From Dehalococcoidia bacterium (lineage in GTDB: Bacteria > Chloroflexota > Dehalococcoidia > Lucifugimonadales > JAGWBF01): DNA of 64,000 bases. The stretch's first letter is position 1; each line of letters starts with the position of its first letter. The translations under genes were made by a program, and so were the position numbers. The stretch spans positions 31,400 through 95,399 of the forward strand of contig CBDDDW010000019.1 in assembly GCA_965226805.1 (NCBI GenBank). Direction: 5' to 3'. Positions 1-64,000 of the stretch are shown one piece after another. The notes below the pieces were generated by a model. The model had not been told where the DNA came from and did not search any database. It worked only from the letters and a program-made list of their open reading frames with translations.

Positions 1-626
1 CGTCCAACGAGGAGTTCATCAACATCCTGCTCGACGGCCTGCTCATAGCGGCGATCGTGCCCATCGTCACGATGGTGGTTGCGACGGCGGCCTTCGGCAA
101 CGAGTTGGAGGACCGCACCTTGAGCTACCTGGTGTTGAAGCCGATATCCAGGCTGGCCATTGTATTCCCGAAGCTGCTCGCATCCATCGTGGTAAGCGGC
201 CCGCTGCTGGTCGCCAGTGGGATCGGCGCAACCCTACTGGGCGCCAGTAGCATCGGCGCGGTACTTGTGGTATTGGATGGTGATGTTCAAGCGGCGGTTG
301 CAGTTGGGGTGGCGTTATCCGTTGGTGTGATCACCTACGCCGCGATCTTCACCTGGGCCGGCCTCATCAGCGCCCGGGCCCTGGCCTTCGCGCTAATCTA
401 CGTGTTCCTGTGGGAAGGACTCATCAGCACGTATCTCGACGGGATCCGGTACCTCAGCGTACGCGGCTACACCCTGTCTATCCTGCATGGGATGGACGAA
501 ACAAGCTTCGAGCCGCTGGGCGATAGGGTGATCGAGTTCCCGGCTGCCATCGTGGGCGCGGCGGTCGTAACGGTATTGTTCTTTGGGCTCACGGTGCGCC
601 GTCTGCGCCGGATGGATGTGCCATAG
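1..626 (+). CDS. ABC-2 type transporter permease (5' end outside window)
   Basis: Multi-TM hydrophobic ORF with ELEDRTLSYLVLKPISR motif typical of ABC-2 permeases; frame open to window start. Confidence 0.8.
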   Translation, partial: SNEEFINILLDGLLIAAIVPIVTMVVATAAFGNELEDRTLSYLVLKPISRLAIVFPKLLASIVVSGPLLVASGIGATLLGASSIGAVLVVLDGDVQAAVAVGVALSVGVITYAAIFTWAGLISARALAFALIYVFLWEGLISTYLDGIRYLSVRGYTLSILHGMDETSFEPLGDRVIEFPAAIVGAAVVTVLFFGLTVRRLRRMDVP

Positions 627-695
627 CCGAGAGGACCAGCAGAAGGTCGTATGCACCAACTCGGCGAATCTGTGGGGACTGTAGGGGACTGGCTG

Positions 696-965
696 TTACT
701 CCGGGGACTCTTCGCCTCGAATCCGAGGCAGGTAGTTCTCCCGGGTCACTCCGAACATCTCGTGGCGGGACAGCCCACTGAGGACCAGGGGGTGGACCCC
801 CATCCCGAATAGCTTGCCTACGTCGCCGGAGGTCAGTGCTTCCCTTTCGTCGCTGGTCAGGGGGAACTCGCTGATCGTCTCAGCGGGATTCGACTTGATC
901 CGCTCCCGGAAAGAGGCATCCATCTCCAGCAGATAACATATCTTGTTGAGACTATAGACGCTCAT
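696..965 (-). CDS. Extradiol ring-cleavage dioxygenase small subunit (LigA-like)
   Basis: 89 aa MSVYSLNKICYLLEMDASFRERIKSNP...LTSDEREAL..GD...L..MGVHP pattern, directly downstream of LigB-like gene. Confidence 0.75.
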   Translation of the reverse strand: MSVYSLNKICYLLEMDASFRERIKSNPAETISEFPLTSDEREALTSGDVGKLFGMGVHPLVLSGLSRHEMFGVTRENYLPRIRGEESPE

Positions 966-972
966 ACCAGAT

Positions 973-1776
973 TCACTCCAACGCCCAGGCCGCGAAGCCG
1001 GTGCCGCCCACGGTCTCAACAAAAAGTGGCCGGGTATCGGCCACGGCGCCTGCCACAGTGATCCAGCAAAGGAGCTCACCGCCCACGTTTCCCGCCGCGA
1101 GCATGCGCTGTTCGGTGGCACGCCTCGTGAGCTTTTCGTACTCCCCCCGATCTAACATGCGGGCGACTGCGCTCACCCACGCCTCGTCGGTCCACCCCAT
1201 CCTGGGCCCGCCTACTTCCAGGGAGAAAGCGCCGCTGGCGACGAGTGCGACCCGCAGGTCCACGTCCCATTGCCCTATAAAGTGGGCCAGCGCGCGCCCA
1301 AGAGTATAGCACCGGCGTGCTAGAGGAAGCGGAGGCGCCAGGCCGTTGACATAGAGAGGCACCACGGGGATGTCCATTGATGGGGTAAGGAAATGCAGCG
1401 GCACCATCACTGAATGGTCCAACCGGAGCTCCTCGGCCACTGCCACATCAAAGCTGGACTTGAGGCTGAAACTGAGGAACCCTTTCGCAAGCGAGGGATG
1501 CCCCTGGACCACATGTCGGGGCATCTCGCAGTATGTCTCTGCCGGGCCCTCGGCTTCCTCCGCCGCGCCAACGCAGAATTGGGGAAGGTTGTTGTAGAAG
1601 AAATTGATGAAGTGGTCCGACACTACCTCGACAATGACGTCAGGGGCGACCGCTTCCAGCCGTTCCCGGACTCGTTTCATCAGCCTCTCCTCCGGGAGCT
1701 TGCCGGGCGACTGGGCTACCTGCTGGGGTAAAAAGGGAGCATGAGGCACCCCGAAAGCCCCGACGAGTTTAGCCAT
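973..1776 (-). CDS. Class III extradiol ring-cleavage dioxygenase beta subunit (LigB-like)
   Basis: MAKLVGAFGVPH, SDHF..FF....P.FCVG, LDHS..VPL motifs; GGAGG RBS upstream of ATG at 1776. Confidence 0.85.
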   Translation of the reverse strand: MAKLVGAFGVPHAPFLPQQVAQSPGKLPEERLMKRVRERLEAVAPDVIVEVVSDHFINFFYNNLPQFCVGAAEEAEGPAETYCEMPRHVVQGHPSLAKGFLSFSLKSSFDVAVAEELRLDHSVMVPLHFLTPSMDIPVVPLYVNGLAPPLPLARRCYTLGRALAHFIGQWDVDLRVALVASGAFSLEVGGPRMGWTDEAWVSAVARMLDRGEYEKLTRRATEQRMLAAGNVGGELLCWITVAGAVADTRPLFVETVGGTGFAAWALE

Positions 1777-2435
1777 CTCTTTTCCACCTCCAGCGCACCG
1801 GTCTCCGACATGCGAAGGCTCCCAGGTGTTGGGATTGCCGGAATCACCATGTATCGCTCCTGCACATCCTATACCGGGCAACGCAGGACAGGCCCGATCC
1901 ACCCCGCGCCGCGGTTGGCCGCCTCCCGTTCCGGCTACCTCGGCTAGGTTCCGTGGAGCCTCAAAGAAGTCTTTGGCTTTGTTGTATACCTGGAGGCGGT
2001 GCCGTCCGGTCTCCAGTCCGAGTATCCGATCTTCAACACCGGCATATTACCACCACGGGCCACTAGCTAATTGAGGACTCATGATTTACAGCTTGGGTAA
2101 TCAACAAGAGGTAGAAGTCGCATCACTTGGGGGCGTGAGAGGAGCACGTTACGCGGGAGCCATGATCAGGCTTGATGTTCCCGCGATCAACATAGTTTTG
2201 GGATAGTATAATGCGGAGGTGCCTGGTTGTAAACAAAACATCTCTAGTCGGACGGTGACTACTTGGACCCCTTTCAGAGAGCTGAGATAGGTAACCTTGG
2301 AGTGTATGTGACCATCCTTGGGCTGTGGGGTGGTCCCCCCGTTGTTGGCTGTGGAGTATTTATCTAGCGCGTATAATAGGGAATATCGAGCCGGAAACGA
2401 TTCATCTGGTGACGAACAAGCGGGAGGTAGGAGAC

Positions 2436-3424
2436 ATGGCGACGCAGACCATTCCAGAGGTAAAGTTCACGCCCAGGAGGCTTGGGCATGTGAATTTGTC
2501 CTTCAGCGACTTCGACAAGTCGTTGGACTTCTACATCAACGTATGCGGACTGGAATTCGTGTACGGGAAGCCGCATAAGAAATCGGGGTTTGTGACCAAC
2601 GGCAATACCCACCACGACATAGGGATGAGCGGCATCGTCGATACGAAGGCCCTTGGCCTCGCGGAGATAGAGGGGGAAAACCGAAGGAAGCTGCCCAGGC
2701 TGAACCATTTCGCTTGGGAGATGGAGAACGAGGTTTTGCTCGTCGAGGGTTGGAAGCGGTCGCAACAGGCGGGGGTAAAGTACAGCAACATGGCCGATCA
2801 CGGGGTGTCTCACGCTCTGTACACCGCCGACCCTGAGAAGAACGGCGTCTAGGTATACGCCGACGCGACCAAGGACTGGCGGAAGATCATGAACCCAGAG
2901 GCCGACATGAACATCACCAGCAAGTGGATGCCCGGCGAGATCCCACCGGACCCCACCCCGAAGTACGACCCGAACCCGGAGATCCGGCGGGTAGAGGGCG
3001 CCATATTCCATCCGAAGCGGGTCGCCCATGGCGCCATCATCGCCGAAGACCTCGAGTCCCTTGTCGACTACTACACGAACTTTGTGGGTCTCCATGAGGT
3101 CTTCCGCGCCAGCAACAGCTCCTACGTCATCCTGAGCGGCACGGTGCCCGGTCGGGATCTACCCTCTTCCAGGCCACCGAGGGCCAGGCTGTGGGGCTGC
3201 ACCACATCGCCTTCGAGATGGCAAACGAGAAGAAGCTCGACGACGCGGAGGAGCGCATGAAGGAGCGGGGCATGCAGGCCGAGCTCAAGCTGGACCACGC
3301 CACCAAGCGGGCGGTCTTCATAAGGGACCCCGATGGCCTGCTTGTGGAGTTCTTCGTGGAGAGGGACGCTCCTCTGAGCAAGATGGACGAGCTGGAGCCC
3401 GGACTGGCGCTTCATCTGGCCTAA
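2436..3424 (+). pseudogene. Two-domain VOC-family (catechol 2,3-dioxygenase-like) gene, disrupted
   Basis: RRLGHVNL, THHDIG, LNHFAW, DHGVSHALY..DP..NGV motifs; in-frame TAG at 2850-2852 (NGV*VYAD) and a frameshift near 3160 before GLHHIAF...RDPDGLLVEF. Confidence 0.8.
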
Positions 3425-3601
3425 GGCGCGCGCTTCTGGACTAATGAACGGCGGCGGCCAGCTGGCACGGCTCAGAGTGGATGGTGGATCAAGGTAATGC
3501 GAGCCGCGTCTAAGGGTAGGAGTGCCGGCAAGCTAGCCTGAAATGAAGGAGCGGGCTCTTTAGAAGGGGTGACCCATTCGGGACAGCCCGTTTCTGCGTC
3601 T

Positions 3602-3723
3602 TCAGGGCCCGGCGGACTTGGACTCGAGCAAATCCTTCAAGCTTAGAGGTCCTTGGTGATGTTCCGCCTGGCGGACCTGGACAACACCGGCGCCGCCAGC
3701 TTGTAGAACCCACCCACCTCCTT
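3602..3723 (-). pseudogene. Remnant of an SRPBCC/polyketide-cyclase family gene (C-terminal helix only)
   Basis: Minus-strand translation EVGGFYKLAAPVLSRSARRNITKDL / LKDLLES resembles the SRPBCC C-terminus; no upstream part. Confidence 0.5.
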
Positions 3724-3836
3724 GTCATTTAAGAATTGCGTTTGCATCCCATAACATCTATCTTGGATGCCTGGAACGTTTCATTCCCGGCGTGATATGA
3801 TGTTTGATATACGCGACCTGAGGAGGGCCTGAATCT

Positions 3837-4538
3837 ATGGACGACGGCGAACGCCGTATGTCTGAGGCTATCCACCTGACGCGGGTGGTCCGGGCACCGA
3901 AGCAGCACCTGGCGACTTTCGGAGTCAGCAAGGTGCGTTACTACATCGTCACCGAGCCATCGTATCTTGACATCGCACCAGGTGACGAGGAGAGCGTCAT
4001 CCGAGACGGCGTTGTCGAGGCACAGCGCCCCACGGTCGTGACTCCGACTTACATGCTAAATCTGGACGGGTTCAGCCCGGACGCCAGGCAGTACATGGAG
4101 TCCCTGGTGCAGCGCTTCGGCCCAAATAGCCCCGGCCTTTTGTACCAGTACCGCAACAAACCCGGTGGCCTTGAGATAGTCGGTGGCGACGTAAAGGCCG
4201 TGGCCCAGCGTATCGCCGAGGACCTCGATAAGCGGGGTGACGATCGGGGCTCGGTTATCGTGGGCCTCGATGACCTGTGGGACGTGTCTCTCCTCAAGTT
4301 CATCTACGAATATACTTCTGCGTCTCTTGCCTACAATCTCGGCGAGATGCGCTCCATGGGCCTGCTGGAATCCGAAGCGGGGCCAGGCGTTCCACGCGCG
4401 GTCACCCAACGCATCGAGGAGCTATTCCGCCAGGTGAGCCAGGGACTCGACCCCAGTGAGCTTAAAGAAGAGCTGGATAGATGGGGTCTCTTTGAGTACT
4501 ATCAGGACAAGTTTTTCAGCCTGATCCGCCGGAGATAA
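3837..4538 (+). CDS. Conserved hypothetical protein
   Basis: 233-aa ORF with GAGGAG RBS and globular composition; R.PKQ.LATFG...YY.VTEP N-terminus. Confidence 0.7.
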   Translation: MDDGERRMSEAIHLTRVVRAPKQHLATFGVSKVRYYIVTEPSYLDIAPGDEESVIRDGVVEAQRPTVVTPTYMLNLDGFSPDARQYMESLVQRFGPNSPGLLYQYRNKPGGLEIVGGDVKAVAQRIAEDLDKRGDDRGSVIVGLDDLWDVSLLKFIYEYTSASLAYNLGEMRSMGLLESEAGPGVPRAVTQRIEELFRQVSQGLDPSELKEELDRWGLFEYYQDKFFSLIRRR

Positions 4539-4650
4539 GGCACAGTCGCTTGACCTCGGTGTCCCCCCAGCCTCTCAAGGGCGAAAGGGCCGCCGGATGG
4601 GTTGTCCCTCCTTTGCCCACAAGATTTTGATAGTCTGTCATTCCCATCCG

Positions 4651-4757
4651 TGTCATTCTGAGCCGTAGGCGAAGAATCTGGTGTGGGTTGGCGGGACGCC
4701 CCTCGCCCTCCAGGCCCTTCGCTACGCTCCAGTTCCTTAGGCTGGCTCAGAATGACA
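4651..4757. repeat. REP-like element class A (TGTCATTCTGAGCC...GGCTCAGAATGACA)
   Basis: 14-bp perfect terminal inverted repeat; related copies at 9578 and 26173. Confidence 0.8.
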
Positions 4758-4876
4758 TTTATCGGATCTAAGTTCACTGGATACCAGTGCCAGCTTGTCC
4801 GGGGAACCGGGTGTGCTACAATTGCACGAACCAAGCCATCAGAGATGCATCGACACTTTAGGGAGGTACCAGGGGA

Positions 4877-7201
4877 ATGGCTTCCAACGTAGTGCTATCT
4901 ACTCAGGAATATAAGGTCGTAGGCACCAGGCCCATCCGCCACGACGGAACGGACAAGGTGACCGGACGGGCCCAGTATAGCGCCGACATCGACCTGCCTG
5001 GCCTCCTTCACGGCAAGATCTTGAGGAGCCCTCACGCACATGCCCGGATCAAATCCATCGACACCAGCCGGGCCGAGGCGCTGCCCGGAGTCAAGGCCGT
5101 GATTACCTCCGCGGAGCTTCCTCAGCCCTCTGGGCTCGCGTCGGAACTGGGCGAGGGGTTTATCATGAATAACCCGAAATTCATGACCAACAATTTTCTG
5201 GCTGCCGACAAGGCGCTATATAAGGGGCACGCTGTCGCCGCAGTGGCGGCGACGAGCCAACACATCGCGGAGGAGGCTCTGGCATTGATAGACGTGGACT
5301 ACGAGGTCCTGCCTTCGACAATGAATGTCCTCGACGCGATGAAGGAGGACGCTCCCATACTCCACGAGACTCTGGCTACGCTGTCGGACCCCCTTAAAGC
5401 CGGGGGCGGCCTGCGTTCCCAGGATGAAGACGGCAAGAAGTCGAACATAGCTAACCAATTCATATTTGAGATAGGTGATCCCGAGAAAGGGTTCCAGAAA
5501 GCTGATGTGATCGTCGAGAGGAATTATGACACCAAGACAGTCCACCAGGGCTACATAGAGCCCCACAGTGGTACCGCGCTATGGAACGCCGACGACTACG
5601 TGACGGTCTGGTGCAGCAGCCAGGGCCATTTCAACGTAAGGGACCAGGTGGCCATCGTTCTTGGCATCCCGGTGTCCAGGGTCAAGGTTATCCCTCTGGA
5701 GATCGGAGGCGGCTTCGGAGGCAAGCTGGTCCCGTACGTGGAGCCCCTTGCCGCTTTGCTCTCCAAAAAGACCGGGCTGCCCGTGAAGCTGACCATGAAC
5801 CGGGCAGAGGTGTTCGAGGGAACGGGCCCTGCCTGTGGCTCCCACATCAGGGTGAAGATGGGTGCCACTAAGGAGGGTCGCATCACTGCGGCGCAGGCCG
5901 AGCTGTTCTATGAGGGGGGCGCATATCCCGGGTCACCAGTGGCCGCGGGCGGTATGTGTATGTTTGGTCCCTATGACATTCCGAACGGCAGGGTTGAAGG
6001 CTACGATGTGGTGGTAAACAAGCCCAAGACCGCGGCATATAGGGCGCCGGGCGCTCCCCACGCCGCGTTTGCCGCCGAGACCGTCATCAATGAAATTTGC
6101 GAGCGCATTGGCATGGACCCCCTTGAGTTCCGCCTGCTGAATGCCTCGAAAGAGGGCACGCGCCAGATTCCGGGCCCCAAGTTTCCCCGCATAGGCTGTC
6201 TGGAGACCGTTGAGGCCGCTAAGGCCCACGAGCACTACTCCGCGCCTCTCGAGGGGCCGAACCGTGGCCGGGGAGTCGCCAACGGCTACTGGAGGAACAA
6301 CACGGGCGCGGCCAGCGCTACCGCCAGCGTCAACTCCGACGGGACTGTCAGCCTTGTGGAGGGGTCGCCCGACATCGGGGGGACCCGGGTAGCCGTGGCC
6401 ATGCAGCTGGCTGAGGTGTTAGGGATTCCGGCCGAAGACGTGCGGCCGACAGTGGGGGATACCGATTCAGTGGGCTACACCAGCATGACCGGAGGGAGCA
6501 GCGTAGCTTTCAAGACCGGGTTCGTCTGCTACGAGGCCGCCCAGGACATCGTCAGACAGATGGTGCAGCGGGCGGCCAGGATATGGGATGTCTCCCCCGA
6601 CGACGTGGAATACACCGACGGCGTCCTTGCCCATAAGTCGGACCCTGAGCTCAAGTTGACGTTCAAGGAGCTGGCGGGAATGCTCAACGCGACAGGCGGC
6701 CCCATAGTCGGCAGCGGCAACGTGGACCCAAGGGGAGTGGGGGGCGCCTTCGCGACCCACATAGTGGACGTGGAGGTAGACCCGGAGACGGGCAAAGTGG
6801 AGATATTGCGTTACACCGCCGTACAGGACGCCGGCAAAGCCATCCATCCCAGCTATGTGGAGGGCCAGATGCAAGGAGGAGTTGTCCAGGGCATCGGCTG
6901 GGCGCTGAACGAGGAGTACTTCTTCAACGATAACGGCGAGATGGTAAACTCCACCCTACTGGACTATCGCATGCCAACCAGCCTGGACCTCCCCATGATA
7001 GATACGGTGATCGTGGAGGTGGCCAACCCGGGCCATCCCTTTGGAGCCCGCGGTGTCGGAGAGGTCCCCATCGTCCCTCCAATGGCCGCCATAGCCAACG
7101 CCATCTACAATGCCGTGGGCGTTCGGATGAACGAGCTACCCATGTCTCCTGGCGCCGTCCTGGAGGCCCTCTGGGAGAAGGACCGGGCGGGCACGGGGTA
7201 G
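4877..7201 (+). CDS. Xanthine dehydrogenase family molybdopterin-binding (large) subunit
   Basis: DKVTG.A.Y..D, LRSPHAHA.I, IGGGFGGK, AYRAPG, EGQMQGG..QGIG, ARGVGE motifs. Confidence 0.95.
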   Translation: MASNVVLSTQEYKVVGTRPIRHDGTDKVTGRAQYSADIDLPGLLHGKILRSPHAHARIKSIDTSRAEALPGVKAVITSAELPQPSGLASELGEGFIMNNPKFMTNNFLAADKALYKGHAVAAVAATSQHIAEEALALIDVDYEVLPSTMNVLDAMKEDAPILHETLATLSDPLKAGGGLRSQDEDGKKSNIANQFIFEIGDPEKGFQKADVIVERNYDTKTVHQGYIEPHSGTALWNADDYVTVWCSSQGHFNVRDQVAIVLGIPVSRVKVIPLEIGGGFGGKLVPYVEPLAALLSKKTGLPVKLTMNRAEVFEGTGPACGSHIRVKMGATKEGRITAAQAELFYEGGAYPGSPVAAGGMCMFGPYDIPNGRVEGYDVVVNKPKTAAYRAPGAPHAAFAAETVINEICERIGMDPLEFRLLNASKEGTRQIPGPKFPRIGCLETVEAAKAHEHYSAPLEGPNRGRGVANGYWRNNTGAASATASVNSDGTVSLVEGSPDIGGTRVAVAMQLAEVLGIPAEDVRPTVGDTDSVGYTSMTGGSSVAFKTGFVCYEAAQDIVRQMVQRAARIWDVSPDDVEYTDGVLAHKSDPELKLTFKELAGMLNATGGPIVGSGNVDPRGVGGAFATHIVDVEVDPETGKVEILRYTAVQDAGKAIHPSYVEGQMQGGVVQGIGWALNEEYFFNDNGEMVNSTLLDYRMPTSLDLPMIDTVIVEVANPGHPFGARGVGEVPIVPPMAAIANAIYNAVGVRMNELPMSPGAVLEALWEKDRAGTG

Positions 7202-7310
7202 TTCCGAAGCGGTCTAGGCCAGGGAACTTCCTGCCTGAAATCGCTTGCTATCATGTAGCGTCCTGAACCGTGAGTTCGTTCAATTAATTGGCGGTTGTGG
7301 TTGTCAGGTC

Positions 7311-7401
7311 GTGGTTCGACAAGCTCACCAAGAGCGGAAATCGACAAGCTCACCACGAGCTGAAATCGCAACTCCCCGCTCACCCTGAGCTTGTCGAAGG
7401 G
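7311..7401. repeat. REP-like element class B (GGTTCGACAAGCTCACCA / CCCTGAGCTTGTCGAAGGG)
   Basis: Two direct TCGACAAGCTCACCA copies plus inverted TGAGCTTGTCGA; related copies at 12343 and 23071. Confidence 0.75.
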
Positions 7402-7451
7402 CGTCCCATTCGACTGCGGATTGCTGACTCAGGACACTAGGCAGGTTGCCC

Positions 7452-8534
7452 ATGAAAGCTGCCGTGCTGCGGGAGGTAAACACTCCGCTTCGCATCGAAG
7501 AGGTGCAGGTAGATCATCCGGGACCTCGCGAGGTCCTTATCCTCACCGGTGCGACGGGCGTTTGCCACAGCGACCTACATTTTCTCGAAGGCAAGTACAG
7601 CCTCCCGATGCCGGCGGTCCTGGGCCACGAGGCGTCGGGCACTGTGGAAGCCGTCGGCGACCTCGTATCCTACGTCAAGCCGGGCGATCGTGTCATCACC
7701 TGCCTTTCGGTGTTCTGCGGCCACTGCCACATGTGTTTGAGCGGCCGCCCTAATCTTTGCCTTCGCGCCGACGTCGTTCGAGGCCCGGAGGAACCGCCAC
7801 GCCTTAGCCGGGACGGAGTCCCGGTCCAGCAACTCGTGAGCATCGCCGCCTTCGCGGAGAGCATGCTTGTCCATGAGCACGCGCTCGTGAAGGTAAGAGA
7901 CGACGTCCCCTTCGAGCAGCTCGCGCTGATAGGATGCGCGGTCACGACCGGGGTTGGAGCCGTGATCAACACGGCCCACGTCGAGCCGGGAAGCACGGTC
8001 GCGGTCATCGGTTGCGGAGGCGTTGGCCTGAACTGTATTCAAGGAGCGGTCCTCGCAGGGGCCGCCCGGGTCATCGCTATAGACCAGGTGGAGACCAAGC
8101 TGGTTCTTGCTCGTGAGTTCGGCGCCACCGACGTGATCGACGCGTCGGGTGGCGGGGTCTCCCAGAAGGTCATCGAGATGACCAGTGGCGGGGTCGATTA
8201 CTCTTTCGAGGCGGTCGGCAGGAAGGAGACCGCCGAGCAGGCGTTTGAGATGCTGGGCCCCGGCAGCACGGCCACCATAGTTGGAATGATCTCCCAGGGC
8301 ACCAAGATAGAGCTTGATGGCCCTTCATTCCTGGGAGACAGAAAGATTCAAGGGTCGAGCATGGGGTCCAACCGCTTTCGCATCGATATTCCGCGCTATA
8401 TAGAGTTTTACATGCAGGGCCGGCTGAAGCTGGACGAGCTGGTGTCCCAGCGGATCAGACTCGAGCAGGTCAACGACGCCTTCGAGGACATGAAGCAGGG
8501 CCACGTAGCTCGAAGCGTGATTACCTTTGACTAA
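7452..8534 (+). CDS. Zn-dependent alcohol dehydrogenase (class III-like MDR)
   Basis: GVCHSD, GHE, CGHCHMC..G....C, GCGGVG motifs. Confidence 0.95.
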   Translation: MKAAVLREVNTPLRIEEVQVDHPGPREVLILTGATGVCHSDLHFLEGKYSLPMPAVLGHEASGTVEAVGDLVSYVKPGDRVITCLSVFCGHCHMCLSGRPNLCLRADVVRGPEEPPRLSRDGVPVQQLVSIAAFAESMLVHEHALVKVRDDVPFEQLALIGCAVTTGVGAVINTAHVEPGSTVAVIGCGGVGLNCIQGAVLAGAARVIAIDQVETKLVLAREFGATDVIDASGGGVSQKVIEMTSGGVDYSFEAVGRKETAEQAFEMLGPGSTATIVGMISQGTKIELDGPSFLGDRKIQGSSMGSNRFRIDIPRYIEFYMQGRLKLDELVSQRIRLEQVNDAFEDMKQGHVARSVITFD

Positions 8535-8549
8535 CAGGCTGGGGAAGAA

Positions 8550-8700
8550 AGGGGCGTGCAGAGGGGCGAAGCCCCTTTGCTGGTCCGGCTCAGGCAGATG
8601 AGAGCCTGCCCTGAGCCAGCCGAAAGGTTGTCCCTCAGATGTAAGTTTCTCCCCCGTCCTGGCCCGGGGATGGTCGAAAGAGTTTTTCAGCACCCTGTTA
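8550..8700. repeat. Intergenic palindromic REP-like cluster
   Basis: GCAGAGGGGCGAAGCCCCTTTGC hairpin plus GGCTCAGGCA...TGCCCTGAGCC inverted repeat. Confidence 0.5.
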
Positions 8701-8840
8701 AATGGGGATACATGGGGGGATGGTTCGGTGGATGGCAGATCACGATTGCGTCCCTAATATGAGGCAGACATTATGACGCAGTTTTCCGCAGTCAGGTACT
8801 ACGTGATTAGTAGGCGGACTCAAGCAAAGGTGCGTAAAGG

Positions 8841-9416
8841 TTGAAAACCAGACTCGCCTGGGCCACCAGCGAAGGTATGATCGCATACCACGACCAGGAC
8901 TGGGGAGTGCCGGTCCACGACGACCGGACGCTGTTCGAGATGCTAATTCTCGAGGGCGCTCAGGCCGGGCTGAGCTGGGCCACCATTCTCCGGAGGCGGG
9001 AGAGTTACCGCGGGGCGTTCGACGATTTCGATCCGCGGAAGGTGGCGCGCTACGACGCAGCCAAGGCCGCGGAGCTGCTTCAGGACACGGGCATCGTGCG
9101 CAACCGTCAGAAGATCGCCTCTGCCATCAGTAACGCCACGGCGTTCGTGGAGACGCAGCGGGAGTTCGGAAGCTTCGACGCCTACCTGTGGCGCTTCGTG
9201 GGCGGGAGGCCCCTTGTCAACGGATGGACCGAGATGAGCCAGATTCCGGCCACTACCCCCGAATCGGATGCCCTGAGCAAAGACCTGCGCGGCAGGGGTT
9301 TCAGTTTCGTGGGAGCCACAATCTGCTACGCCTTCATGCAGTCCGTCGGCCTGGTAAACGACCACCTGATCGACTGCTTCCGGTACGCGGAGCTTGTCGC
9401 TGGCGATGGCGACTGA
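8841..9416 (+). CDS. tag: DNA-3-methyladenine glycosylase I
   Basis: YHD.DWGVPVHDD..LFE.L.LEG.QAGLSW, GIVRNR.KI, GF.FVG.TICYAFMQ..GLVNDH..DC. Confidence 0.95.
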   Translation: MKTRLAWATSEGMIAYHDQDWGVPVHDDRTLFEMLILEGAQAGLSWATILRRRESYRGAFDDFDPRKVARYDAAKAAELLQDTGIVRNRQKIASAISNATAFVETQREFGSFDAYLWRFVGGRPLVNGWTEMSQIPATTPESDALSKDLRGRGFSFVGATICYAFMQSVGLVNDHLIDCFRYAELVAGDGD

Positions 9417-9577
9417 GACGGAGCTGCCCTCCGCCCAGCACTACCCCAGCAACACCTCTCGAAGCCGACGGATCACCACCTCTAGCTTCCCTTTGTCGAG
9501 ATTGAGGGATCGACCGCCAGCTCCGTAACTCCGCTCAAAGCAATTGAATACCCGATGAGAAAGTCACGCTACGGAAG

Positions 9578-9685
9578 TGTCACTCTGAGCCGCAGGCGAA
9601 GAGTCTGGGGTTGAGGGGTGAGACACCCGGCCTCTCCAAACCCTTTTTCCGCCGGGTGCCGACTCAGGGGCGTCAGAAGGATCAC
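9578..9685. repeat. REP-like element class A, degenerate
   Basis: TGTCACTCTGAGCCGCAGGCGAAGAGTCT matches the left arm at 4651 and 26173. Confidence 0.65.
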
Positions 9686-9686
9686 C

Positions 9687-10892
9687 CTAGCTTGAGGCGG
9701 CGGGGCCGGGGTGGAAGGCGGTAAGCCGCTCGTGGCCCTCGGCTGTGACGAGCAGCGTCTCTTTGGACCAGAACCCGCCGACCCGCTCCTCCCAAACGTA
9801 GGGCTGGAGCACAAGCACCATGCCGGGCTCCAGCAACCACTCGCTCTCGGGTTCGCCAGCCGAATCCGCGCCGAGGATGGGCGGCTCGTAGCCGACCCCC
9901 GTGCCATGGACTACGGGCACCGTAGGAAGTGGGTAGAAGGACTCGTAGGCCCTCCGCAGGGTAGCCACGCTGAGGCCTGGCCGGCACCGGTCGGCCATCG
10001 ATTCGTACACCCGGGCCCAGCGTTCGTAGAGGGCTTTCTGCCGTGACGTCGCCCTGGCCCGCTCGCCGCAGATCCACGTCCTGCCCACGTCGGATTCATA
10101 GCCGCGGAAGAACGCGCCCCCGCTCAGCGTCACCAGCTCGCCCAGGAGGACCGGCCGGTCGCTCGTTATCTGGCGAACGGGCGGTCCGTTGATGGAGGCG
10201 CCATCGGGATCGTCCCTGACTTTCGGCTGGACGCAGAACCCTCCCTGGAAAGCAGGATTTGCAGCCCCGTATTCGGCGGCCTTTCCAAGGAACACGCCCA
10301 GCAACTCCCGCTCGGTGACGCCGGGTCGCAAAGCCGATACCACTTCGGCCAGAGCTGATTCCGAGATGGCGATCGATGTCCTTATGAAGTCGATTTCATC
10401 GCGGGTCTTTACGGACCGGGCCTCCCGCATGGCAGGCTCTCCATTCACCAGGGTGGCGCCGGGGAAAGCCTCTCCCAGCAATCGAAAGAATATTGGGGAC
10501 AGCCGGTCCACACCCACGCGGCCAGTACCGAAGGAGCCCAGGACCTTCTTGACCGTGCCTACGAGGTTGCTCGGGTCGTAGCTAGGCGGGTGGAGGTGGT
10601 CCCTGGGCACCGATTCAGGCACCCCCTCATCATCGGGCGCTGTAAAGTGGAACTCCCGCTGCGCCTTGAGGACTATCACTGTGGGGGCATAGCCCGGGGC
10701 GAAGGTCCTGGGGGCGGAGACCTTACCTTGAGCGCCGGTGACGTACCTGCCGTTGGCCCCTGTGGCCAGCAGAAGCACGTCCAGGTCGTGCCTCTCCATG
10801 GCATCCAGGACCCGCTGGAACCGCTCCCTGTGCATGCGGGCGATGTCGATACGCCCGCCCGGCTCCACGGCCATAGCACCAGTCGAGGTCAA
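9687..10892 (-). CDS. M24 (Xaa-Pro peptidase/creatinase fold) protein with degenerate metal site
   Basis: AR.VKT.DEI, GYESDVGRT, HGTG; several canonical acidic ligands replaced (SGG, LQPY, SKET). Confidence 0.85.
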   Translation of the reverse strand: MTSTGAMAVEPGGRIDIARMHRERFQRVLDAMERHDLDVLLLATGANGRYVTGAQGKVSAPRTFAPGYAPTVIVLKAQREFHFTAPDDEGVPESVPRDHLHPPSYDPSNLVGTVKKVLGSFGTGRVGVDRLSPIFFRLLGEAFPGATLVNGEPAMREARSVKTRDEIDFIRTSIAISESALAEVVSALRPGVTERELLGVFLGKAAEYGAANPAFQGGFCVQPKVRDDPDGASINGPPVRQITSDRPVLLGELVTLSGGAFFRGYESDVGRTWICGERARATSRQKALYERWARVYESMADRCRPGLSVATLRRAYESFYPLPTVPVVHGTGVGYEPPILGADSAGEPESEWLLEPGMVLVLQPYVWEERVGGFWSKETLLVTAEGHERLTAFHPGPAASS

Positions 10893-10894
10893 GG

Positions 10895-12130
10895 TCAGTC
10901 CTCCCAGGGGGTGTATGGAAAATTGGTGATCACCTCAGGCTCACCCTCGGTGACGACGACAATATCCTCGGACCGGTAGCAGGATACACCCTCCTCATAG
11001 ATAACCGGCTCCACAAGGACCACCATGCCTTCCTGTATCTGAATGCTCTCGTCGAACTCTGGGCCCAGATCGGTCCCGATAAAGGGCATTTCAGCCGGGA
11101 GTACCCCTATGCCGTGGATGAGCCATAGGTGGTTCAGCCAGGGCTTCCGCGCACTGCCCGCGGCCTGGAGCGCCGCGCGAGTTAGGTCGCCGCCCGTCTT
11201 GCCGGGCCGGCATTGCTCCAGTGTGGCCAGGTAGACCTCCCTCCACCTCTTGTACATCTCGGTGGTCTCCCTGGCAGAGGGCACACCCATGGAGGTGATC
11301 CAGGTCCGGCCGAAATCCGAATGGTACCCCATGTACTCGATCCCCGTGTCCACCAGAAGGAGGTCCCCATCCCGCATTATCCGGTCCGTCGCATACAGGG
11401 GGAAGGCAAGGTCGTTTAGGAAGGAAAGGGGGCCATCCTTGAGCCATTTGGGGACGACGGTCCAGATGGGATCGACGTGGTTTCCCGTGGCGCCCAGCTC
11501 CATCACCCGCTTCAACAGAACGGCGCTCAGGTCAGTCTGACGCATTCCGGGGCGGAGAGCCGACATCACGTCGTACATGGCGAGGTCGTTGATCGCCTCT
11601 GCCGTTCTGATGCACTCTATCTCGTCCCTGGTCTTGAGGAGCCTGGCCGCGGCCACGCACGGGCCGGCATCCACGAGCGTCGCCTGAGGCAGGACCTCCG
11701 GGAGCAGAACATGCATGGCGCCCGTAGAGTCCTCTGTGCCAACCTTGCCGTTCAACCTCCGCCCGAGGACTGCACCCAGGACGCTCCCCATCCGTCTGAC
11801 CCCTTCCTCGGACCCGATGGACAGCGGGCCATGTGTGTTCTCCTCAGGAAAGTCCGGCGGCACTCCGTCTGGGTAGGGGGTAAAGAGGTGGGGAGTGCTC
11901 CCGTCCCGCGGAACAGCCGCGGCTATGGGGTGCAGAGCCGCGCGGGAGAGGTCGGTTACCATGGTCCGTGCGCCAGTGGCGTAGTAGACGTTGTGGTCGC
12001 TGGTAAGGAGGAGAAGGTCGATGTCGCTCTTCTCCATGGACTCGATCAGCTTCCGGTGGCGCTCCGCCCTCATACGCCGGAAGTCGATGCGCTCTATCTC
12101 GAACGCCGATGGGGAAGCGCCTGCGGTCAT
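10895..12130 (-). CDS. M24 (Xaa-Pro peptidase) family protein
   Basis: ARLLKT.DEI, DTG....GY.SDFGRT, HGIG, VEP, RSED: full metal ligand set. Confidence 0.9.
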   Translation of the reverse strand: MTAGASPSAFEIERIDFRRMRAERHRKLIESMEKSDIDLLLLTSDHNVYYATGARTMVTDLSRAALHPIAAAVPRDGSTPHLFTPYPDGVPPDFPEENTHGPLSIGSEEGVRRMGSVLGAVLGRRLNGKVGTEDSTGAMHVLLPEVLPQATLVDAGPCVAAARLLKTRDEIECIRTAEAINDLAMYDVMSALRPGMRQTDLSAVLLKRVMELGATGNHVDPIWTVVPKWLKDGPLSFLNDLAFPLYATDRIMRDGDLLLVDTGIEYMGYHSDFGRTWITSMGVPSARETTEMYKRWREVYLATLEQCRPGKTGGDLTRAALQAAGSARKPWLNHLWLIHGIGVLPAEMPFIGTDLGPEFDESIQIQEGMVVLVEPVIYEEGVSCYRSEDIVVVTEGEPEVITNFPYTPWED

Positions 12131-12342
12131 ACCTCGCTCCGACCGACCCTGGGCGCTTCGCGTGTGACTCGCCCGCTGGCCCTTCTCATCTCACCCCGCC
12201 GTTATTTATAAGATGCGGTTCCCAGAGCCCTAACCCCATGCAGGGTGCCTCTACAGATATGGCCACCAGGAAGAGCCGGGCTTGGGGCCACAATACAGCA
12301 GGCCCTATAGCGTGTCAATGAACAAAGGCCGGCTCACGCGCT

Positions 12343-12363
12343 CGTGGTGAGCTTGTCGAACCA
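12343..12363. repeat. REP-like class B half element
   Basis: CGTGGTGAGCTTGTCGAACCA, reverse complement of the motif at 7311. Confidence 0.7.
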
Positions 12364-12797
12364 TCCACAGCATGTACCACTGCTGCAAGGCCATGGTGCC
12401 GGGCATGGTGGAGCAGGGATGGGGCCGGGTGGTAAATATAACTGGCCACGCCTACCTTACCCTCACAGGCGCGGGTGTCCACGTCAAGGCCGGAAAGGCG
12501 GCCGCGGTGGGGTTCACGCGGGGGCTGGCGGGAGAGATGGCACTTTACAACATCACCGTGAATCACGTAGCCCCCGGCCTGATAGACACTCCTCCTCGGC
12601 TGAACAAATACTACCGGGATGACAAGCCCTCGGACCAGAGGCCCTGGGGTCCTGAAGAGAGAGTAGAGGCGGTCCCGCTGAAGCGCACCGGAAGCCCGGA
12701 AGAGCTGGCGGCCCTGGTGGCCTTCCTGTGCTCCGATGAAGCGGCCTACCTGACCGGCCAGACGTATCTCGTAAACGGGGGCCTCGCCGCCGTCTAG
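12364..12797 (+). pseudogene. Short-chain dehydrogenase/reductase (FabG-like), N-terminal half missing
   Basis: GWGRVVNI, FTRGLA.E.....ITVN.VAPGLIDT, AAYLTGQ...VNGG; no GxxxGxG Rossmann start. Confidence 0.75.
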
Positions 12798-12809
12798 CAG
12801 TTAGCAGCC

Positions 12810-14228
12810 CTAGAGGTCTGGGCTCCGTGTGTGCCATTCGGTGTGGGACTCGAAGTTGTACGCTACCCGAAGCACTGTGTCCTCATCGAAGGGCCTGCCC
12901 GCGATCTGGAGGCCGATGGGCATGCCAGACTGAGTGAACCCGTAGGGAATCGCGATGGCGGGCATGGAGGCGAGACTATATGGAGTCGTGAATGAGCGAT
13001 CTCCAAACTGACGTGCGATCACCTCCTCTTTGCTGCGGAAGACGACGGCCTCATCCGCGATTTTGGGGGCGGGCCCATTGGACATAGGCGAGATTAGCAC
13101 ATCGAACCTTCCCAGGGCGGACATCATCTGCTCCCGCATGATGCCACGGGCCTGCTGTGCCCTGTTGTAGATACCAGCCGACACTAGGGACGCCGACATC
13201 AGCCGGGCCCTCGTGGCGCTGTCATACTCTCGGGGCCTGGCTCTGATACGGTCGAAATGAACGTGGGCCCCGTCGGTGTCACAGATGGCGACGAAGAAGG
13301 GCGCGGACAAGGGGATCAGGGGAATGGAAACCTCCTCGACGGAGGCGCCCAACTCCTCCAGCACCTCTATGCCTGCCCCGAACGCCTGACGAACATCTGC
13401 ATCCGCCGATTCGGGAGGCTTAAGCTCTTTTATGACGCCCACCCGTGTCCCTCGGATATCCTTCTTCAGCCTATCGGTGTAGTCCGGCACGGGTAGGCGG
13501 CTGGACATTGCGTCACGGGGGTCGTGTCCGGAGATGGTCTGTAGGACCAAAGCGCAGTCTTCGACACTCCTAGCCATGGGAGACACTGTGTCCATGGACC
13601 AGCACACAGGAACGACACCGTGGCGGCTCACCCTGCCGTACGTGGGTCGGATGGCCACAATCCCACAAGCCGCCGCCGGGATTCTCCCAGACCCCCCGGT
13701 GTCCTCTCCTAGCGCAGCCGCGCACATGCCCGCGGCGACGGCGACTCCCGACCCGCTGCTGGAGTGGCCGGGAATCCTATCCAGGTCCCAGGGGTTCCGC
13801 GGGTTCCCGTAGGGATGCTCCCGGGTGCCCCCGAAGGCGAACTCGGCCATGTTCTGCTTCCCCAACAGGATGGCCCCCGCTTCAAAGAGGCGGCTCACTA
13901 CCGTAGCGTCCTCATCGGGGACCAGGTCGGCGTAGAGCTTGGAACCGGCGGTGGTGCGAAGACCTTTGGTAAAGAACTGGTCTTTCAGGCCGACCGGTAT
14001 CCCGTGCAGTGGCCCGCGGTACTCACCCCTCGTGATCTCCTCCTCTGCCCGCCGCGCCGAGGCCAGGGCACTTTCACCGCAAACCGTGATATAGGCATTC
14101 AGCCGGCCGTTCAGCCTCTCTATCCGGTCAAGGTAGGCCTGTGTAAGCTCGACCGGTGAGACCTCTTTTGACTTTATCAGCGGGGACACCGCTGCTATTG
14201 TGCTCAGGGCCAGTTCCCGGACGTTCAT
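12810..14228 (-). CDS. Amidase signature family protein (GatA/AtzE-like)
   Basis: GPLHGIPVGLKD, PGHSSSGS, DTGGSGRIPAA.CG motifs. Confidence 0.95.
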   Translation of the reverse strand: MNVRELALSTIAAVSPLIKSKEVSPVELTQAYLDRIERLNGRLNAYITVCGESALASARRAEEEITRGEYRGPLHGIPVGLKDQFFTKGLRTTAGSKLYADLVPDEDATVVSRLFEAGAILLGKQNMAEFAFGGTREHPYGNPRNPWDLDRIPGHSSSGSGVAVAAGMCAAALGEDTGGSGRIPAAACGIVAIRPTYGRVSRHGVVPVCWSMDTVSPMARSVEDCALVLQTISGHDPRDAMSSRLPVPDYTDRLKKDIRGTRVGVIKELKPPESADADVRQAFGAGIEVLEELGASVEEVSIPLIPLSAPFFVAICDTDGAHVHFDRIRARPREYDSATRARLMSASLVSAGIYNRAQQARGIMREQMMSALGRFDVLISPMSNGPAPKIADEAVVFRSKEEVIARQFGDRSFTTPYSLASMPAIAIPYGFTQSGMPIGLQIAGRPFDEDTVLRVAYNFESHTEWHTRSPDL

Positions 14229-14446
14229 TTCGCCGGACCTCCCTCATAGGGGAAAAGGGGTATTGGCTCGTGCCCGGTAAGGTCGGTCTCCCGCAGTCTG
14301 TTGAGCTCATGCAGGAGCGCCGTATACCGGTAGGTCACTTCGCTCAGGTCCTCATCCGGAATTTCAAGTCCAAGTCCGTGGGCGAGCCTCCGTACGCTAT
14401 CTTCTGAGAGGTCGGATGGCAACTCCGCTGGGAAAATGTCTGTCAT
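14225..14446 (-). CDS. Small GatC/AtzG-like amidase partner
   Basis: 73 aa, LA..LGLEIP.EDL..V......L..L.....EP pattern; ATGA overlap with the amidase. Confidence 0.65.
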   Translation of the reverse strand: MTDIFPAELPSDLSEDSVRRLAHGLGLEIPDEDLSEVTYRYTALLHELNRLRETDLTGHEPIPLFPYEGGPAK

Positions 14447-14511
14447 AGCAATGCCTCCGTGGTCAAGATTAATTCAGGGACCGAATCTCTGGCCCTCTAA
14501 TCAGATCGGGG

Positions 14512-15411
14512 TTAGGCCTTACCGGGTGGGTAGTGCTCGCGCCACCAATCGGCGATGTCCTTTCGACGGGCGAACCAGACATTGGGATGGCTCTGGGCGT
14601 ACTTGAAAAAACGCTCCACCGCCATGGAACGGGGAGGCCGGCCGGCGATACGGCAGTGGAGCCCTACCGTCATCATCTTGGGGACATCCTTCCCCTCCTC
14701 GTAGAGGCAGTCGAAGGAGTCTTTCATGTAGTTGAAGAAGTCCTCAGTGCTCGAGAGACCCCCGCGCCAGAATCTGGCATCGTTGACCTCGATGCTGTAG
14801 GGGACCACCAGCCAGGGCCGTCCGTGGACCGTGGTATAGTAGGGGAGGTCGTCGGCGACCGAGTTGCTGTCGTAGGTGAAGCCCCCGATCTCGGCCAACA
14901 AATCCCTGGTGTTCACGCTCACCCCGTACCGGGTGAACCAGCTCACCGACCGCTCCCCCGTAATCGCTTCCAACGAGTCCGTGGCCTTTATAATCGCCGC
15001 CCGCTCCTCCTCTTTTTCGAAGCCGTAGTACTCCTCCCATCGGTAGCCGTGGCCGCACACTTCATGGCCGCGCCGGACGATCTCCTTCCCCACTGCGGGA
15101 TTGCGTTCGATGGCGAGGGCACAGGAGAAGAAGGTGGACTTTATGCCGTACTTATCCAGAAGCCGGAACAGGCGCCACACACCCACCCGGCTCCCGTACT
15201 CGAACATGGACTCGTTGAGCAGGTCCCTGGCGTCCATCGGCATCGGCGAAGCCACCTCTCCGTTCGTCTCACGGTGGGAGTCTCCGTCCAGCAGGGAATA
15301 CTCGGAACCCTCCTCATAATTCACGACTACCGATACCGCGATCCGGGCGTCATCGGGCCAGCGTACCTTGGGCAACTCCGCTCCATATCCAATCAGGTCC
15401 CGCTCTATCAT
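14512..15411 (-). CDS. PuuE-like allantoinase / polysaccharide deacetylase family
   Basis: RDLIGYG...P.V.WP..ARIAVS.VVNYEEG, ESMFEYGSRVGVWR, HGYRW, GLHCRIAGRP. Confidence 0.9.
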   Translation of the reverse strand: MIERDLIGYGAELPKVRWPDDARIAVSVVVNYEEGSEYSLLDGDSHRETNGEVASPMPMDARDLLNESMFEYGSRVGVWRLFRLLDKYGIKSTFFSCALAIERNPAVGKEIVRRGHEVCGHGYRWEEYYGFEKEEERAAIIKATDSLEAITGERSVSWFTRYGVSVNTRDLLAEIGGFTYDSNSVADDLPYYTTVHGRPWLVVPYSIEVNDARFWRGGLSSTEDFFNYMKDSFDCLYEEGKDVPKMMTVGLHCRIAGRPPRSMAVERFFKYAQSHPNVWFARRKDIADWWREHYPPGKA

Positions 15412-15564
15412 TTCCCCATCTCCTGATAATCGGTCATACTGGTTGCCGCCAGCAACGCCGGGATAAAAAACCGGGGTGAGGGCACTCTCGTAGCAATGAA
15501 CGTACGGCTTCAGGGAGCCGTGTATCAATTTCCGATAACATTATAGCCTCTGCGTCAAACTTCG

Positions 15565-15593
15565 TTGACGCTCTCGGAGGCCCTTGCTATAAT
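15565..15593 (+). promoter_or_regulatory. Sigma70-type promoter for MmgE/PrpD gene
   Basis: TTGACG-17 bp-TATAAT; -35 lies in palindrome CGTCAA-N6-TTGACG (15553-15570). Confidence 0.7.
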
Positions 15594-15754
15594 GCAGCCC
15601 GCCGATCTTGTCCGTGCGCACCTTTGCTTTGCTTCGCTTCCCATGTTGAAACCCACCTCCTTCACACTTTGGCCGATACTTATCCAGGTGTCGGTCTGCC
15701 TGGCCGGCTGGACTGCCCCGCCTATTAGAGGCGCTGCCGAAAAGTGGCTTCCAG

Positions 15755-17134
15755 ATGGCTGAGCGGCAGCGGGACTTCATCCACGACTTGGTCCGCCACG
15801 TCGTCTCCACCCCCTACGAGAGCCTCTCTCCCAAGGCTATTCAGGCCACGAAGACCTACGTTCTGGACAGCCTCGGCGTGGCCGCAGTCGGGACGTTGGC
15901 GCCGGGAGTCAAGGAGATGCTCAGTATCCTCAGGGGATGGGGTGGCAACGAGAAGAGCACAGCCCTCGTCCTGGGTGGCATGCTCCCACCCCCGTCCGCC
16001 GCGATGCTGAACAGCTTCCTCATGCACAACCAGGAGTTCGACTGCATCCACGATCGGGCCGTTCTGCACCCATTCACCGTCGTGCTTCCCGTATCTCTCT
16101 CAGTGGCCGAGGCGAAGGGGAACGTGACCGGGCGAGAGCTGCTTACCGCCGTCTGCCTGGGTGTGGACGTCGCATGCTATCTCGGTCTGGCCTCTCGCTC
16201 TGCCATGACCCATTTCCGCCCCGGCACAGCCGGCGCCTTCGGCGCTGTTGCCGCCGCTGGGAAGATTCTCGGTTTCGATGAGACCACCCTCGCCAACGCC
16301 ATGGGGATAGTGTATAGCCAGATTAGTGGCACATTGCAGCCCCATCACGAGGGGGTCACAGTCAACTCCATGCAGACGGCGTTCAACGCCAGGGCCGCCG
16401 TTACCGCCGTATCCCTCGCGGCAGAGGGCATAGATGGGCCGACGGAGGTGCTGGAAGGACGCTACGGCTACCTGAGGCTCTTCGAGGGCGAATACAGCCT
16501 TGACGTTGTCTCGGGGGACCTGGGCCGGGTCTGGCAGGTGGAGCAGGTGGGCCACAAACCCTACCCTTGTGGCCGGCTCACCCAGGGCACTGTCGAGGCC
16601 GCGCTGGCTCTACGGGAAAGTCACGGGATCGATCCCAAAGACGTAGCCGAATGCGAGGCTACCGTTCCGCCCCTGGTCCACCGCCTGGTGGGCCGGCCCC
16701 TGGACCGCAGCTCTCCAACCCCCCAGTACGCCAAGCTTTCCATACCCTTCGTCGTGGCGACCGCCCTGGTCCGGGGCAGCGTGTTCGTTACGGACTTTCA
16801 AGGGGATGCGCTACGCGACCCAAAGGTGCATGAGCTGGCCCGCAAGGTAGCTGTGGTGCGCGCCCCAGACATCGATGACGAGAACGTCATGTATCCGGCC
16901 CGGCTTCGGATCAGTACGGGAAGTGGAGCAGTCCACGGGGCAACCGTAGAGCGGGCGCTGGGCCATCCGGACAATCCCCTGAGCAGGGAGCAGCATCTGG
17001 CGAAATTTCACCGATGCTGGGACACGGGGGCCTCACACCTTCCCGCAGCCAACAGCCGGCTCTTGATCGACCTGGTGGACCGCCTGGAGGACGTCCGAGC
17101 CGTACAGGAGGTCGTGCAGTTGCTCCGGCCCTGA
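15755..17134 (+). CDS. MmgE/PrpD family protein
   Basis: LDSLGV, H.QEFD.IH....HP, KPYPCG, KLSIPF..A, GHPDNPLS...KF. Confidence 0.9.
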   Translation: MAERQRDFIHDLVRHVVSTPYESLSPKAIQATKTYVLDSLGVAAVGTLAPGVKEMLSILRGWGGNEKSTALVLGGMLPPPSAAMLNSFLMHNQEFDCIHDRAVLHPFTVVLPVSLSVAEAKGNVTGRELLTAVCLGVDVACYLGLASRSAMTHFRPGTAGAFGAVAAAGKILGFDETTLANAMGIVYSQISGTLQPHHEGVTVNSMQTAFNARAAVTAVSLAAEGIDGPTEVLEGRYGYLRLFEGEYSLDVVSGDLGRVWQVEQVGHKPYPCGRLTQGTVEAALALRESHGIDPKDVAECEATVPPLVHRLVGRPLDRSSPTPQYAKLSIPFVVATALVRGSVFVTDFQGDALRDPKVHELARKVAVVRAPDIDDENVMYPARLRISTGSGAVHGATVERALGHPDNPLSREQHLAKFHRCWDTGASHLPAANSRLLIDLVDRLEDVRAVQEVVQLLRP

Positions 17135-17143
17135 CCACCCGTT

Positions 17144-17851
17144 TTAGGGTTGCGGGTCGAGCTTCTCCTCCAGGACCCGAGCGAACTCAGGTCCCTTGCC
17201 CGACTCCTCGTGCTTGAAGTAGACGAACACGTCCCCCCAGTCCCCGGCGTGCTGAGTAATTATCCCCGCCCATCTCTCGATATCCGAGTCCTCGTATCCC
17301 TCGTCGCGCAAACGGAAATAGCCGTAGTCGGCCGTTGATACGACGGGGGTCGTCATCTTCTCCGAGTCGGCGATGCAGAGGGCCAGGTTCCTGGCCTTTA
17401 GCTGGGCGAAGACATCGTCTGAGTGCCAGGAGGTGTCGCGGAACTCAAAGGCAGCACGGGCTCCCGGCGGCATCACCGCGAGGAACTCCTCCAACAGTGC
17501 CGTGTCCTTTTTCAGCGAAGGAGGGAGCTGAAACAGCAGGACGCCAAGCTTGGGGCCCAGGGTCTTCGCCCTCTCCCAAAAGGTCTCAAGCAGGGCCTCG
17601 CACTGCCGGAGACGAGCGTCATGGGTGATTCGCCGGGACACCTTCAGCGTGAAGATGAAGTCCTCGGGGGTGGCCCCCGACCAGTCCGCCAGCACCTTCT
17701 CACTGGGTATCCGGTAGAAGGTGTAGTTGATCTCCACCGTCGAGAGCCTTTCTGCATAGTACGGGAGCATCTTGGAGGTTGGGAAGCCCGGAGGATAGAA
17801 GCTCCCCCTCCATTCGGGATAGTTGTAGCCTGACGTTCCGATGCGTATCAT
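17144..17851 (-). CDS. DUF72 domain protein
   Basis: IRIGTSG..Y..W.G.FYP, TVEINYTFY, LFQLPPS, AFEFR..SW, YFRL. Confidence 0.92.
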   Translation of the reverse strand: MIRIGTSGYNYPEWRGSFYPPGFPTSKMLPYYAERLSTVEINYTFYRIPSEKVLADWSGATPEDFIFTLKVSRRITHDARLRQCEALLETFWERAKTLGPKLGVLLFQLPPSLKKDTALLEEFLAVMPPGARAAFEFRDTSWHSDDVFAQLKARNLALCIADSEKMTTPVVSTADYGYFRLRDEGYEDSDIERWAGIITQHAGDWGDVFVYFKHEESGKGPEFARVLEEKLDPQP

Positions 17852-17854
17852 GTC

Positions 17855-18130
17855 CTATCGCCTCATGTATTCTCCTAGTCGATTCAGATGCGAGTCTGTA
17901 TCACCCAGGCTCGACTCCGCTATTTTAGACCGCATGGTGTACACGTGCATATCGTGTTCCATGGTAAAGGTTATCCCGGCGAAAATGGTGTGCCTCCGCC
18001 GCCGTACTCCTGGGGTCACCCTATAGCCAGCCAATGTCTGGCCGCCAACTTCCGGGCAATGGAGCGCCCGAACCGGTGCTGTTCTTCGCTGGTGATCCTC
18101 TGTGTGCGCTGTGCCTCAAGCTCCTGAGCC
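17855..18130 (-). pseudogene. Acyl-CoA dehydrogenase deletion scar (N-terminal and C-terminal fragments joined)
   Basis: RSIARKLAARHWLAIG*PQEYGGGG immediately followed by HTIFAGITFTMEHDMHVYTMRSKIAESSLGDTDSHL. Confidence 0.65.
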
Positions 18131-18452
18131 GGGCATCTCGCGCGGCCCGCCTACGGCCGCCACCTCGGAATGAGGCGATTATAGGTACCCGCCGGACCAC
18201 GGTCAACGCCACCGCCGCCGCCAGGATCCGTGAAAGTCGGGAATCTCCCGAGCCTGTACGCGGTATTGCGGATTCAGGATATGATCATGGAGATTCCCTA
18301 CCATGCGGTCAAGTCGCCCTAGCCAGGGAGATCTGTCCTGTTGACAGTGCACTGGGGCGGGGGATAGGATAAGCGGCGAGAGCCAAAGATAGACCGAGTT
18401 TAGATATACGGTAAGCGCATCTGGCCGGATGCCCTCGTCGATATGCTCTGCC

Positions 18453-20907
18453 TGATCTCGTTCATAATGATAAGTGACACTTAGAATAGTGTCATCATGA
18501 AGATAGTAGGAACGAGAGGAACAGGTACCAAAGGTATAAGCAGGGTGCAGGGGATCTCAAGTGGACCCCATCATCAGGACAGCGGTGAGGCTAAAATAAG
18601 AGAGTCTACCGCTGGGGTGTCTCGTAAACCTTCATCCGATTGTAAGGCTTGTGGATGTTCCAGTAAACACCTTTGTGGGCTCACTGCATGGAACACCTGA
18701 CCCGGTGACCGATAGCCCAGGGCTTGATGGGGCCGCTCTTGGTTGTAGAAGGCCAGATAAGCCCCAATCCCTTTTCTGGCCTCAGTCCCATTTTGGTATG
18801 CCTTCAGGTACACCTCCTCGTACTTGATGCTGCGCCACAGCCGTTCCACGAAGACGTTGTCCATGCACCGGCCCCTGCCGTCCATGCTCACTTGAACGCC
18901 TTGCGCCAGCAGCATGCTGGTGAAGGCCTCGCTGGTGAACTGGCTGCCCTGGTCGGTGTTGAAGATCTGTGGCCGACCCTTGCTCAAGGCCTCTTCCAGA
19001 GCCGCAACACAGAAGTCTACCTCCAGGGTGTTGGACAGCCGCCAGGCCAGCACGTAGCGGCTGTGCCAGTCCATGATGGCCATCAAGTAGAGGAAACCCC
19101 GAGCCATGGGTATGTAGGTGATGTCGGTGGCCCACACCTGGTTGACCCGGTTGATCTCCAGCCCCCTGAGCAAGTACGGATAGACCTTATGCCCTGGGTT
19201 TGGCTTGGTGGTGTTGGGACGCCGGTAGATGGCCTCCAGGCCTATCAGCTGCATCAGCCGGCGGACCCGCTTGCGGTTGACCTGGTGTCCGTGATTTCTG
19301 CGCCAGGCAGTCATCCTTCTGGAGCCGTAGAAAGGTGTCTTCAGGTACTGTTGGTCTATGAGGGCCATCAACTCCATGTCCTCGGCGCCGGCCTCGGTTG
19401 GCAGGTAGTACAACGAGGAGCGGCTGATACCCAGCAAGGCGCACTGGCGCACCAGAGACAGCTTCGGTTCTTCTCGGTCAATCATGGCCCGGCGTTGGGA
19501 CCGGCTCACAACCCGAAGCTCCGTGACAAAAAATCCCGTTCCACCTTGAGCTGCCCAATCTGTTGGTAGAGCTGGGCAGTGAGGACCTCTTGGTCCTTCT
19601 CCTGGCGTCCAGCACCATTTTCAAAGAGGTGCGGCGCCCCCTGAGTCAAGGCCTTCTTCCAGGCATGGATCTGGCTCGGGTGGACTTCAAACCGGCTGGC
19701 CAGCTCTGCAATGGTGTGCTCCCCCTGGAGCGCGGCCAAAGCCACTTTGCCCTTGAAGACTGGGCTGTGCTTCTTACGTGTTTGCTTCATGTCCTGCTCC
19801 TTCTTTCCGTCCTATTTTAGGAGCGGGACTCTCTCTTAGCCACCTGTCCGAATTTTGGGGACCACCTGGCCAAGGCCAGATTGAAGTGGATGGACCATTA
19901 CCGCACCTATAGAAACGCCGCATTGACCTGTCGCTACTTTGGCATCAGCCGGCAGACCTTTTATCGGTGGAAGGGACGGTACAACTCCAGGGATCTCAGC
20001 AGCCTGGAAGAGCGTTCCCATAAGCCCAAGCGGCTACGTCGGCCTAGCTGGTCTCGGGAGCTGGCTCTAGCAGTGTTACATCTGAGAGAGCAGTATCCAA
20101 GGTGGGGGAAAGACAAGTTGGCAGTGCTGCTAAGGGAGAGGGGCTGGGAGGTGTCCACCTCCATGGTGGGACGTATCCTGAGCCACCTGAAGGCCCGTGG
20201 GGTGCTCAAGGAGCCGCTCCGCAATGGTATTCCCACCCGTAAGCGGCTTGGCGTCGTACCTACGCCGTGCGCAAGCCCAAAGGATATGAGGTAAAGAAGC
20301 CGGGAGACTTAGTTCAGGTGGACACTCTGGATATACGCCCACTGCCTGGGATGGTCCTGAAGCACTTCACTGCCCGCGATGTGGTCTCCCGCTGGGATGT
20401 GGTGGAAGCCCACACCAGAGCCACTGCTACCACGGCGGCGGGCTTCTTGGAGCGCCTCCTGGAGCGGATGCCCTTCCCTATAAGGGCCATCCAAGTGGAT
20501 GGTGGCTCTGAGTTCCAGGCGGCCTTTGAGATGGAATGCCAGCGCCGGGAACTGAAGCTCTTTGTGCTGCCGCCCCGATCCCCCAAGCTCAACGGCTGTG
20601 TGGAGCGGGCCCAACGCACCCATACAGAAGAGTTCTATGAGGTCAACGACTTCTCCCTGGAAGTGGCTCCCCTCAACCGGGAGCTGCTGGCCTGGGAACG
20701 TATCTACAATACTGTGCGTCCCCATCAGGCACTGGGGTACCTAACCCCCTGGGCGTTCTGGCAGCGCTGGCTCTTGGATCACCCACCGGACAAAGAAAAC
20801 GGAACGGCGGGCATATCACCCGGCGTCCCGTCTTCCCCATACACTTCCACCATATCACATCCCACCCTGAAGGAGGTCAAGTGTCACTAATCTACTGGAC
20901 GAGTACA
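18453..20907 (+). mobile_element. IS481-family element interrupted by an IS3; transposase also frameshifted near 20250
   Basis: Imperfect IRs TGATCTCGTTCA..AGTGACAC / GTGTCACT..GGACGAGTACA; ORF 18497-~18558 continues at ~19870 (KARLKWM...CRYFGISRQTFYRW); DDE core QVD, QVDGGSEF, NG.VER. Confidence 0.85.
18558..19868 (-). mobile_element. IS3-family element (orfA 19506-19790, orfB 18574-19509); ends approximate
   Basis: HTH orfA; orfB WATDITY, NTDQGSQFTS, DNVFVERLWRSIKYE; IRs CAAGTGGACCCCA..GGACAG / CAGGTGGTCCCCA..GGACAG; T6 run at the overlap. Confidence 0.92.
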
Positions 20908-21059
20908 CGCGCTGGTCGCAGGCCCTGGCTTACGCTATAATGGTGGCTCTGGGCAGCTGTTCGTGAACGACGGCAGCCACGCTAAACAGATCCGTTCTGG
21001 ATTGCCGCCATCGCCCCATTGGGTGCCGAGGTGGACGATAGGATGCAGAGGTAGCTCAC

Positions 21060-22028
21060 ATGGACCCACTGCTCTCCGTGGAAGACCTGCACGTGGAGTA
21101 CCGCACCCCCAGGGGTGTTCTGGCTGCGGTCAAAGGCGTGACCCTCAACGTGGAAAGGCGTGAAGTCGTCGGGCTGGTGGGAGAGACAGGCTCGGGGAAG
21201 TCGACAATCGCGCGGGCCGTCGTCAATAGGGTCAGGCCTCCTGGGCAAATCCCGCAGGGGCGGATCATGTTCAACGGGCAGGATTTGCTCGGCCTCTCGC
21301 CGAAGGAGATGAGGCAGGTGCGGGGGAGGAAGATCGCGCTGATCATCCAGAATCCGGCTGCGGCGCTGAACCCGTTACTAACCGTAAACACCCAGTTCAT
21401 GAACGTCCACCATGCTCACGGAGAGGGGACAAAGGAGTCGGCGAAGGCCAAAATATTGGATCTCCTCCATCAGGTGCAGCTCCGCGATCCTCAGAGGGTG
21501 TTGGATACATACGCCCATCAGCTAAGCGGAGGTATGGCGCAACGTGTTATGATCGCGATGGCCCTGCTCCATTCTCCTGAGCTGCTCATCGCTGATGAAG
21601 CCACGACCGGCCTCGATGCCACAATCCAGGCCCACATCCTGGACCTTCTCGCGGAGCTGGTGAATCAATATCAGATGTCAGCGCTGGTCATTACCCACGA
21701 GATGGGCATTGTCCTACATTATTGCCAGCGGGTGATCGTGCTGTTCGAGGGAGAGATCGTGGAGGAAGGGCCGGTCAGCGATGTTTTCGCCCAACCCCGG
21801 CATCCCTACACGCAGAAACTGCTGTCCTCCAGCCTGGAGAAAGTTCAGTTCGAAATGCCCGAGGCCCCACCTACACCAGTCTTTGAGCCGGAGCGGAATG
21901 GGAAGGACGCATGCGCATTCCGGTTCCGCTGTCCCTACGCCTTCCAGCGTTGTGGAGAGGAGCACCCAGATCTGGTGACCGCCGGACCCAGGCACCAATC
22001 AAGGTGTTTCCTGGTGGATGGTTCATAA
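21060..22028 (+). CDS. Peptide/nickel ABC transporter ATP-binding subunit (OppD/DppD-like)
   Basis: GETGSGKS, LSGGMAQR, ADEATT, HPYT, C-terminal Cys cluster. Confidence 0.92.
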   Translation: MDPLLSVEDLHVEYRTPRGVLAAVKGVTLNVERREVVGLVGETGSGKSTIARAVVNRVRPPGQIPQGRIMFNGQDLLGLSPKEMRQVRGRKIALIIQNPAAALNPLLTVNTQFMNVHHAHGEGTKESAKAKILDLLHQVQLRDPQRVLDTYAHQLSGGMAQRVMIAMALLHSPELLIADEATTGLDATIQAHILDLLAELVNQYQMSALVITHEMGIVLHYCQRVIVLFEGEIVEEGPVSDVFAQPRHPYTQKLLSSSLEKVQFEMPEAPPTPVFEPERNGKDACAFRFRCPYAFQRCGEEHPDLVTAGPRHQSRCFLVDGS

Positions 22029-23008
22029 TGACTACGTTCCTTCAGGTGGAAGAGCTATCCAAGGTTTTCGATGTGGGCCGCAAAAGGAAAGTGCACGCGG
22101 TGAACAACGTCTCTTTGACCATCGACCGGGGAGAGACGGTGGCTTTAGTGGGAGAAAGCGGTTCCGGAAAGACTACGGTCGGGAACTGCATACTGAACCT
22201 GGTCAAGCCGACATCCGGGCGTGTGTTAGTGGAGGAGACGGATGTTACCAACCTGAAACCCAGTGAGTTCCGTCCCTGGCGGGTCCGTCTACAAATGGTG
22301 TTTCAGGACCCTTACGAGTCCCTCAACCCCCGTATGAAGATTCGATCTATCATAGAGGAGCCGTTGTTGCTGAGCGGATACAACAAGGAGCGACGCGACG
22401 ACCGGGTCCTGGAGCTTGCCCGGAGAGTTCAGCTGGACGAGCACCGGCTGGATGTCTTCCCAAGGAGTCTAAGTGGAGGCCAGCAGCAACGCGTGGGCAT
22501 CGCCCGGGCGATCGCCGCGCTGCCCTCCTTCATAGTCCTCGACGAACCCACCTCATCGTTGGACGCATCGGTGCGCGGCGATATATTGGACCTTCTGCAG
22601 TCGTTGCAGGAGGAGCTACAACTAACCTATCTGCTCATCTCCCACGACCTGTCCACCGTCCGGAGCCTGGCGAAGCGGGTTGCGGTGATGTATCTGGGTC
22701 ACATCGTGGAGGAGGGGGAGACCGAAGTTATCTTTGACGATCCCCAGCACCCATACACAAAGGCGCTGCTGTCTTGTATGCTGACTACGGAGTACTATTC
22801 ACAGAGGCATGTTTACGCCCTGAAGGGGCTGCTGGACGAAACATCCGACATGCCTCAAGGCTGTCCCCTATCCCCAAGGTGCCCGGTCGCCATAGAGAAG
22901 TGCTCCTCAGAGAACCCACCGCTTCTCCCCTCGGGTTCCGACCGGAAGGTCGCCTGCTTTGTGGCCATGAGCCAGCTTACGGGCGCCTCCGACCCCTCAG
23001 CACGATAG
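22028..23008 (+). CDS. Peptide/nickel ABC transporter ATP-binding subunit (OppF/DppF-like)
   Basis: [32 protein letters not shown]; TAATG coupling to upstream gene. Confidence 0.92.
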
Positions 23009-23070
23009 GGATCGCTGCTTCCACGTCTTCAACGGACTGCTACGTACGCGAACGCCTGCGGCCCTGTCTC

Positions 23071-23097
23071 ACGGTTCGACAAGCTCACCATGAGCGG
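23071..23097. repeat. REP-like class B half element
   Basis: ACGGTTCGACAAGCTCACCATGAGCGG. Confidence 0.7.
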
Positions 23098-23225
23098 AAA
23101 AGATCTTATCGGCCGCTCCACTTAGACGAGACCAACGCGAGTGTCCCTGTTCCTGGTGGCAGGCTTATAGCCAGCGACCTATCAGAAGACAAGGGGAGCG
23201 GGCGGCCTCGGGACTTGTGGGAGCG

Positions 23226-23840
23226 CTACGTAACTACTTCACCTATGATGTCCGGGGAGTGGTCCCATCCCCGCACCACCAGGTCCAGCATCACCCCATG
23301 CGTCTCGAGAAAGTCCACGTTTCGGTTTTCTGTCTTGCCCAACTTGGGGTCCCGGGGCTCCCTTCCATGGCCGTCCGGCAGTACACCGATAAGGTCCGTC
23401 CAGTCCCCCAAGGGATAGACGTGCCGGTGCCACACGGCGCGGTTGAAGGAGATACCCTGCGTACCATCCAGCAGGAACGAGCGCACCGAATCGGGGTCAG
23501 GGAATCCATCCTTGTCGGATGGGTCCGGGGCGACGGCAAAGATCGAGGCGGCGCCACCGTAGGGAATCAGAACCTCAGTCTCTTCCAGGTGGGACTCCAG
23601 CGTATGGAACTCGAACTTACGCCTGTAGTACCTAATCCAACCTATATAAGATTCCCGGCCGTTAAAATCTAAGTCGCACAAGCTCCAGAGGTCGACGTGG
23701 GGTATGCGGGCCCCGTCGGGCTGCATATCGGTACGCCTTTTACCCACCTCTCTCTCGGGTAAAGCCAGCACGGCGCCAAAGGGCTTAAACGCCTCCTCGG
23801 TGAGCCTCTCTACGGAAACTTCTATCCTACGAATCGCCAC
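23226..23840 (-). CDS. Ureidoglycolate lyase-like cupin protein
   Basis: LTEEAFKPFG, LESH....E..IP, F.LDG.QG.....AVWH...YPL. Confidence 0.75.
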   Translation of the reverse strand: MAIRRIEVSVERLTEEAFKPFGAVLALPEREVGKRRTDMQPDGARIPHVDLWSLCDLDFNGRESYIGWIRYYRRKFEFHTLESHLEETEVLIPYGGAASIFAVAPDPSDKDGFPDPDSVRSFLLDGTQGISFNRAVWHRHVYPLGDWTDLIGVLPDGHGREPRDPKLGKTENRNVDFLETHGVMLDLVVRGWDHSPDIIGEVVT

Positions 23841-24660
23841 GGTTCCCTCCTTCCGCCACCGGGGTTAAGCTCCTCAGGAGCCGCCCATGTCCTTGAATGG
23901 GCTCGGTCCAGCCGATTTTCCTGAGAGTCATCCAGATGGTCGCCTGATTTACTGTGATTACCGTCTTTTCCAGCTTCTGCTCCAGTTCCTCCACGGCTTC
24001 CAGCGCCCTCCACGCCGTCGCCGGCAAGAACACCGTGTCCGCGTCCTTGTGCACGACGGTGGGTACGAACTCGCAGATAACCTCGGGCTCCTGCATAGCG
24101 ACGTCGTGAGGGCTCGTGGAGTCCTCCAACGAGGGCTCGCCCTCGGCGCTCAACACCTCGAAACCCGCCTCTTCCAGCATAGGCTTCAGCGAAGTCTGCA
24201 GGAGGGAGGTCCGGTAGGGCCCAGCGACGCTGATCCGGCGGGTGCCCATGAACCGCATCGCCTCGACGGTCGACGTCATCGCCGTGATGGCTGGAACTCC
24301 TGTTACCTGCTCCAGGTTCTCCACAAGCTGACGATCGTAATCAAGGCTTCCTTTGAAAAAAGTACCGGCGGTACAGGCGTATACGAGGAGGTCCGGGGTC
24401 ACATTGGCCAGGGACCTAGCGCCCCTTTCCACATCTTCGTTCATCTGCTGGATGTCCATCCCGAACATCGCACCCTTAGATTGACCAGGCTTCCCTTCTT
24501 GGGCCGCGTCTCTCGCTCTTGTGGGTTGGTTGCCCCAGACCCCGTTCCACATTCGCTCAAAGTGCACCGTGATTTCCCTGGGCATCACCGTGTAAAAGTC
24601 CGGCTCGACCGTCGGGTTCGTGGAGGGCATCATAGCTCCTACGCGTATGGGCCTTCCCAT
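23827..24660 (-). CDS. Maleate isomerase / arylmalonate decarboxylase (Asp/Glu racemase superfamily)
   Basis: G.MMPSTN.TVE.DF, YACTAG, V.GPY, VITVNQA..W, G.GRLL. Confidence 0.85.
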   Translation of the reverse strand: MGRPIRVGAMMPSTNPTVEPDFYTVMPREITVHFERMWNGVWGNQPTRARDAAQEGKPGQSKGAMFGMDIQQMNEDVERGARSLANVTPDLLVYACTAGTFFKGSLDYDRQLVENLEQVTGVPAITAMTSTVEAMRFMGTRRISVAGPYRTSLLQTSLKPMLEEAGFEVLSAEGEPSLEDSTSPHDVAMQEPEVICEFVPTVVHKDADTVFLPATAWRALEAVEELEQKLEKTVITVNQATIWMTLRKIGWTEPIQGHGRLLRSLTPVAEGGNRGDS

Positions 24661-24798
24661 TAGCCCCTCTTTCTTTCCTCTCGCGCCGGGCGAACCAGCA
24701 CAGGGCTCTTGGAACCTGACGGCTGACCCTGGGTCCGGCCTTCATCTAGCACGAAATAGAGCCATTCCAGGGGCCGAGTTTCATCCACTCACACTCTA

Positions 24799-25419
24799 TC
24801 AGGGCGAAGCCGGCGATGTGGCCCTACCTACACCGATCATCGAGTCACGGGTAACGAGGCCCACCAGCTGCTCCTCCATGAGGTTGTCGGTGCCATCTGG
24901 ACGCTCTGGGAGCACCATATAGCGCACATCGGAGTTGCTGTCCCAGACCCGCACCTCCACGGACTCATCCAGCTCGAGCCCGAACTCGCGCAAGACGGCC
25001 CGTGGTTCTATAACTACGCGGGACCGGTAAGCGGGGGACTTGTACCATCCGGGCGGCAGACCAAGGACGGGCCAGGGGTAGCAGGAGCACAAAGTGCAGA
25101 CCACCACATTGTGGACCGCCGGCGCGTTCTCCAGCACCACCATCTGGGAACCCTCGAGGCCACCGTACCCGAGTTCCGCGATCGCTTCCGTTCCATTCTC
25201 GAGGAGCCTCCTCTTATAAGCCGGGTCAACCCAGGCGCGGGCAGTGACTTTGGCGCCGTTCAGCGGCCCGATGTCCTCCCGATAGGCACGCTCCACCGTG
25301 TCAACGGCGTCGCTGGACACAAACCCCTTCTCAACAAGAAGCGACTCCAATGCCTTGGTGCGCACTGCCGGGTGGGTCTCCAGTCCTTCGTGATGCCATT
25401 CCTCGTGCTGTGAGGTCAA
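24799..25419 (-). CDS. nthA: Nitrile hydratase alpha subunit, cobalt type
   Basis: [20 protein letters not shown]...[23 protein letters not shown]. Confidence 0.97.
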
Positions 25420-25450
25420 CTGGTGGGTCCTCCTCTTTGGTGTCTACAGC

Positions 25451-26116
25451 TTATGCCGGAGCGAGGTAACTTTCCCACATGTCTACATTGAGGCTCTCGT
25501 GGGGTTCCGCGGACTCTCCCCAGAGCTCCCGACAATCGAACCGCACGCTGTACACTGCCTGGGGCCCTCCCGCGAGCACGCCTTCGTCGGCGTCGTGAAG
25601 GTCGTGGAGCCGCTCGATGATGCCCGTCTTCCCACGAACGTACCTTGGGAGCCGGGTGTGTCGCTTGGGATGGATGTTGCGGACGCGAACAGTGTCTCCT
25701 ACGCCGAACCGCGGCGGTACGCCCGATTCCCTGTGTGGCGGCTGCGTCCTATGAATCCTGTCCAGTATTTTCTTTGCCAACTCCGGGTCCTTTCTTTGGA
25801 GGACTTGGGTGTCTGGGTTGGCAAGGAGGAACCTTCTCCTGGAACTCAGCTCCTCCGTGCTCACCATCCCCTTCCCCACCAGGGCCCTTTCCAATACCAT
25901 TAGGATCCTCTCGTAATATCCCAAAGATAGGTACTGGGCCGGGGGGAGGCTCTCGAGGGCGGCACGCATCCCGCCGGGATCGAGAGGTCGGTGTGGGGCC
26001 ATGGACAAAAGCATGGCGAACAGCCTGCTTTCCCAGGGTGCATGGAAGACGGCGTCCTCCTCGGGGCGTACGGCGCCGAATCCGTGCATCCCACCCATAT
26101 CGTGAATGCTGTTCAT
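25451..26116 (-). CDS. nthB: Nitrile hydratase beta subunit
   Basis: MNSIHDMGGMHGFG, HTRLPRYVRGK.G, YSVRF...ELWG, DMWESYL. Confidence 0.97.
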   Translation of the reverse strand: MNSIHDMGGMHGFGAVRPEEDAVFHAPWESRLFAMLLSMAPHRPLDPGGMRAALESLPPAQYLSLGYYERILMVLERALVGKGMVSTEELSSRRRFLLANPDTQVLQRKDPELAKKILDRIHRTQPPHRESGVPPRFGVGDTVRVRNIHPKRHTRLPRYVRGKTGIIERLHDLHDADEGVLAGGPQAVYSVRFDCRELWGESAEPHESLNVDMWESYLAPA

Positions 26117-26172
26117 CTCATTTATTTACGCCCGAGTCTGGCACTATTGCTCAGTCAACCTAAAATGATACA

Positions 26173-26261
26173 TGTCATTCTGAGCCGCAGGCGAAGAATC
26201 TGGTAGTGTGGGGTCCCCTCCCTTCCAGATTCTTCGGTCGCTGCACTCCCTCAGAATGACA
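26173..26261. repeat. REP-like element class A
   Basis: TGTCATTCTGAG..GAAGAATCTGG ... CCAGATTCTTC..CTCAGAATGACA hairpin. Confidence 0.85.
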
Positions 26262-26411
26262 CGCTGTCGAAATCTTGTTGACAAGGTACTAGGTCCCAAA
26301 AACTGGACGACAGCCAAGAGCTAGACGTACGGCCTTCTTCAAGCCGTGTGATCGCGGCGCTATAGCTGGGCTGAGATTATCTGAGTAGCTGAGCCTGGGA
26401 GGCCCCCTGAG

Positions 26412-26708
26412 CTATTTCAGCTCGAAGAGAAGGACGTGAACGTCGTTCGTCCCAGTATTCTCCGTAGCATGGCTCATGGCCGGCGCGAACATTGTGTCGC
26501 CGGTTTTTAGCTCCGCATCCATCTCCTGGCCGTCTGGCAAGGTAAACTTGATTTTGGCAGGGGACATCGCGTAGGCGACGAGATCTGGATGGGCGTGCAT
26601 TGCTGTCTTGTCACCAGACTTGCCCTTATACTCGAGCAAACGCACCCGCTCGTTTTCGAAGATCGTTTTGTAGTTGTGTGGCGCCACCACGATCGCGTCA
26701 TCTGACAT
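26412..26708 (-). CDS. Small cupin-domain protein
   Basis: DA...AP..YK..FENERVR.LE, MH.HP, H.TEN.G....VL.FELK. Confidence 0.8.
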   Translation of the reverse strand: MSDDAIVVAPHNYKTIFENERVRLLEYKGKSGDKTAMHAHPDLVAYAMSPAKIKFTLPDGQEMDAELKTGDTMFAPAMSHATENTGTNDVHVLLFELK

Positions 26709-26873
26709 GCTTGTTGGTTCTCCTCTCTTCTGATCCACCAGAGACCTAGCGATTGAACGGCCCCGGTTCCACTAATGTAAGGTGTCATTCAATGGGAGTC
26801 AAGATTCGATCAGCGCTACGTTGCGAATCTGGCCAATCGGAAAAATCGGCCTCCGCCGAATACTACCGACTTC

Positions 26874-29800
26874 TCAGCCCAGCTTCCTCGTCGTGCTCTC
26901 GACATATTGGTTGCGTAACCCGTCGTCCTGGAAAAGCCCCGCGATTTCGTCGATCATCGCCCTGGCTTGATGTCGCCGGGCGTCCGCTTCGCCTGAGCGC
27001 CCGGAGGCGGCCAGCGCTTGGGCTGCTCCCGCACGCACCTGCCACACGAGCGGTCGCATGCGCATCTCCAGCGCCAAATGCTCCGCCTGGCTGAACTTCT
27101 CGAGCGCGGGTTCCGTCTCGCCTCGCACAGCGCTGATTTGGGCATCGGCAAACGCAACCAAGGGATAAAAATGCCTCATCTCCCGCTCTTCCGAGAACTC
27201 CCGGGCTTCTTGTGCAAGCTTGCCCGCTTCCTCCGTGTCGTGTCGTGCCAGTGCTAGGAACGCAGATCCGACCAGCAATGGTGGGCGTGCCAGGAATTTC
27301 ATGGCATCAGAGCTAGCAAGGCCATTTCGGAGCAAATCACCTGCGCGCCCAAGTTCACCCATCGCCAGGGCACTGAGGCCCATATCCGCCCATATCATCG
27401 TACCCATGACATTCCCCAGGGGCTTCTCCAGCACCTCCATGGCCTGGGAATGTAAGTCTACCCCCTCTTGGGAATATTCGCCGCCGATGTCCAGGTAGGC
27501 CGTGCCCAGTCCACACAGCGCCGCGGCTTCTAGGAAAGGGGACCCGGCTGCACGACCCGCTCGAAGCGCTGTTTGATGGCAGGCGATCGCCTTTTCGTAC
27601 TCGCCCCTCATCCAGTGGATCTGCCCCTGCATCAGCGACCCGTCCGACTCTTCCTCTGCCGCTCCAATCTGTGCCGCTATTCTTGAGCCTTCTTCGGCTT
27701 CGCGAAGCGCTGTGTCCAAGTCCCAGATCCTTATATGGTACAGGGGACTTGGTAGGGCCAGAAGAGCCGCTTGCCATTTCCGATTTCCCAGCTCTTCAGC
27801 AAGCTGACGCGCCTCTTGCGCCACTTCCCATGCCTCATCGAACCTTGTCATATAAGTTAGAGTGTTGGCGATGTGGGCCATGCCGAACAACCTGGGCTCC
27901 TCCAGCTGCAGGTCGCGCCCAATTCTAGCGGACTCGTTGAGGTGCTCCACGGCGTCGTCGAACATTCCGAAAGGGACACGGAGGTAGCAGTATGTCATAT
28001 GAAGCTCGGCCATCCCAGGGAGATCATCGCAACTAACGGCCAGGCGTCCGGCGTTTTCGAGATGCTCCTCCGCTTGGCGAAACTGGCCCTGCATCAGCGC
28101 GGTCACGAATCCTAGTTTGTTCAGCGCAGAAACCTGCATAGGAAGGTCGTTTTGGTCTTCCGCCACCTGGAGCATCTTGTGGTAGTTTTCAACGGCTCCA
28201 GGTATTTCGCCTCCAAATGTCATAGCTCCGCCAAGGCCCTCGTATGCCCGCCGGGCCAGACGAGAGTCTTTCACGGTATCCAGAATCTCGAGCGCCCGAG
28301 TGTAGGATTTTATCGCCTCGGTTGTGGAGTAGGCGCCGGCGGCACGGTCTGCGGCATCGATGAGATACGGTAGCGCTCGGGATTCCTCACGGGCCTCCAA
28401 GAAGTGCCACGCTATTTCCCCGACGCGGTCGGGCTGTATCCTTTCGATACATTCCGCGACGCGAGAGTGGAGTTCCCGGCGACGGCTCAAGAGCAACGAC
28501 CCATAGGCTGTCTCCTGCGTCAGTGCGTGTTTGAACAGGAAATCCTGATGTGGCAGCCGGCCGCCCTCGAGTATCAACTCACGGCGCTGCAGCTCCGTGA
28601 GTGCGTTGTCAAGAGTCTGTTGAGCCCCGTGGACATCGGCAAGGGTCTCAAATTGGAATTCGCGACCGATAACGGACGCGGATTGGGCCACACGCTTCGA
28701 CTCCTCATCGAGCCTATCCAGGCGGGCGGTGATCACCCCTGCCAATCTATCTGGCACAGCTAACGTCTCTATGTCTTGGGTGGCGCGCCAGTGGGAGTTC
28801 TCTCGAATCACCAGGCCGGTATCGAGCAGAGACCTGATTACTTCCTCGACGAAGAAGGGATTGCCCTCCGCTTTCGTCATGATGAGCTGCCGAACCTTTT
28901 CCGGTAAGTCCTCGACGTGCAACAAATTAGCTACAAGCTCCCACGAGCAATCATTATCCAAGGGCTCGAGCGCGAGGGGAGTGTAGCGGTGCGCGTAATC
29001 ACGCACGGCGGTCTCGTGGAAACGCCAGGACAGCTCCTGCCGCCATGGGCGAAACAGGCCGAGAACCATCAGTGCTGCGCGGTCCGTGATCTCCATCAGG
29101 CGCTCCACGAGATCGATGGAAGTAGGGTCGAACCAGTGCAGGTCCTCGAACACAAGAACGAGGGGCTGTCTCTCAGCCAACCGTTCGAAAAGTTCGCAAG
29201 TGGCCTCGAAAATCCTGCCTCGGACCTGAGGGGGCTGGAGGTAGCGTACCCGCTCGTCTTCGTCCGGGAGTTGGACTCCTAGCAGCGTGGCGATGAACGG
29301 TGCTATCTCATCGACTCGATGAGGCGATAAGTCTGCAATGTGCGCCTTTACCGCGTCATATTTGTCTGCATCGGTCCAGCCCGGCCCGAATCCGAAGTAC
29401 GCATTCAACAGGTCTACGAAAGGAGAGTACGGTGCTGCCGCTTCATAAGAAACAGAGCGACCTTCATACCATGCGATCAGCTCCTCACCGGCGCCGGTCC
29501 GCTCACCAGCCTTTGTCACTCGTCAGGATTCCTTCTGCGACCAGCGCGTGCCGCAGTTCGGCGATCAGACGTGATTTACCCAGCCCAGGTTCTCCCATCA
29601 CCGAGATGATCTGGCCCGATCCCTGTCGGAGATCGGTGATCAAGGCCCGCAGTACACTCGTCTCCCGTTCGCGACCGATCAGTGGCGCGTCCAGCCCCTC
29701 TATGCCGCGCAATCTGCCCGGTGTCTCCTTCACACCTAACACGCGGTAAGCTTGGACCGGCTCGCCCTTACCTTTGAGATCGATCCCGCCCAGGTCCTCG

Positions 29801-30530
29801 AAATCGAAAAGAGGTGCAACAGCGTTACGTGTATCCTCGGTAATCTGCACGGTACCGGGCTGAGCCGTCTGCTCCATACGGGCGGCCACGTTGATCGCGT
29901 CACCCAGCGCTGTGTATTCCAAACGCAGGTCCGAACCAACCTCTCCTACCACTACGAGGCCGGTGTTAATGCCCACTCTCACCTCGAAGTCCAGACCCCA
30001 TTCTCCCTTGACCCGCTCCCGATAGGGACGCATACCATCGACGATGTCGAGCCCAGCCAGAACTGCCCTTTGAGGGTCGTCTTCGTGGGCTATCGGAGCG
30101 CCAAAGAAAGCAAGGATCCCATCACCCATGAGCCGGGCAAGGGTTCCCTCGTAGCGGTATACCGGTGCGATCAGGTAATCGAATGCGCCGTTCATGACAT
30201 CGGCCCACTCTTCGGGATCGAGTTTCTCAGCGGCCGCTGTGGAGGCAGCTACGTCACAGAAGAGCATAGTTACGATTCGGCGCTCGCCCTGGACGCCGCC
30301 TGCCTTCGCGGCCTCCAGTTTAGCCAGAAGCTCTTTGGGGATATATTGGTGCAGCCGAGCCCGATTGGAGTCGGACCGTGATCCGTCCAGTTGATGGCCG
30401 CAGCTCACGCAGAATTTCGCCCCCGCGGGCAGCTCCACATCGCACTCAGGGCACTTGGTACTCAAGGACGCGCCGCATGTCAGGCAAAAACTTGCCCCTA
30501 CAGGGTTGGTTGTTCCACAGCCAAGGCAGT
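26874..30530 (-). pseudogene. Double zinc ribbon + class III adenylate/guanylate cyclase + AAA ATPase + TPR protein, split by a frameshift at ~29513; start uncertain
   Basis: CxxC ribbons, ERR.VT.LF.D, GDG..A.FGAP.AHEDD, GDAINVAAR, GEPGLGKSRL, EDLHW.D, EGNPFF; one extra A (GACAAAGGCT) shifts the frame and could be a sequencing error. Confidence 0.85.
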
Positions 30531-30611
30531 TCGCGCCCTCAACATCGACGGCAGTAGAGCTATCGCTCTGGCTAGGGGGGGCAGACGGTCGCGCTCGTTG
30601 CCTGGACCCTA

Positions 30612-31749
30612 GTCTAGTGTCTCGTAAATAGCTTTACAGCGTGAGAGCTTGGTGAGGATCGCTTGAGCGGAGGCATGCCATACAAACGGCTTGGGATCCG
30701 CGTTGGACGCCGCCAGGTATTCCTTAATCGCGGCGATCAACTCCGGGACGCTCTCGAAACTCCCCCGCCGTACTCTTTTCTCCGTCAACTCCCTGAACCA
30801 CCGCTCCACCAGGTTCAACCAAGACGAGCTCGTCGGCGTGAAGTGCAGGGTGAACCGCGGGTGCTTCTCCAGCCACGCCTTCACCTTGGACTGGTTGTGG
30901 GTCCCATAGTTGTCCACAATCAGATGGAGCGGCGTCTCCTTGGAAAACTCCCGGTCCAGTCGCCGCAGGAAGCGCAGGAACTCCTGGTGCCGGTGCTTAG
31001 CCATGCACTCCCCGATCACCCGCCCGTCCAAGACATTGAGGGCCGCAAATAGGGTCGTGGTCCCATGCCGCTTGTAGTCGTGGGTCATGGTTCCGCAGCG
31101 CCCTTTCTTCATAGGCAGGCCGGGCTGGGTACGCTGAAGGGCCTGGATTTGGCTCTTCTCATCCACGCACAGGACCACGGCTTTGTCGGGAGGATTGAGG
31201 TACAGCCCCACTACGTCGGTGAGTTTCTCGGTGAACCGCCAGTCCTTGGAGAGCTTGAATCGCTTCGTCCGGTGGGGCTGTAACCCGTGAGCGGACCAGA
31301 TGCGCTGCACGGTGGCCTTGCTAAGGCCCTGGGCCTTGGCCATGGTGCGGATGCTCCAGTGGGTTGCTCCGGGGGGTTTGGTCTGGGTAGTGGCCTGCAC
31401 CACCTCGTTCACCCGGTCGGCTCCGTAGGTCACCCCCGCCGGCCCCGGCCGGGTGCGATCTCGGTGAGGGCACTAGGGCCGCCCTGGAGGAAACGCTGGC
31501 GCCAGAGCATGACGGTGGGACGACTGACGCCCACCTCTCGGGCAATCCGGCTATTGGGCACACCGTCGGCGGCGAGGAGGGCGATCCTGGCCCGGAAGGC
31601 GACGCTTTGGGGAGTGTTCTGGGCACGGACCCAGGCTTCCAGCGTTCGGCGTTGCTCGGGAGATATCGTGAGGAGATCAGCTGATTTTGGCATGAAGCAA
31701 GCATACCCCAATATCCACTATATATCAAGGCATTTGCGAGACATTAGAC
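30612..31749 (-). mobile_element. IS630-family element; transposase frameshifted at a G5 run ~31433
   Basis: IRs GTCTAGTGTCTCGTAAAT / GTCTAATGTCTCGCAAAT, TA duplication (30610-11, 31750-51); [27 protein letters not shown]. Confidence 0.93.
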
Positions 31750-31751
31750 TA

Positions 31752-32150
31752 GATAAGGTTCGGATAAGAATCAGCGAAATCCGGGACGACCGAGCCGAAC
31801 GTTCTGGGATCACTACCGCGATGATTCTCCGCGCCCTTTGGGACAATTACCAGAAGGCGATGCAGCTGACACCAGTCCTAGACCACAAAAGTGAGCCCAC
31901 GGGGGAGTACCGTTACGGGAGTGCCATCGCCAATCGGGCCCTGAAACTCATCGGCCGGCATCTCGGCAGGTTCCCTACCAGGTCCGAGGTTGCTGGTACG
32001 TTCAAGCACGTAGTCCAGCCGTCGGTGGACCCGAAGACGCTGACTATAGATCAGATTAAGACCATCCTGGATGGCTACCGGCGAGCAGTGGTCATCGAGG
32101 GCGCAGTAGTGAAAGTGATTGAGCCGTTGTCAGGGTACTCTGGTGAATGA
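31752..32150 (+). pseudogene. Phage terminase small subunit-like fragment, 5' end lost at the IS630
   Basis: I.EI...RAERSGIT...IL..L....A...PV....GEY......NRAL.LIGRHLG.F pattern. Confidence 0.6.
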
Positions 32151-32256
32151 CGGCGCGATCGGCTGCTGGAATAGCCTGGGTGAGCCCCAAATTAAGACAA
32201 TTTCACACGTGCGCAGCCTATAGAATGTAGCAACATCGCTGGATATGAGGCAGCAA

Positions 32257-33277
32257 ATGAACAATGACCAGATCCACATCCTTGTCGTGGATGATGATGA
32301 AAACATCCGAGAGCTCTTTGGAGTAATCATGGAGGAGCAAGGATATGTCTGCCAGACAGCCTCGGGCGGTGATGCGGCGCTTGAGGTGTTGGGTGCTGGG
32401 TGCTGGGCGAGTGGACATCGCCGTCGTAGACTTCATGATGCCAAAGATGACCGGCGCGACCCTCTTTCAGCACATCAAAGAGCGTCACCCTGATGTAGCT
32501 GTCATTTTCGCGACGGCTGTCGATGACCTGAACATCGCGGTCGAGCAACTGAAGGAAGGCGCCTACGATTACATAGTAAAGCCTGTGTCTCGGACACATT
32601 TGGAGAAGGTGGTCAGGCAGGTCATCGCAAGGCGCGCCGAGACCCTGAAGGAGAGAGGAGAGCTGGAACTCCTCGACGATGGGCAGGGAGCCAGTACGGT
32701 TCCAGACTGGCAAGTACAGGCGATCGGTAGTGAAGCGAGGCGAAGAAGCGCTCAGAAAATAGACTATATCCAAGGGACTGTCAACATCATGTTCACGGAT
32801 CTCGAGGGTTCTACGGAGTTGTTGACGCTGCTGGGGGATGAGGAGCACCAGGTCTTACTCGCAAAGCATAACGAGATTATACGGCTACAATTGGCTCATC
32901 ACGATGGCGTGGAAGTGAAGACAATGGGTGATGGGTTCATGGCAGTGTTCTCGAGTGCAAGAACGGCAATAGCATGTGCCATAGACATACAACGGGGTCT
33001 GCAAGGGTTCGACTGGACGAACACAGACTTGAAGCCGAAAGTGCGCATAGGTATCAACGTTGGGGAGACGATCAAGGAGGAAGGTGATTTCTTCGGCAGC
33101 GCGGTTGTTCAGGCGGAACGCATTATGGGTCATGCGTCTGGCGGGAAGATTTTGGTATCTGACCTCTTTCGCCAGATGGCAGGCCCTAGCACGAATTGGA
33201 CATTCATAGATTCCGGTTTCAGAACGCTCAAGGGCTACACCGAAGAGGTGCGCCTTTACGAGGTTCGCTGGTCGTAA
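32257..33277 (+). pseudogene. Response-regulator receiver + class III nucleotide cyclase, frameshifted by a 7-bp duplication
   Basis: ILVVDDD, D.MMP.M.G, GAYDYI.KP, MFTDLEGST, KTMGDGFM, VRIGI..GE; GGGTGCT tandem at 32391-32404. Confidence 0.85.
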
Positions 33278-33545
33278 CAGGGTTTCTTGACCAAGGTGGC
33301 ACTGGGTGACGAGGCTTCCCTCCGTTAGCTTGATAACGGCTGAAAAGGTGGATTCAGATGACTAAAAGTTGCCGGCGATCGCTATAGAGAAACTAATGTA
33401 ACTAATGACGTCTCTGGTGACCGGTATTGAGCGTGGCTTGGAGAGACACACAACGAGATCAAGCACGGACACCGTTGCGCAGGAATGGATGTAAAGAGCG
33501 GCCTGGAGATATTCAAACCTCGAGAATTCTTAACGGTTATCTGAT

Positions 33546-33935
33546 ATGACAAATCGCCATTCGACCGGATCAGCGGTCCTAACCTTCCTGAGTAAAAGAT
33601 CTACCGCAAAGTGGATCATCGTTGTGTCTGTCACGGTAGCCTATGTTTTAGCTTACCCGTTTTTGGACAGCGCAGGCATCCTCTCCACGATTCCGGTGCT
33701 TTTGACGGCTTGGTTTTTTGGGTGGCCGGCGGGCCTGATCGTTGCCTTCTTGTTCTTTCCATTGAACTTGGTGCTTGTGCGCACATTCAGTGAAGAGGAA
33801 TCGCTGGAATGGATTAAAGGCGGAGGTGCACTGGGCGTCATAGTCCTTGCAGCAACAGCGCTCGTGGTGGGGTTGCTCCAGGACCTGGGGGCAAAAGCTT
33901 TGCGAACTTCTCAAGAGCTGCGTGAGTCCAAAGAG
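33546..33935 (+). pseudogene. Membrane sensor N-terminus truncated by IS
   Basis: Four TM segments followed by ELRES coiled linker, cut at the IS end. Confidence 0.6.
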
Positions 33936-35474
33936 TGTAGGGTGTCAGCGCAATTGGACACTATTGAGGCCTAGAAAACCGAAGAGGTTGGGGGTGGTAG
34001 AGGCTCCTTCAGAGGGGTAGATTAACCCTAAGTGAAAGGAGTCATTGATGACCCAGGTAGAGGATCAGGCCAGCCAAGCTGAGGAGCGAAGCCAGGAGAC
34101 ACGAAGCTTCGTGCGTCAGGTCCGTGCAGCGACCCGCCGTAAGTATACCCCTGAAGAGAAGATCCGCATCGTCTTGGAGGGGTTCAGACGGGAGACTACC
34201 GTTAATGACCTGTGCCGACGGGAAGGAATCAAACCCCACTCCTACTACGCCTGGACGAAGGGGTTCATGGAAGCTGGGAAGGAGAGGTTGACTCGGGACA
34301 GTGTGCGTGATGCGACCCGGCAAGAGATAGAGCAGCTCAAGCGGGAGAACAGAGAACTGAAGCAGCTGGTGGGTGAGTTGTCCCTGGAGTTGCACCGCTT
34401 CAAAAAAACAGCTCTGCCGCCCCTACACGACAACGGCACCGTCGCATGAGCGTAGTGGAACAATCGAAGGTCGTGGCTGAGGTGGAGCGACATGGTAGAG
34501 GGAAGAACAGGCGACTCAGGGAGCTTGGCATTTCCAGGAGCACGTATTATTGGTGGAGGTGGAGGCACCGGCAGGGTAGTTGGGAGGGTACGGAAGGAAC
34601 TGAGAGGCCCTGGAATCGCCTGCGTCCAGAAGAGGAGGCAGTAGTGCTGGCGGCAGCCCGTGGGATGCCGACCTGGCGAAGCCGGCAGTTGGCGGCTTCG
34701 CTCACCGACCACAGAGGCCTATCGGTCTCCGCCTCCACAGTCTATCGTATTCTGAGACGGGAGGGTCTGGTGAAACGGATCGAATACCAGTTGGCAGCGA
34801 GCAAAGAGTACCAGCACAAGACCACAGGGCCCCACCAGCTGTGGGCCACCGATGCCTCCTACTTCCGTGTAGTGGGATGGGGCTACTACTACCTCGTGAC
34901 GGTGATGGACGACTACTCCCGGTTCATCTTGGCCTGGAAGGTGCAACGGGACATGACGGCCAACTCCCTCATAGAGGTGGTCCAGGAAGCTGTTGACTCT
35001 ACTGGTATGACTGATGTACCTCTGGAGGATCGGACCAAGCTCCTCTCAGATAATGGCTCAGGTTATGTATCGCGGGCCTTCCGCGAGTACATGCGGGTGG
35101 TGGGCATTCGCCACGTCCTGGCAGCACCCTATCACCCTCAGACCAACGGGACGCTGGAGAGATATCACCGAACCCTGAAAGACGACATTAACCAGGTGCC
35201 ATACGAGGTGGTGGAAGACCTGGAGGCGGCCATCCGGGACTTCGTCGAGTTCTACAACTACCGAAGATATCATCAGGCGCTCAGGGTTGTAACTCCGGCT
35301 GACGTGCTGGAAGGCCGTCTGGAGACAATTCTAGCCCAGAGGAAGGAGGTACAGCGAGAGACTTTTGACCGGCGGAGGCGGTACAATCAGGAGGTCAGAG
35401 AAACCCTCAAACCAGGAGCTTCTTCACCCCAATCTCTCGGACCCAGAACTGTCCAAAACCGCTGACACCCAACA
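33936..35474 (+). mobile_element. Two-ORF IS3/IS481-type element, complete copy 1 (orfA 34045-34449, orfB 34446-35465)
   Basis: IRs TGTAGGGTGTCAGCG..TTGGACA / TGTTGGGTGTCAGCG..TTGGACA; A7 slippery run; W.TD.SYF, SDNG..Y, HPQTNG..ER; no target duplication. Confidence 0.9.
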
Positions 35475-35677
35475 CTAACGGCCGAAAGGCCTCCACGTTG
35501 AAAACTGCGATGAAGCAACCGTCGTTATGGCGGGCTTGAGGGTCTATTCCAAAGCCCAGGCCCGTGAGGATGCCCGAGAGCATCTCCACCATGAACGACA
35601 GTCCTGAGCCTTTGTGTCCCTGGTCCGCTCCCACGGGAAGGATTGCCCCTCCGTTGAAGTAGTCATCCGGGGTTGTC
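35475..35677 (-). pseudogene. Ldh_2 (malate/L-lactate/ureidoglycolate dehydrogenase) internal fragment
   Basis: TTP.....GAILP.G...GHKG.GLS.MVE.LSG.LTG; cut by the IS end. Confidence 0.7.
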
Positions 35678-35810
35678 CACGGAGGTCCGTGCCGGGGCCC
35701 TCATGTCCCGGCAGCTTTGACGCCGAAAGTACCGGCTGCTAAGATGAATCCGATCATGGATGATCATGCATAATCACCGGTGTTATCTCGACCGGAGGAA
35801 ACGGAGGTAG

Positions 35811-36419
35811 ATGCGGATCGTACTGGTTAGGCATGGGGAAACCGCCTGGAACGCAGAGGGAAAGTTCCAGGGACAGAGTCGTGCGGGCCTGAATGAGAAT
35901 GGATTCAGGCAGGCCCGTCAGATAGCTAGAGCCATCGCCCCCATGGGGCCCACCGCGCTGTATTCGAGTCCGCTGCCCAGGACCCTGATGACCGCCGAGG
36001 AAATATCCAGAGAGGCGCGTATACCGGTAGAACCTCTGGACGGCATCCAGGAGGCTGATCTGGGGGAGCTAGAGGGAATAACCGGTCAGGAGATGCTGGC
36101 AAACTACTCCCAGGTTTACGCCGCCTGGCGAAAAGACCCTTCAGAGGTCGTCTTCCCCGGAGGTGAGTCGATGCGGCAGCTCCGGGAAAGGGCGTGGCGT
36201 GCGATAGAGCATATTCAAAAAGCGCACGCCAGCGGGCTGGTCGTGGCGGTATCCCACAACTTCGCCATTCGTTCGATACTGTGCCGCTTCCTGGGTCTGC
36301 GTCCATCTCGGTTCCACAGGCTGCAGGTAGACCTGGGGTCTATAAGTATCCTTCAAAGCAACTCCAGGTCTCGTCAGGTCCTAAGCATTAACGACAGGTG
36401 CCATCTGTCTCCAGATTAG
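35811..36419 (+). CDS. Histidine phosphatase family protein (CobC/GpmB-like)
   Basis: LVRHGET.WN, YSSPL.R, E.D.GE.EG, PGGES, VSH. Confidence 0.92.
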   Translation: MRIVLVRHGETAWNAEGKFQGQSRAGLNENGFRQARQIARAIAPMGPTALYSSPLPRTLMTAEEISREARIPVEPLDGIQEADLGELEGITGQEMLANYSQVYAAWRKDPSEVVFPGGESMRQLRERAWRAIEHIQKAHASGLVVAVSHNFAIRSILCRFLGLRPSRFHRLQVDLGSISILQSNSRSRQVLSINDRCHLSPD

Positions 36420-36693
36420 CGTACGTACCGGAGAGGATCGTGGCGTTTTAGCTCGGTCGGGCGATGCTGAGGTGATGGAGCCGGGTGGAACTCGTTGCAG
36501 CTGGAACTCAGTCTCGGAAAAACCCCGGTCGTCCTGAGTCCGCCACACAGGCGGACTCAGGATCTAGCGCTGGGGCTGAGGTTACAGTTTGGATTCGCCA
36601 CCTCTTAGACCCGTCCGCCTTCTCAGTGCTCAGGGTGACGGGAGTGATCATGACCATCAATTTAGGGACCAACCACTGGAGGTCGGTGGTGGC

Positions 36694-38253
36694 ATGGCCG
36701 AATACAGGCTCCCCAAAAGGGTAGGTTCTCAGCCAGAGTCGGGCATCGAAGGAGTGGAAGCCAGAGTCGCGGAGGCTCTGGACCGCGCCGGATACGCAGA
36801 TGACGGCACTCTGCTGGTTGTAGCCGTATCCGGCGGGCCTGACTCGATGGCCCTGCTATATTGCCTGTTGAAATTGCGGGAAAGACGGGGTATCAGACTC
36901 CATGTCGCCCACTTGAACCATAACTTCAGAGAAGAGGCCGACGAGGATGCCCGGTTCGTGGCCTCACTGGCCGAGAGATTGGATGTCCCCGCCAGCGTGG
37001 GAAAGGCGGACCCCACCGCTTACCAGAAGGAGATGGGGATTTCATCCTTCGAGGAGGCGGCGCGGGAGGTCCGTTACAGATACCTGACGACAGTGGCCTC
37101 GGACAACGGCGCCGCAGCAGTGGCCCTCGGACATACTTCCGACGATCAGGCCGAATCTGTGCTCATGCACATCCTTCGTGGCAGCGGTATCCACGGGCTC
37201 AGGGGCATGGCCGAACTCGCTACTTGGAGCGACAGGGTCGACGGCCCCGGCGCTACCCTCTTCAGGCCCCTCTTGCGGGTGACCAAGGGGGATACTGAGG
37301 TCTATTGCAGGAAGCTGGGTGTAGATTTCAGGGTGGACCCCGCCAATCGACTTCTGCGTTTTACGCGCAACCGATTGCGACATGACCTCTTCCCTGAGCT
37401 TGAGACCTATAACCCACGGGTAGGTGAGGCGCTCGGCAGGCTTTCCCGTACCGCATCTCTGGTAACGGACTTCGTTGACACGGAGGTGGACGGACTCTGG
37501 CCCGACATTGCCCAGACGCGAGGCGATGATATCTACCTGGACTCTACCCGGCTGGGGGCCCTTCACCCTTTGCTGCAACGAATGGTGCTCCGCAGGGCGT
37601 ATCAGGAACACTCCGGAGATACCCGCCGTTTAGAGGAAGTCCACCTCAGCGCCATGGCGGAACTCATCTGGGCCGCTCCAGGCAAGATGCTCACTCTCCC
37701 CAGAGGATTGTGGCTCCACCGCAGCTACGACCGGCTCATCCTGTCCCGAAGGGCGGAGGCGCCGTGCCCCCTTCCTGCGTTGGAGGGTGTATATAGCCTA
37801 GCGCTCCCCTCCACGTCGAGCGAAAGCGCCATGGAAATCCCCGGCTGGCACATCGCGGCTCGTGTCATGGACTCGCAAGGTTCTCGGCCGGATGACCCTT
37901 TCGAAGCCGCCTTTGATGGGCGTTCCATAGGAGACACCGTGCAGGTACGTACGCGCCTTCCAGGGGACCGCTTCCAGCCTCTTGGGATGCGGGTAGAAAA
38001 GAAGCTGCAAGACTTCTACGTAGATGAGAAGGTGCCTCGGGCGTGGCGGGACCGGATTCCCCTCTTAGTTACTGAGCGAGGCATTGCCTGGGTGGTGGGC
38101 TACCGTATCGCGGAGTGGGCCCGTGTCCGACTGGAACAAAACCATGGCCAGGATTTCCTGCGAATCAGGTTTAGCTCCAACAGCCTACGCGACTCCTGGT
38201 CCAATCTCCCCGACCTCTCCGATGAGGACCTGGACGAGGCAAAACGCATCTAG
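36694..38253 (+). CDS. tilS: tRNA(Ile)-lysidine synthetase
   Basis: AVSGGPDS, AH.NH..R, E..AR..RY, GH..DDQAE, RN..RH, C-terminal GDRF.P.G...KKL.D...D.KVP...R. Confidence 0.95.
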   Translation: MAEYRLPKRVGSQPESGIEGVEARVAEALDRAGYADDGTLLVVAVSGGPDSMALLYCLLKLRERRGIRLHVAHLNHNFREEADEDARFVASLAERLDVPASVGKADPTAYQKEMGISSFEEAAREVRYRYLTTVASDNGAAAVALGHTSDDQAESVLMHILRGSGIHGLRGMAELATWSDRVDGPGATLFRPLLRVTKGDTEVYCRKLGVDFRVDPANRLLRFTRNRLRHDLFPELETYNPRVGEALGRLSRTASLVTDFVDTEVDGLWPDIAQTRGDDIYLDSTRLGALHPLLQRMVLRRAYQEHSGDTRRLEEVHLSAMAELIWAAPGKMLTLPRGLWLHRSYDRLILSRRAEAPCPLPALEGVYSLALPSTSSESAMEIPGWHIAARVMDSQGSRPDDPFEAAFDGRSIGDTVQVRTRLPGDRFQPLGMRVEKKLQDFYVDEKVPRAWRDRIPLLVTERGIAWVVGYRIAEWARVRLEQNHGQDFLRIRFSSNSLRDSWSNLPDLSDEDLDEAKRI

Positions 38254-38297
38254 GGACCGGCTGAGTCCGGATGGAGGATTCGCGACAGGTGACCCGG

Positions 38298-39122
38298 CTA
38301 GAGCCCCAGAAGCCGGGATGGGTTGTCCTTGGCCATGATCCCCACTTCAACTTCCTCCATGCCGGCCTGGACGAGGGTGGCCATGCCCATGCGGAACCCC
38401 TCTGGAGCGATGGGGTTGTAGTCCTGCCCGAAATCGGTGCTGAGGATGCAGTGCTCCGGACCGATGGCCCATAGCAGATCGGCAAGCTCCGACGGGCGCA
38501 TCATTACCGCGACGCAGTGCTCGATGAACGCGCCCTTCTCCGCCATCGCCTTCATATCTTCCACGGTCATACCGGTCCAGAAGGACATGGTAGACGCGTG
38601 GGTCACCACCACGCGGTTGATGCCCAGGTTCCTAGCCTCGTCCACCAGCACCAGGCTCTCCCCGGTGGACAGGTGGCCCGTGGCCAGGACCATGTCGTGC
38701 TGCTTGATTGTCTCGAGTATTGGATAAACTTCGGGTAGAAGGCGGCCCCGGTTGTTGAGAATGGATATGCCGCCCTCGAGTCCTCTGTACTCCCGGTCTG
38801 CGCGGGCGGAGTAGGTAGGCATCCATACTATGCGGGCGCCCATGTTGGCGGAGGCCTCGACGGCCATCGGATTCAAGCCTCCCACCTCTACGTCCAGGCA
38901 TATGCCGCCTATCAGGGAGATGCCCTCGATCATCGTGCTGACGGTATAGGCCACTGGATGGGTTGGGTATTCGTGACTCTTGATCACGACGCTCCTCATG
39001 TCCAATTGTTTGGCGCTCTCCGCTACCGCGATGGCGTCGGAGCGGCGGTCTACCCTGGGATCGGGAGCGAAATGAACGTGAATGTCCACCGAGTCCTCAA
39101 TGAGCCTGTCTGCAGCAGCCAA
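38298..39122 (-). CDS. Amidohydrolase/PHP-like TIM-barrel protein (DUF6282-like)
   Basis: DIHVH..PD, KSH, GGLNP.AVE, WMPT, ATGH, TH, STDFGQ, NP..LLG. Confidence 0.8.
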   Translation of the reverse strand: MAAADRLIEDSVDIHVHFAPDPRVDRRSDAIAVAESAKQLDMRSVVIKSHEYPTHPVAYTVSTMIEGISLIGGICLDVEVGGLNPMAVEASANMGARIVWMPTYSARADREYRGLEGGISILNNRGRLLPEVYPILETIKQHDMVLATGHLSTGESLVLVDEARNLGINRVVVTHASTMSFWTGMTVEDMKAMAEKGAFIEHCVAVMMRPSELADLLWAIGPEHCILSTDFGQDYNPIAPEGFRMGMATLVQAGMEEVEVGIMAKDNPSRLLGL

Positions 39123-39245
39123 GACCGCTCCTTTTGACTTTAGGATTCCGTTCAGCCGCCAAAGGCCACGGGGGACGGGAAGCTGGGGCCATGGGGCTTG
39201 AGCGCTCGCCCTACGTTGGGCAGCAATCGGGAAGAGACAGGCGCA

Positions 39246-39274
39246 AGCATAAGGCTCTCCTTTAGGCTTGTCAA
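39246..39274 (-). promoter_or_regulatory. Sigma70-type promoter for the DUF6282-like gene
   Basis: TTGACA-17 bp-TATGCT on the minus strand. Confidence 0.55.
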
Positions 39275-39399
39275 GCCAGCTTGCTGACCTTCCCAGATAA
39301 GGCCGAAGAGCGGTGATATAATAATGGGGTTCGGTCGGTCCGAATGTTCAAGCTGGTGCGAGGAAACCGCCGTGAAGAATCGGGCGTAGTGGTTAGTGT

Positions 39400-40776
39400 A
39401 TGAAGAAGCTACTGTACGTGATTCCACTTCTGGTGTTAGCTCCGCTATTGGTGGCCTGCGGCGACGAACAGGCTACCCCTACTGAGGCTGTTTCGCCGGC
39501 TGAGTCGATATCGACGCCGGAGCGGGAGCAGGTAAACCTGTCCACCTCGGTCGAGACAACGTTGAGCACTCCGACAGCCTCAGGGGAGTCAGCCTCAGCG
39601 AATCCCACTCCCACGTCAACGCCCACGCCCACTCCCATTCCCACGAGCACTCCCGAGGACGGATCGACGGCTCTGCCCACAGCCAAACCATTGGAAGCGA
39701 CTCCGACGCCGGTCCCGCCAGCGAAGGTAGCCGAGGGTCCCCTGGCCCAAGAGCTGGTGGGGACGCAGGCCTGGATCAACTCGGAACCCCTGAGTATCGC
39801 CGGTCTGAAGGGCAAGGTGGTGCTGATCGATTTCTGGACATACACCTGCGTAAACTGCATTCGCACCCTCCCATACCTCAAGGTCTGGCACTCCAAGTAC
39901 CTCGACGACGGGCTGGTTATTATCGGGGTGCATACGCCCGAGTTTGAGCACGAGAAGGTGCTCGAGAACGTGCAAAGGGCGGTAGAGAATTACGGCGTCG
40001 GCTGGGCGGTGGTCCAGGACAACGATTTTAGAACCTGGCGCGCCTACCAGAACCGCTATTGGCCCGCCAAGTACCTCATAGACAAGGACGGCGTGATTCG
40101 CTACACCCACTTCGGTGAAGGGGCCTATGTGGAAACGGAGTTGAGAATTCGGGAACTACTCGAGGAGGCCGGTGCGGACTTGTCCATTCTGAACTCGGAG
40201 ATGCCGAATAACCAGCCTCTGGACCCTGATTATGTGGATAGCGGCGGCCGGGGGTACACCCGGGAGCTATACGCGGGCCATGAGCGTGGGTTTGCCGATC
40301 TGTTCTCCGGACGCGGTGGCTATGTAGGGGATCCGGCATATTACGATTCCCGAGATAAAGTGGTCTTGTACGAAGACCCGGGTGACCACGCGTCACACCT
40401 TCTCTACTTACAGGGGGCCTGGCGGACCGGCAGAGAGAGCTTACAGCATGCCAGAGAGACCACTGAGTACGAGGACTATATCACGTTGAAGTTCGCCGCC
40501 AGGAGTGTCAACGCTGTTATGGATGTCGAAGGCGAAGTGGTGGAGCCAGTCAAGGTGTTGGTTACTCTGGATGGACAGCCCATGACGGACGAAAACAAAG
40601 GGGACGATGTGGTAATCGAGGAGGACGGTAGGAGCTTCCTTTACATCGATGGGCCGAGGATGTACTCCATCGTCCAAGCGCCCAGGTACGGCGCCTACGA
40701 GCTTCGATTAAGCCCCAACTCCCTCCAGTTCAGCATATTCGCGTATACCTTCGGCGTGTACGCATCCGGCGTCTAG
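39400..40776 (+). CDS. DipZ-like thioredoxin-domain lipoprotein
   Basis: Lipobox LVAC, PT-rich linker, DFWTYTCVNC, GVHTPEF, YWPAKYLID, DipZ-type C-terminus YTFG. Confidence 0.88.
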   Translation: MKKLLYVIPLLVLAPLLVACGDEQATPTEAVSPAESISTPEREQVNLSTSVETTLSTPTASGESASANPTPTSTPTPTPIPTSTPEDGSTALPTAKPLEATPTPVPPAKVAEGPLAQELVGTQAWINSEPLSIAGLKGKVVLIDFWTYTCVNCIRTLPYLKVWHSKYLDDGLVIIGVHTPEFEHEKVLENVQRAVENYGVGWAVVQDNDFRTWRAYQNRYWPAKYLIDKDGVIRYTHFGEGAYVETELRIRELLEEAGADLSILNSEMPNNQPLDPDYVDSGGRGYTRELYAGHERGFADLFSGRGGYVGDPAYYDSRDKVVLYEDPGDHASHLLYLQGAWRTGRESLQHARETTEYEDYITLKFAARSVNAVMDVEGEVVEPVKVLVTLDGQPMTDENKGDDVVIEEDGRSFLYIDGPRMYSIVQAPRYGAYELRLSPNSLQFSIFAYTFGVYASGV

Positions 40777-40882
40777 GTCCAATCCAAGCCCATATGTTTG
40801 CTCGGAGGGTTCCTATTCATCCAAGTAAATCCCCATTGGCCTGGCGCTGCCTCTTTCCAGGCACAGGGGCGAGGTGATGTGA

Positions 40883-41851
40883 TTGCCTAGGGCCAGCGTC
40901 ACATTCAAGGCTCTCTTAGTTGCCGGAATCATAGGGCTGGTGGCGTCCGTCGCTTGCTCCTCGAGTTCCGAGATTCCCGGCGAAGCGGAATCCTCGGGCG
41001 CTGCCAAAGAAGGGGGGCAGCCCGAATCCGCCGAGCTACTTCTGCAACCCGACGAGGTACCACTGATCGAGGGACCCGTTTCGCCTGATGGCCTGCAGGC
41101 CATATTCGCGACCGCAGACCTGGGTATAGGCAGGAACCGCATAGGCTTCGTATTGACCGCACCGGATGACTTCGTGCGCGTGCCGGAGGCTACTGTATCA
41201 TCCCTTTTCGAAGGGGAGCCCAGGGAGACCGTACAGGCCGTCTTCCGCCCATGGCCCTACGGGATCAGAGGACTTTACACTACCTACCTTGCCTTCGATA
41301 CCCCAGGGAGCTGGAGCATCGACATTAGCGTCTTGGACCCAGACGGGGCGGCAAAGCACGCCACCCTTGATTTCGCCGTTAACGACAACTCCTCTGCAGT
41401 AGCGGTGGGTTCTCCCGCCGTCAGGAGCCGTAACAAGACCCTCGATGATGTGGAGGGGTTCGGCGAGCTCACCACCGGCTCGTTAAACGATCCTGACCTG
41501 TACATGGTCACCATCGCCGATGCGGTCACCAGTGGCCTGCCAAGTGTGGTAGTGATGGCCAGCCCCGCCTTCTGTACAAACGCCGTATGTGGCCCCCAGG
41601 TCGAGGTCTTGCAGGAGCTGAAGAACAAGTACAAGGGGCAGTCCAACTTCATCCATGTGGACATCTATGATAATCCCGAGGAGATACAGGGGGATCTGAC
41701 AAAGGCGCGCCTCTCTCCGATAGTGTCGGAATGGGGACTTCCTAGCATCGAGTGGTCCTTCGTGATTGACCGCCAAGGCACCGTGACCGCCAGGTTCGAA
41801 GGCTTCGCGACCCTCGACGAGCTAGAGCAGGCCCTCCAAGAGGTTATCTGA
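40883..41851 (+). CDS. Thioredoxin-fold lipoprotein
   Basis: Lipobox SVAC; SPAFC...VCGP motif; FIHVDIY, W.F.ID..G. Confidence 0.75.
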   Translation: MPRASVTFKALLVAGIIGLVASVACSSSSEIPGEAESSGAAKEGGQPESAELLLQPDEVPLIEGPVSPDGLQAIFATADLGIGRNRIGFVLTAPDDFVRVPEATVSSLFEGEPRETVQAVFRPWPYGIRGLYTTYLAFDTPGSWSIDISVLDPDGAAKHATLDFAVNDNSSAVAVGSPAVRSRNKTLDDVEGFGELTTGSLNDPDLYMVTIADAVTSGLPSVVVMASPAFCTNAVCGPQVEVLQELKNKYKGQSNFIHVDIYDNPEEIQGDLTKARLSPIVSEWGLPSIEWSFVIDRQGTVTARFEGFATLDELEQALQEVI

Positions 41852-41947
41852 GTCAGAGCGTCTGCTCCAGCTTAGGACGTGAACAGTGGGTAGGGGTGAC
41901 GTGGGGAGCCCGTCTCATAACTACCATGAGGGAGCGCTGGCCTCTTT

Positions 41948-42085
41948 CCTCTCCCTTTGATGGGAGAGGATTAAGGTGAGGGTGATCCTCTCATCGGCGC
42001 GTAACCGTCATTTCTAGATAGCGTGCTGCGGACTTTCGTCGGCACCCCCTCATCCTGACCTTCTCCCGCCAGGGGAGAAGGGACT
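41948..42085. repeat. REP-like element class C (CCTCTCCC..GGGAGAGG..GGTGAGGG), two inverted units
   Basis: CCTCTCCCTTTGATGGGAGAGGATTAAGGTGAGGGTG and CACCCCCTCATCCTGACCTTCTCCCGCCAGGGGAGAAGG. Confidence 0.75.
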
Positions 42086-42255
42086 TCTGAGACCGGCTCC
42101 GTGCGGCGCCCCTTCCCTTGCATGGGTGGGCCGGCCGAGCGGCACCGGAAACCCCCCGATTTGGCCACGTGCGTGGTTGTAATGTAACATGTCATGCATG
42201 AGACGATGCCTCCCACGTGGCGGCTAGGTCGGACTCCTGGAAAGAAGGGTGCCAT

Positions 42256-43059
42256 TTGGAACGCAAGGAACTGGGCAAGACCGGAGTTAAGGTATCCGAG
42301 ATCGGGTTGGGGACGTGGGATTACAAGGGCGGCACTGAGCCACTCGTACGGGGCATCTCCCTGGGCGCAACCCATATCGACACGGCCGAGATGTACAGCA
42401 CCGAGGACATTGTCGGCGAGGCCGTACGAGGGCTACGAGACCGTGTCTTCATTGCTACCAAGGTGCTGGGCAGCCATCTGAGGTACGACCAGGTTATCAG
42501 CGCAGCCAACAACAGCCTCCGGAAGCTGGACATGGAGTACATCGACCTCTACCAGCTCCACTGGCCTAACTCCGGGGTACCTATCGGAGAGACCATGGGG
42601 GCGATGGAGGACCTGGTGGACATGGGCAAGGTGCGGTTCATCGGGGTTAGCAACTTTACCGCCCGGGAGCTACAAGAGGCCCAGGATTCCATGAGGAAGT
42701 ACGAGATCGTCTCCAACCAGGTGATGTACAACCTGAACGACCGCGGAATAGAGAGGAGCACTCTTCCTTACTGCCGGCGCAACAACGTCACCGTCATCGC
42801 GTACACACCCCTTGCCGGGGGGGCGCTGACTTCCAGGCCCCTGCTACGGCGAAGGCGGGCGTTGGCTGTGCTGGAGAGCATAGCCCGTGACACCGGCAAG
42901 ACCATGGCCCAGGTAGCCCTGAACTGGTGCACCTCCAGGGAGAACGTGATAGCGATACCCAAGGCCAACGGTGTTGACCGCGTCGTAGAGAATTGCGGCG
43001 CCTCAGGCTGGAGGCTGTCGTCGGAGCAGGTCGAGGCCCTGGACAGGGCCTTCGGGTGA
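42256..43059 (+). CDS. Aldo/keto reductase
   Basis: LG.TG.KVS.IGLGTW, IDTAEMY, IDLYQLHWP, IGVSNF, IPK. Confidence 0.95.
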   Translation: MERKELGKTGVKVSEIGLGTWDYKGGTEPLVRGISLGATHIDTAEMYSTEDIVGEAVRGLRDRVFIATKVLGSHLRYDQVISAANNSLRKLDMEYIDLYQLHWPNSGVPIGETMGAMEDLVDMGKVRFIGVSNFTARELQEAQDSMRKYEIVSNQVMYNLNDRGIERSTLPYCRRNNVTVIAYTPLAGGALTSRPLLRRRRALAVLESIARDTGKTMAQVALNWCTSRENVIAIPKANGVDRVVENCGASGWRLSSEQVEALDRAFG

Positions 43060-43062
43060 GAG

Positions 43063-43132
43063 AGAGGGAGAGGTCCCTCACCCTGTCCTTCTGACATCCC
43101 TCTCCCAGTGGGAGAGGGACTGATGGTGAGGG
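43063..43132. repeat. REP-like element class C
   Basis: CCCTCACCC..., CCCTCTCCCAGTGGGAGAGGG..GGTGAGGG. Confidence 0.7.
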
Positions 43133-43210
43133 CTGCTACCGCCCGCCTACTGCGTGGTTTGACTCACCGCCGCGTGCAATGATATAGTCCGAGCTATGAC
43201 GCATCAGTAT

Positions 43211-43555
43211 AAGTAACACCAAGACTTGGACTCCGATGGTGCGTGGGATGATGGGGAGCCGGGTCTGCCAGACTTTACAATCATCCTTGACATCGGGGGA
43301 GACGGAACAGGAGACCGATTCACCCAGACGATCTCCACCAGTGATTACGGGTTCGTTGATGTGCCACGAGGGCCCTTCGTTATATGGGAATCGCCATCGC
43401 CGGGCTGGATCCAGACACGGCCAGGTGGTTGCCCCTATACCAGATCGCTGTTACCTGGCCAGGTGATCGAGGGTCTCGACTTCGGAAGCTGCAATCCAAT
43501 CCATTCGGGTCTTGCTGAAGGCATAGGGTCAGCCGAAATGGAGAATCTCGGATAA
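43211..43555 (+). pseudogene. SdrD-B/Cna-B-like domain fragment
   Basis: DLDSDG.WD.GEPGL..F.I.LD, Y.F.DV..G...I.E..PGW.QT.P, LDFG; single domain without a clear start. Confidence 0.6.
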
Positions 43556-43653
43556 TATGTCATCCCTGACTATAGTGGCAGTCCGCTTCCAGTCACCCCA
43601 TCAGGCTTAACCCTGGGGCCGTTAGAAGATTCACTTTCAAAGGAGCAAAAGTA

Positions 43654-43755
43654 ATGGGTGATAAGGGTGGTAAAAAAGATAAAGCCAAAAAGGAAAAACA
43701 GACAACTGCACAACATACTCTAAAGGAAAAACGTAAATTGAAAAAAGAGAAGTAG
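43654..43755 (+). CDS. 33-aa lysine-rich small protein MGDKGGKKDKAKKEKQ...
   Basis: AAGGAG RBS about 8 nt upstream of ATG; ends at TAG; below the ORF-track cutoff. Confidence 0.65.
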   Translation: MGDKGGKKDKAKKEKQTTAQHTLKEKRKLKKEK

Positions 43756-43761
43756 ATTTAG

Positions 43762-45504
43762 CCGATATTTCCCAGATGGAATCCAGTGCTTTCATAAACA
43801 CACCATCCTGAGACAGTCCAGACTATAAGATCGCCTGCTGAAGTTGTCAACTGCCACCAACCGCGCTAATATCACTTCATCTAGAGAAACAGGGTCTCCA
43901 AACCACTGGGAAAGGCTCTAAACGGATTATTCAGACCGAACCTCACGCTGCAAGTCGCGCACCTTGCTCAGGGCAGCCTCGATATGATCACGATTCCCTA
44001 ACAGACACATGCTCCTATCCAGAATTGAAACGAAGTCTCCCTATCCGCTCCAGCATTTCATCGAACATCTCCCTGGTCACCATCACCTCGGCAAGCTGGA
44101 ACACAAGCCTCCTCGCATGACGCACCAGTCGCCCGCCTATCTTGATGAGTCTCGTCTGAATACTTGTCAGGGACCAGCTCTTTATCGCTTCTGGCAGAGC
44201 CAGCCTTCTGAAGAAGTTGCCCAGATTGTATGCCAGGATGAATAGCCACAGCCTCACCTAATTAGCCACGAACTTATGGCACGAGAGCCGAGTCCAATTG
44301 AGGGCGTATTTCCCCTCTTTAATCCACTGCTCTGCTGTGCCTCTGCCATTGTAGAAGCTGACTAGTCCCTTCGTTGGATAGCTCAGGTTGGTTACGATGA
44401 AGCCTACTCTTGGGAACAGTTCTCCCTGATGCCACTCCACCTTGGCCACTACTCTTCGAGGAACATTCCAACTCTGGGCCTGATAAACGAAGTCGTGATA
44501 CGAGACGATGGGCTTTTGAGAGGGCCACTCGGTAGGCCGTACCAACAGGTGAGCTATTTCCTTCTGAAGCACTTCGTTCGCCGGAAGCCTTATGGCGTAG
44601 CCGATATGCCTTGTCTCCAGGTACTCGTAAATCTCAGGCTTGGCAAAAGCAGCGTCTGCTCGAAACAGCAGCCTCACCGCCAGCTTCAGGTAGCGCTCGA
44701 CGATGGGATTGATGAACTCCTTCCAGCCATCGGCGCTGTGGACGTTGCCTGGTCTGAGAACCGCCCCTTCGCAATCTCCAAACTGGTTGAAGCAGAACAA
44801 GGGGTGATAGCACATGCATCCAAAGTGGCCGTTGTAGGCTGCTTCCTCCTGCTCGCCATGCACCGGACTCTCCGAACTGTCGATGTCCAGGATGATACGC
44901 CTGTGTACGGTCTTGGCTAATGCACGTTTTATCCATTCGACATTCAGCCGCTCAATGCCCTTGAGGTTTTCCTTTTGTGTCAGCAACTCCGTCTCGAACC
45001 TACCCATCTCGCTGGTGCTGGCCGCGTTCCTGTCAGGGCCTTTCCAGCCTACCACTACTCTCAGGGCTGGGTCTTGGGAAAGGCGGTCGGCATCATTGGT
45101 GTCGTCGTATCCAGCGAGGCGGCTGTAGACTGACTGTCTCAGCAGTGGGATTAGCTGATGCAGGATGTTTTTGCCCGTTCGACTCTCTTTGAGGAATTCG
45201 TCGGCAGAGTCGGTCAGGCTTAGGGCGTCATCAAGCTCTCTGCACGCCAGCAGTCCTGCGTCTGAGGTGATGGTAGCACCGCGAAACTCCACGCGAACTT
45301 TGGAGTCAAAGTCGAGCTTGAGAGGGGTCTTTTCGTCGTCACCCATAAGGTGCCTCCAACACGATTACGTAATCAGAAGCCAGAACCTATATTCATGGGT
45401 GTATTATAATGTATAGACTCCCATTATATCCGTTTAGTAATCAGAATATTCATAGTAATCACAGGAACGCCAATCACCACTTGGGTCTATCTGGGAAATC
45501 CAGG
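43762..45504 (-). mobile_element. IS1380-family element copy 1 (transposase with CAG>TAG at 44258-44260)
   Basis: 1743 bp, IRs CC..ATTTCCCAGAT, 5-bp target duplication TTTAG; TSDAGLL, LDIDS, RAD..F, YN.RG..E..IKE. Confidence 0.95.
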
Positions 45505-45590
45505 TTTAGACCATACACGGAATCAGACGACGCGGTAGCAGCAGACCTATGGCGATTCTGCTCTGAGGTTGCCGCTATGAGGGAGACGCC

Positions 45591-46340
45591 GTGACGATTG
45601 CTCTCCCCAAAGGGGATTTCTTGGTGACGGCTGGATTTGCCGCTATCGCGGGCGCGGGTGCCGCGTCGAGCTTCACGGTGTTCGCCAACGCCAGCACATG
45701 GTACCTTGGTCTGGTTGCGGTAGTCACGGTGGGCGTGTACCCCCTTCTTGCGGGCTGGCTATCGCCATCGCTCAGAGATGTTGCGCTCTTCCCCATCAGC
45801 ATATTGTTCGGCCTTTCAGTCGCGTGGGCTATCGACGGGCCGCTCTCTTCAGATTCACATCCCATCTGGTTCATCTTCGTCCTCACAATATTCTATGGTG
45901 GCGGGGCATCTGTGGCATTCTGTGTGGGCTGGATAGCGAGGCAGTACCTTCTCCGGTTACGGGGACATAGGATGCCCATGAGCCACCTGGCCATGGCGTC
46001 TCTGGTGGCTGTTTGTCACTCGTTCGCCCTCACTGTGCTCTACTTTGGGTTCGCTGCCATTCCCGATCTGAGTGGATTGATAGGAGTCGTTGCGGGGACC
46101 GCGATCATCTGGAGTGATCGCCACAGGGGTCGTTGGAGTTCGCTTGGACTTGGACTTTCCCTGCTCTAGCTGGGGGCATCAATAGGAACGCCGGTCTACT
46201 GGGGGGCATCTGTCGTCAAAGGATTAGTCTACACGGCAACAGGGTATGGGTGGGTCGCGCTGGCTCTGGTCGGGCTTGCGGTTTGGAACATTCTCAAATG
46301 GAGGCAAGGCAGCGAAAGAGCCGCCTTGGGTGATTCGTAA
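45591..46340 (+). pseudogene. Multi-TM membrane protein with in-frame TAG at 46167-46169
   Basis: Same frame continues after the TAG with a further TM helix (WVALALVGLAVW) to TAA just before the next gene. Confidence 0.55.
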
Positions 46341-46343
46341 ACG

Positions 46344-46882
46344 ATGCCAGCATTACTGTGGCTACTCTCAATGGTCCCGCCTTCCGCGTTGTTCCTGACC
46401 GCAGGAATCTGGGTGGTCAGGAAGAAATACGGCGGTGTGCGTCACGTGCTCGGCGTGGCAGCGATTGTTGTGGGGCTATTGCTTGTTGCGATCACCCTGG
46501 TTGTGCTGCCGGGAATTGCCACAACTACCACGTCTGAAACCACGGTAACCACTTCCAGCTCCTCACATCTGGAGCATGAAGTCGTAGTCGGCAGTGTTGG
46601 CATCACGTTGGGCCGAGCAGTACTGCATCCCAATGAACGGGTCACCCTGTTCTATGTGGCAAGGGACACGGCTGAAGAGCTCGACGGGGCCGTCATGATA
46701 GACGCTGCAGAGATAGAGAGTTCGGACGGGCGCTCGTGGCTGGCCGACGGGCGTGGCGTCGTGCTCGATCGGCCTCCGCTTACCCTTGGATGGCTGACGT
46801 TTCCTGTGTCAGATGCTGCTCCGGGGAGCTTCAAAGTCACAGTGAACAGCGTTCAAGCCGACGGTGGCCATCTAAGGGGGAC
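46344..46882 (+). pseudogene. Membrane-anchored hypothetical protein truncated by IS
   Basis: Two TM helices, Thr/Ser linker, beta-rich domain; runs into the IS right end at 46883. Confidence 0.6.
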
Positions 46883-47811
46883 TGTTGGGTGTCAGCGGTT
46901 TTGGACAGTTCTGGGTCCGAGAGATTGGGGTGAAGAAGCTCCTGGTTTGAGGGTTTCTCTGACCTCCTGATTGTACCGCCTCCGCCGGTCAAAAGTCTCT
47001 CGCTGTACCTCCTTCCTCTGGGCTAGAATTGCCTCCAGACGGCCTTCCAGCACGTCAGCCGGAGTTACAACCCTGAGCGCCTGATGATATCTTCGGTAGT
47101 TGTAGAACTCGACGAAGTCCCGGATGGCCGCCTCCAGGTCTTCCACCACCTCGTATGGCACCTGGTTAATGTCGTCTTTCAGGGTTCGGTGATATCTCTC
47201 CAGCTTCCCGTTGGTCTGAGGGTGATAGGGTGCTGCCAGGACGTGGCGAATGCCCACCACCCGCATGTACTCGCGGAAGGCCCGCGATACATAACCTGAG
47301 CCATTATCTGAGAGGAGCTTGGTCCGATCCTCCAGAGGTACATCAGTCATACCAGTAGAGTCAACAGCTTCCTGGACCACCTCTATGAGGGAGTTGGCCG
47401 TCATGTCCCGTTGCACCTTCCAGGCCAAGATGAACCGGGAGTAGTCGTCCATCACCGTCACGAGGTAGTAGTAGCCCCATCCCACTACACGGAAGTAGGA
47501 GGCATCGGTGGCCCACAGCTGGTGGGGCCCTGTGGTCTTGTGCTGGTACTCTTTGCTCGCTGCCAACTGGTATTCGATCCGTTTCACCAGACCCTCCCGT
47601 CTCAGAATACGATAGACTGTGGAGGCGGAGACCGATAGGCCTCTGTGGTCGGTGAGCGAAGCCGCCAACTGCCGGCTTCGCCAGGTCGGCATCCCACGGG
47701 CTGCCGCCAGCACTACTGCCTCCTCTTCTGGACGCAGGCGATTCCAGGGCCTCTCAGTTCCTTCCGTACCCTCCCAACTACCCTGCCGGTGCCTCCACCT
47801 CCACCAATAAT
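46883..47811 (-). mobile_element. IS3/IS481-type element copy 2, 3' part
   Basis: Near-identical to 34546-35474; cut by IS1380 at 47812. Confidence 0.92.
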
Positions 47812-49554
47812 CCTGGATTTCCCAGATAGACCCAAGTGGTGATTGGCGTTCCTGTGATTACTATGAATATTCTGATTACTAAACGGATATAATGGGAGTC
47901 TATACATTATAATACACCCATGAATATAGGTTCTGGCTTCTGATTACGTAATCGTGTTGGAGGCACCTTATGGGTGACGACGAAAAGACCCCTCTCAAGC
48001 TCGACTTTGACTCCAAAGTTCGCGTGGAGTTTCGCGGTGCTACCATCACCTCAGACGCAGGACTGCTGGCGTGCAGAGAGCTTGATGACGCCCTAAGCCT
48101 GACCGACTCTGCCGACGAATTCCTCAAAGAGAGTCGAACGGGCAAAAACATCCTGCATCAGCTAATCCCACTGCTGAGACAGTCAGTCTACAGCCGCCTC
48201 GCTGGATACGACGACACCAATGATGCCGACCGCCTTTCCCAAGACCCAGCCCTGAGAGTAGTGGTAGGCTGGAAAGGCCCTGACAGGAACGCGGCCAGCA
48301 CCAGCGAGATGGGTAGGTTCGAGACGGAGTTGCTGACACAAAAGGAAAACCTCAAGGGCATTGAGCGGCTGAATGTCGAATGGATAAAACGTGCATTAGC
48401 CAAGACCGTACACAGGCGTATCATCCTGGACATCGACAGTTCGGAGAGTCCGGTGCATGGCGAGCAGGAGGAAGCAGCCTACAACGGCCACTTTGGATGC
48501 ATGTGCTATCACCCCTTGTTCTGCTTCAACCAGTTTGGAGATTGCGAAGGGGCGGTTCTCAGACCAGGCAACGTCCACAGCGCCGATGGCTGGAAGGAGT
48601 TCATCAATCCCATCGTCGAGCGCTACCTGAAGCTGGCGGTGAGGCTGCTGTTTCGAGCAGACGCTGCTTTTGCCAAGCCTGAGATTTACGAGTACCTGGA
48701 GACAAGGCATATCGGCTACGCCATAAGGCTTCCGGCGAACGAAGTGCTTCAGAAGGAAATAGCTCACCTGTTGGTACGGCCTACCGAGTGGCCCTCTCAA
48801 AAGCCCATCGTCTCGTATCACGACTTCGTTTATCAGGCCCAGAGTTGGAATGTTCCTCGAAGAGTAGTGGCCAAGGTGGAGTGGCATCAGGGAGAACTGT
48901 TCCCAAGAGTAGGCTTCATCGTAACCAACCTGAGCTATCCAACGAAGGGACTAGTCAGCTTCTACAATGGCAGAGGCACAGCAGAGCAGTGGATTAAAGA
49001 GGGGAAATACGCCCTCAATTGGACTCGGCTCTCGTGCCATAAGTTCGTGGCTAATCAGGTGAGGCTGTGGCTATTCATCCTGGCATACAATCTGGGCAAC
49101 TTCTTCAGAAGGCTGGCTCTGCCAGAAGCGATAAAGAGCTGGTCCCTGACAAGTATTCAGACGAGACTCATCAAGATAGGCGGGCGACTGGTGCGTCATG
49201 CGAGGAGGCTTGTGTTCCAGCTTGCCGAGGTGATGGTGACCAGGGAGATGTTCGATGAAATGCTGGAGCGGATAGGGAGACTTCGTTTCAATCCTGGATA
49301 GGAGCATGTGTCTGTTAGGGAATCGTGATCATATCGAGGCTGCCCTGAGCAAGGTGCGCGACTTGCAGCGTGAGGTTCGGTCTGAATAATCCGTTTAGAG
49401 CCTTTCCCAGTGGTTTGGAGACCCTGTTTCTCTAGATGAAGTGATATTAGCGCGGTTGGTGGCAGTTGACAACTTCAGCAGGCGATCTTATAGTCTGGAC
49501 TGTCTCAGGATGGTGTGTTTATGAAAGCACTGGATTCCATCTGGGAAATATCGG
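47812..49554 (+). mobile_element. IS1380-family element copy 2 (intact transposase 47970-49301)
   Basis: 1743 bp, inverted near-identical copy of 43762-45504; flanks ATAAT / CTGAG do not match. Confidence 0.95.
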
Positions 49555-49969
49555 CTGAGAGGAGCTTGGTCCGATCCTCCAGAGGTACATCAGTCATACC
49601 AGTAGAGTCAACAGCTTCCTGGACCACCTCTATGAGGGAGTTGGCCGTCATGTCCCGTTGCACCTTCCAGGCCAAGATGAACCGGGAGTAGTCGTCCATC
49701 ACCGTCACGAGGTAGTAGTAGCCCCATCCCACTACACGGAAGTAGGAGGCATCGGTGGCCCACAGCTGGTGGGGCCCTGTGGTCTTGTGCTGGTACTCTT
49801 TGCTCGCTGCCAACTGGTATTCGATCCGTTTCACCAGACCCTCCCGTCTCAGAATACGATAGACTGTGGAGGCGGAGACCGATAGGCCTCTGTGGTCGGT
49901 GAGCGAAGCCGCCAACTGCCGGCTTCGCCAGGTCGGCATCCCACGGGCTGCCGCCAGCACTACTGCCTC
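49555..49969 (-). mobile_element. Internal fragment of the IS3/IS481-type element
   Basis: Matches 47308-47722; fused in frame to the gene X N-terminus. Confidence 0.9.
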
Positions 49970-49975
49970 ATAGTG
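49958..49975. other. Left inversion junction, CACTAC-TGCCTC-ATAGTG
   Basis: IS sequence to the left, gene X to the right; core TGCCTC is the reverse complement of GAGGCA at 57764. Confidence 0.85.
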
Positions 49976-50713
49976 TTCGTCATACTCCGCGTCCGGCACA
50001 TCCGCCAGGCCGTAAGAGTAGTCCTCGCCATCAAGGAACTTTTGAAAACTCTCTGCGTCCTCGAATAGTGGCCGCACCTCATCCTCGGTTGGCACCTTCG
50101 AATAGAGGTGTTTTGCTCCGCTCATCATCCCGTAAGCGCCATCAGGCAAGGCAGTATTGCCTTTGGCCAGAAAGCTCTCTAACAGCCATTGGCCCAGGTC
50201 GTCGCCTTCTTCCAGCAATTCCCAGGTCATAACGTAATGCTGCTTGGCCGCTTCCACCGCAGCCGCTGTCTCTGAATCCAGGGGATACGGCGTCTCGATC
50301 CCTACCCGAATCTGGTTCCACCGCATTCGCCGGCCGAGAGCCTGTTCTCTCAGCAGCGATTTCAACTCCGCTATCAAGAACCTACCTTGGGTCCAGAAAT
50401 ACCGTTCCTCCGAGATCAGCTTGCGGTTAACCTGCTGGTGTAGAAAGAACAGGAACAGGACGTCCTTGTAAGCCTGGCGCACTGCTTTGTCGATTTCCTC
50501 CCGAGTGTGTCCCTTAAGCGTTTGCTTAACAGCCTCGGCTACCTGGTCTGTTAACCTGGGTATCGGCGCGGCGCTGTCCGGCTGGCTCTTCAGGTGATGG
50601 ATATATTCAAAAATGGTATTAAAGCCGTGTGCTTCTTGAAACCACAGCAGGATGGCCTGCTTGGGAGTCAGGCCAGTCTCCAGCTTCGCGACCCTTTGTA
50701 TGTTCTTGCTCAC
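49964..50713 (-). pseudogene. Hypothetical gene X, N-terminal 250 codons
   Basis: MSKNIQRVAKLE..LTPKQAILLW...; continues as 57770-58810 when the inversion is undone. Confidence 0.75.
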
Positions 50714-51147
50714 GAGTCAACCTCGGCGCTGAAACCTGTGTCGACGGGTTCAGCGTCGAACACCGACTCCGGCAGGGTTTTCTGACCATGCGCCGCTTCC
50801 AGTGCAGCTAGGCGTTCCTCCAACTCCCCGGTCTCCAAGAGTTTACCCGCCACTCCGACCAGGTAGCCCAGGGTGCGGGCCCGGGCGATGGAGTTTTCCA
50901 GACCCAGGGTGTCCAGGGAGGCAATCACTAGCAACCGCCGCAGGTCGCCCACTGTTTCCAGCCCATTGACCTCGTAGGCCCCGGACACCGCCACTTCACG
51001 TCGCCGTCTCAGTCCTCCCAAGCGCCGTGCCTCGGCCACATCTTCGGCATACTCGGGGGAGTGCCAGAAGCAGTGATCCCCGTCCTTTACGGGAGCCGCC
51101 CGGCACATCTGCCCATCCTCCTTCCGAAATGCGCACTGACGGCCCAT
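50710..51147 (-). CDS. Mobile-element hypothetical protein with N-terminal Cys/His motif
   Basis: C....DG..C.A......C.WH, RRLGG.RR, ELEERLAALE; GTGA coupling to gene X. Confidence 0.7.
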   Translation of the reverse strand: MGRQCAFRKEDGQMCRAAPVKDGDHCFWHSPEYAEDVAEARRLGGLRRRREVAVSGAYEVNGLETVGDLRRLLVIASLDTLGLENSIARARTLGYLVGVAGKLLETGELEERLAALEAAHGQKTLPESVFDAEPVDTGFSAEVDS

Positions 51148-51259
51148 TACCTGTGATTACCTCTGCTAGTTGACCAGTTGGTAGTCAGATGCAACAGAGC
51201 AAAAGGCAGGCTCCATTGAGAAACCTGCCTCAAGCAAATGAAATTATTCAAACCAGCGC

Positions 51260-51715
51260 TCAGGCTTCTGTGGTTGCCACTTGGACCCCATTCGATGTGT
51301 GCCCTTCTGGACACTGCTCTGCAGGTGCGCCCACCGGCGCCGTGAAACTCTTCTGGCAAGCGTCGCAGTAGAGTCTCACTTCTCCTTCCTCGACGCCCTT
51401 TTGATTTGGCACTCGCCGGAACCCAGCGGTGGGCGTTTGCTCCCCAGTCTCCGTTTCTTCCGATGCGTCGCCCTCGGGCTCCTCCGCTTCGCTGGGGGCG
51501 CCGCCGGCCTCGACGCTCCAAAAGGCCCAACCGTTGCAAGCCTTGTTGGTGATGGCGGTACCCGCCGATGAGGGACTCTTGAACTCTCTCCCGTCGGCCA
51601 GCCGGTACTTGACCTTCCCGTCCTCTCCGGCTATCACCTCGGCTTTGTATTCCTCCTTCTTGTATTTGGCAATCAGCTTCGTACCCGGTTCCAGGTTGCG
51701 GTCCTCGATGGCCAT
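51260..51715 (-). CDS. RAMA-like domain protein with C-terminal Zn ribbon
   Basis: L.A.YK...Y.AEV..DG...DG.EF.SPS.AG..I....NGW.FW, then C..C..F......CP.GH; GGAGG RBS. Confidence 0.7.
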   Translation of the reverse strand: MAIEDRNLEPGTKLIAKYKKEEYKAEVIAGEDGKVKYRLADGREFKSPSSAGTAITNKACNGWAFWSVEAGGAPSEAEEPEGDASEETETGEQTPTAGFRRVPNQKGVEEGEVRLYCDACQKSFTAPVGAPAEQCPEGHTSNGVQVATTEA

Positions 51716-51829
51716 TTGCCACCTCCTCACGTTTAGAAGATGGTATATACCTCACTCTGTCTTCGCCGGAAGTAAAGGGATATCGGCAAAGTGGAGGTAG
51801 CTGACCAATGTTCTCTTGGAGACGACGGT

Positions 51830-51847
51830 CACTACGTCGCCATAGTG
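51830..51847. other. Palindromic site CACTAC-GTCGCC-ATAGTG
   Basis: Intergenic copy of the motif seen at the inversion junctions and at 58819. Confidence 0.7.
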
Positions 51848-51866
51848 TTCGCTCCAGCTTCACCTA

Positions 51867-53123
51867 TCACTGGTTCTCCTTCGTGGCCTGCTCCCCGGTG
51901 AAAGACTCCCACCGCTTGACCGCCACATCAACGTACTGAGGCTCGCGTTCCAACGCATAGCAGACCCGACCAAGCTTTTCCGCCGCGATCAGCTGAGTGC
52001 CGCTGCCCAAGAAGGGCTCGTAGCAGAGGTCCCCAACCTCGGTGTGGTACTCGATTGGCCGCAAGAAGAGTTCCAACGGTTTCTGGGTAGGATGGATGTT
52101 CATGCTGGAACCCTGCTGGTCCAGCTGCCAGATGGTCCTCTCGTTAGCCGGGGGCTTCTTAGAGGGTTGGTGGCCTTCAACCCAGCCGTAGAAACATGGT
52201 TCGTGGGCCCACAGATAATGGCTATGAGTCAGTACCCCACGGGCCTTGGCCCAGATTATTTGCTGATGCACCAACAAACCGCTCTCCCGCCAGGCCTGCT
52301 CCACCAAGGCCTGCCTACGGTAGGCGTGCCACTGATAGATGGCTGAGTTTGGCTTAAGGTGTTCCAGGCTCAATGTCAAGAACTTTCGGTAGAACTCCAC
52401 CGACGCCTCTGGGTCCACGTATTCGTCCCAGTGCTTGTCTTTGCTCGGCTTGCCCTGGTTACCCTTCGAGGCTGGATGGTTGCCGCCCGTGTAGTCCACA
52501 AGATATGGCGGGTCCGTCGCCATCAATGAAGCTTTCTCCCCGTTCATCAATCGCCCTACGTCGCCACTGTCAATGGAATCGCCACACAGGAGCCTGTGGT
52601 CGCCTAGCAGCCATAAATCGCCTGTACGAGCCACAGGGGTCGTCCGTGCGGCTTCCATTGCTTCATCCAGGTCGAATGTCTCTAAACGCTCACGTTTCTC
52701 CCTCGACTCCAGGCTCTTTAGATGCTTCTGGAGTTCATCCTCAGAGAAGCCGGTCAATGTGATGTCTACATCCGGTAGGTCCTTCAATTCACCCAAGAGC
52801 CGGGCCAGGAGCTCTTGGTCCCAACTTCCGGAGATTTTGTTGAGGGCCAGGTTCAACAGATGAGCTTGCTCCTCGGGTAGGTCCACCAGAACCACGGGCA
52901 CTTGCTTCAGTCCGAGCTTCCTGGCTGCAAGCAGGCGCTGGTGGCCGCCTATTACCACCTTGTCCTCCCTCCGGGCGATGATTGGGTCGATGAGCCCGAA
53001 CTCTCTTATGGACCGGGTCAGCGACTCCAACTCCTCGTCGCTTATGCGCCTCGGGTTGGCTGGGTCGGGACGCAGGTCGCCGATGGGCAGGTGGGTGATT
53101 TCTAGCTCTTGGATTTGTTGCAC
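51867..53123 (-). CDS. ParB N-terminal domain + N4/N6 DNA methyltransferase
   Basis: NPR, SIREFG..DPI, GGHQRL; GDLWLLG.HRLLCGDS, TDPPY, HPTQKP, EPFLGSG. Confidence 0.92.
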   Translation of the reverse strand: MQQIQELEITHLPIGDLRPDPANPRRISDEELESLTRSIREFGLIDPIIARREDKVVIGGHQRLLAARKLGLKQVPVVLVDLPEEQAHLLNLALNKISGSWDQELLARLLGELKDLPDVDITLTGFSEDELQKHLKSLESREKRERLETFDLDEAMEAARTTPVARTGDLWLLGDHRLLCGDSIDSGDVGRLMNGEKASLMATDPPYLVDYTGGNHPASKGNQGKPSKDKHWDEYVDPEASVEFYRKFLTLSLEHLKPNSAIYQWHAYRRQALVEQAWRESGLLVHQQIIWAKARGVLTHSHYLWAHEPCFYGWVEGHQPSKKPPANERTIWQLDQQGSSMNIHPTQKPLELFLRPIEYHTEVGDLCYEPFLGSGTQLIAAEKLGRVCYALEREPQYVDVAVKRWESFTGEQATKENQ

Positions 53124-53165
53124 GGCTCTACCTCGCTTTGTCGTTTCCTTTCCCAGCCTCGACAC

Positions 53166-53273
53166 AGTGACGGGAGTGACGCAATGAACCCCCTTTTTCA
53201 CAAACATCCCTTACAAAGAGTGAATTGAAAATAGTTTGTGAAATTGACCCCTCGCTGCGTCACTTATGTCACT
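53166..53273. other. Candidate replication origin of the primase element
   Basis: AGTGACG x2 facing inverted TGCGTCACT and TGTCACT across an AT-rich spacer at the primase 3' end. Confidence 0.45.
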
Positions 53274-55680
53274 GGTTGGCTTTCAATCCAATCCCCAGAA
53301 AATAGCGTTTCCCATTCGAAGATACGGAGTCTCCGAATCGCTCCCTGATGCGCGTGCCGAAGGAGCGGGACCCCAACCTGTGGCGCTCCAGGATTCCTTG
53401 CTCCTTGGACCAGCGTTGGTATTCGGAGAAAAGGTGCCCCGGCTCCGCCCTAACGCCGTCGGCCACCACGCAACAGTCCGCGACGAAGCCGTCCAGTTCG
53501 TCGTTGTCCTTTCTGTAGGCTTGGGTGGCGGTCATTACCGCCGAAGGGGGCGCTAGGCCAACCAGTCGCCAATTCAGTGCTCCCTGTACTCCCCAGTTGA
53601 GTATCCCCGGCAACTCTTCTAGCAACTTGAAGGGAAGCCCTTTGTCCGCATCATCCCCCGTAAACTGCTCATTGAACGGCAGCACTCGTACTCTACGCCA
53701 GAACCCATAAGAGTCGTCCCTCACTCGAGGCAAGTGGTTCACCGCCAGCCAGAACTTGGCCACTGGCTCGTAGGTGAAGGATTCGCTATACAGAAAACGT
53801 GCGGTGATGGGATCTCCTCCGGTCAACGCCTTAATGCGAGCCTCGTTCAACCGTGTGGACTCGTTAGTCTCTGAGGAAGTCACAAGTCTTCTCCCTGCCA
53901 TCGAGGCTAGGTCGTTGGTCAATGAAGGTCTTTGCTGTAGCTCTAGTACCGTGAATGGAATGTTCATGGCATAGTCCCCTAGCACGTTTCTCAACATGTC
54001 CAAGAACACGCTTTTGCCGTTGGACCCTGTGCCGTGGCAGAGGAATAGAACCTGTTCCCGAACCGAACCCGTCAGGGAGTACCCCAGGGCCCGCTGCACA
54101 AACCCAATAAGTTCTCCGTCACGCTGGAACACCTGGTGAAGAAATTGCTGCCATCTCGGACACTCTGCCTTCACGTCGTATTGCACCGGCACCTGCATCG
54201 TAAGCCGGTCGTCGGGGTGCCCGGAACGTATCATTCCAGTACGCAAGTCCACTACTCCGTTGGCCACGCCAAGCAGGTAGGGGTCGGGGTCCCAGGTCAT
54301 ACCTGAGTCGGCTATTGGGTGTTCGCTACGGGCCAGGGCAAGACAAGCATCCAATCTCTGGCGTGATTCAGACCTTACAGCAGAGCTGGCGGTCTTACCG
54401 CGCAAATCCAGGTCTTCGATATCCAATGCGGTCCGGTAGCGAACACGGGCTGCTTTCTTGGCCAGACGGCGTACCTCGCCATCAGAATCAGGCGCCCACC
54501 GGTGCTCTTCCCAGATGAGCCACCGGTTTCTGGCATGGTCGAAGCGCAGGATATGGCCGTAGAGGGCGGCGAATAATTCAGCGTTGCCGGCGTCAGTCAA
54601 AGGAAACGGGCCGTTCTTGTCTTTAGGGTTGAGACTTTGGCCATTTTTTGAGAAGGTCAGGCCCAGCGCCACCTTCCACTCCTGCCAGCCCCTCGGCTCC
54701 GTTTCGGCATGAAAACACTTGCCAGCGTAGGGCCCGTCGGGCAGCTTTTGCCCTACGCCGCACTCGAATGGATGACACTCGTCATAATGGAATGGGCACT
54801 TTTCCACGTGGTACCAGGTCACGCCGTTCCCATCCAGCGGCTGTGTCCTGTACTCGATGTGCCGGGATTGGAGCAATTCCTCTAGTAAAGGTGTTGACCC
54901 ATTAAATATGGAGCCATCTTTAGGTAAATTAGCTTCTGGTTGCGATTGTTCGGCTGCAAGTTCGGCCAGCAATTCCTCGCTGATTACTGCTAACTGCTGA
55001 GGAACTGACTCCAATTGGGACCGCCGGTGGGGCCTATCCGTTAGAAAGTCACCCTTGACCTTCATGCTGCCGATGAGCCCGGCGAGGCGCGCTGCGTTGC
55101 AGACGGTGGTGTCAATGTGGACGGCCTCGTTGTTGAATCGAGTTGCCAGCGATACCAGAACCCCTTGAACCAATTCCAGGGAGGACGGATCGTTGGGCAA
55201 GCTGATGGGATAGAGGAGATACCACCCGTTGCCAGACATGGCGACGATAGGTTGGGGCCAGTCTTTGTTGTCTAGGAAGGACACAACCTCGTCTAACACC
55301 AGTCGTGCTGCTTGGCGTTCTTCCTCAGTGCTGCTGATGCCAGAGGGCCGGTACGGGTCGATATCTATGAATAGCGAGCGCCGTCTTATCACGTCGACAT
55401 CGGCGGAGGTGGTCTCTGCCTTGTCGGCGATTCGGTTGGAGGCCCGCGCCATAAGGGCCGGGTTCACAGGGTTCAGTGTAAAATATAGATTGGCCTTGCC
55501 GTCCCACTTGGCAGCAGATTCGGCTAGTGATTCCGGGCTATCGAAGTAGCCGGAGGCGGTGTGGCCGTATTTGTTATACTTGGGAATGCGAACTTCGCGG
55601 ACGTCCCCGGGCCGCCACAGCAGCTCGACAAAGCGCAGGATGTCTACAGTGACGCTTTCAAACTGAGGCTTGCCAGTCAC
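53269..55680 (-). CDS. P4-family phage/plasmid primase-helicase with N-terminal primpol-like domain
   Basis: FIDID, SGNG..L; D5-N TDAGNA..F, NGVVDL.TG; SF3 GTGSNGKS, IK.LTGGD.ITARFL, WRR. Confidence 0.92.
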   Translation of the reverse strand: MTGKPQFESVTVDILRFVELLWRPGDVREVRIPKYNKYGHTASGYFDSPESLAESAAKWDGKANLYFTLNPVNPALMARASNRIADKAETTSADVDVIRRRSLFIDIDPYRPSGISSTEEERQAARLVLDEVVSFLDNKDWPQPIVAMSGNGWYLLYPISLPNDPSSLELVQGVLVSLATRFNNEAVHIDTTVCNAARLAGLIGSMKVKGDFLTDRPHRRSQLESVPQQLAVISEELLAELAAEQSQPEANLPKDGSIFNGSTPLLEELLQSRHIEYRTQPLDGNGVTWYHVEKCPFHYDECHPFECGVGQKLPDGPYAGKCFHAETEPRGWQEWKVALGLTFSKNGQSLNPKDKNGPFPLTDAGNAELFAALYGHILRFDHARNRWLIWEEHRWAPDSDGEVRRLAKKAARVRYRTALDIEDLDLRGKTASSAVRSESRQRLDACLALARSEHPIADSGMTWDPDPYLLGVANGVVDLRTGMIRSGHPDDRLTMQVPVQYDVKAECPRWQQFLHQVFQRDGELIGFVQRALGYSLTGSVREQVLFLCHGTGSNGKSVFLDMLRNVLGDYAMNIPFTVLELQQRPSLTNDLASMAGRRLVTSSETNESTRLNEARIKALTGGDPITARFLYSESFTYEPVAKFWLAVNHLPRVRDDSYGFWRRVRVLPFNEQFTGDDADKGLPFKLLEELPGILNWGVQGALNWRLVGLAPPSAVMTATQAYRKDNDELDGFVADCCVVADGVRAEPGHLFSEYQRWSKEQGILERHRLGSRSFGTRIRERFGDSVSSNGKRYFLGIGLKANQ

Positions 55681-55985
55681 GGTTTCTTTCCAGAGCCGCG
55701 GCCTGCCGCAATTTCAAGCGTCCTGGAGACGGTGTTGTAGTTTAGTTCTCCACGGATGCCCGTGGAGGTATTGACTACAGCAGGGAACCGGTACTCTATC
55801 AGCACTTTCGCCTTCTTGCCTTCCGGCTCAACCTCCGTGTGAACGGTGATCTGTTTCACCAGCATCCGCACCACCTCCTGCTTCTGAGTATCATCCAGAC
55901 CGTCATCCAGCCTGCTGCGAAGCTCTCGCAATAAGTCAGGTTCCAGCGGCTTCTGATGCTCTGACGCATGGCAATCTGGAATGCT
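55677..55985 (-). pseudogene. Large serine recombinase C-terminal remnant
   Basis: LL.ELR.RL......KQEVVR.LVKQITV......V.IEY.F; catalytic domain absent. Confidence 0.6.
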
Positions 55986-56203
55986 TCAAACTGTGATTTC
56001 AGTTGATCCCATGCGCCAGGCAACCCACTTTCGATGGACCGCATTTCCGACGCAGAGTTGGACCCGTCCTCTCCCAGGTATACCTTGATCAGGTAGTCGC
56101 AGGCGCCGCAGCAGACGAATTCAATCGGACAGCGCTTGTCTCTCATGATGCGGTCACGGGCACCTTGAACCAATCTCCGCTCCTTTCGGGATATCCGTTC
56201 CAT
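55986..56203 (-). pseudogene. Hypothetical ORF N-terminus joined out of frame to the recombinase remnant
   Basis: GGAGG RBS, TAGATG coupling to the upstream ORF, CxxC-like motif; boundary approximate. Confidence 0.35.
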
Positions 56204-56719
56204 CTACGCAACCTCCTGCGGCTGGGCCGCCACCCCCGCCTTGGTCAACGTGTACTGGTCGGGAAAGCCCTGGACAAAGGCCACAAAGGACTCCTTACTT
56301 TGGTGGTGCATCGACAAGCCTTGATACGGCTGCCCACGCCAATATGGAGGTACAAATTCCGTTTTCACGCCCGATACCACACATTCGGCCTCCACACCCA
56401 CAAAGTCGGTGGGCCCTTGGCCTACGGCGATAATCTCCCAACGTCCAGAGTCTTCTTCCCCGGTGTCCTCGGCCTTGCTCTTCCAGTTCTGCGAGCCGCC
56501 GTAAGGATGGAACCGGCCTTCATCATCCTGACGATCAGGAGGGTGAATCGATTTCAAGGCATCGATCAGGATCGGTATGACGTCCTCGATGGGTTCGAAA
56601 CCGGCCAATCCGGCCACATCGGTCAAGTAAAGAACGTAACCTTTCGTGGCGGCAGAAGAAGGCCGACCCACCTGACTTCTTTTAGTGTGTGACTTCTCTG
56701 ATGCGGGCAAGTCCGTCAC
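56204..56719 (-). CDS. Hypothetical protein
   Basis: 171-aa ORF co-oriented with and coupled to the island genes. Confidence 0.55.
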   Translation of the reverse strand: MTDLPASEKSHTKRSQVGRPSSAATKGYVLYLTDVAGLAGFEPIEDVIPILIDALKSIHPPDRQDDEGRFHPYGGSQNWKSKAEDTGEEDSGRWEIIAVGQGPTDFVGVEAECVVSGVKTEFVPPYWRGQPYQGLSMHHQSKESFVAFVQGFPDQYTLTKAGVAAQPQEVA

Positions 56720-57064
56720 CTTCCATAAGGAAGGCGACGCCCGAAGTGTTAAGCGGCTAAGCAGCCCAAGCTACTGTGTAAGCAGCCCAGGAGCGGGGTA
56801 CACGATGGGGGATGATAACAGGAGACGTTTGGAGTTGAGGGATATGGAGCCTACTCCACCTCCCCGTCCAGAGCACGACATTACCGATCTCAGGGGCGGA
56901 GTCCAGTGTTCCAGCCAGACTTAGAGGTGTGTTGTCACCTTAGGGCGATTGCTAGACTGCGCTCATAATACCAGCAGGTTTGGTCCGTCACCAGCTCCTC
57001 ACGCGGCAGGTCTCACAGGCATGTGTGCCCGTTGGGCAATCAGCCAAAGTAACCCTCCTGAGTG

Positions 57065-57769
57065 TGCAGGGTGTCAGCGCAATTGGACACTATTGAGGCC
57101 TAGAAAACCGAAGAGGTTGGGGGTGGTAGAGGCTCCTTCAGAGGGGTAGATTAACCCTAAGTGAAAGGAGTCATTGATGACCCAGGTAGAGGATCAGGCC
57201 AGCCAAGCTGAGGAGCGAAGCCAGGAGACACGAAGCTTCGTGCGTCAGGTCCGTGCAGCGACCCGCCGTAAGTATACCCCTGAAGAGAAGATCCGCATCG
57301 TCTTGGAGGGGTTCAGACGGGAGACTACCGTTAATGACCTGTGCCGACGGGAAGGAATCAAACCCCACTTCTACTACGCCTGGACGAAGGGGTTCATGGA
57401 AGCTGGGAAGGAGAGGTTGACTCGGGACAGTGTGCGTGATGCGACCCGGCAAGAGATAGAGCAGCTCAAGCGGGAGAACAGAGAACTGAAGCAGCTGGTG
57501 GGTGAGTTGTCCCTGGAGTTGCACCGCTTCAAAAAAACAGCTCTGCCGCCCCTACACGGCAACGGCACCGTCGCATGAGCGTAGTGGAACAATCGAAGGT
57601 CGTGGCTGAGGTGGAGCGACATGGTAGAGGGAAGAACAGGCGACTCAGGGAGCTTGGCATTTCCAGGAGCACGTATTATTGGTGGAGGTGGAGGCACCGG
57701 CAGGGTAGTTGGGAGGGTACGGAAGGAACTGAGAGGCCCTGGAATCGCCTGCGTCCAGAAGAGGAGGCA
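57065..57769 (+). mobile_element. IS3/IS481-type element 5' part (orfA 57174-57578 and orfB start)
   Basis: Near-identical to 33936-34640; identity ends at GAGGCA 57769. Confidence 0.92.
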
Positions 57770-58810
57770 ATAGTGGAAGCCCTCAAGTGCCTGATCCCGG
57801 CTGGCCTTGTCGTGGACCTGCCTACCGTGCCCCACCAGTTCCTGAGAGAGGCGCCATTGGTTGACGGCGACTGGATCGACAACTACATGGTGGAGTTGGC
57901 CGAGTGGGGCGCGAGAATAAGGGAGAGGGAATTCCTGCTGGAGGAACCCGAAGACAACCACCCTATGGCCTGGCACGGGATTATCGACCCGAAGGATGGG
58001 TCCGAAGTCGACGCTGCGGTAGCGATAAAACTATGGCAACAGACCAGGAAACACTTGGCTGGATTTCCCGGCCGCACCAGGGTAATAGACGAGCGGCAAT
58101 ACCTGAGCTTCGCCGACTATCTGAAGTGGCGGGGTCGTCGTGCCAAAGGAGACTTGAAGTCCGCCATGCGCACGGGCCTGGTGGTGTCCACATGGAACCA
58201 GTGGGTTGAGGAGCATGGCTGCGAAGGTGCGGCATTCTTGGCCGGAACGGAAGTGGCAAAGCTCAGTTGCTACCTTGATGGCTATCGATACCGCGTCTGT
58301 CAGGATGCCGGGGAGTTGGCGGAAGAAGTAAGCCGGCGTGAGTCGTTGCTAGAATCTGTAAAGGTTTGGGAACCAGACAGCAGTAATGATGAGCGATTCC
58401 GTCAGCGGGTTGAACACTGGAAGATATCGGCCCTAGGCTTTCTTCCGGAGATATACATTCTGAGCCGAGCAATTAACTCAATCAGCCAACGGTACTTTGA
58501 AGGGCAGGACCCTCTGTTCTCCGAAGTGTCTGATGGGTTTGGTCAACTGTTGGCCTTGGTGGAGAAATTAGTCCATATTTACAACGAGGCCTTGGCGGGG
58601 GACATTGAACGCTCGGAAAGGCTGTTAATGGAGACGGGAGACGGGCAAGATGAATCTCCACTCACGATAGACCTGGCTGGATTGGTTGAGACCGTCCAAG
58701 GGTCTGCCAGAGAGCAGGTTGCCTTCTTGGTGGACATGGCAAAAGCCGACGCGCTGGATCTACTTGGCGAGACCCGTCAAGCGTTCGAGTTGGTAGACCG
58801 TCACGTTTGA
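57770..58810 (+). pseudogene. Hypothetical gene X, C-terminal 346 codons
   Basis: Open frame IVEALKCLIP...VDRHV fused in frame to IS orfB. Confidence 0.75.
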
Positions 58811-58818
58811 ACTTCAGA

Positions 58819-58836
58819 CACTATGCGCGAATAGTG
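58819..58836. other. Palindromic site CACTAT-GCGCGA-ATAGTG
   Basis: Perfect arms 8 nt after the gene X stop. Confidence 0.7.
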
Positions 58837-59242
58837 TGTGTGGCCCCTGGCTTTTTGTCGGCTGGGAAGTGGCGCCCAAGTTTCTCTTGGGATAAGATTG
58901 TCACCACCCGACTGTATGTCGTAATCGAGTCTGCCTGGACAATGACCTCTGCCAATGTCAACTCAATGCTACGATTGTGTTGCGACGTTGAAGAACCTGG
59001 GAACTGTCGGTTCAGCTGACGCTCTGAGGGAGTTCGAGTCCCTCGCTGTGGGCCTAAGTGGATAGTAGGTGGAACCATCTTCGAGATGTGGCTGGGGGCG
59101 TTGTGATCCTTGGCACAGCGATCCTTGCGGGGAGTTCGAGTCTCTGACGGTGGGGCTCAGGGGGCTTTTGATGTGTCCAGACCAAGACATGCCCGGCTAA
59201 TGGACGAAAACGAGAGGCTCATTATGGCGGGATGTCAGCGTT

Positions 59243-60388
59243 TCAGGTTGCACGTATTTTGCTTTGAACGAGAACATCAAGAATTCGGCCAGTTGATGGT
59301 CGCGACGGGGTGGTGAGGCTCGGGAGGTTTTGCAGGTCTGCATCTGAGTTAGCCACCAAGAATTGTTTTGACTCCCACGCTACCAGGGCATTTAGTTCCT
59401 GAACGATGTCAAAAGAGATGCTCCCTGAACGTAATCTGTAGGTTTTGGGCGCCAGCACGCAGGATAGTTGGGGAGACAGCGGATAGTAAAAGGCGAGTTC
59501 TTTAGTTTCGCTGCCATCTCCGGTACCCAAGAGGTTAACTACCGGTTGGTCTGCCGTAATAAACCCAAGGTCACATCCATTCTCCTCGAAGACAATGTCA
59601 AATTCCTTTCTATCTACAAAAAGACTAGTCGTGTGTCTGCCAAATGGGTTTACAATACGTCAGCGCTCGACGTGGCCCCCCGGTCTGCCTCCTCTCCCTA
59701 TGGGAGAGGATTGAGGTGAGGGTGAGACCGGGGTTCGCGGGGAGGACCTCCTCATATCAGCATTGTAATGCTATATACGAGACACTAGACTAGCTCCCAC
59801 ATTCTCGGCACCTATGTAGCTGATTATATTCCTGAGTCGATCAAAAGCGTGATCAGGAAACTCTTCAACCAGGGCTTCTCCAATCGCTTCGCGACCAGGT
59901 TCGGTACGGAAATACTGATGGGCAATGAAGTGGAAAAACATTATCGACTCTTCATAACTATTCAGGAAGTCAGTCCGCTTTTCGCGCAACGCTGCGAGGA
60001 TGGGCAAGGCGCATTCTTCTGTTTTGGAATGCAACATTTCTTCTGCATCAATGACAAGTCCTTCAATAAACCTTCTATCCTGGTCTGCTGCTCCACCATT
60101 GTTTTGAATTAGTTCGTTTGCCTGAGAGATACGCGCCCAAGTAGCAACGAGTTTTCGGTGAGAGGCCCTTAACGCTGCGTGGCCGGTCTGTTCAATGAAA
60201 AGTTCGAGAAAGCGCACATCAGTTTGTGTAATTACGGGCAACTTATAAGTATGCCGGGCTACCATTACGTTCACAGGGTTGGATGGGGGAAGTATCTCCC
60301 CGTCTCTTGAGAAATGTACAAAACCGCGTTGGTCTTGCCATGCTTCAAGATAATGGCGCCATACTGTGTGCTGTCTGTCAGTGGGCAT
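59243..60388 (-). pseudogene. DUF4238-like protein interrupted by a MITE
   Basis: QH.VW..YL..W N-terminus, QYFRT, FITADQPV; removing 59628-59792 restores GASLFVDRKEF in frame. Confidence 0.75.
59628..59790 (+). mobile_element. 163-bp IS630-derived MITE carrying a class C REP hairpin
   Basis: TA duplication; right end encodes CNAIYETLD* like the IS630 transposase end CKAIYETLD*; IRs GTCGTGTGTCT / GTCTAGTGTCT. Confidence 0.85.
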
Positions 60389-60412
60389 TTTCGGTTCTCC
60401 TCTTCACCAGTG

Positions 60413-60601
60413 ATGATTGCCAAGAACGTCCATTCCGTAGCTGTCGGATCTAGGTATCTGCAACAGATAAGAAACGACACTGCCAAACCGGGCGTCTATG
60501 CCTACCGGGGTCAGTCTAGGGCAGAGTGGCCCTTGCATTCGGCAGCTACTCGCCATCTGACTAAGAGACTGGGGAACAATGCCTTGACTGCCACAGGCTG
60601 A
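60413..60601 (+). pseudogene. FRG-domain N-terminal fragment
   Basis: YAYRGQSRAEWPL.S...R motif, then premature end. Confidence 0.55.
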
Positions 60602-60737
60602 AGGCTGTCCTGGTGGGTGCGGGAGGCTTTGGAGCGGGAGCTACAGTCGGGTGCAGGCTCGGCTGCGGCCCAGCAACGGAAGCGCAACGACTCCCTGGAG
60701 GGTCGCATTGAGGGTGGGAAGGGAAGCTCCGAAGCGG

Positions 60738-61466
60738 TCACAGGGGAAGCGTCCGCCCTGCCTCCCACAGGAGTCGGCGACGCTGCTGCGCATCCGGCAT
60801 CGCCTTGGCCACTAGGCCCCAGAAGTCCGTCGAGTGGTTCTGATGGGTCAGGTGCGCCAACTCGTGGACGACGACGTATTCGATGAGGGCCTGCTCCAGC
60901 ATCAAGGTGCGCCAGTTGAAGCGCAGTGTACCGTCGGGTGCGCAGCTCCCCCAGCGTTGGCGCTGGTCGCGGACGAGTATCTGCGACTTTTCTCCGCGAC
61001 CGAGCCGGGGCCACCAGCGGTCAACAGCATTCGGCAGCCGCTCGGCAGCCCGGTCCCGATACCATCCGACGACTGCACGGCGAATCGGCTCGTAGCGTTC
61101 GAGGCCGCTCAGGGTCTTCGGTACTGTGACTCGGAAGCGCCAGTGGTCGAAGCGTACCATAGGCGAACGTATGTCCGCGGTATCGACGATCATGCTGACG
61201 TTGCGTCCCAAGTACGGCAGGGTCTCGCCGCTGACGAAGCGCTTCGGCGCGGCTTCCAGCATCTCCCCAGACGCATGGCTGAGGATCCAGGGCGCCCGCT
61301 TGCGAACGATGGCTCGCAGCTCGCTGTCCGGCGTCGTCATGGGAGCGGCAACCTGCACACCGCCGCCGTCCGTCGTGATCTGGACCGTCTTCTTACGCCT
61401 CTCGCTTCGACGGACCTCGTAGTCGATGGTCGTGTTGCCGAAGCGGATACGACCCCGTTCGTTCAC
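60738..61466 (-). CDS. M48/YgjP (DUF45) metallopeptidase associated with type I R-M
   Basis: F.SGE...YLG, WGSC, FNW, YVVVHELAH..H.NHS..FW. Confidence 0.92.
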   Translation of the reverse strand: MNERGRIRFGNTTIDYEVRRSERRKKTVQITTDGGGVQVAAPMTTPDSELRAIVRKRAPWILSHASGEMLEAAPKRFVSGETLPYLGRNVSMIVDTADIRSPMVRFDHWRFRVTVPKTLSGLERYEPIRRAVVGWYRDRAAERLPNAVDRWWPRLGRGEKSQILVRDQRQRWGSCAPDGTLRFNWRTLMLEQALIEYVVVHELAHLTHQNHSTDFWGLVAKAMPDAQQRRRLLWEAGRTLPL

Positions 61467-64000
61467 CACCCACTCCTCCGACGGGCCAACTCAACGATCC
61501 GATTCGCCAGATCCTCCAATCGATCCTCGGTGTAGTCGTCCGTGGGCCTGAGCTCCCGCTTGATGTCGCGGCGCATCTCCCGCAGGACCTCCAAATTCGA
61601 CTGCCAGTCGATAACGGCGTTGTGGTGGTTGACCACGGACTCGACCCTCCGTGCGACGTTCTTCGTCTCTTCGTCGAAGTGCGCCCGGTACGGAGTCTGC
61701 TCCTCGCCTATGGCCGAGTCGGTAGCTGGCTCATCTGAGAGGCCGTCGAGCAGTTCGTAGATGGCGAAGGACACCGGAGACAGGCCGTGCTCGGCGGCAA
61801 TGTCAGCTTCGCTCTGGGCGTGATGCCGTAGCAGAGCAAGGCGGCGGCATGCTTCCGCCGAGTCTATCAGCCGGTTCCGAAGGTCTTCGATGATGCGTGC
61901 AAGCTGCGCCGAGAGTTTCTCGAAGAACACGGGGTTGTCGGCCAAGCGGTCATGTATCTGAGCCCGGATCGCGTGCTCCATGATCGAGGCCCGTGCCTCG
62001 TCGTGCGGCAGCGCGGCGATCTTCTGCTCGAAGTCACCGTCGAGTATGGATACCGGCTTCATCAATTCGCGGACATTGGCGCTGATGCGCTCGTCCACCA
62101 GCCTCTTCACCTTCGCCCCGATCTCGGTCCAGTCCGCGTCGGCGTCCTCGCGAAGGAACTGAGCCCGGACGTAGGCCCGTATCTCCGTAAGCCGAGCGAG
62201 CCGGTCTGTGTAGTCCAGTGCTCGCGGGTCGGGCAGGAAGCGGTCCATGAGGAGGGAGAACCGGCGGTAGTCCGCGTTGAACCGCTCGAACAGATCGGCC
62301 TTGAAGTTGCCCTCGGTCGAGGCGTCGGGAGCGAAGACGCTGACGCACGCCCAGGTGTCACTCAGGTCGCGGCTCTTGAAGTGGGACTCCGCCTGGACGG
62401 CGGCCGCCTCGATGACCGGTGCCGGGTCCTCGTCCATCTCGCGCATCGTGTCCTGCACGTCCGGCCAATCGAACGTCGAGAGCGCATCCTCCAGGTCTCG
62501 CGAGACGCCGTGGTAGTCGATGACCAGGCCGTGGGTCTTGTCGGTGGGCACCCCGTCCTGCTCATGGGAGAAGCGCCGGTTCACCCGGGCGATAGCCTGG
62601 AGCAGCCCGTGTTCCCTCAGCGCCCGGTCCAGGTACAGCGCCTGCTCCACCGGCGCGTCGAAGCCAGTAAGCAGCATGTCTACCACGACGAGCACCTCCG
62701 GCTCCCCCTCCGGATCGACGAAGGCGTTGACGACCTGCTCCTGGTCGAGCTCGCGGGCCACCTTGAACTCCGGACCATCGTTGGGGGCAGCGGTGATGAC
62801 GGGATAGGCGCGCAGGCCGAAGCTGTTCAGGCGTTCCGCGTACCGCAGGGCGGCGGCCCGGCTCGGCGCGACGATCTGCGCCTTGAACCCGTTGGGCCGC
62901 ACCTTCCCCTTGAAGTGCTCGGCGATGTCCAGGGCGATCATCTCGATGCGCCGCTCCGCCTCGGCGACCGTCTCCTTGTTGGCGTAGCGGCGGCGAATCT
63001 GGGCCTGGACCGCGGGCGGCTCGTCACCAAACATGGCCTCGTACAGCCTGTCCAGGGTCTCCGGCCCCTCGACGGCGAGCTCGGGCAGCCGCGCCTCGTA
63101 CCAGATGGACACAGTTGCGCCGTCGGCCACTGACTGCGGAATGGTGTAGGTGTCGATGAGGGGACCGAAGCGCCCTATGGTGCTGCGCTTGAAGTCCTTT
63201 TCTATCGGCGTGCCGGTGAAGCCCACCATCACCGCGTTGGGCAGGGCTTTGGACATGCGCCCGCCGAGAATGCCGTACTGCGTGCGGTGGGCCTCGTCCA
63301 CCATGACGATGACGTTCTCCGAGGCGTTGAGCACGTCAAGCTCGCCCTCAGGGGCCGTCAACGCCTCCGCGAACTTCTGGATGGTCGTCATCACCGTACG
63401 GCTGCCGCCTTCCTTTAGGACGCCCTGCAAGTCGAGAGGGTCGCGTTGATCTGGCCTTTGCATCCGGCGGCGCGCTCGGCGTTCGGGCGGCTCAGGGCGC
63501 GACCGGTCCATCCTCTCCGGGGCCGGGAAGCCGCAGCGCTCAAAGGTGCCGGCGATCTGCCGGTCCAGCTGCCTGCGGTCGGTGACCACGACGATGGTAG
63601 GATTGCCTAAGCGGGGCTCGCGGCGCAGCTTGGTCGCCAGCCACAGCATCGTCAGCGACTTGCCCGATCCCTGCGTGTGCCAGACAACGCCTCCCCGCTC
63701 CTCCGGCTTGCGGCCCGATAGGAGGCGGTCCAGCGCCGCACGGACGGCTCGGTACTGCTGGTAACGGGGCAGCTTCTTCACCAGCCGCCCCCGCTCCGGC
63801 TCGTAGACCACGTAGTCGCGGAGAATGTCCAGCAGGGTCGCCGGGGACAGTAGGCCCACGATGAGCTGCGCCTGCCCCTGCGGCTCGACACGGAAGCGCC
63901 CCTGAACCTCATCCTCGGTGTACGGCAGCACCGACTTCCACTCGAAGTAGGCGTTCTCCGGAGCGCCGAGGGTGGCGTAGGCTGCGGCTGCCCCGCAGTG
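61463..64000 (-). CDS. hsdR: Type I restriction endonuclease subunit R (5' end outside window)
   Basis: RYQQY.AV, WHTQGSGKS, TDR..LD.Q, TTIQKF, DEAHR, GFTGTP, DMLLTGFD, LLQAIARVNR. Confidence 0.95.
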   Translation of the reverse strand, partial: HCGAAAAYATLGAPENAYFEWKSVLPYTEDEVQGRFRVEPQGQAQLIVGLLSPATLLDILRDYVVYEPERGRLVKKLPRYQQYRAVRAALDRLLSGRKPEERGGVVWHTQGSGKSLTMLWLATKLRREPRLGNPTIVVVTDRRQLDRQIAGTFERCGFPAPERMDRSRPEPPERRARRRMQRPDQRDPLDLQGVLKEGGSRTVMTTIQKFAEALTAPEGELDVLNASENVIVMVDEAHRTQYGILGGRMSKALPNAVMVGFTGTPIEKDFKRSTIGRFGPLIDTYTIPQSVADGATVSIWYEARLPELAVEGPETLDRLYEAMFGDEPPAVQAQIRRRYANKETVAEAERRIEMIALDIAEHFKGKVRPNGFKAQIVAPSRAAALRYAERLNSFGLRAYPVITAAPNDGPEFKVARELDQEQVVNAFVDPEGEPEVLVVVDMLLTGFDAPVEQALYLDRALREHGLLQAIARVNRRFSHEQDGVPTDKTHGLVIDYHGVSRDLEDALSTFDWPDVQDTMREMDEDPAPVIEAAAVQAESHFKSRDLSDTWACVSVFAPDASTEGNFKADLFERFNADYRRFSLLMDRFLPDPRALDYTDRLARLTEIRAYVRAQFLREDADADWTEIGAKVKRLVDERISANVRELMKPVSILDGDFEQKIAALPHDEARASIMEHAIRAQIHDRLADNPVFFEKLSAQLARIIEDLRNRLIDSAEACRRLALLRHHAQSEADIAAEHGLSPVSFAIYELLDGLSDEPATDSAIGEEQTPYRAHFDEETKNVARRVESVVNHHNAVIDWQSNLEVLREMRRDIKRELRPTDDYTEDRLEDLANRIVELARRRSGW

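Follow-up and report, generated by a model that had tools for sequence, protein, structure and literature searches.

The window analysed here is a 64,000-nucleotide stretch from a Dehalococcoidia bacterium, and it carries a small island whose features are collected in Table 1. The conserved part of this island is a four-gene module that encodes a ParB_N-methylase, a RAMA protein, ORF145 and the product of gene X, a protein of 596 aa. Pfam recognises ParB_N (residues 36-118) and N6_N4_Mtase in the methylase fusion and nothing else. In all relatives gene X is immediately preceded by ORF145, which has phage look-alikes, all of unknown function. Searches with the gene X product returned no recognisable fold, and family searches of the island and window proteins matched no terminase family. 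A terminator-like hairpin can be read from the sequence 3' of the RAMA gene, at about 51204-51229. The replication module is variable, with a Prim-Pol in place of the primase-helicase in C6, L019, L041 and L045. Family searches found no recombinase or nuclease family in the island (56863-59056), and Phage_integrase and Resolvase domains are absent both from the island at 56863-59056 and from the rest of the window. Islands of this type are 6-9 kb long, lack an integrase, are present in 2-3 copies per genome and are common to different Chloroflexota families at 85-99% identity; their holders include runs labelled sponge metagenome.

Table 1. Coordinates of the island, its motif sites and the inversion within the window.
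Feature	Position	Strand	Remarks
IS3-family element, 3' part of orfB (rve)	49555..49969	-	homology ends at 49969
Junction 1 (hybrid site A)	49958..49975	-	CACTAT-GAGGCA-GTAGTG; gene X supplies left arm and spacer, IS3-family element the right arm; + strand reads CACTAC-TGCCTC-ATAGTG, gene direction ACACTAT-GAGGCA-GTAGTG
Inverted segment, ~7.8 kb	49970..57763	.	between site A and IS pseudo-site
Gene X, N-terminal half, 246 aa	49976..50713	-	severed at site A by inversion
ORF145	50710..51147	-	Cys/His-rich N-terminus; without Pfam family
RAMA-domain protein	51260..51715	-	resembles CcrM C-terminal domain
-35-like box TTTACTT of putative RAMA promoter	51770..51776	-	52 nt downstream of site B; sequence reading
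Site B	51829..51848	-	20-nt block ACACTATGGCGACGTAGTGA, 18 nt past methylase stop codon; + strand at 51830-51847 reads CACTAC-GTCGCC-ATAGTG, gene direction ACACTAT-GGCGAC-GTAGTG
ParB_N + N6_N4 DNA methyltransferase fusion	51867..53207	-	
D5_N / P4-type primase-helicase	53269..55680	-	
Small ORFs (84, 115 and 171 aa) plus conserved left block	55677..56863	-	no family
Island left end	~56863		conserved left block there
IS3-family element: left end, orfA, orfB start	57065..57775	+	homology ends at 57775
Junction 2	57764..57775	+	GAGGCA-ATAGTG; spacer shared, right arm from gene X; IS GAAGAG replaces left arm
Gene X, C-terminal half, 344 aa	57776..58810	+	
Site C	58818..58837	+	ACACTAT-GCGCGA-ATAGTGT, 7-bp arms, 8 nt past gene X stop codon; + strand at 58819-58836 reads CACTAT-GCGCGA-ATAGTG, gene direction ACACTAT-GCGCGA-ATAGTG
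Island right block, conserved	58838..59056	+	ends in tRNA-3'-like stretch GGGAGTTCGAGTCCCTCGCTGTGGGCC; right end ~59056

The palindromic motif CACTAY-N6-RTAGTG occurs three times in the 64-kb window and is absent from 100 dinucleotide shuffles. The 3,362,935-base genome to which the window belongs (G000) contains four sites, namely the three in the window and one at C6:5659 that has the spacer of site B and resides in a second, partial island copy, so that 4/4 lie inside island copies. A reversed control pattern occurs once in the same genome, which sets the chance expectation at about one site per genome. All sites of two further genomes (9/9 in G408 and 4/4 in G522) fall within homologous islands, five in total, where their locations match the three of the window and their spacers are unchanged. 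Among other genomes scanned, G363 and G294 have 0 sites, G398 has 1, and G457, in which the Xer-like integrase is present and gene X is absent, has 0. A sequence-only reading of the window had proposed three co-oriented sites in numbers beyond chance. All three match exactly at the positions given, every one is oriented with transcription, and both the shuffles and the scan of genomes and homologous islands bear out a motif specific to this element. That reading also described conserved arms around differing spacers, which is accurate for the left arm, (A)CACTAT, nearly invariant across relatives; however, the right arm varies (GTAGTG, ATAGTG, CTAGTG, ATGGTG, ATAGCG), and the spacer of each site is itself kept by that same site across relatives. 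Arms of 6-7 bp and a spacer of 6 bp are found at all three positions.

Site A is located inside gene X, at residues 247-252, and might reflect nothing more than the peptide H-Y-E-A-I-V, with B and C due to chance or hitch-hiking. The arms of A are partly set by His-Tyr and Ile/Val-Val codons, and distant homologues with H-Y-x-x-[IVM]-V retain one-mismatch versions. However, the nucleotide sequence is itself constrained. Site A, in its strict form or as a one-base variant, is present in 10/10 loci that cover it with a gene X at least 62% identical, and the intact gene X of L020, L042, L043 and L044 carries CACTAT-GAGGCA-ATAGTG, letter for letter the site that the sequence-only reading had reconstructed. 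Four of the five amino-acid-invariant codons of site A are also codon-invariant, versus 22/82 in the rest of gene X, and the I/V/L codon is xTA in 6/6; on codon comparison, the synonymous positions of site A are constrained. Site B is the most deeply conserved of the three sites. In five diverged lineages it follows the stop codon of the ParB_N-methylase gene by 17-30 nt, with one mismatch in L045, L028 and L024, and its 20-nt block is 100% identical between the window and L019 within an intergenic region that is ~55% identical. Site C is specific to the window-type lineage. Because B is non-coding and perfectly conserved amid diverged flanks, and because all genomic copies in three genomes lie within islands, we consider similarity without function extremely improbable; the shuffle and control counts already bring it close to refutation.

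Since the sites run with transcription and B and C closely follow stop codons, they could instead form RNA hairpins in island transcripts, for instance to stabilise 3' ends or to signal processing beyond the methylase gene and gene X. The right-arm changes GTAGTG and ATGGTG preserve G-U pairs in sense RNA, and folding energies range from -7 to -12 kcal/mol. However, the innermost pair shows all four combinations (T-A, C-G, C-A, T-G) and therefore no covariation, the fold of site A in L019 is not more stable than that of shuffled sequence (z = +0.76), and there is neither a U-tract nor an Rfam match. Hairpins also leave the DNA joints at the sites, described below, unexplained, and this interpretation is highly improbable. 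Intrinsic terminators were considered separately and rejected, as 2 of the 6-7 stem pairs are G-C and B is not followed by a T-run.

In the window, gene X has been divided by an inversion between site A and a look-alike in an IS3-family element, which is itself cut at 49555 by a DDE_Tnp_1_4 IS (47808-49556). Intact copies of the IS3-family element read GAGGCAGTAGTG at the breakpoint in 41/41 cases. The contribution of gene X is CACTAT-GAGGCA-ATAGTG. Both reciprocal joints are present in the window, and an A/G difference segregates as predicted for a reciprocal exchange located inside the 6-bp GAGGCA or at its borders. The IS3-family homology stops at 49969 and 57775, and one of the sites is indeed the inversion breakpoint, as had been supposed. 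The assembly bears out the inversion, and Logan contigs do not resolve coexistence of both orientations in one strain. Shufflons and hsdS inversion systems also place a site within a coding region, between a conserved N-terminal and a variable protein part. The island differs from them in having no inverted silent cassettes and no adjoining recombinase, and because its inversion partner is an IS element, the event is accidental, unlike shufflon or hsdS switching.

Judged from comparisons of island copies, site A is a recurrent breakpoint with at least six independent events. In L026, a truncated copy, the C-half of gene X starts at site A beside an unrelated host gene. L043 and L044 are 99-100% identical to the window type up to site A and ~75% identical from the next base onwards, for ~550 nt, with substitutions that hit all bases. 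P0136 is a fusion of A with C, in which the N-half of gene X is joined at CACTAT to the site C spacer and the right block; the joint sits in the shared left arm and carries the spacer of C, and the tail agrees with the window frame from 58819 in 67/67 residues. Small deletions at site A occur in P0126 and P0146, and frameshifted or truncated forms of gene X at this site are found in four further lineages; the joints of P0126, P0135/6 and P0146-8 were read at the protein level only. Contigs of at least 6 kb carry 19 N-terminal fragments of gene X, of which 8 terminate within residues 242-255, with ~0.2 expected inside the six site A codons. The lineages with such ends are only 67-74% identical to one another, and the events are therefore independent. 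G716 contains two 164-nt repeats that start exactly at a C-like motif, and it has homology boundaries at C-like sites. A diversity-generating retroelement target was rejected, as no RT domain occurs in the window or island copies and the changes are not adenine-specific.

These events sustain the exchange or breakage part of the earlier proposal that the sites serve recombination. Its more specific form, cassette exchange between orthogonal spacers, finds no support: the fusion of A with C crossed unlike spacers, island comparisons revealed no rearrangement joint or structural-variant start at site B, and the module boundaries of mosaic islands, where the motif was looked for, do not carry it. 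The constant position of B between the methylase gene and the RAMA promoter is more suggestive of a regulatory or loading site.

This placement suits the main alternative to the cutting model set out below, a possible though somewhat unlikely reading in which all sites are bound and not cut. They would be an operator bound by RAMA or ORF145 as regulator, or a parS-like site at which the ParB_N-methylase fusion is loaded. On this view the rearrangements would be by-products of short repeated palindromes, which can serve as deletion or inversion endpoints without a dedicated enzyme, or of a tightly bound protein that blocks replication. Consistent with binding, B is followed at 43-59 nt by a conserved promoter box (TTGACTT in relatives, TTTACTT in the window), and the G716 motif lies 14 nt upstream of the homologous promoter of a tyrosine recombinase gene. 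The motif also follows the methylase-RAMA-ORF145-gene X module, and neither the variable replication module nor the Xer-like integrase. As with parS sites and KorB operators, a palindrome is found directly 3' of a gene for a ParB N-terminal (CTPase-fold) domain, close to the parB-like gene in 5 lineages, and there are several copies, one intragenic. A preprint reports ParB-CTPase/N6_N4 methylase fusions to be enriched in phages, with no role known for them (bioRxiv 10.1101/2025.10.10.680097). However, the 6-6-6 layout with its variable spacer differs from a continuous 16-bp palindrome, ParB_N is fused to a methylase, and the family search of window proteins found neither HTH_ParB nor ParA in the island. 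The distance between site and promoter shifts by a 9-nt indel, and A and C are away from promoters. A and C share 8 nt (ACACTATG) and A and the IS share 12 nt, yet the independent joints and deletions clustered in six site A codons exceed the usual yield of 8-12 nt microhomology. A C-protein operator was rejected, as the module has no HTH_3 gene or restriction gene and the site is downstream of the methylase.

Another possibility is that a classical conservative recombinase of the tyrosine or serine type, encoded elsewhere in these genomes, uses the sites in trans as its core sites, with the spacer as crossover region; it would be the Xer-like integrase, the large serine recombinase, or both. 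Inverted arms around a 6-bp spacer fit this architecture, since loxP, FRT and dif have inverted arms around an asymmetric spacer of 6-8 bp. The window inversion is likewise reciprocal with a partner that shares the whole spacer, and one good arm still suffices. The Xer-like integrase is present in 4/4 genomes with gene X versus 1/397 without it, within one sample of the bacterial order, and large serine recombinase gene remnants adjoin the right end of the island in L043. In contrast to the known sites, with arms of 11-13 bp, arms here measure only 6-7 bp, and no recombinase gene lies beside the island sites; the Xer-like integrase of G000 is at C28:26312, outside the island. The motif does not track this integrase, as G457 has no site, G398 has one site with 10 integrase copies, and in G408, G522 and G000 the surroundings of the integrase copies are free of the motif. 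The joining of A and C despite different spacers, together with small deletions and a replacement tract of variable length, are not expected from conservative recombination, and we regard this explanation as distinctly unlikely. Integron attC sites resemble those of the island as imperfect palindromes right after stop codons, in one direction and with one arm better conserved, but the island sites span 18-20 bp and one is inside a gene. An attC assignment was rejected, because attC sites (57-141 bp) require a GTTRRRY core that is absent here and the mobilome integrase scores 45.6 bits against a TIGR02249 cut-off of 265. A pac/cos site, bound by TerS and cut by TerL of a helper phage, would be a further candidate; the family searches matched no terminase.

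The motif is specific to the island, its positions are conserved, its nucleotides are constrained and rearrangement joints cluster at the sites. A motif confined to the island, kept in place and repeatedly broken points to a candidate protein that recognises, and probably cuts, the motif. The reading we prefer, with an even chance of being correct, is that the sites are protein-recognised dyads at which DNA may be cut and rejoined at the borders between arm and spacer. Of the earlier proposals, the best fit is a site that an island protein binds or cleaves. The protein would belong to, or travel with, the island family, and it would recognise the arms, above all (A)CACTAT. Breakage or exchange at the borders of the arms with the 6-bp spacer would then account for the natural outcomes observed: in the window, a reciprocal inversion whose partner is a look-alike half-site with the same spacer; elsewhere, fusion of site A with site C, small deletions within site A, truncation at site A, and foreign sequence on one side only, in a tract with its first base right at site A. 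Candidates for the cutting protein are the ParB_N-methylase, the RAMA protein, ORF145 and the gene X product; a co-resident Xer-like or large serine recombinase is less likely. Recombination may be conservative, or a nuclease may cleave the DNA and repair may follow; small deletions and the conversion-like tract speak for the second route. Targets of site-specific and homing endonucleases (HO at MAT and I-SceI-type enzymes, with gene conversion or end-joining repair) present the same picture: breakpoints cluster in a single short site, sequence is replaced on one side from the site onwards over a variable ~70 to 550 nt, and there are small deletions as well as deletions between two sites via microhomology. 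The island differs in that no nuclease family was recognised and its three putative cleavage sites are in the element's own DNA.

This small mobile island was previously undescribed, and a conserved cis element and a conserved four-gene module are now defined for this Chloroflexota island. An unlikely extension of the preferred reading is a new kind of site-specific cutting or strand-exchanging activity, provided by gene X (possibly with ORF145) or loaded by the ParB-CTPase-methylase at a parS-like site. It would spread an integrase-less island across bacterial families, and at site A it would cause gene X to switch or diversify. Phages commonly encode ParB-CTPase/methylase fusions, for which neither a role nor a DNA target is known, and the fixed palindrome right 3' of the ParB_N-methylase gene is a concrete and testable candidate for such a target site. 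If an island protein does cut or recombine this 18-bp site, it may represent a new family of site-specific enzymes.

A pattern scan places CACTAY-N6-RTAGTG at 49958, 51830 and 58819 only in the 64-kb window, and none of 100 dinucleotide shuffles of the window contained a match; the claim of the sequence-only reading that three such sites lie far above chance expectation is thereby upheld. The whole assembly of the source bacterium (G000; 3.36 Mb in 30 contigs, 89.6% complete), of which the window is C19:31400-95399, holds four sites, namely these three and one at C6:5659 in another contig, and a reversed control pattern matched once. The fourth site carries the spacer of site B and lies in a partial copy of the island, whose methylase, RAMA, ORF145 and initial gene X portions match those of the window at 99% identity. 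All four sites therefore reside in the island or its partial copy, and genome-wide scatter of the motif was not seen. We attach next to no credence to the idea that such sites are without function.

Between 49970 and 57763 the genes of the island are read on the minus strand, and no integrase, resolvase or transposase is present between its two ends. Its RAMA protein is similar to the C-terminal domain of CcrM. Islands of this kind are mosaics, in which the replication module is of the D5 or the Prim-Pol type, and the methylase and all that follows it up to the right end are shared. In the partial copy in G000 (C6:4342-9321), a 655-aa replication protein of the Prim-Pol type takes the place of the D5-type primase. 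Gene X of this copy is interrupted after ~66 codons by a DDE_Tnp_1_4 insertion sequence (IS), and gene X in the window is split, such that both gene X copies in G000 are broken.

Coordinates of the island, its sites and neighbouring features in the window
Feature	Coordinates	Strand	Remark
Island left end	~56863
Three small ORFs			No family; next to left end in gene direction
D5_N/P4-type primase-helicase	53269-55680
ParB_N + N6_N4 methylase fusion	51867-53207
Site B			Between methylase fusion and RAMA gene
RAMA-domain protein	51260-51715
Terminator-like hairpin	51204-51229		3' of RAMA gene
ORF145	50710-51147
Gene X N-half	49976-50713	minus
Gene X C-half	57776-58810	plus
Site A			Mid gene X
Hypervariable codons of gene X	57776-57830		Residues ~253-270
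Site C			8 nt past gene X stop
Right block (220 nt)	Island right end ~59056		tRNA-3'-like stretch at its end
tRNA-3'-like stretches	59030-59056 and 59125-59150		~95 nt apart, at/beyond right end
IS3-family element, two parts at the joints	49555-49969 and 57065-57775
IS-in-IS insertion	47808-49556		In IS-rich stretch 44000-49556
~170-bp repeat	59622-59796
DUF4238 gene	59771-60388
YgjP-like metallopeptidase and Type I restriction R subunit	60738-63931		Right of island

The terminator-like hairpin (GGCAGG...CCTGCC followed by a T-run, in gene direction) is retained in locus L045 of a relative, where the RAMA gene itself is deleted. No tRNA gene is found at the island ends, and no complete one with the two tRNA-like stretches; the right end has only a likeness to the 3' part of a tRNA. 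In locus L043 a truncated ORF for a large serine recombinase runs through the first of these stretches into the island. The repeat abutting the DUF4238 gene recurs at ~35 places in the genome with 99-100% identity and is possibly a miniature mobile element.

Gene X encodes a family of ~596 residues with 185 matches in metagenome assemblies, all named no more than 'hypothetical protein'. It occurs in 4 of 401 genomes in a sample of the phylum and in 4 of 401 in a sample of the order (G000, G716, G408 and G522). The organisms are uncultured, and counts across these relatives are not independent. Two of these, G408 with three copies and G522 with two, come from other families within the order and carry islands 85-99% identical to that of the window. 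The three islands of G408 account for its nine strict sites, each having sites B, A and C with the spacers GGCGAC, GAGGCA and GCGCGA; the two islands of G522 account for its four, a B and a C site in each, and the right arm of their site A reads CTAGTG. These islands confirm the uninverted ancestral order and the site A that had been reconstructed as CACTAT-GAGGCA-ATAGTG, and the motif occupies the equivalent positions that a scan of homologous islands was proposed to reveal.

Conservation of the three sites differs at greater distance. Five loci with gene X 62-71% identical to the window type (L019, L020, L026, L029 and L030) retain site A with the same spacer, and site B is unchanged in the two whose contigs cover it (L019 and L029). 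Past the gene X stop, site C is absent from six of six loci (L019-L022, L024 and L025) and present as one variant in L023. Site B persists with one mismatch in L045 (gene X 51%; CACTAT-GGCGAG-ATGGTG), L024 (52%; CACTAT-TGCTGG-ATAGCG) and L028 (35%; CACTAT-GGCCAG-ATGGTG), in each case 17-30 nt past the methylase stop; a conserved TTGACTT box that precedes the RAMA gene follows 43-59 nt or more downstream of it. Distant islands (gene X 25-39% identical; genomes G294 and G398, at 25-30%, and G363) lack the strict motif and show no other repeated palindrome, and no relative was found among viral contigs.

The sites are also constrained in sequence. At site B, the window and L019 agree in all 20 nt of ACACTATGGCGACGTAGTGA, within an intergenic region that elsewhere is about half identical and carries a 9-nt indel. 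Among six gene X sequences, mostly 65-70% identical, 22 of the 82 degenerate codons with an invariant amino acid are invariant as codons, and within site A this holds for four of five (CAC, GAG, GCA and GTG; GCA accounts for 10.8% of Ala codons). Where site A encodes a variable Ile/Val/Leu, the codon is xTA every time. The binomial probability of this codon constraint is 0.02, calculated for sequences that are related and hence not independent. The earlier description of conserved arms around differing spacers holds for the spacers, which do differ between sites, but only half holds for the arms: the left arm, (A)CACTAT, is nearly invariant throughout, and it is the right arm that varies. The innermost arm position shows all four combinations (T-A, C-G, C-A and T-G), which favours a pair of CACTAY half-sites recognised as DNA over a base-paired hairpin. 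That the sites act as RNA hairpins is very improbable, as Rfam gave nothing at them and the predicted folding energies are modest and inconsistent.

Two further observations concern gene X variation. The 10-12 codons directly past site A are hypervariable, with two alleles (EALKCLIPAG and SAIKGVAKQG) among near-identical islands and more versions in farther relatives. Moreover, gene X of locus L040 (G522) has a 12-nt in-frame deletion (LVDG) in a copy that is otherwise 99% identical.

Rearrangement of the window itself involves site A. G000 contains 41 intact copies of the IS3-family element, and all 41 read GAGGCAGTAGTG at the joint position; gene X contributes CACTAT-GAGGCA-ATAGTG. The present joints are CACTAT-GAGGCA-GTAGTG and GAAGAG-GAGGCA-ATAGTG, and because both recombine gene X and IS sequence they establish a reciprocal inversion of ~7.8 kb. 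The proposal that site A is the inversion breakpoint is borne out with the intact IS copies as reference. The IS partner shares the spacer and right arm of site A and not its left arm, and judged from these sequences the exchange is placed in the 6-bp spacer or at its borders. Contigs of public runs carry the uninverted gene X joint (49970-57764) in two of four runs, with flanks of only 24 and 41 letters, as well as intact IS joints; such contigs can neither separate strains nor reveal two orientations within one, and none of those listed bridges the window's own joint. IS elements are very abundant in G000, which also has ~17 copies of a 1.75-kb DDE_Tnp_1_4 element.

Other joints fall at the same place in relatives. 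In L026, the C-half of gene X starts at site A, and the sequence 3 nt upstream is unrelated and preceded by a host aldehyde-oxidase-type gene. Loci L043 and L044 match the window type at 99-100% identity for ~1.4 kb through the last base of site A, then at ~75% from the next base for ~550 nt, and then at 97-100% again; the first 70-100 nt of this foreign tract are shared by L041 and L042. Short homologues of gene X were surveyed where the contig reached 6 kb or more: 46 among 120 listed of 236 matches, the other 74 listed fragments being excluded for their short contigs. Among these listed matches, 19 of 46 begin at the N-terminus, and 8 of the 19 end at residues 242-255; site A comprises codons 247-252. 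Two C-terminal fragments begin at Val252, which is the GTG of the right arm.

Several of these joints were read in protein sequences only. The peptide ...EHY-ARIV-CVAPGF... of homologue P0136 corresponds to CACTAT followed by the spacer of site C, its right arm and the right block, and its tail agrees with the window frame from 58819 at 67 of 67 residues; P0135 is of the same lineage (97% identity). P0126 ends HYEA-SGE-stop and P0146 ends HY-DE-stop, which, inferred from the peptides, look like losses of 2 nt and 1 nt at the spacer/right-arm border. P0148 switches partner past the His codon, and the joint of P0147 is ambiguous. These last four are 67-74% identical to one another and therefore represent separate lineages. 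P0153 and P0165 end 3-5 codons upstream of site A, the latter by a nonsense codon. In G716, two 164-nt repeats (84% identical; L046:2555-2718 and L047:9520-9683) have a C-like motif as their exact starting point and a tRNA-like T-arm/acceptor stretch at their end, a layout equal to site C plus the right block of the window in different sequence.

The suggestion of orthogonal spacers for cassette exchange is not supported, because P0136 unites a site A arm with a site C spacer and module boundaries of mosaic islands are unmarked: the degenerate motif (up to 3 mismatches) has 14 matches in these islands, against 8.6 ± 3.1 in shuffles, and none at a boundary. We judge it about an even proposition that the motif sites are dyad sites recognised by a protein, with cutting and rejoining of the DNA at the arm/spacer borders. 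A protein would recognise the dyad-symmetric arms, breaks would fall at the arm/spacer borders, with which every observed joint is compatible, and the ends would then be rejoined by nuclease cleavage and repair or by conservative recombination. The small deletions and a one-sided tract whose length varies come nearer to the former, whereas the reciprocal inversion with a spacer-matched partner comes nearer to the latter. The main alternative is that the motif is purely a binding site, serving as an operator or for parS-like loading of the ParB_N-methylase, in which case the rearrangements would be secondary. This arrangement best accounts for the deep positional conservation of site B, where, contrary to cutting and rejoining, no rearrangement joint was found; we nevertheless consider it somewhat unlikely.

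The motif tracks the methylase-RAMA-ORF145-gene X module and not the replication module, which agrees with the earlier proposal of a site for an island protein. A classical recombinase acting in trans is a doubtful candidate. An Xer-like tyrosine recombinase, often followed by a large serine recombinase, occurs in G000 (C28:26312-30654), G716, L026 and G398 (ten copies). In the sample of the order it is present in 5 of 401 genomes, comprising all four with gene X and one of 397 without, but this co-occurrence is not independent evidence since the genomes share a mobilome. The C28 cluster also encodes an XRE-type regulator and a 249-aa protein, and its recombinase promoter region (TTGACTTCC...CAGAGCGTG.ATAGT) is similar to the island RAMA promoter. 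However, the motif does not track the recombinase: G457 has the recombinase and no site, G398 has ten copies and one site, no strict motif lies near the copies of G000, G408 and G522, and one of six strict sites in G716 is upstream of a copy. The motif was accordingly rejected as an Xer-like integrase target. Integration of the island via a site within gene X, as in SSV1, was also rejected, as intact gene X resides in Mb-size chromosomal contigs.

Gene X has no family in Pfam, PHROGs, PADLOC or NCBIfam, and ORF145 and the small ORFs have none in the last three. With models of full-length gene X (pLDDT 79) and its central domain (pLDDT 69), Foldseek had no match at E <= 0.001, and VIA-align returned only generic helical bundles for the former (best Z 10.8) and weak matches for the latter (best Z 4.2). 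Such searches with predicted models do not establish that the fold is new, nor do they exclude a nuclease. A protein atlas offered nothing usable for gene X and, for ORF145, unnamed phage and Chloroflexota clusters only. A preprint (bioRxiv 10.1101/2025.10.10.680097) describes ParB-CTPase/N6_N4 methylase fusions as phage-enriched and of unknown role, and literature searches yielded no description of such a site.

Compared with known systems, the sites do not belong with integron attC sites, C-boxes, terminators or retroelement targets. In contrast to lox/dif-type sites, they lack a cognate enzyme, and sites with different spacers have been joined; in contrast to parS, they reside in an island without HTH_ParB and without ParA. 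In their working they come closest to recombinase core sites or endonuclease targets, and we file them among short dyad-symmetric sites of DNA breakage and rejoining.

Follow-up and report, generated by a model that had tools for sequence, protein, structure and literature searches.

A conservative 7.8-kb inversion joins an unannotated two-module gene to an IS3-family transposase at a near-identical 12-nt sequence in a Dehalococcoidia genome

How did two open reading frames of a Dehalococcoidia genome, 7.8 kb apart, each become an in-frame hybrid between an insertion sequence (IS) transposase and a second gene, here called gene X, and was a dedicated recombinase involved? The locus lies in a 64,000-nt stretch of contig C19 (C19:31400-95399), referred to here as the window and numbered from its first letter. 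A sequence-only reading had proposed a precise reciprocal inversion through a 6-bp core, attributed to a tyrosine recombinase acting between a genuine site in gene X and a cryptic half-site in the IS. The IS-derived features are as follows.

33936..35474, plus strand: intact reference copy of IS-A, an IS3-family element of 1539 bp with ends TGTAGGGTGTCAGCG...CGCTGACACCCAACA
34045-34449: orfA of the reference copy, HTH_Tnp_1 (Pfam)
34446-35465: orfB of the reference copy, rve/rve_3/HTH_32 (Pfam)
34635-34646: 12-mer of the reference copy, GAGGCAGTAGTG
47808..49556, plus strand: IS-B, an IS1380-family element of 1749 bp (DDE_Tnp_1_4, E 1.5e-135) that truncates the adjoining IS-A fragment
49555..49969, minus strand: 3'-ward fragment of the split IS-A, IS positions 1114 down to 700, cut on its left side by IS-B
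57060..57769, plus strand: 5'-ward fragment of the split IS-A, with the left inverted repeat, orfA (57174-57578) and the first 65 orfB codons

IS-A is a member of the IS3 family, with an HTH orfA, a DDE rve orfB, TG...CA terminal inverted repeats and many copies. Twenty-nine copies in the genome are full length with the ends TGTAGGG... and ...CCAACA, and approximately 41 carry the 12-mer. The two fragments of the split copy are 100% identical to 34635-35049, in inverted orientation, and 99.3% identical to 33933-34646, respectively. A second copy of IS-B occupies 43760-45508, and roughly 17 near-full-length copies are present in the genome, as estimated by eye from BLAST rows.

The junctions and the genes affected by them are:

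49505-50713, minus strand: left hybrid ORF, 402 aa, the gene X N-module fused in frame to transposase residues 67 onward
49958..49969, minus strand: left junction 12-mer, GAGGCA GTAGTG, preceded by CACTAT of gene X
49964-49969: exchange core GAGGCA at the left junction
49964..50713, minus strand: gene X N-module, 250 codons, core included
49970..57763, no strand: inverted segment, 7794 bp, defined by the in-silico flip, Pfam and PHROGs scans and the un-flipped order in the related loci L011-L014; it contains the N-module of gene X, an ORF of 145 aa, another of 238 aa, small ORFs and the initial 704 bp of IS-A
51867-53207, within the inverted segment: ParB-N6/N4 methyltransferase
53269-55680, within the inverted segment: D5-type primase/helicase
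57575-58810, plus strand: right hybrid ORF, 411 aa, the gene X C-module fused in frame behind 65 transposase codons
57764..57775, plus strand: right junction 12-mer, GAGGCA ATAGTG, preceded by GAAGAG of the IS and now reading GGAGG-CAATA-GTG
57770..58810, plus strand: gene X C-module, 346 codons and a stop

The left junction reads CACTAT-GAGGCA-GTAGTG on the minus strand, the right junction reads GAAGAG-GAGGCA-ATAGTG, and the intact IS-A copy reads GAAGAG-GAGGCA-GTAGTG at 34629-34646, all three exactly as the sequence-only reading had reported. Its claim that reversing the segment restores both partners was reproduced as well: an in-silico flip of 49970-57763 rejoined the IS3-family element and a 596-aa ORF with zero bases gained or lost, and both present-day hybrids are open and in frame, the distal part of the left one retaining rve and HTH_32 (Pfam). 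The restored IS piece is contiguous over 1.1 kb; compared with the copy at 33933-35049, it shows 2 substitutions and, at its extreme end, a 2-nt indel. The restored ORF departs from the database protein P0001 by 3 residues, the start residue aside. The inversion is therefore conservative and reciprocal. The 6-bp core stood in part; GAGGCA is identical in both sites and is their longest exact run, the next base being different, but the stretch they have in common is longer, a 12-mer, GAGGCA[A/G]TAGTG, identical at 11 of 12 positions. The mismatch stays with its own right-hand flank at each junction, which places the exchange in or at the edges of GAGGCA. Repeats longer than 12 nt were absent from the junctions. 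When random inversion endpoints were drawn in the window, an exact overlap of at least 6 nt arose in 728 of 400,000 cases (0.18%; P = 0.0018), indicating that the microhomology at the endpoints exceeds chance.

Database comparison provided evidence on the gene X half of the reconstruction. The N-module aligned to residues 2-255 of P0001 with 99% identity (tblastn), and P0001, the closest of the listed homologues, continues uninterrupted across the join (...AEYDEHYEA/IVEALKCLIP..., the slash marking the join). A search with the C-terminal half listed 120 homologues, and 82 of them have a length of exactly 596 aa. In relatives, the halves adjoin each other in collinear order, L011-L014 preserve the un-flipped order, and the sequences beginning at window positions 49958 and 57764 both map to L011 12738-12749, overlapping by 12 nt. 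Gene X was found in 4 of the 41 related genomes searched, the window's own genome counted; G032 carries three copies, all whole, while the copies in G001 and G005 contain in-frame stops away from the join. The family comprises 521 cluster representatives at E 0.001 or better and had no Pfam, PHROGs or PADLOC match. Gene X is a widespread, unannotated two-module family with a hypervariable cassette, located in a small, mobile primase/ParB-methylase island composed of a D5-type primase, a ParB-methyltransferase, two small ORFs and gene X.

The 12-mer in gene X separates an N-module of ~250 aa from a C-module of ~346 aa, which are two genes in many lineages. The C-module was found both alone, at 319-357 aa, and in fused forms, at 570-660 aa, with 30-40% identity, and six clusters (P0319, P0339, P0345, P0351, P0353 and P0370) consist of N-only ORFs ending at most ~6 codons from the motif. 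In L018, a TAG lies six codons before the ATA and the motif that follows is intact, and in L024 and L030/L048 gene X homology starts 12-15 nt before the ATA, with unrelated DNA upstream. Structure prediction gave a confident model for the C-module folded alone (pLDDT 91.2), compared to 48.1 for the whole protein, which was weak at residues 229-283. Third-codon-position conservation peaks at the junction, which ranked first of 544 seven-codon windows (0.89 versus a mean of 0.66, sd 0.078), and the motif forms the exact left edge of the hypervariable cassette, mismatches between island copies starting at the first codon after the GTG.

Both 12-mers also look like translation starts, with a Shine-Dalgarno core (GAGG or GGAGG), five bases and an in-frame GTG, a reading that draws on gene callers and split-gene variants. 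In IS-A, the GTG of the 12-mer is the transposase start assigned by gene callers, and of the 15 IS-A transposase entries listed for cluster 2 (46 members), 10 are 273 aa long, the length of the ORF starting at this GTG (window 46892-47713). Among the 120 listed gene X homologues, 8 start at the motif GTG, and the motif peptide is internal in 105. The 16S rRNA carries the CCTCC anti-Shine-Dalgarno sequence, and among 2103 long ORFs, 33% have GGAG or GAGG at -16 to -5, compared to 12% of random in-ORF places. An internal or intercistronic translation start at the module boundary fits both the conservation of the motif at the nucleotide level and the frequent ORF starts at its GTG. A common start signal would account for the 12-nt likeness of the two sites and, being in frame in both, for the fact that both hybrids stay open; in the right hybrid, the C-module keeps its putative signal, GGAGG-N5-GTG, behind the 5' part of IS-A.

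Our preferred explanation, which we hold with roughly even confidence, is that the 7.8 kb were inverted in a real and recent event in the present lineage, by short-homology recombination. Before the event, IS-A would have lain in minus orientation, already cut by the IS1380-family element, ~7 kb upstream of the 596-aa gene. The two sites, with GAGGCA[A/G]TAGTG in common, would have been inverted relative to each other, and strand exchange inside the GAGGCA part, by short-homology (illegitimate) recombination between inverted repeats, would have produced the present order. The ~41 genomic copies of IS-A, each offering the same look-alike, may have constituted a supply of partners. We infer an enzyme-independent mechanism and a fixed, non-switching state. 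Inversion between short repeats is a class already known from spontaneous events in bacteria. The present case is most likely a tidy and fairly ordinary example, with no sign of a dedicated recombinase.

The sequence-only reading had held that 6 bp is too short for RecA recombination. The homology is indeed very short, but the common stretch is 12 nt with one mismatch, and inversions at 12-18 bp have been published. In a genome-wide mapping study of Salmonella (PMC3411829), spontaneous inversions were verified with inverted junction homologies of 12-18 bp, while candidates with 7 and 9 bp failed verification. As in the present case, those inversions are reciprocal, with endpoints in short inverted homology and no mobile-element end or dedicated site; here, by comparison, the homology is 12 nt with a mismatch, exact over 6 nt, and belongs to a conserved functional motif. 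Comparison of the island with the IS-A remnant in inverted orientation gave 46 exact matches of at least 9 nt, the longest of 12 nt, as well as 31 positions at which 12-mers agree with no more than one mismatch (about 20 separate places after overlapping rows were grouped by hand). Better inverted matches than the one used were therefore available. Against a pure homology search, moreover, the site used is both the most nucleotide-conserved spot of gene X and a perfect palindrome, a coincidence with a likelihood of just a few per cent.

These last observations also bear on the possibility of a site-specific event, in which a tyrosine, serine or other recombinase, encoded outside the locus, would recognise the palindrome CACTAY-GAGGCA-RTAGTG as its genuine site and the IS-A 12-mer as a pseudo-site with the core and one arm in common, the inversion being perhaps reversible. 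Consistent with this, the exchange was conservative and confined to a 6-nt core that is identical in both partners, within the 6-8 bp of such overlaps, the motif is the conserved left edge of the hypervariable cassette, and the site was not the best available homology. Sites of tyrosine recombinases have inverted binding arms of roughly 9-13 bp flanking the overlap. The gene X palindrome, however, is a 6-6-6 arrangement whose arms (CACTAT/ATAGTG) are symmetric over 6 bp only, the next 6 positions matching at 2 of 6, and IS-A has one arm only, its left arm GAAGAG matching at 2 of 6. The RNA hairpin is unremarkable (z -1.16).

Scanning 45 window ORFs against Pfam gave no match to PF00589, PF00239 or PF07508, in agreement with the earlier statement that no tyrosine recombinase is visible in the window. 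The suggested search for integrases elsewhere identified 11 PF00589 matches (9 over the Pfam cut-off) and 12 PF00239 matches in the whole genome, none of them inside the window; the 9 PF00589 and 12 PF00239 matches over the cut-off could act in trans. The recombinase gene nearest to the window encodes a serine recombinase (C19:15731-16090), the island of relatives gave no recombinase domain, and the only one nearby in L011 is a serine recombinase 3.3 kb outside the common island. No other hybrid joined at the core appeared among the homologues listed in four protein searches (120, 150, 120 and 61, with ~60 sequences read). The broken forms examined among close homologues break instead near residues 67, 78, 85, 107, 130, 505, 530, 537, 540 and 565, and P0319 (...HYEA followed by SGE and a stop) looks like a frameshift inside the ATA rather than a new joint. 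The homology boundaries of L024 and L030/L048, which could be read as products of such a site, lie at -12 and -15 in L024 and L030, outside the core, and fit stand-alone C-modules that keep their start region, while 82 of the 120 listed homologues are whole. A site-specific event is therefore unlikely, and the specific proposal of a tyrosine recombinase at a genuine site found no support, given the 6-bp arms, the single arm in the IS, the lack of a recombinase in the window and the lack of another hybrid.

A somewhat less probable variant is programmed module shuffling, in which the 18-nt palindrome would be a true site for exchanging or inverting the C-module cassette, the IS-A transposase start a pseudo-site, and the present inversion an off-target product. 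hsdS-type shufflons are recombinase-driven inversions, and like invertons they have endpoints inside coding sequence, recode proteins and yield in-frame hybrids. Recombinase-driven invertons, including intragenic and partly intergenic ones, have been described (PMC10028968); these switch back and forth, usually with an invertase nearby, whereas the present locus has no invertase nearby, an unrelated IS as partner, very short repeats and no mixed orientation among the contig pieces listed.

There is a slim chance of an assembly or library artefact, in which the true chromosome is un-flipped and the assembler was misled by chimeric molecules that arose at the 12-nt inverted look-alike, for instance through template switching in amplification. 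Amplification chimeras are typically inverted joins within a few kb at short complementarity. Moreover, four other metagenome runs, examined as contigs and none of them evidently the source (word share at most 0.79), contained un-flipped joints only among the pieces listed, the intact-gene joint in 3 of 4 and the intact-IS joint in 4 of 4. However, the contig contains the two reciprocal junctions, and the intervening 7.8 kb is consistent throughout. The assembly places dozens of IS copies of 1.5-1.7 kb within contigs, which suggests long-read data, and no mechanism is known to us by which assemblers of such reads might introduce an inversion at a repeat of 12 nt. The 411-aa right hybrid also occurs in exactly this form on 2 contigs of a big collection, C19 and a second contig of 861,941 bp whose assembly may derive from the same reads; the left hybrid is on record only on C19.

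Cutting of both sites in GAGGCA by a sequence-specific nuclease (restriction type or homing), with matching overhangs religated in reverse, would be expected to leave no base gained or lost where two non-palindromic cores stand inverted to each other, and the surroundings are rich in restriction-modification functions (the ParB-methyltransferase in the segment, an HsdR-type subunit at 61463-63931, and a methylase-HNH and GmrSD in L011), but no nuclease of such specificity was identified, and the 41 other IS-A copies with the same core would be expected to show many more breaks, while no IS-A fragment elsewhere in the genome ends at the junction position, making this highly improbable. Inversion by the IS itself was rejected, as the junction falls ~700 nt inside IS-A (position 700-705 of 1539), away from its TG...CA ends, and neither junction has a complete IS or a terminus with target duplication. 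IS-mediated inversions, by IS-IS homologous recombination or intramolecular replicative transposition, resemble the present case in the IS partner and the very IS-rich genome, but they leave a whole IS, or an IS end and a target duplication, at each junction, whereas here a single IS copy was cut 700 nt inside and its halves lie at two junctions.

Gene X itself is reminiscent of fused and split gene pairs with a coupled start, occurring either as a 596-aa fusion or as N and C genes, with the C gene apparently starting at the motif GTG behind GAGG. The locus provides a natural example of an IS-rich, sponge-associated symbiont genome rearranging outside the usual IS-IS recombination, in which a single exchange at a 12-nt look-alike gave rise to two in-frame hybrid genes. 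If the start-signal reading holds, it has a wider implication: stretches comprising a ribosome-binding site and a start codon are alike by function and in frame by definition, and may for this reason be preferred sites of illegitimate exchange in which whole protein modules are swapped while their reading frames remain unbroken.

Reversing the segment at 49970-57763 (7794 bp; positions without a contig name refer to the window) by script yielded a contiguous piece of the IS3-family insertion sequence IS-A and a single 596-aa ORF, gene X, as the sequence-only reading had claimed, and the junction letters described there were matched exactly when the sequence was read. The rejoined IS-A piece differed from the intact copy by 2 substitutions and a 2-nt indel at the very end, while rejoined gene X differed by 3 residues, start residue aside, from the database protein P0001, its closest relative among the matches listed, which reads ...AEYDEHYEA before the join and IVEALKCLIP... 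after it. A search with the C-terminal half of gene X returned 197 relatives, of which the best 120 underlie the counts given here. Full-length single-ORF homologues, which had been proposed as support for the reconstruction, were common, with 82 of these 120 being exactly 596 aa, and the junction peptide was well inside the protein in 105 of them. Gene X was present in 4 of the 41 related genomes searched, including the window's own; one (G032) carries three copies, all whole, and copies in two others (G001 and G005) contain in-frame stops away from the join. Upstream of gene X, G032 and G001 share the window's gene set of a 145-aa ORF, a 238-aa ORF and a ParB-methyltransferase, with a D5-type primase present in some cases and absent in others. 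The two window halves map to relatives' loci at places overlapping by 12 nt. Because the flip restores both partners and relatives hold the halves together, we take the window's genome to carry a conservative reciprocal inversion relative to its kin.

Self-comparison resolved the repeats of the window into two insertion sequences, IS-A and IS-B, with the following features.

33936-35474: intact copy of IS-A, 1539 bp, IS3 family, orfA with HTH_Tnp_1 and orfB with rve/rve_3, ends TGTAGGG...CCAACA
49555-49969, minus strand: 3'-ward part of the split IS-A copy, IS positions 700-1114, cut further on by IS-B
57060-57775, plus strand: 5'-ward part of the split IS-A copy, IS positions 1-711
IS-B: 1749 bp, IS1380 family, DDE_Tnp_1_4

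The window corresponds to C19:31400-95399 of its genome. The genome (3.36 Mb, 30 contigs, GC 0.59) holds 29 full-length and 38 partial matches to IS-A and, by a by-eye estimate, roughly 17 near-full-length copies of IS-B, and many copies of both are located inside contigs. We also observed that IS-B lies at 47808-49556 between two IS-A pieces (46883-47811 and 49555-49969) that overlap in IS coordinates (611-1539 for the left piece and 700-1114 for the right one; an overlap of 504 nt after un-flipping). The matching other halves are found at C21:84826-85440, together with IS-B, and near C29:326685, a pattern that points to a possible exchange between copies of IS-B that had entered IS-A at two different sites.

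Both partners of the inversion contain GAGGCA[A/G]TAGTG, identical at 11 of 12 positions, and since the one base that differs has remained next to its original right flank, the exchange occurred within GAGGCA or at its borders. Window self-comparison showed no repeat of more than 12 nt at either junction. Exact overlap of at least 6 nt was obtained for 0.18% of 400,000 random inversion endpoints drawn in the window; the junction position is not random.

Within gene X, this sequence belongs to the motif GCA CAC TAY GAG GCA RTA GTG, whose nucleotide sequence is conserved even among homologues sharing no more than 60-70% protein identity. Ranked by third-position conservation, its seven-codon window comes first among 544 (0.89 versus a mean of 0.66, sd 0.078). 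The ORF starts exactly at the motif's GTG in 8 of 120 homologues among the matches listed, and at loci L024 and L030/L048 gene X homology starts at the motif, beside unrelated genes. This conservation, the GTG starts and the boundaries at L024, L030 and L048 at first seemed to favour a genuine recombination site. The motif is best read as the predicted translation-start region of the C-module, the C-terminal part of gene X, at a boundary where fused forms turn into split ones and vice versa, because representatives at 30-40% identity include both stand-alone C-modules (319-357 aa) and fused proteins (570-660 aa), in six clusters N-only ORFs terminate no more than about 6 codons from the motif, and locus L018 has a TAG six codons ahead of the ATA, followed by an intact motif. 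The protein P0319 (...HYEA SGE stop), which looks like the product of a frameshift inside the ATA, the fold predicted for the C-module alone (pLDDT 91.2, compared to 48.1 for the whole protein, which is weak over residues 229-283) and the spacing within the motif, GAGG then five bases then GTG, point the same way. The organism has a CCTCC anti-SD and uses such start signals. The tyrosine codon that is TAG in L018, six codons ahead of the motif's ATA, is also TAG in a second lineage, L004 (G005), where the motif itself is degenerate and further stops interrupt the gene.

Scanning the species genome collection for the motif identified 7 loci, of which tblastn showed two to be gene X relatives, namely L048 (same lineage as L030) and L051 (a whole gene); the other five look like probable chance matches. 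The genome that carries L048 showed no N-module at another location, and a related-locus search of genome contigs with P0001 gave no match. The minimum-free-energy RNA fold does contain a hairpin around the motif, but its z-score is only -1.16. A hot-spot idea derived from 345-aa ORFs was largely rejected, these being stand-alone or split-gene forms, and P0317, the only junction-spanning protein among the matches listed for the left hybrid, proved to be plain gene X with a truncated C-terminus.

The 12-mer of IS-A reads GGAGG, CAGTA, GTG and would be the same kind of signal as the gene X motif, a predicted start region. The entries for the IS-A transposase in cluster 2 (46 members) are 273 aa long in 10 of 15 cases among the matches listed, the length of the ORF beginning at the GTG of the 12-mer (46892-47713). 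Two start regions lying in the same frame would account both for the 12-nt likeness and for both hybrids being open. In the flipped form, the C-module is preceded by the 5' part of the IS and by GGAGG-CAATA-GTG.

As to mechanism, we give about even odds to inversion by short-homology exchange, since verified spontaneous inversions with 12-18 bp of inverted junction homology are described for Salmonella in PMC3411829, and 41 IS-A copies offer the look-alike 12-mer. The IS-A remnant and the island share 46 inverted exact matches of at least 9 nt and 31 12-mer positions at which no more than one base differs (some 20 separate places when overlapping rows are grouped), so homology alone does not single out the site used, and this richer homology on offer weighs against a purely homology-driven event. 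Given that the site is also the most conserved spot of gene X and a small palindrome (CACTAY-GAGGCA-RTAGTG), a recombinase acting at a site or pseudo-site is kept as a rival, albeit an unlikely one. The arms of this site, however, are only 6 bp, the IS has one arm, and no other hybrid joined at the core occurs among the homologues listed in protein searches, all of which speak against a dedicated recombinase, including the tyrosine recombinase that had been proposed; in the other broken forms of close homologues that were examined, the breaks fall near residues 67, 78, 85, 107, 130, 505, 530, 537, 540 and 565. The gene content speaks against one as well: the sequence-only reading had rightly seen no tyrosine recombinase in the window, where 45 ORFs scanned contained no recombinase domain, and the integrase search it suggested found 11 PF00589 and 12 PF00239 matches in the genome, all outside the window. 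Separately, an open-ended ORF on the minus strand of L030 (1-252), 2.4 kb from its stand-alone C-module gene, resembles by eye the N-terminal domain of a tyrosine recombinase.

A transposase-mediated event was rejected, the junction being internal to IS-A, 700 nt inside it, and bearing no likeness to the IS-A ends; no other IS-A fragment ends at this position, and both this and the internal location weigh against IS-mediated routes. By eye, ACACTAT-GAGGC of gene X and a subterminal part of the left IS-A end are alike at 12 of 13 positions, away from the breakpoint.

That the inversion is an artefact appears improbable, as both reciprocal junctions are present, no repeat at them exceeds 12 nt, and the exact 411-aa right hybrid also occurs on another contig, 861,941 bp long; for the left hybrid, the window's contig, C19, is the only one on record. 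Four metagenome runs from four studies (X1, X5, X6 and X10; word share with the stretch 0.71-0.79) were compared as contigs, which derive from other samples, none evidently the source. The intact IS-A joint was seen in all four and the intact gene X joint in three (X1, X5 and X10), and none of the pieces listed in the four runs bridged a flipped junction, which is uninformative on the source sample. Cutting by a nuclease followed by rejoining is very improbable.

Island copies hardly differ as far as the GTG, after which divergence begins with the first codon and continues to about nt 1330; the C-module therefore opens with a hypervariable cassette (57776-58350; nt 757 to about 1330 of gene X). 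The cassette has 5-24 mismatches per 60 nt, compared to mostly 0-3, and up to 7, in flanking bins. Its pattern is mosaic, with the window matching locus L011 again from about nt 845. Gene X had no match in Pfam, PHROGs or PADLOC and no usable match in the protein atlas, and the whole-protein model was too poor for structure search. In the confident C-module model (57770-58807; m448eeace0f38), long helical hairpins come after an alpha/beta domain. Foldseek retrieved no PDB structure for it with an E-value of 0.001 or below, and the matches from VIA-align were all of a generic helical-hairpin kind, the best (Z 7.9) covering residues 203-293.

Several other elements were noted. A second island copy in the same genome (C6:4342-9321) is without the primase (compare 53096-56063), and there gene X breaks off at residue 67, where the end of a different multi-copy element cuts into it; primase-less forms also occur at L011, at L014 and as a contig joint in run X10. 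A repeat of ~170 nt (59625-59794), with roughly 35 occurrences on some 17 contigs by eye at 93-100% identity, looks like a putative miniature mobile element. A DUF4238 ORF lies at 59771-60388, and a YgjP-like metallopeptidase and an HsdR-type type I restriction subunit lie right of the island (60738-63931). A 42-nt repeat family has three copies (4651-4692, 9578-9619 and 26173-26214), with 79-86% identity to the copy at 9578-9619.

The event works in the same way as inversions between short inverted repeats, of which it is one more case, and resembles the recombinase-driven intragenic or partly intergenic invertons described in PMC10028968 in outcome only. The coincidence of predicted start signals at both exchange sites is a modest new idea.
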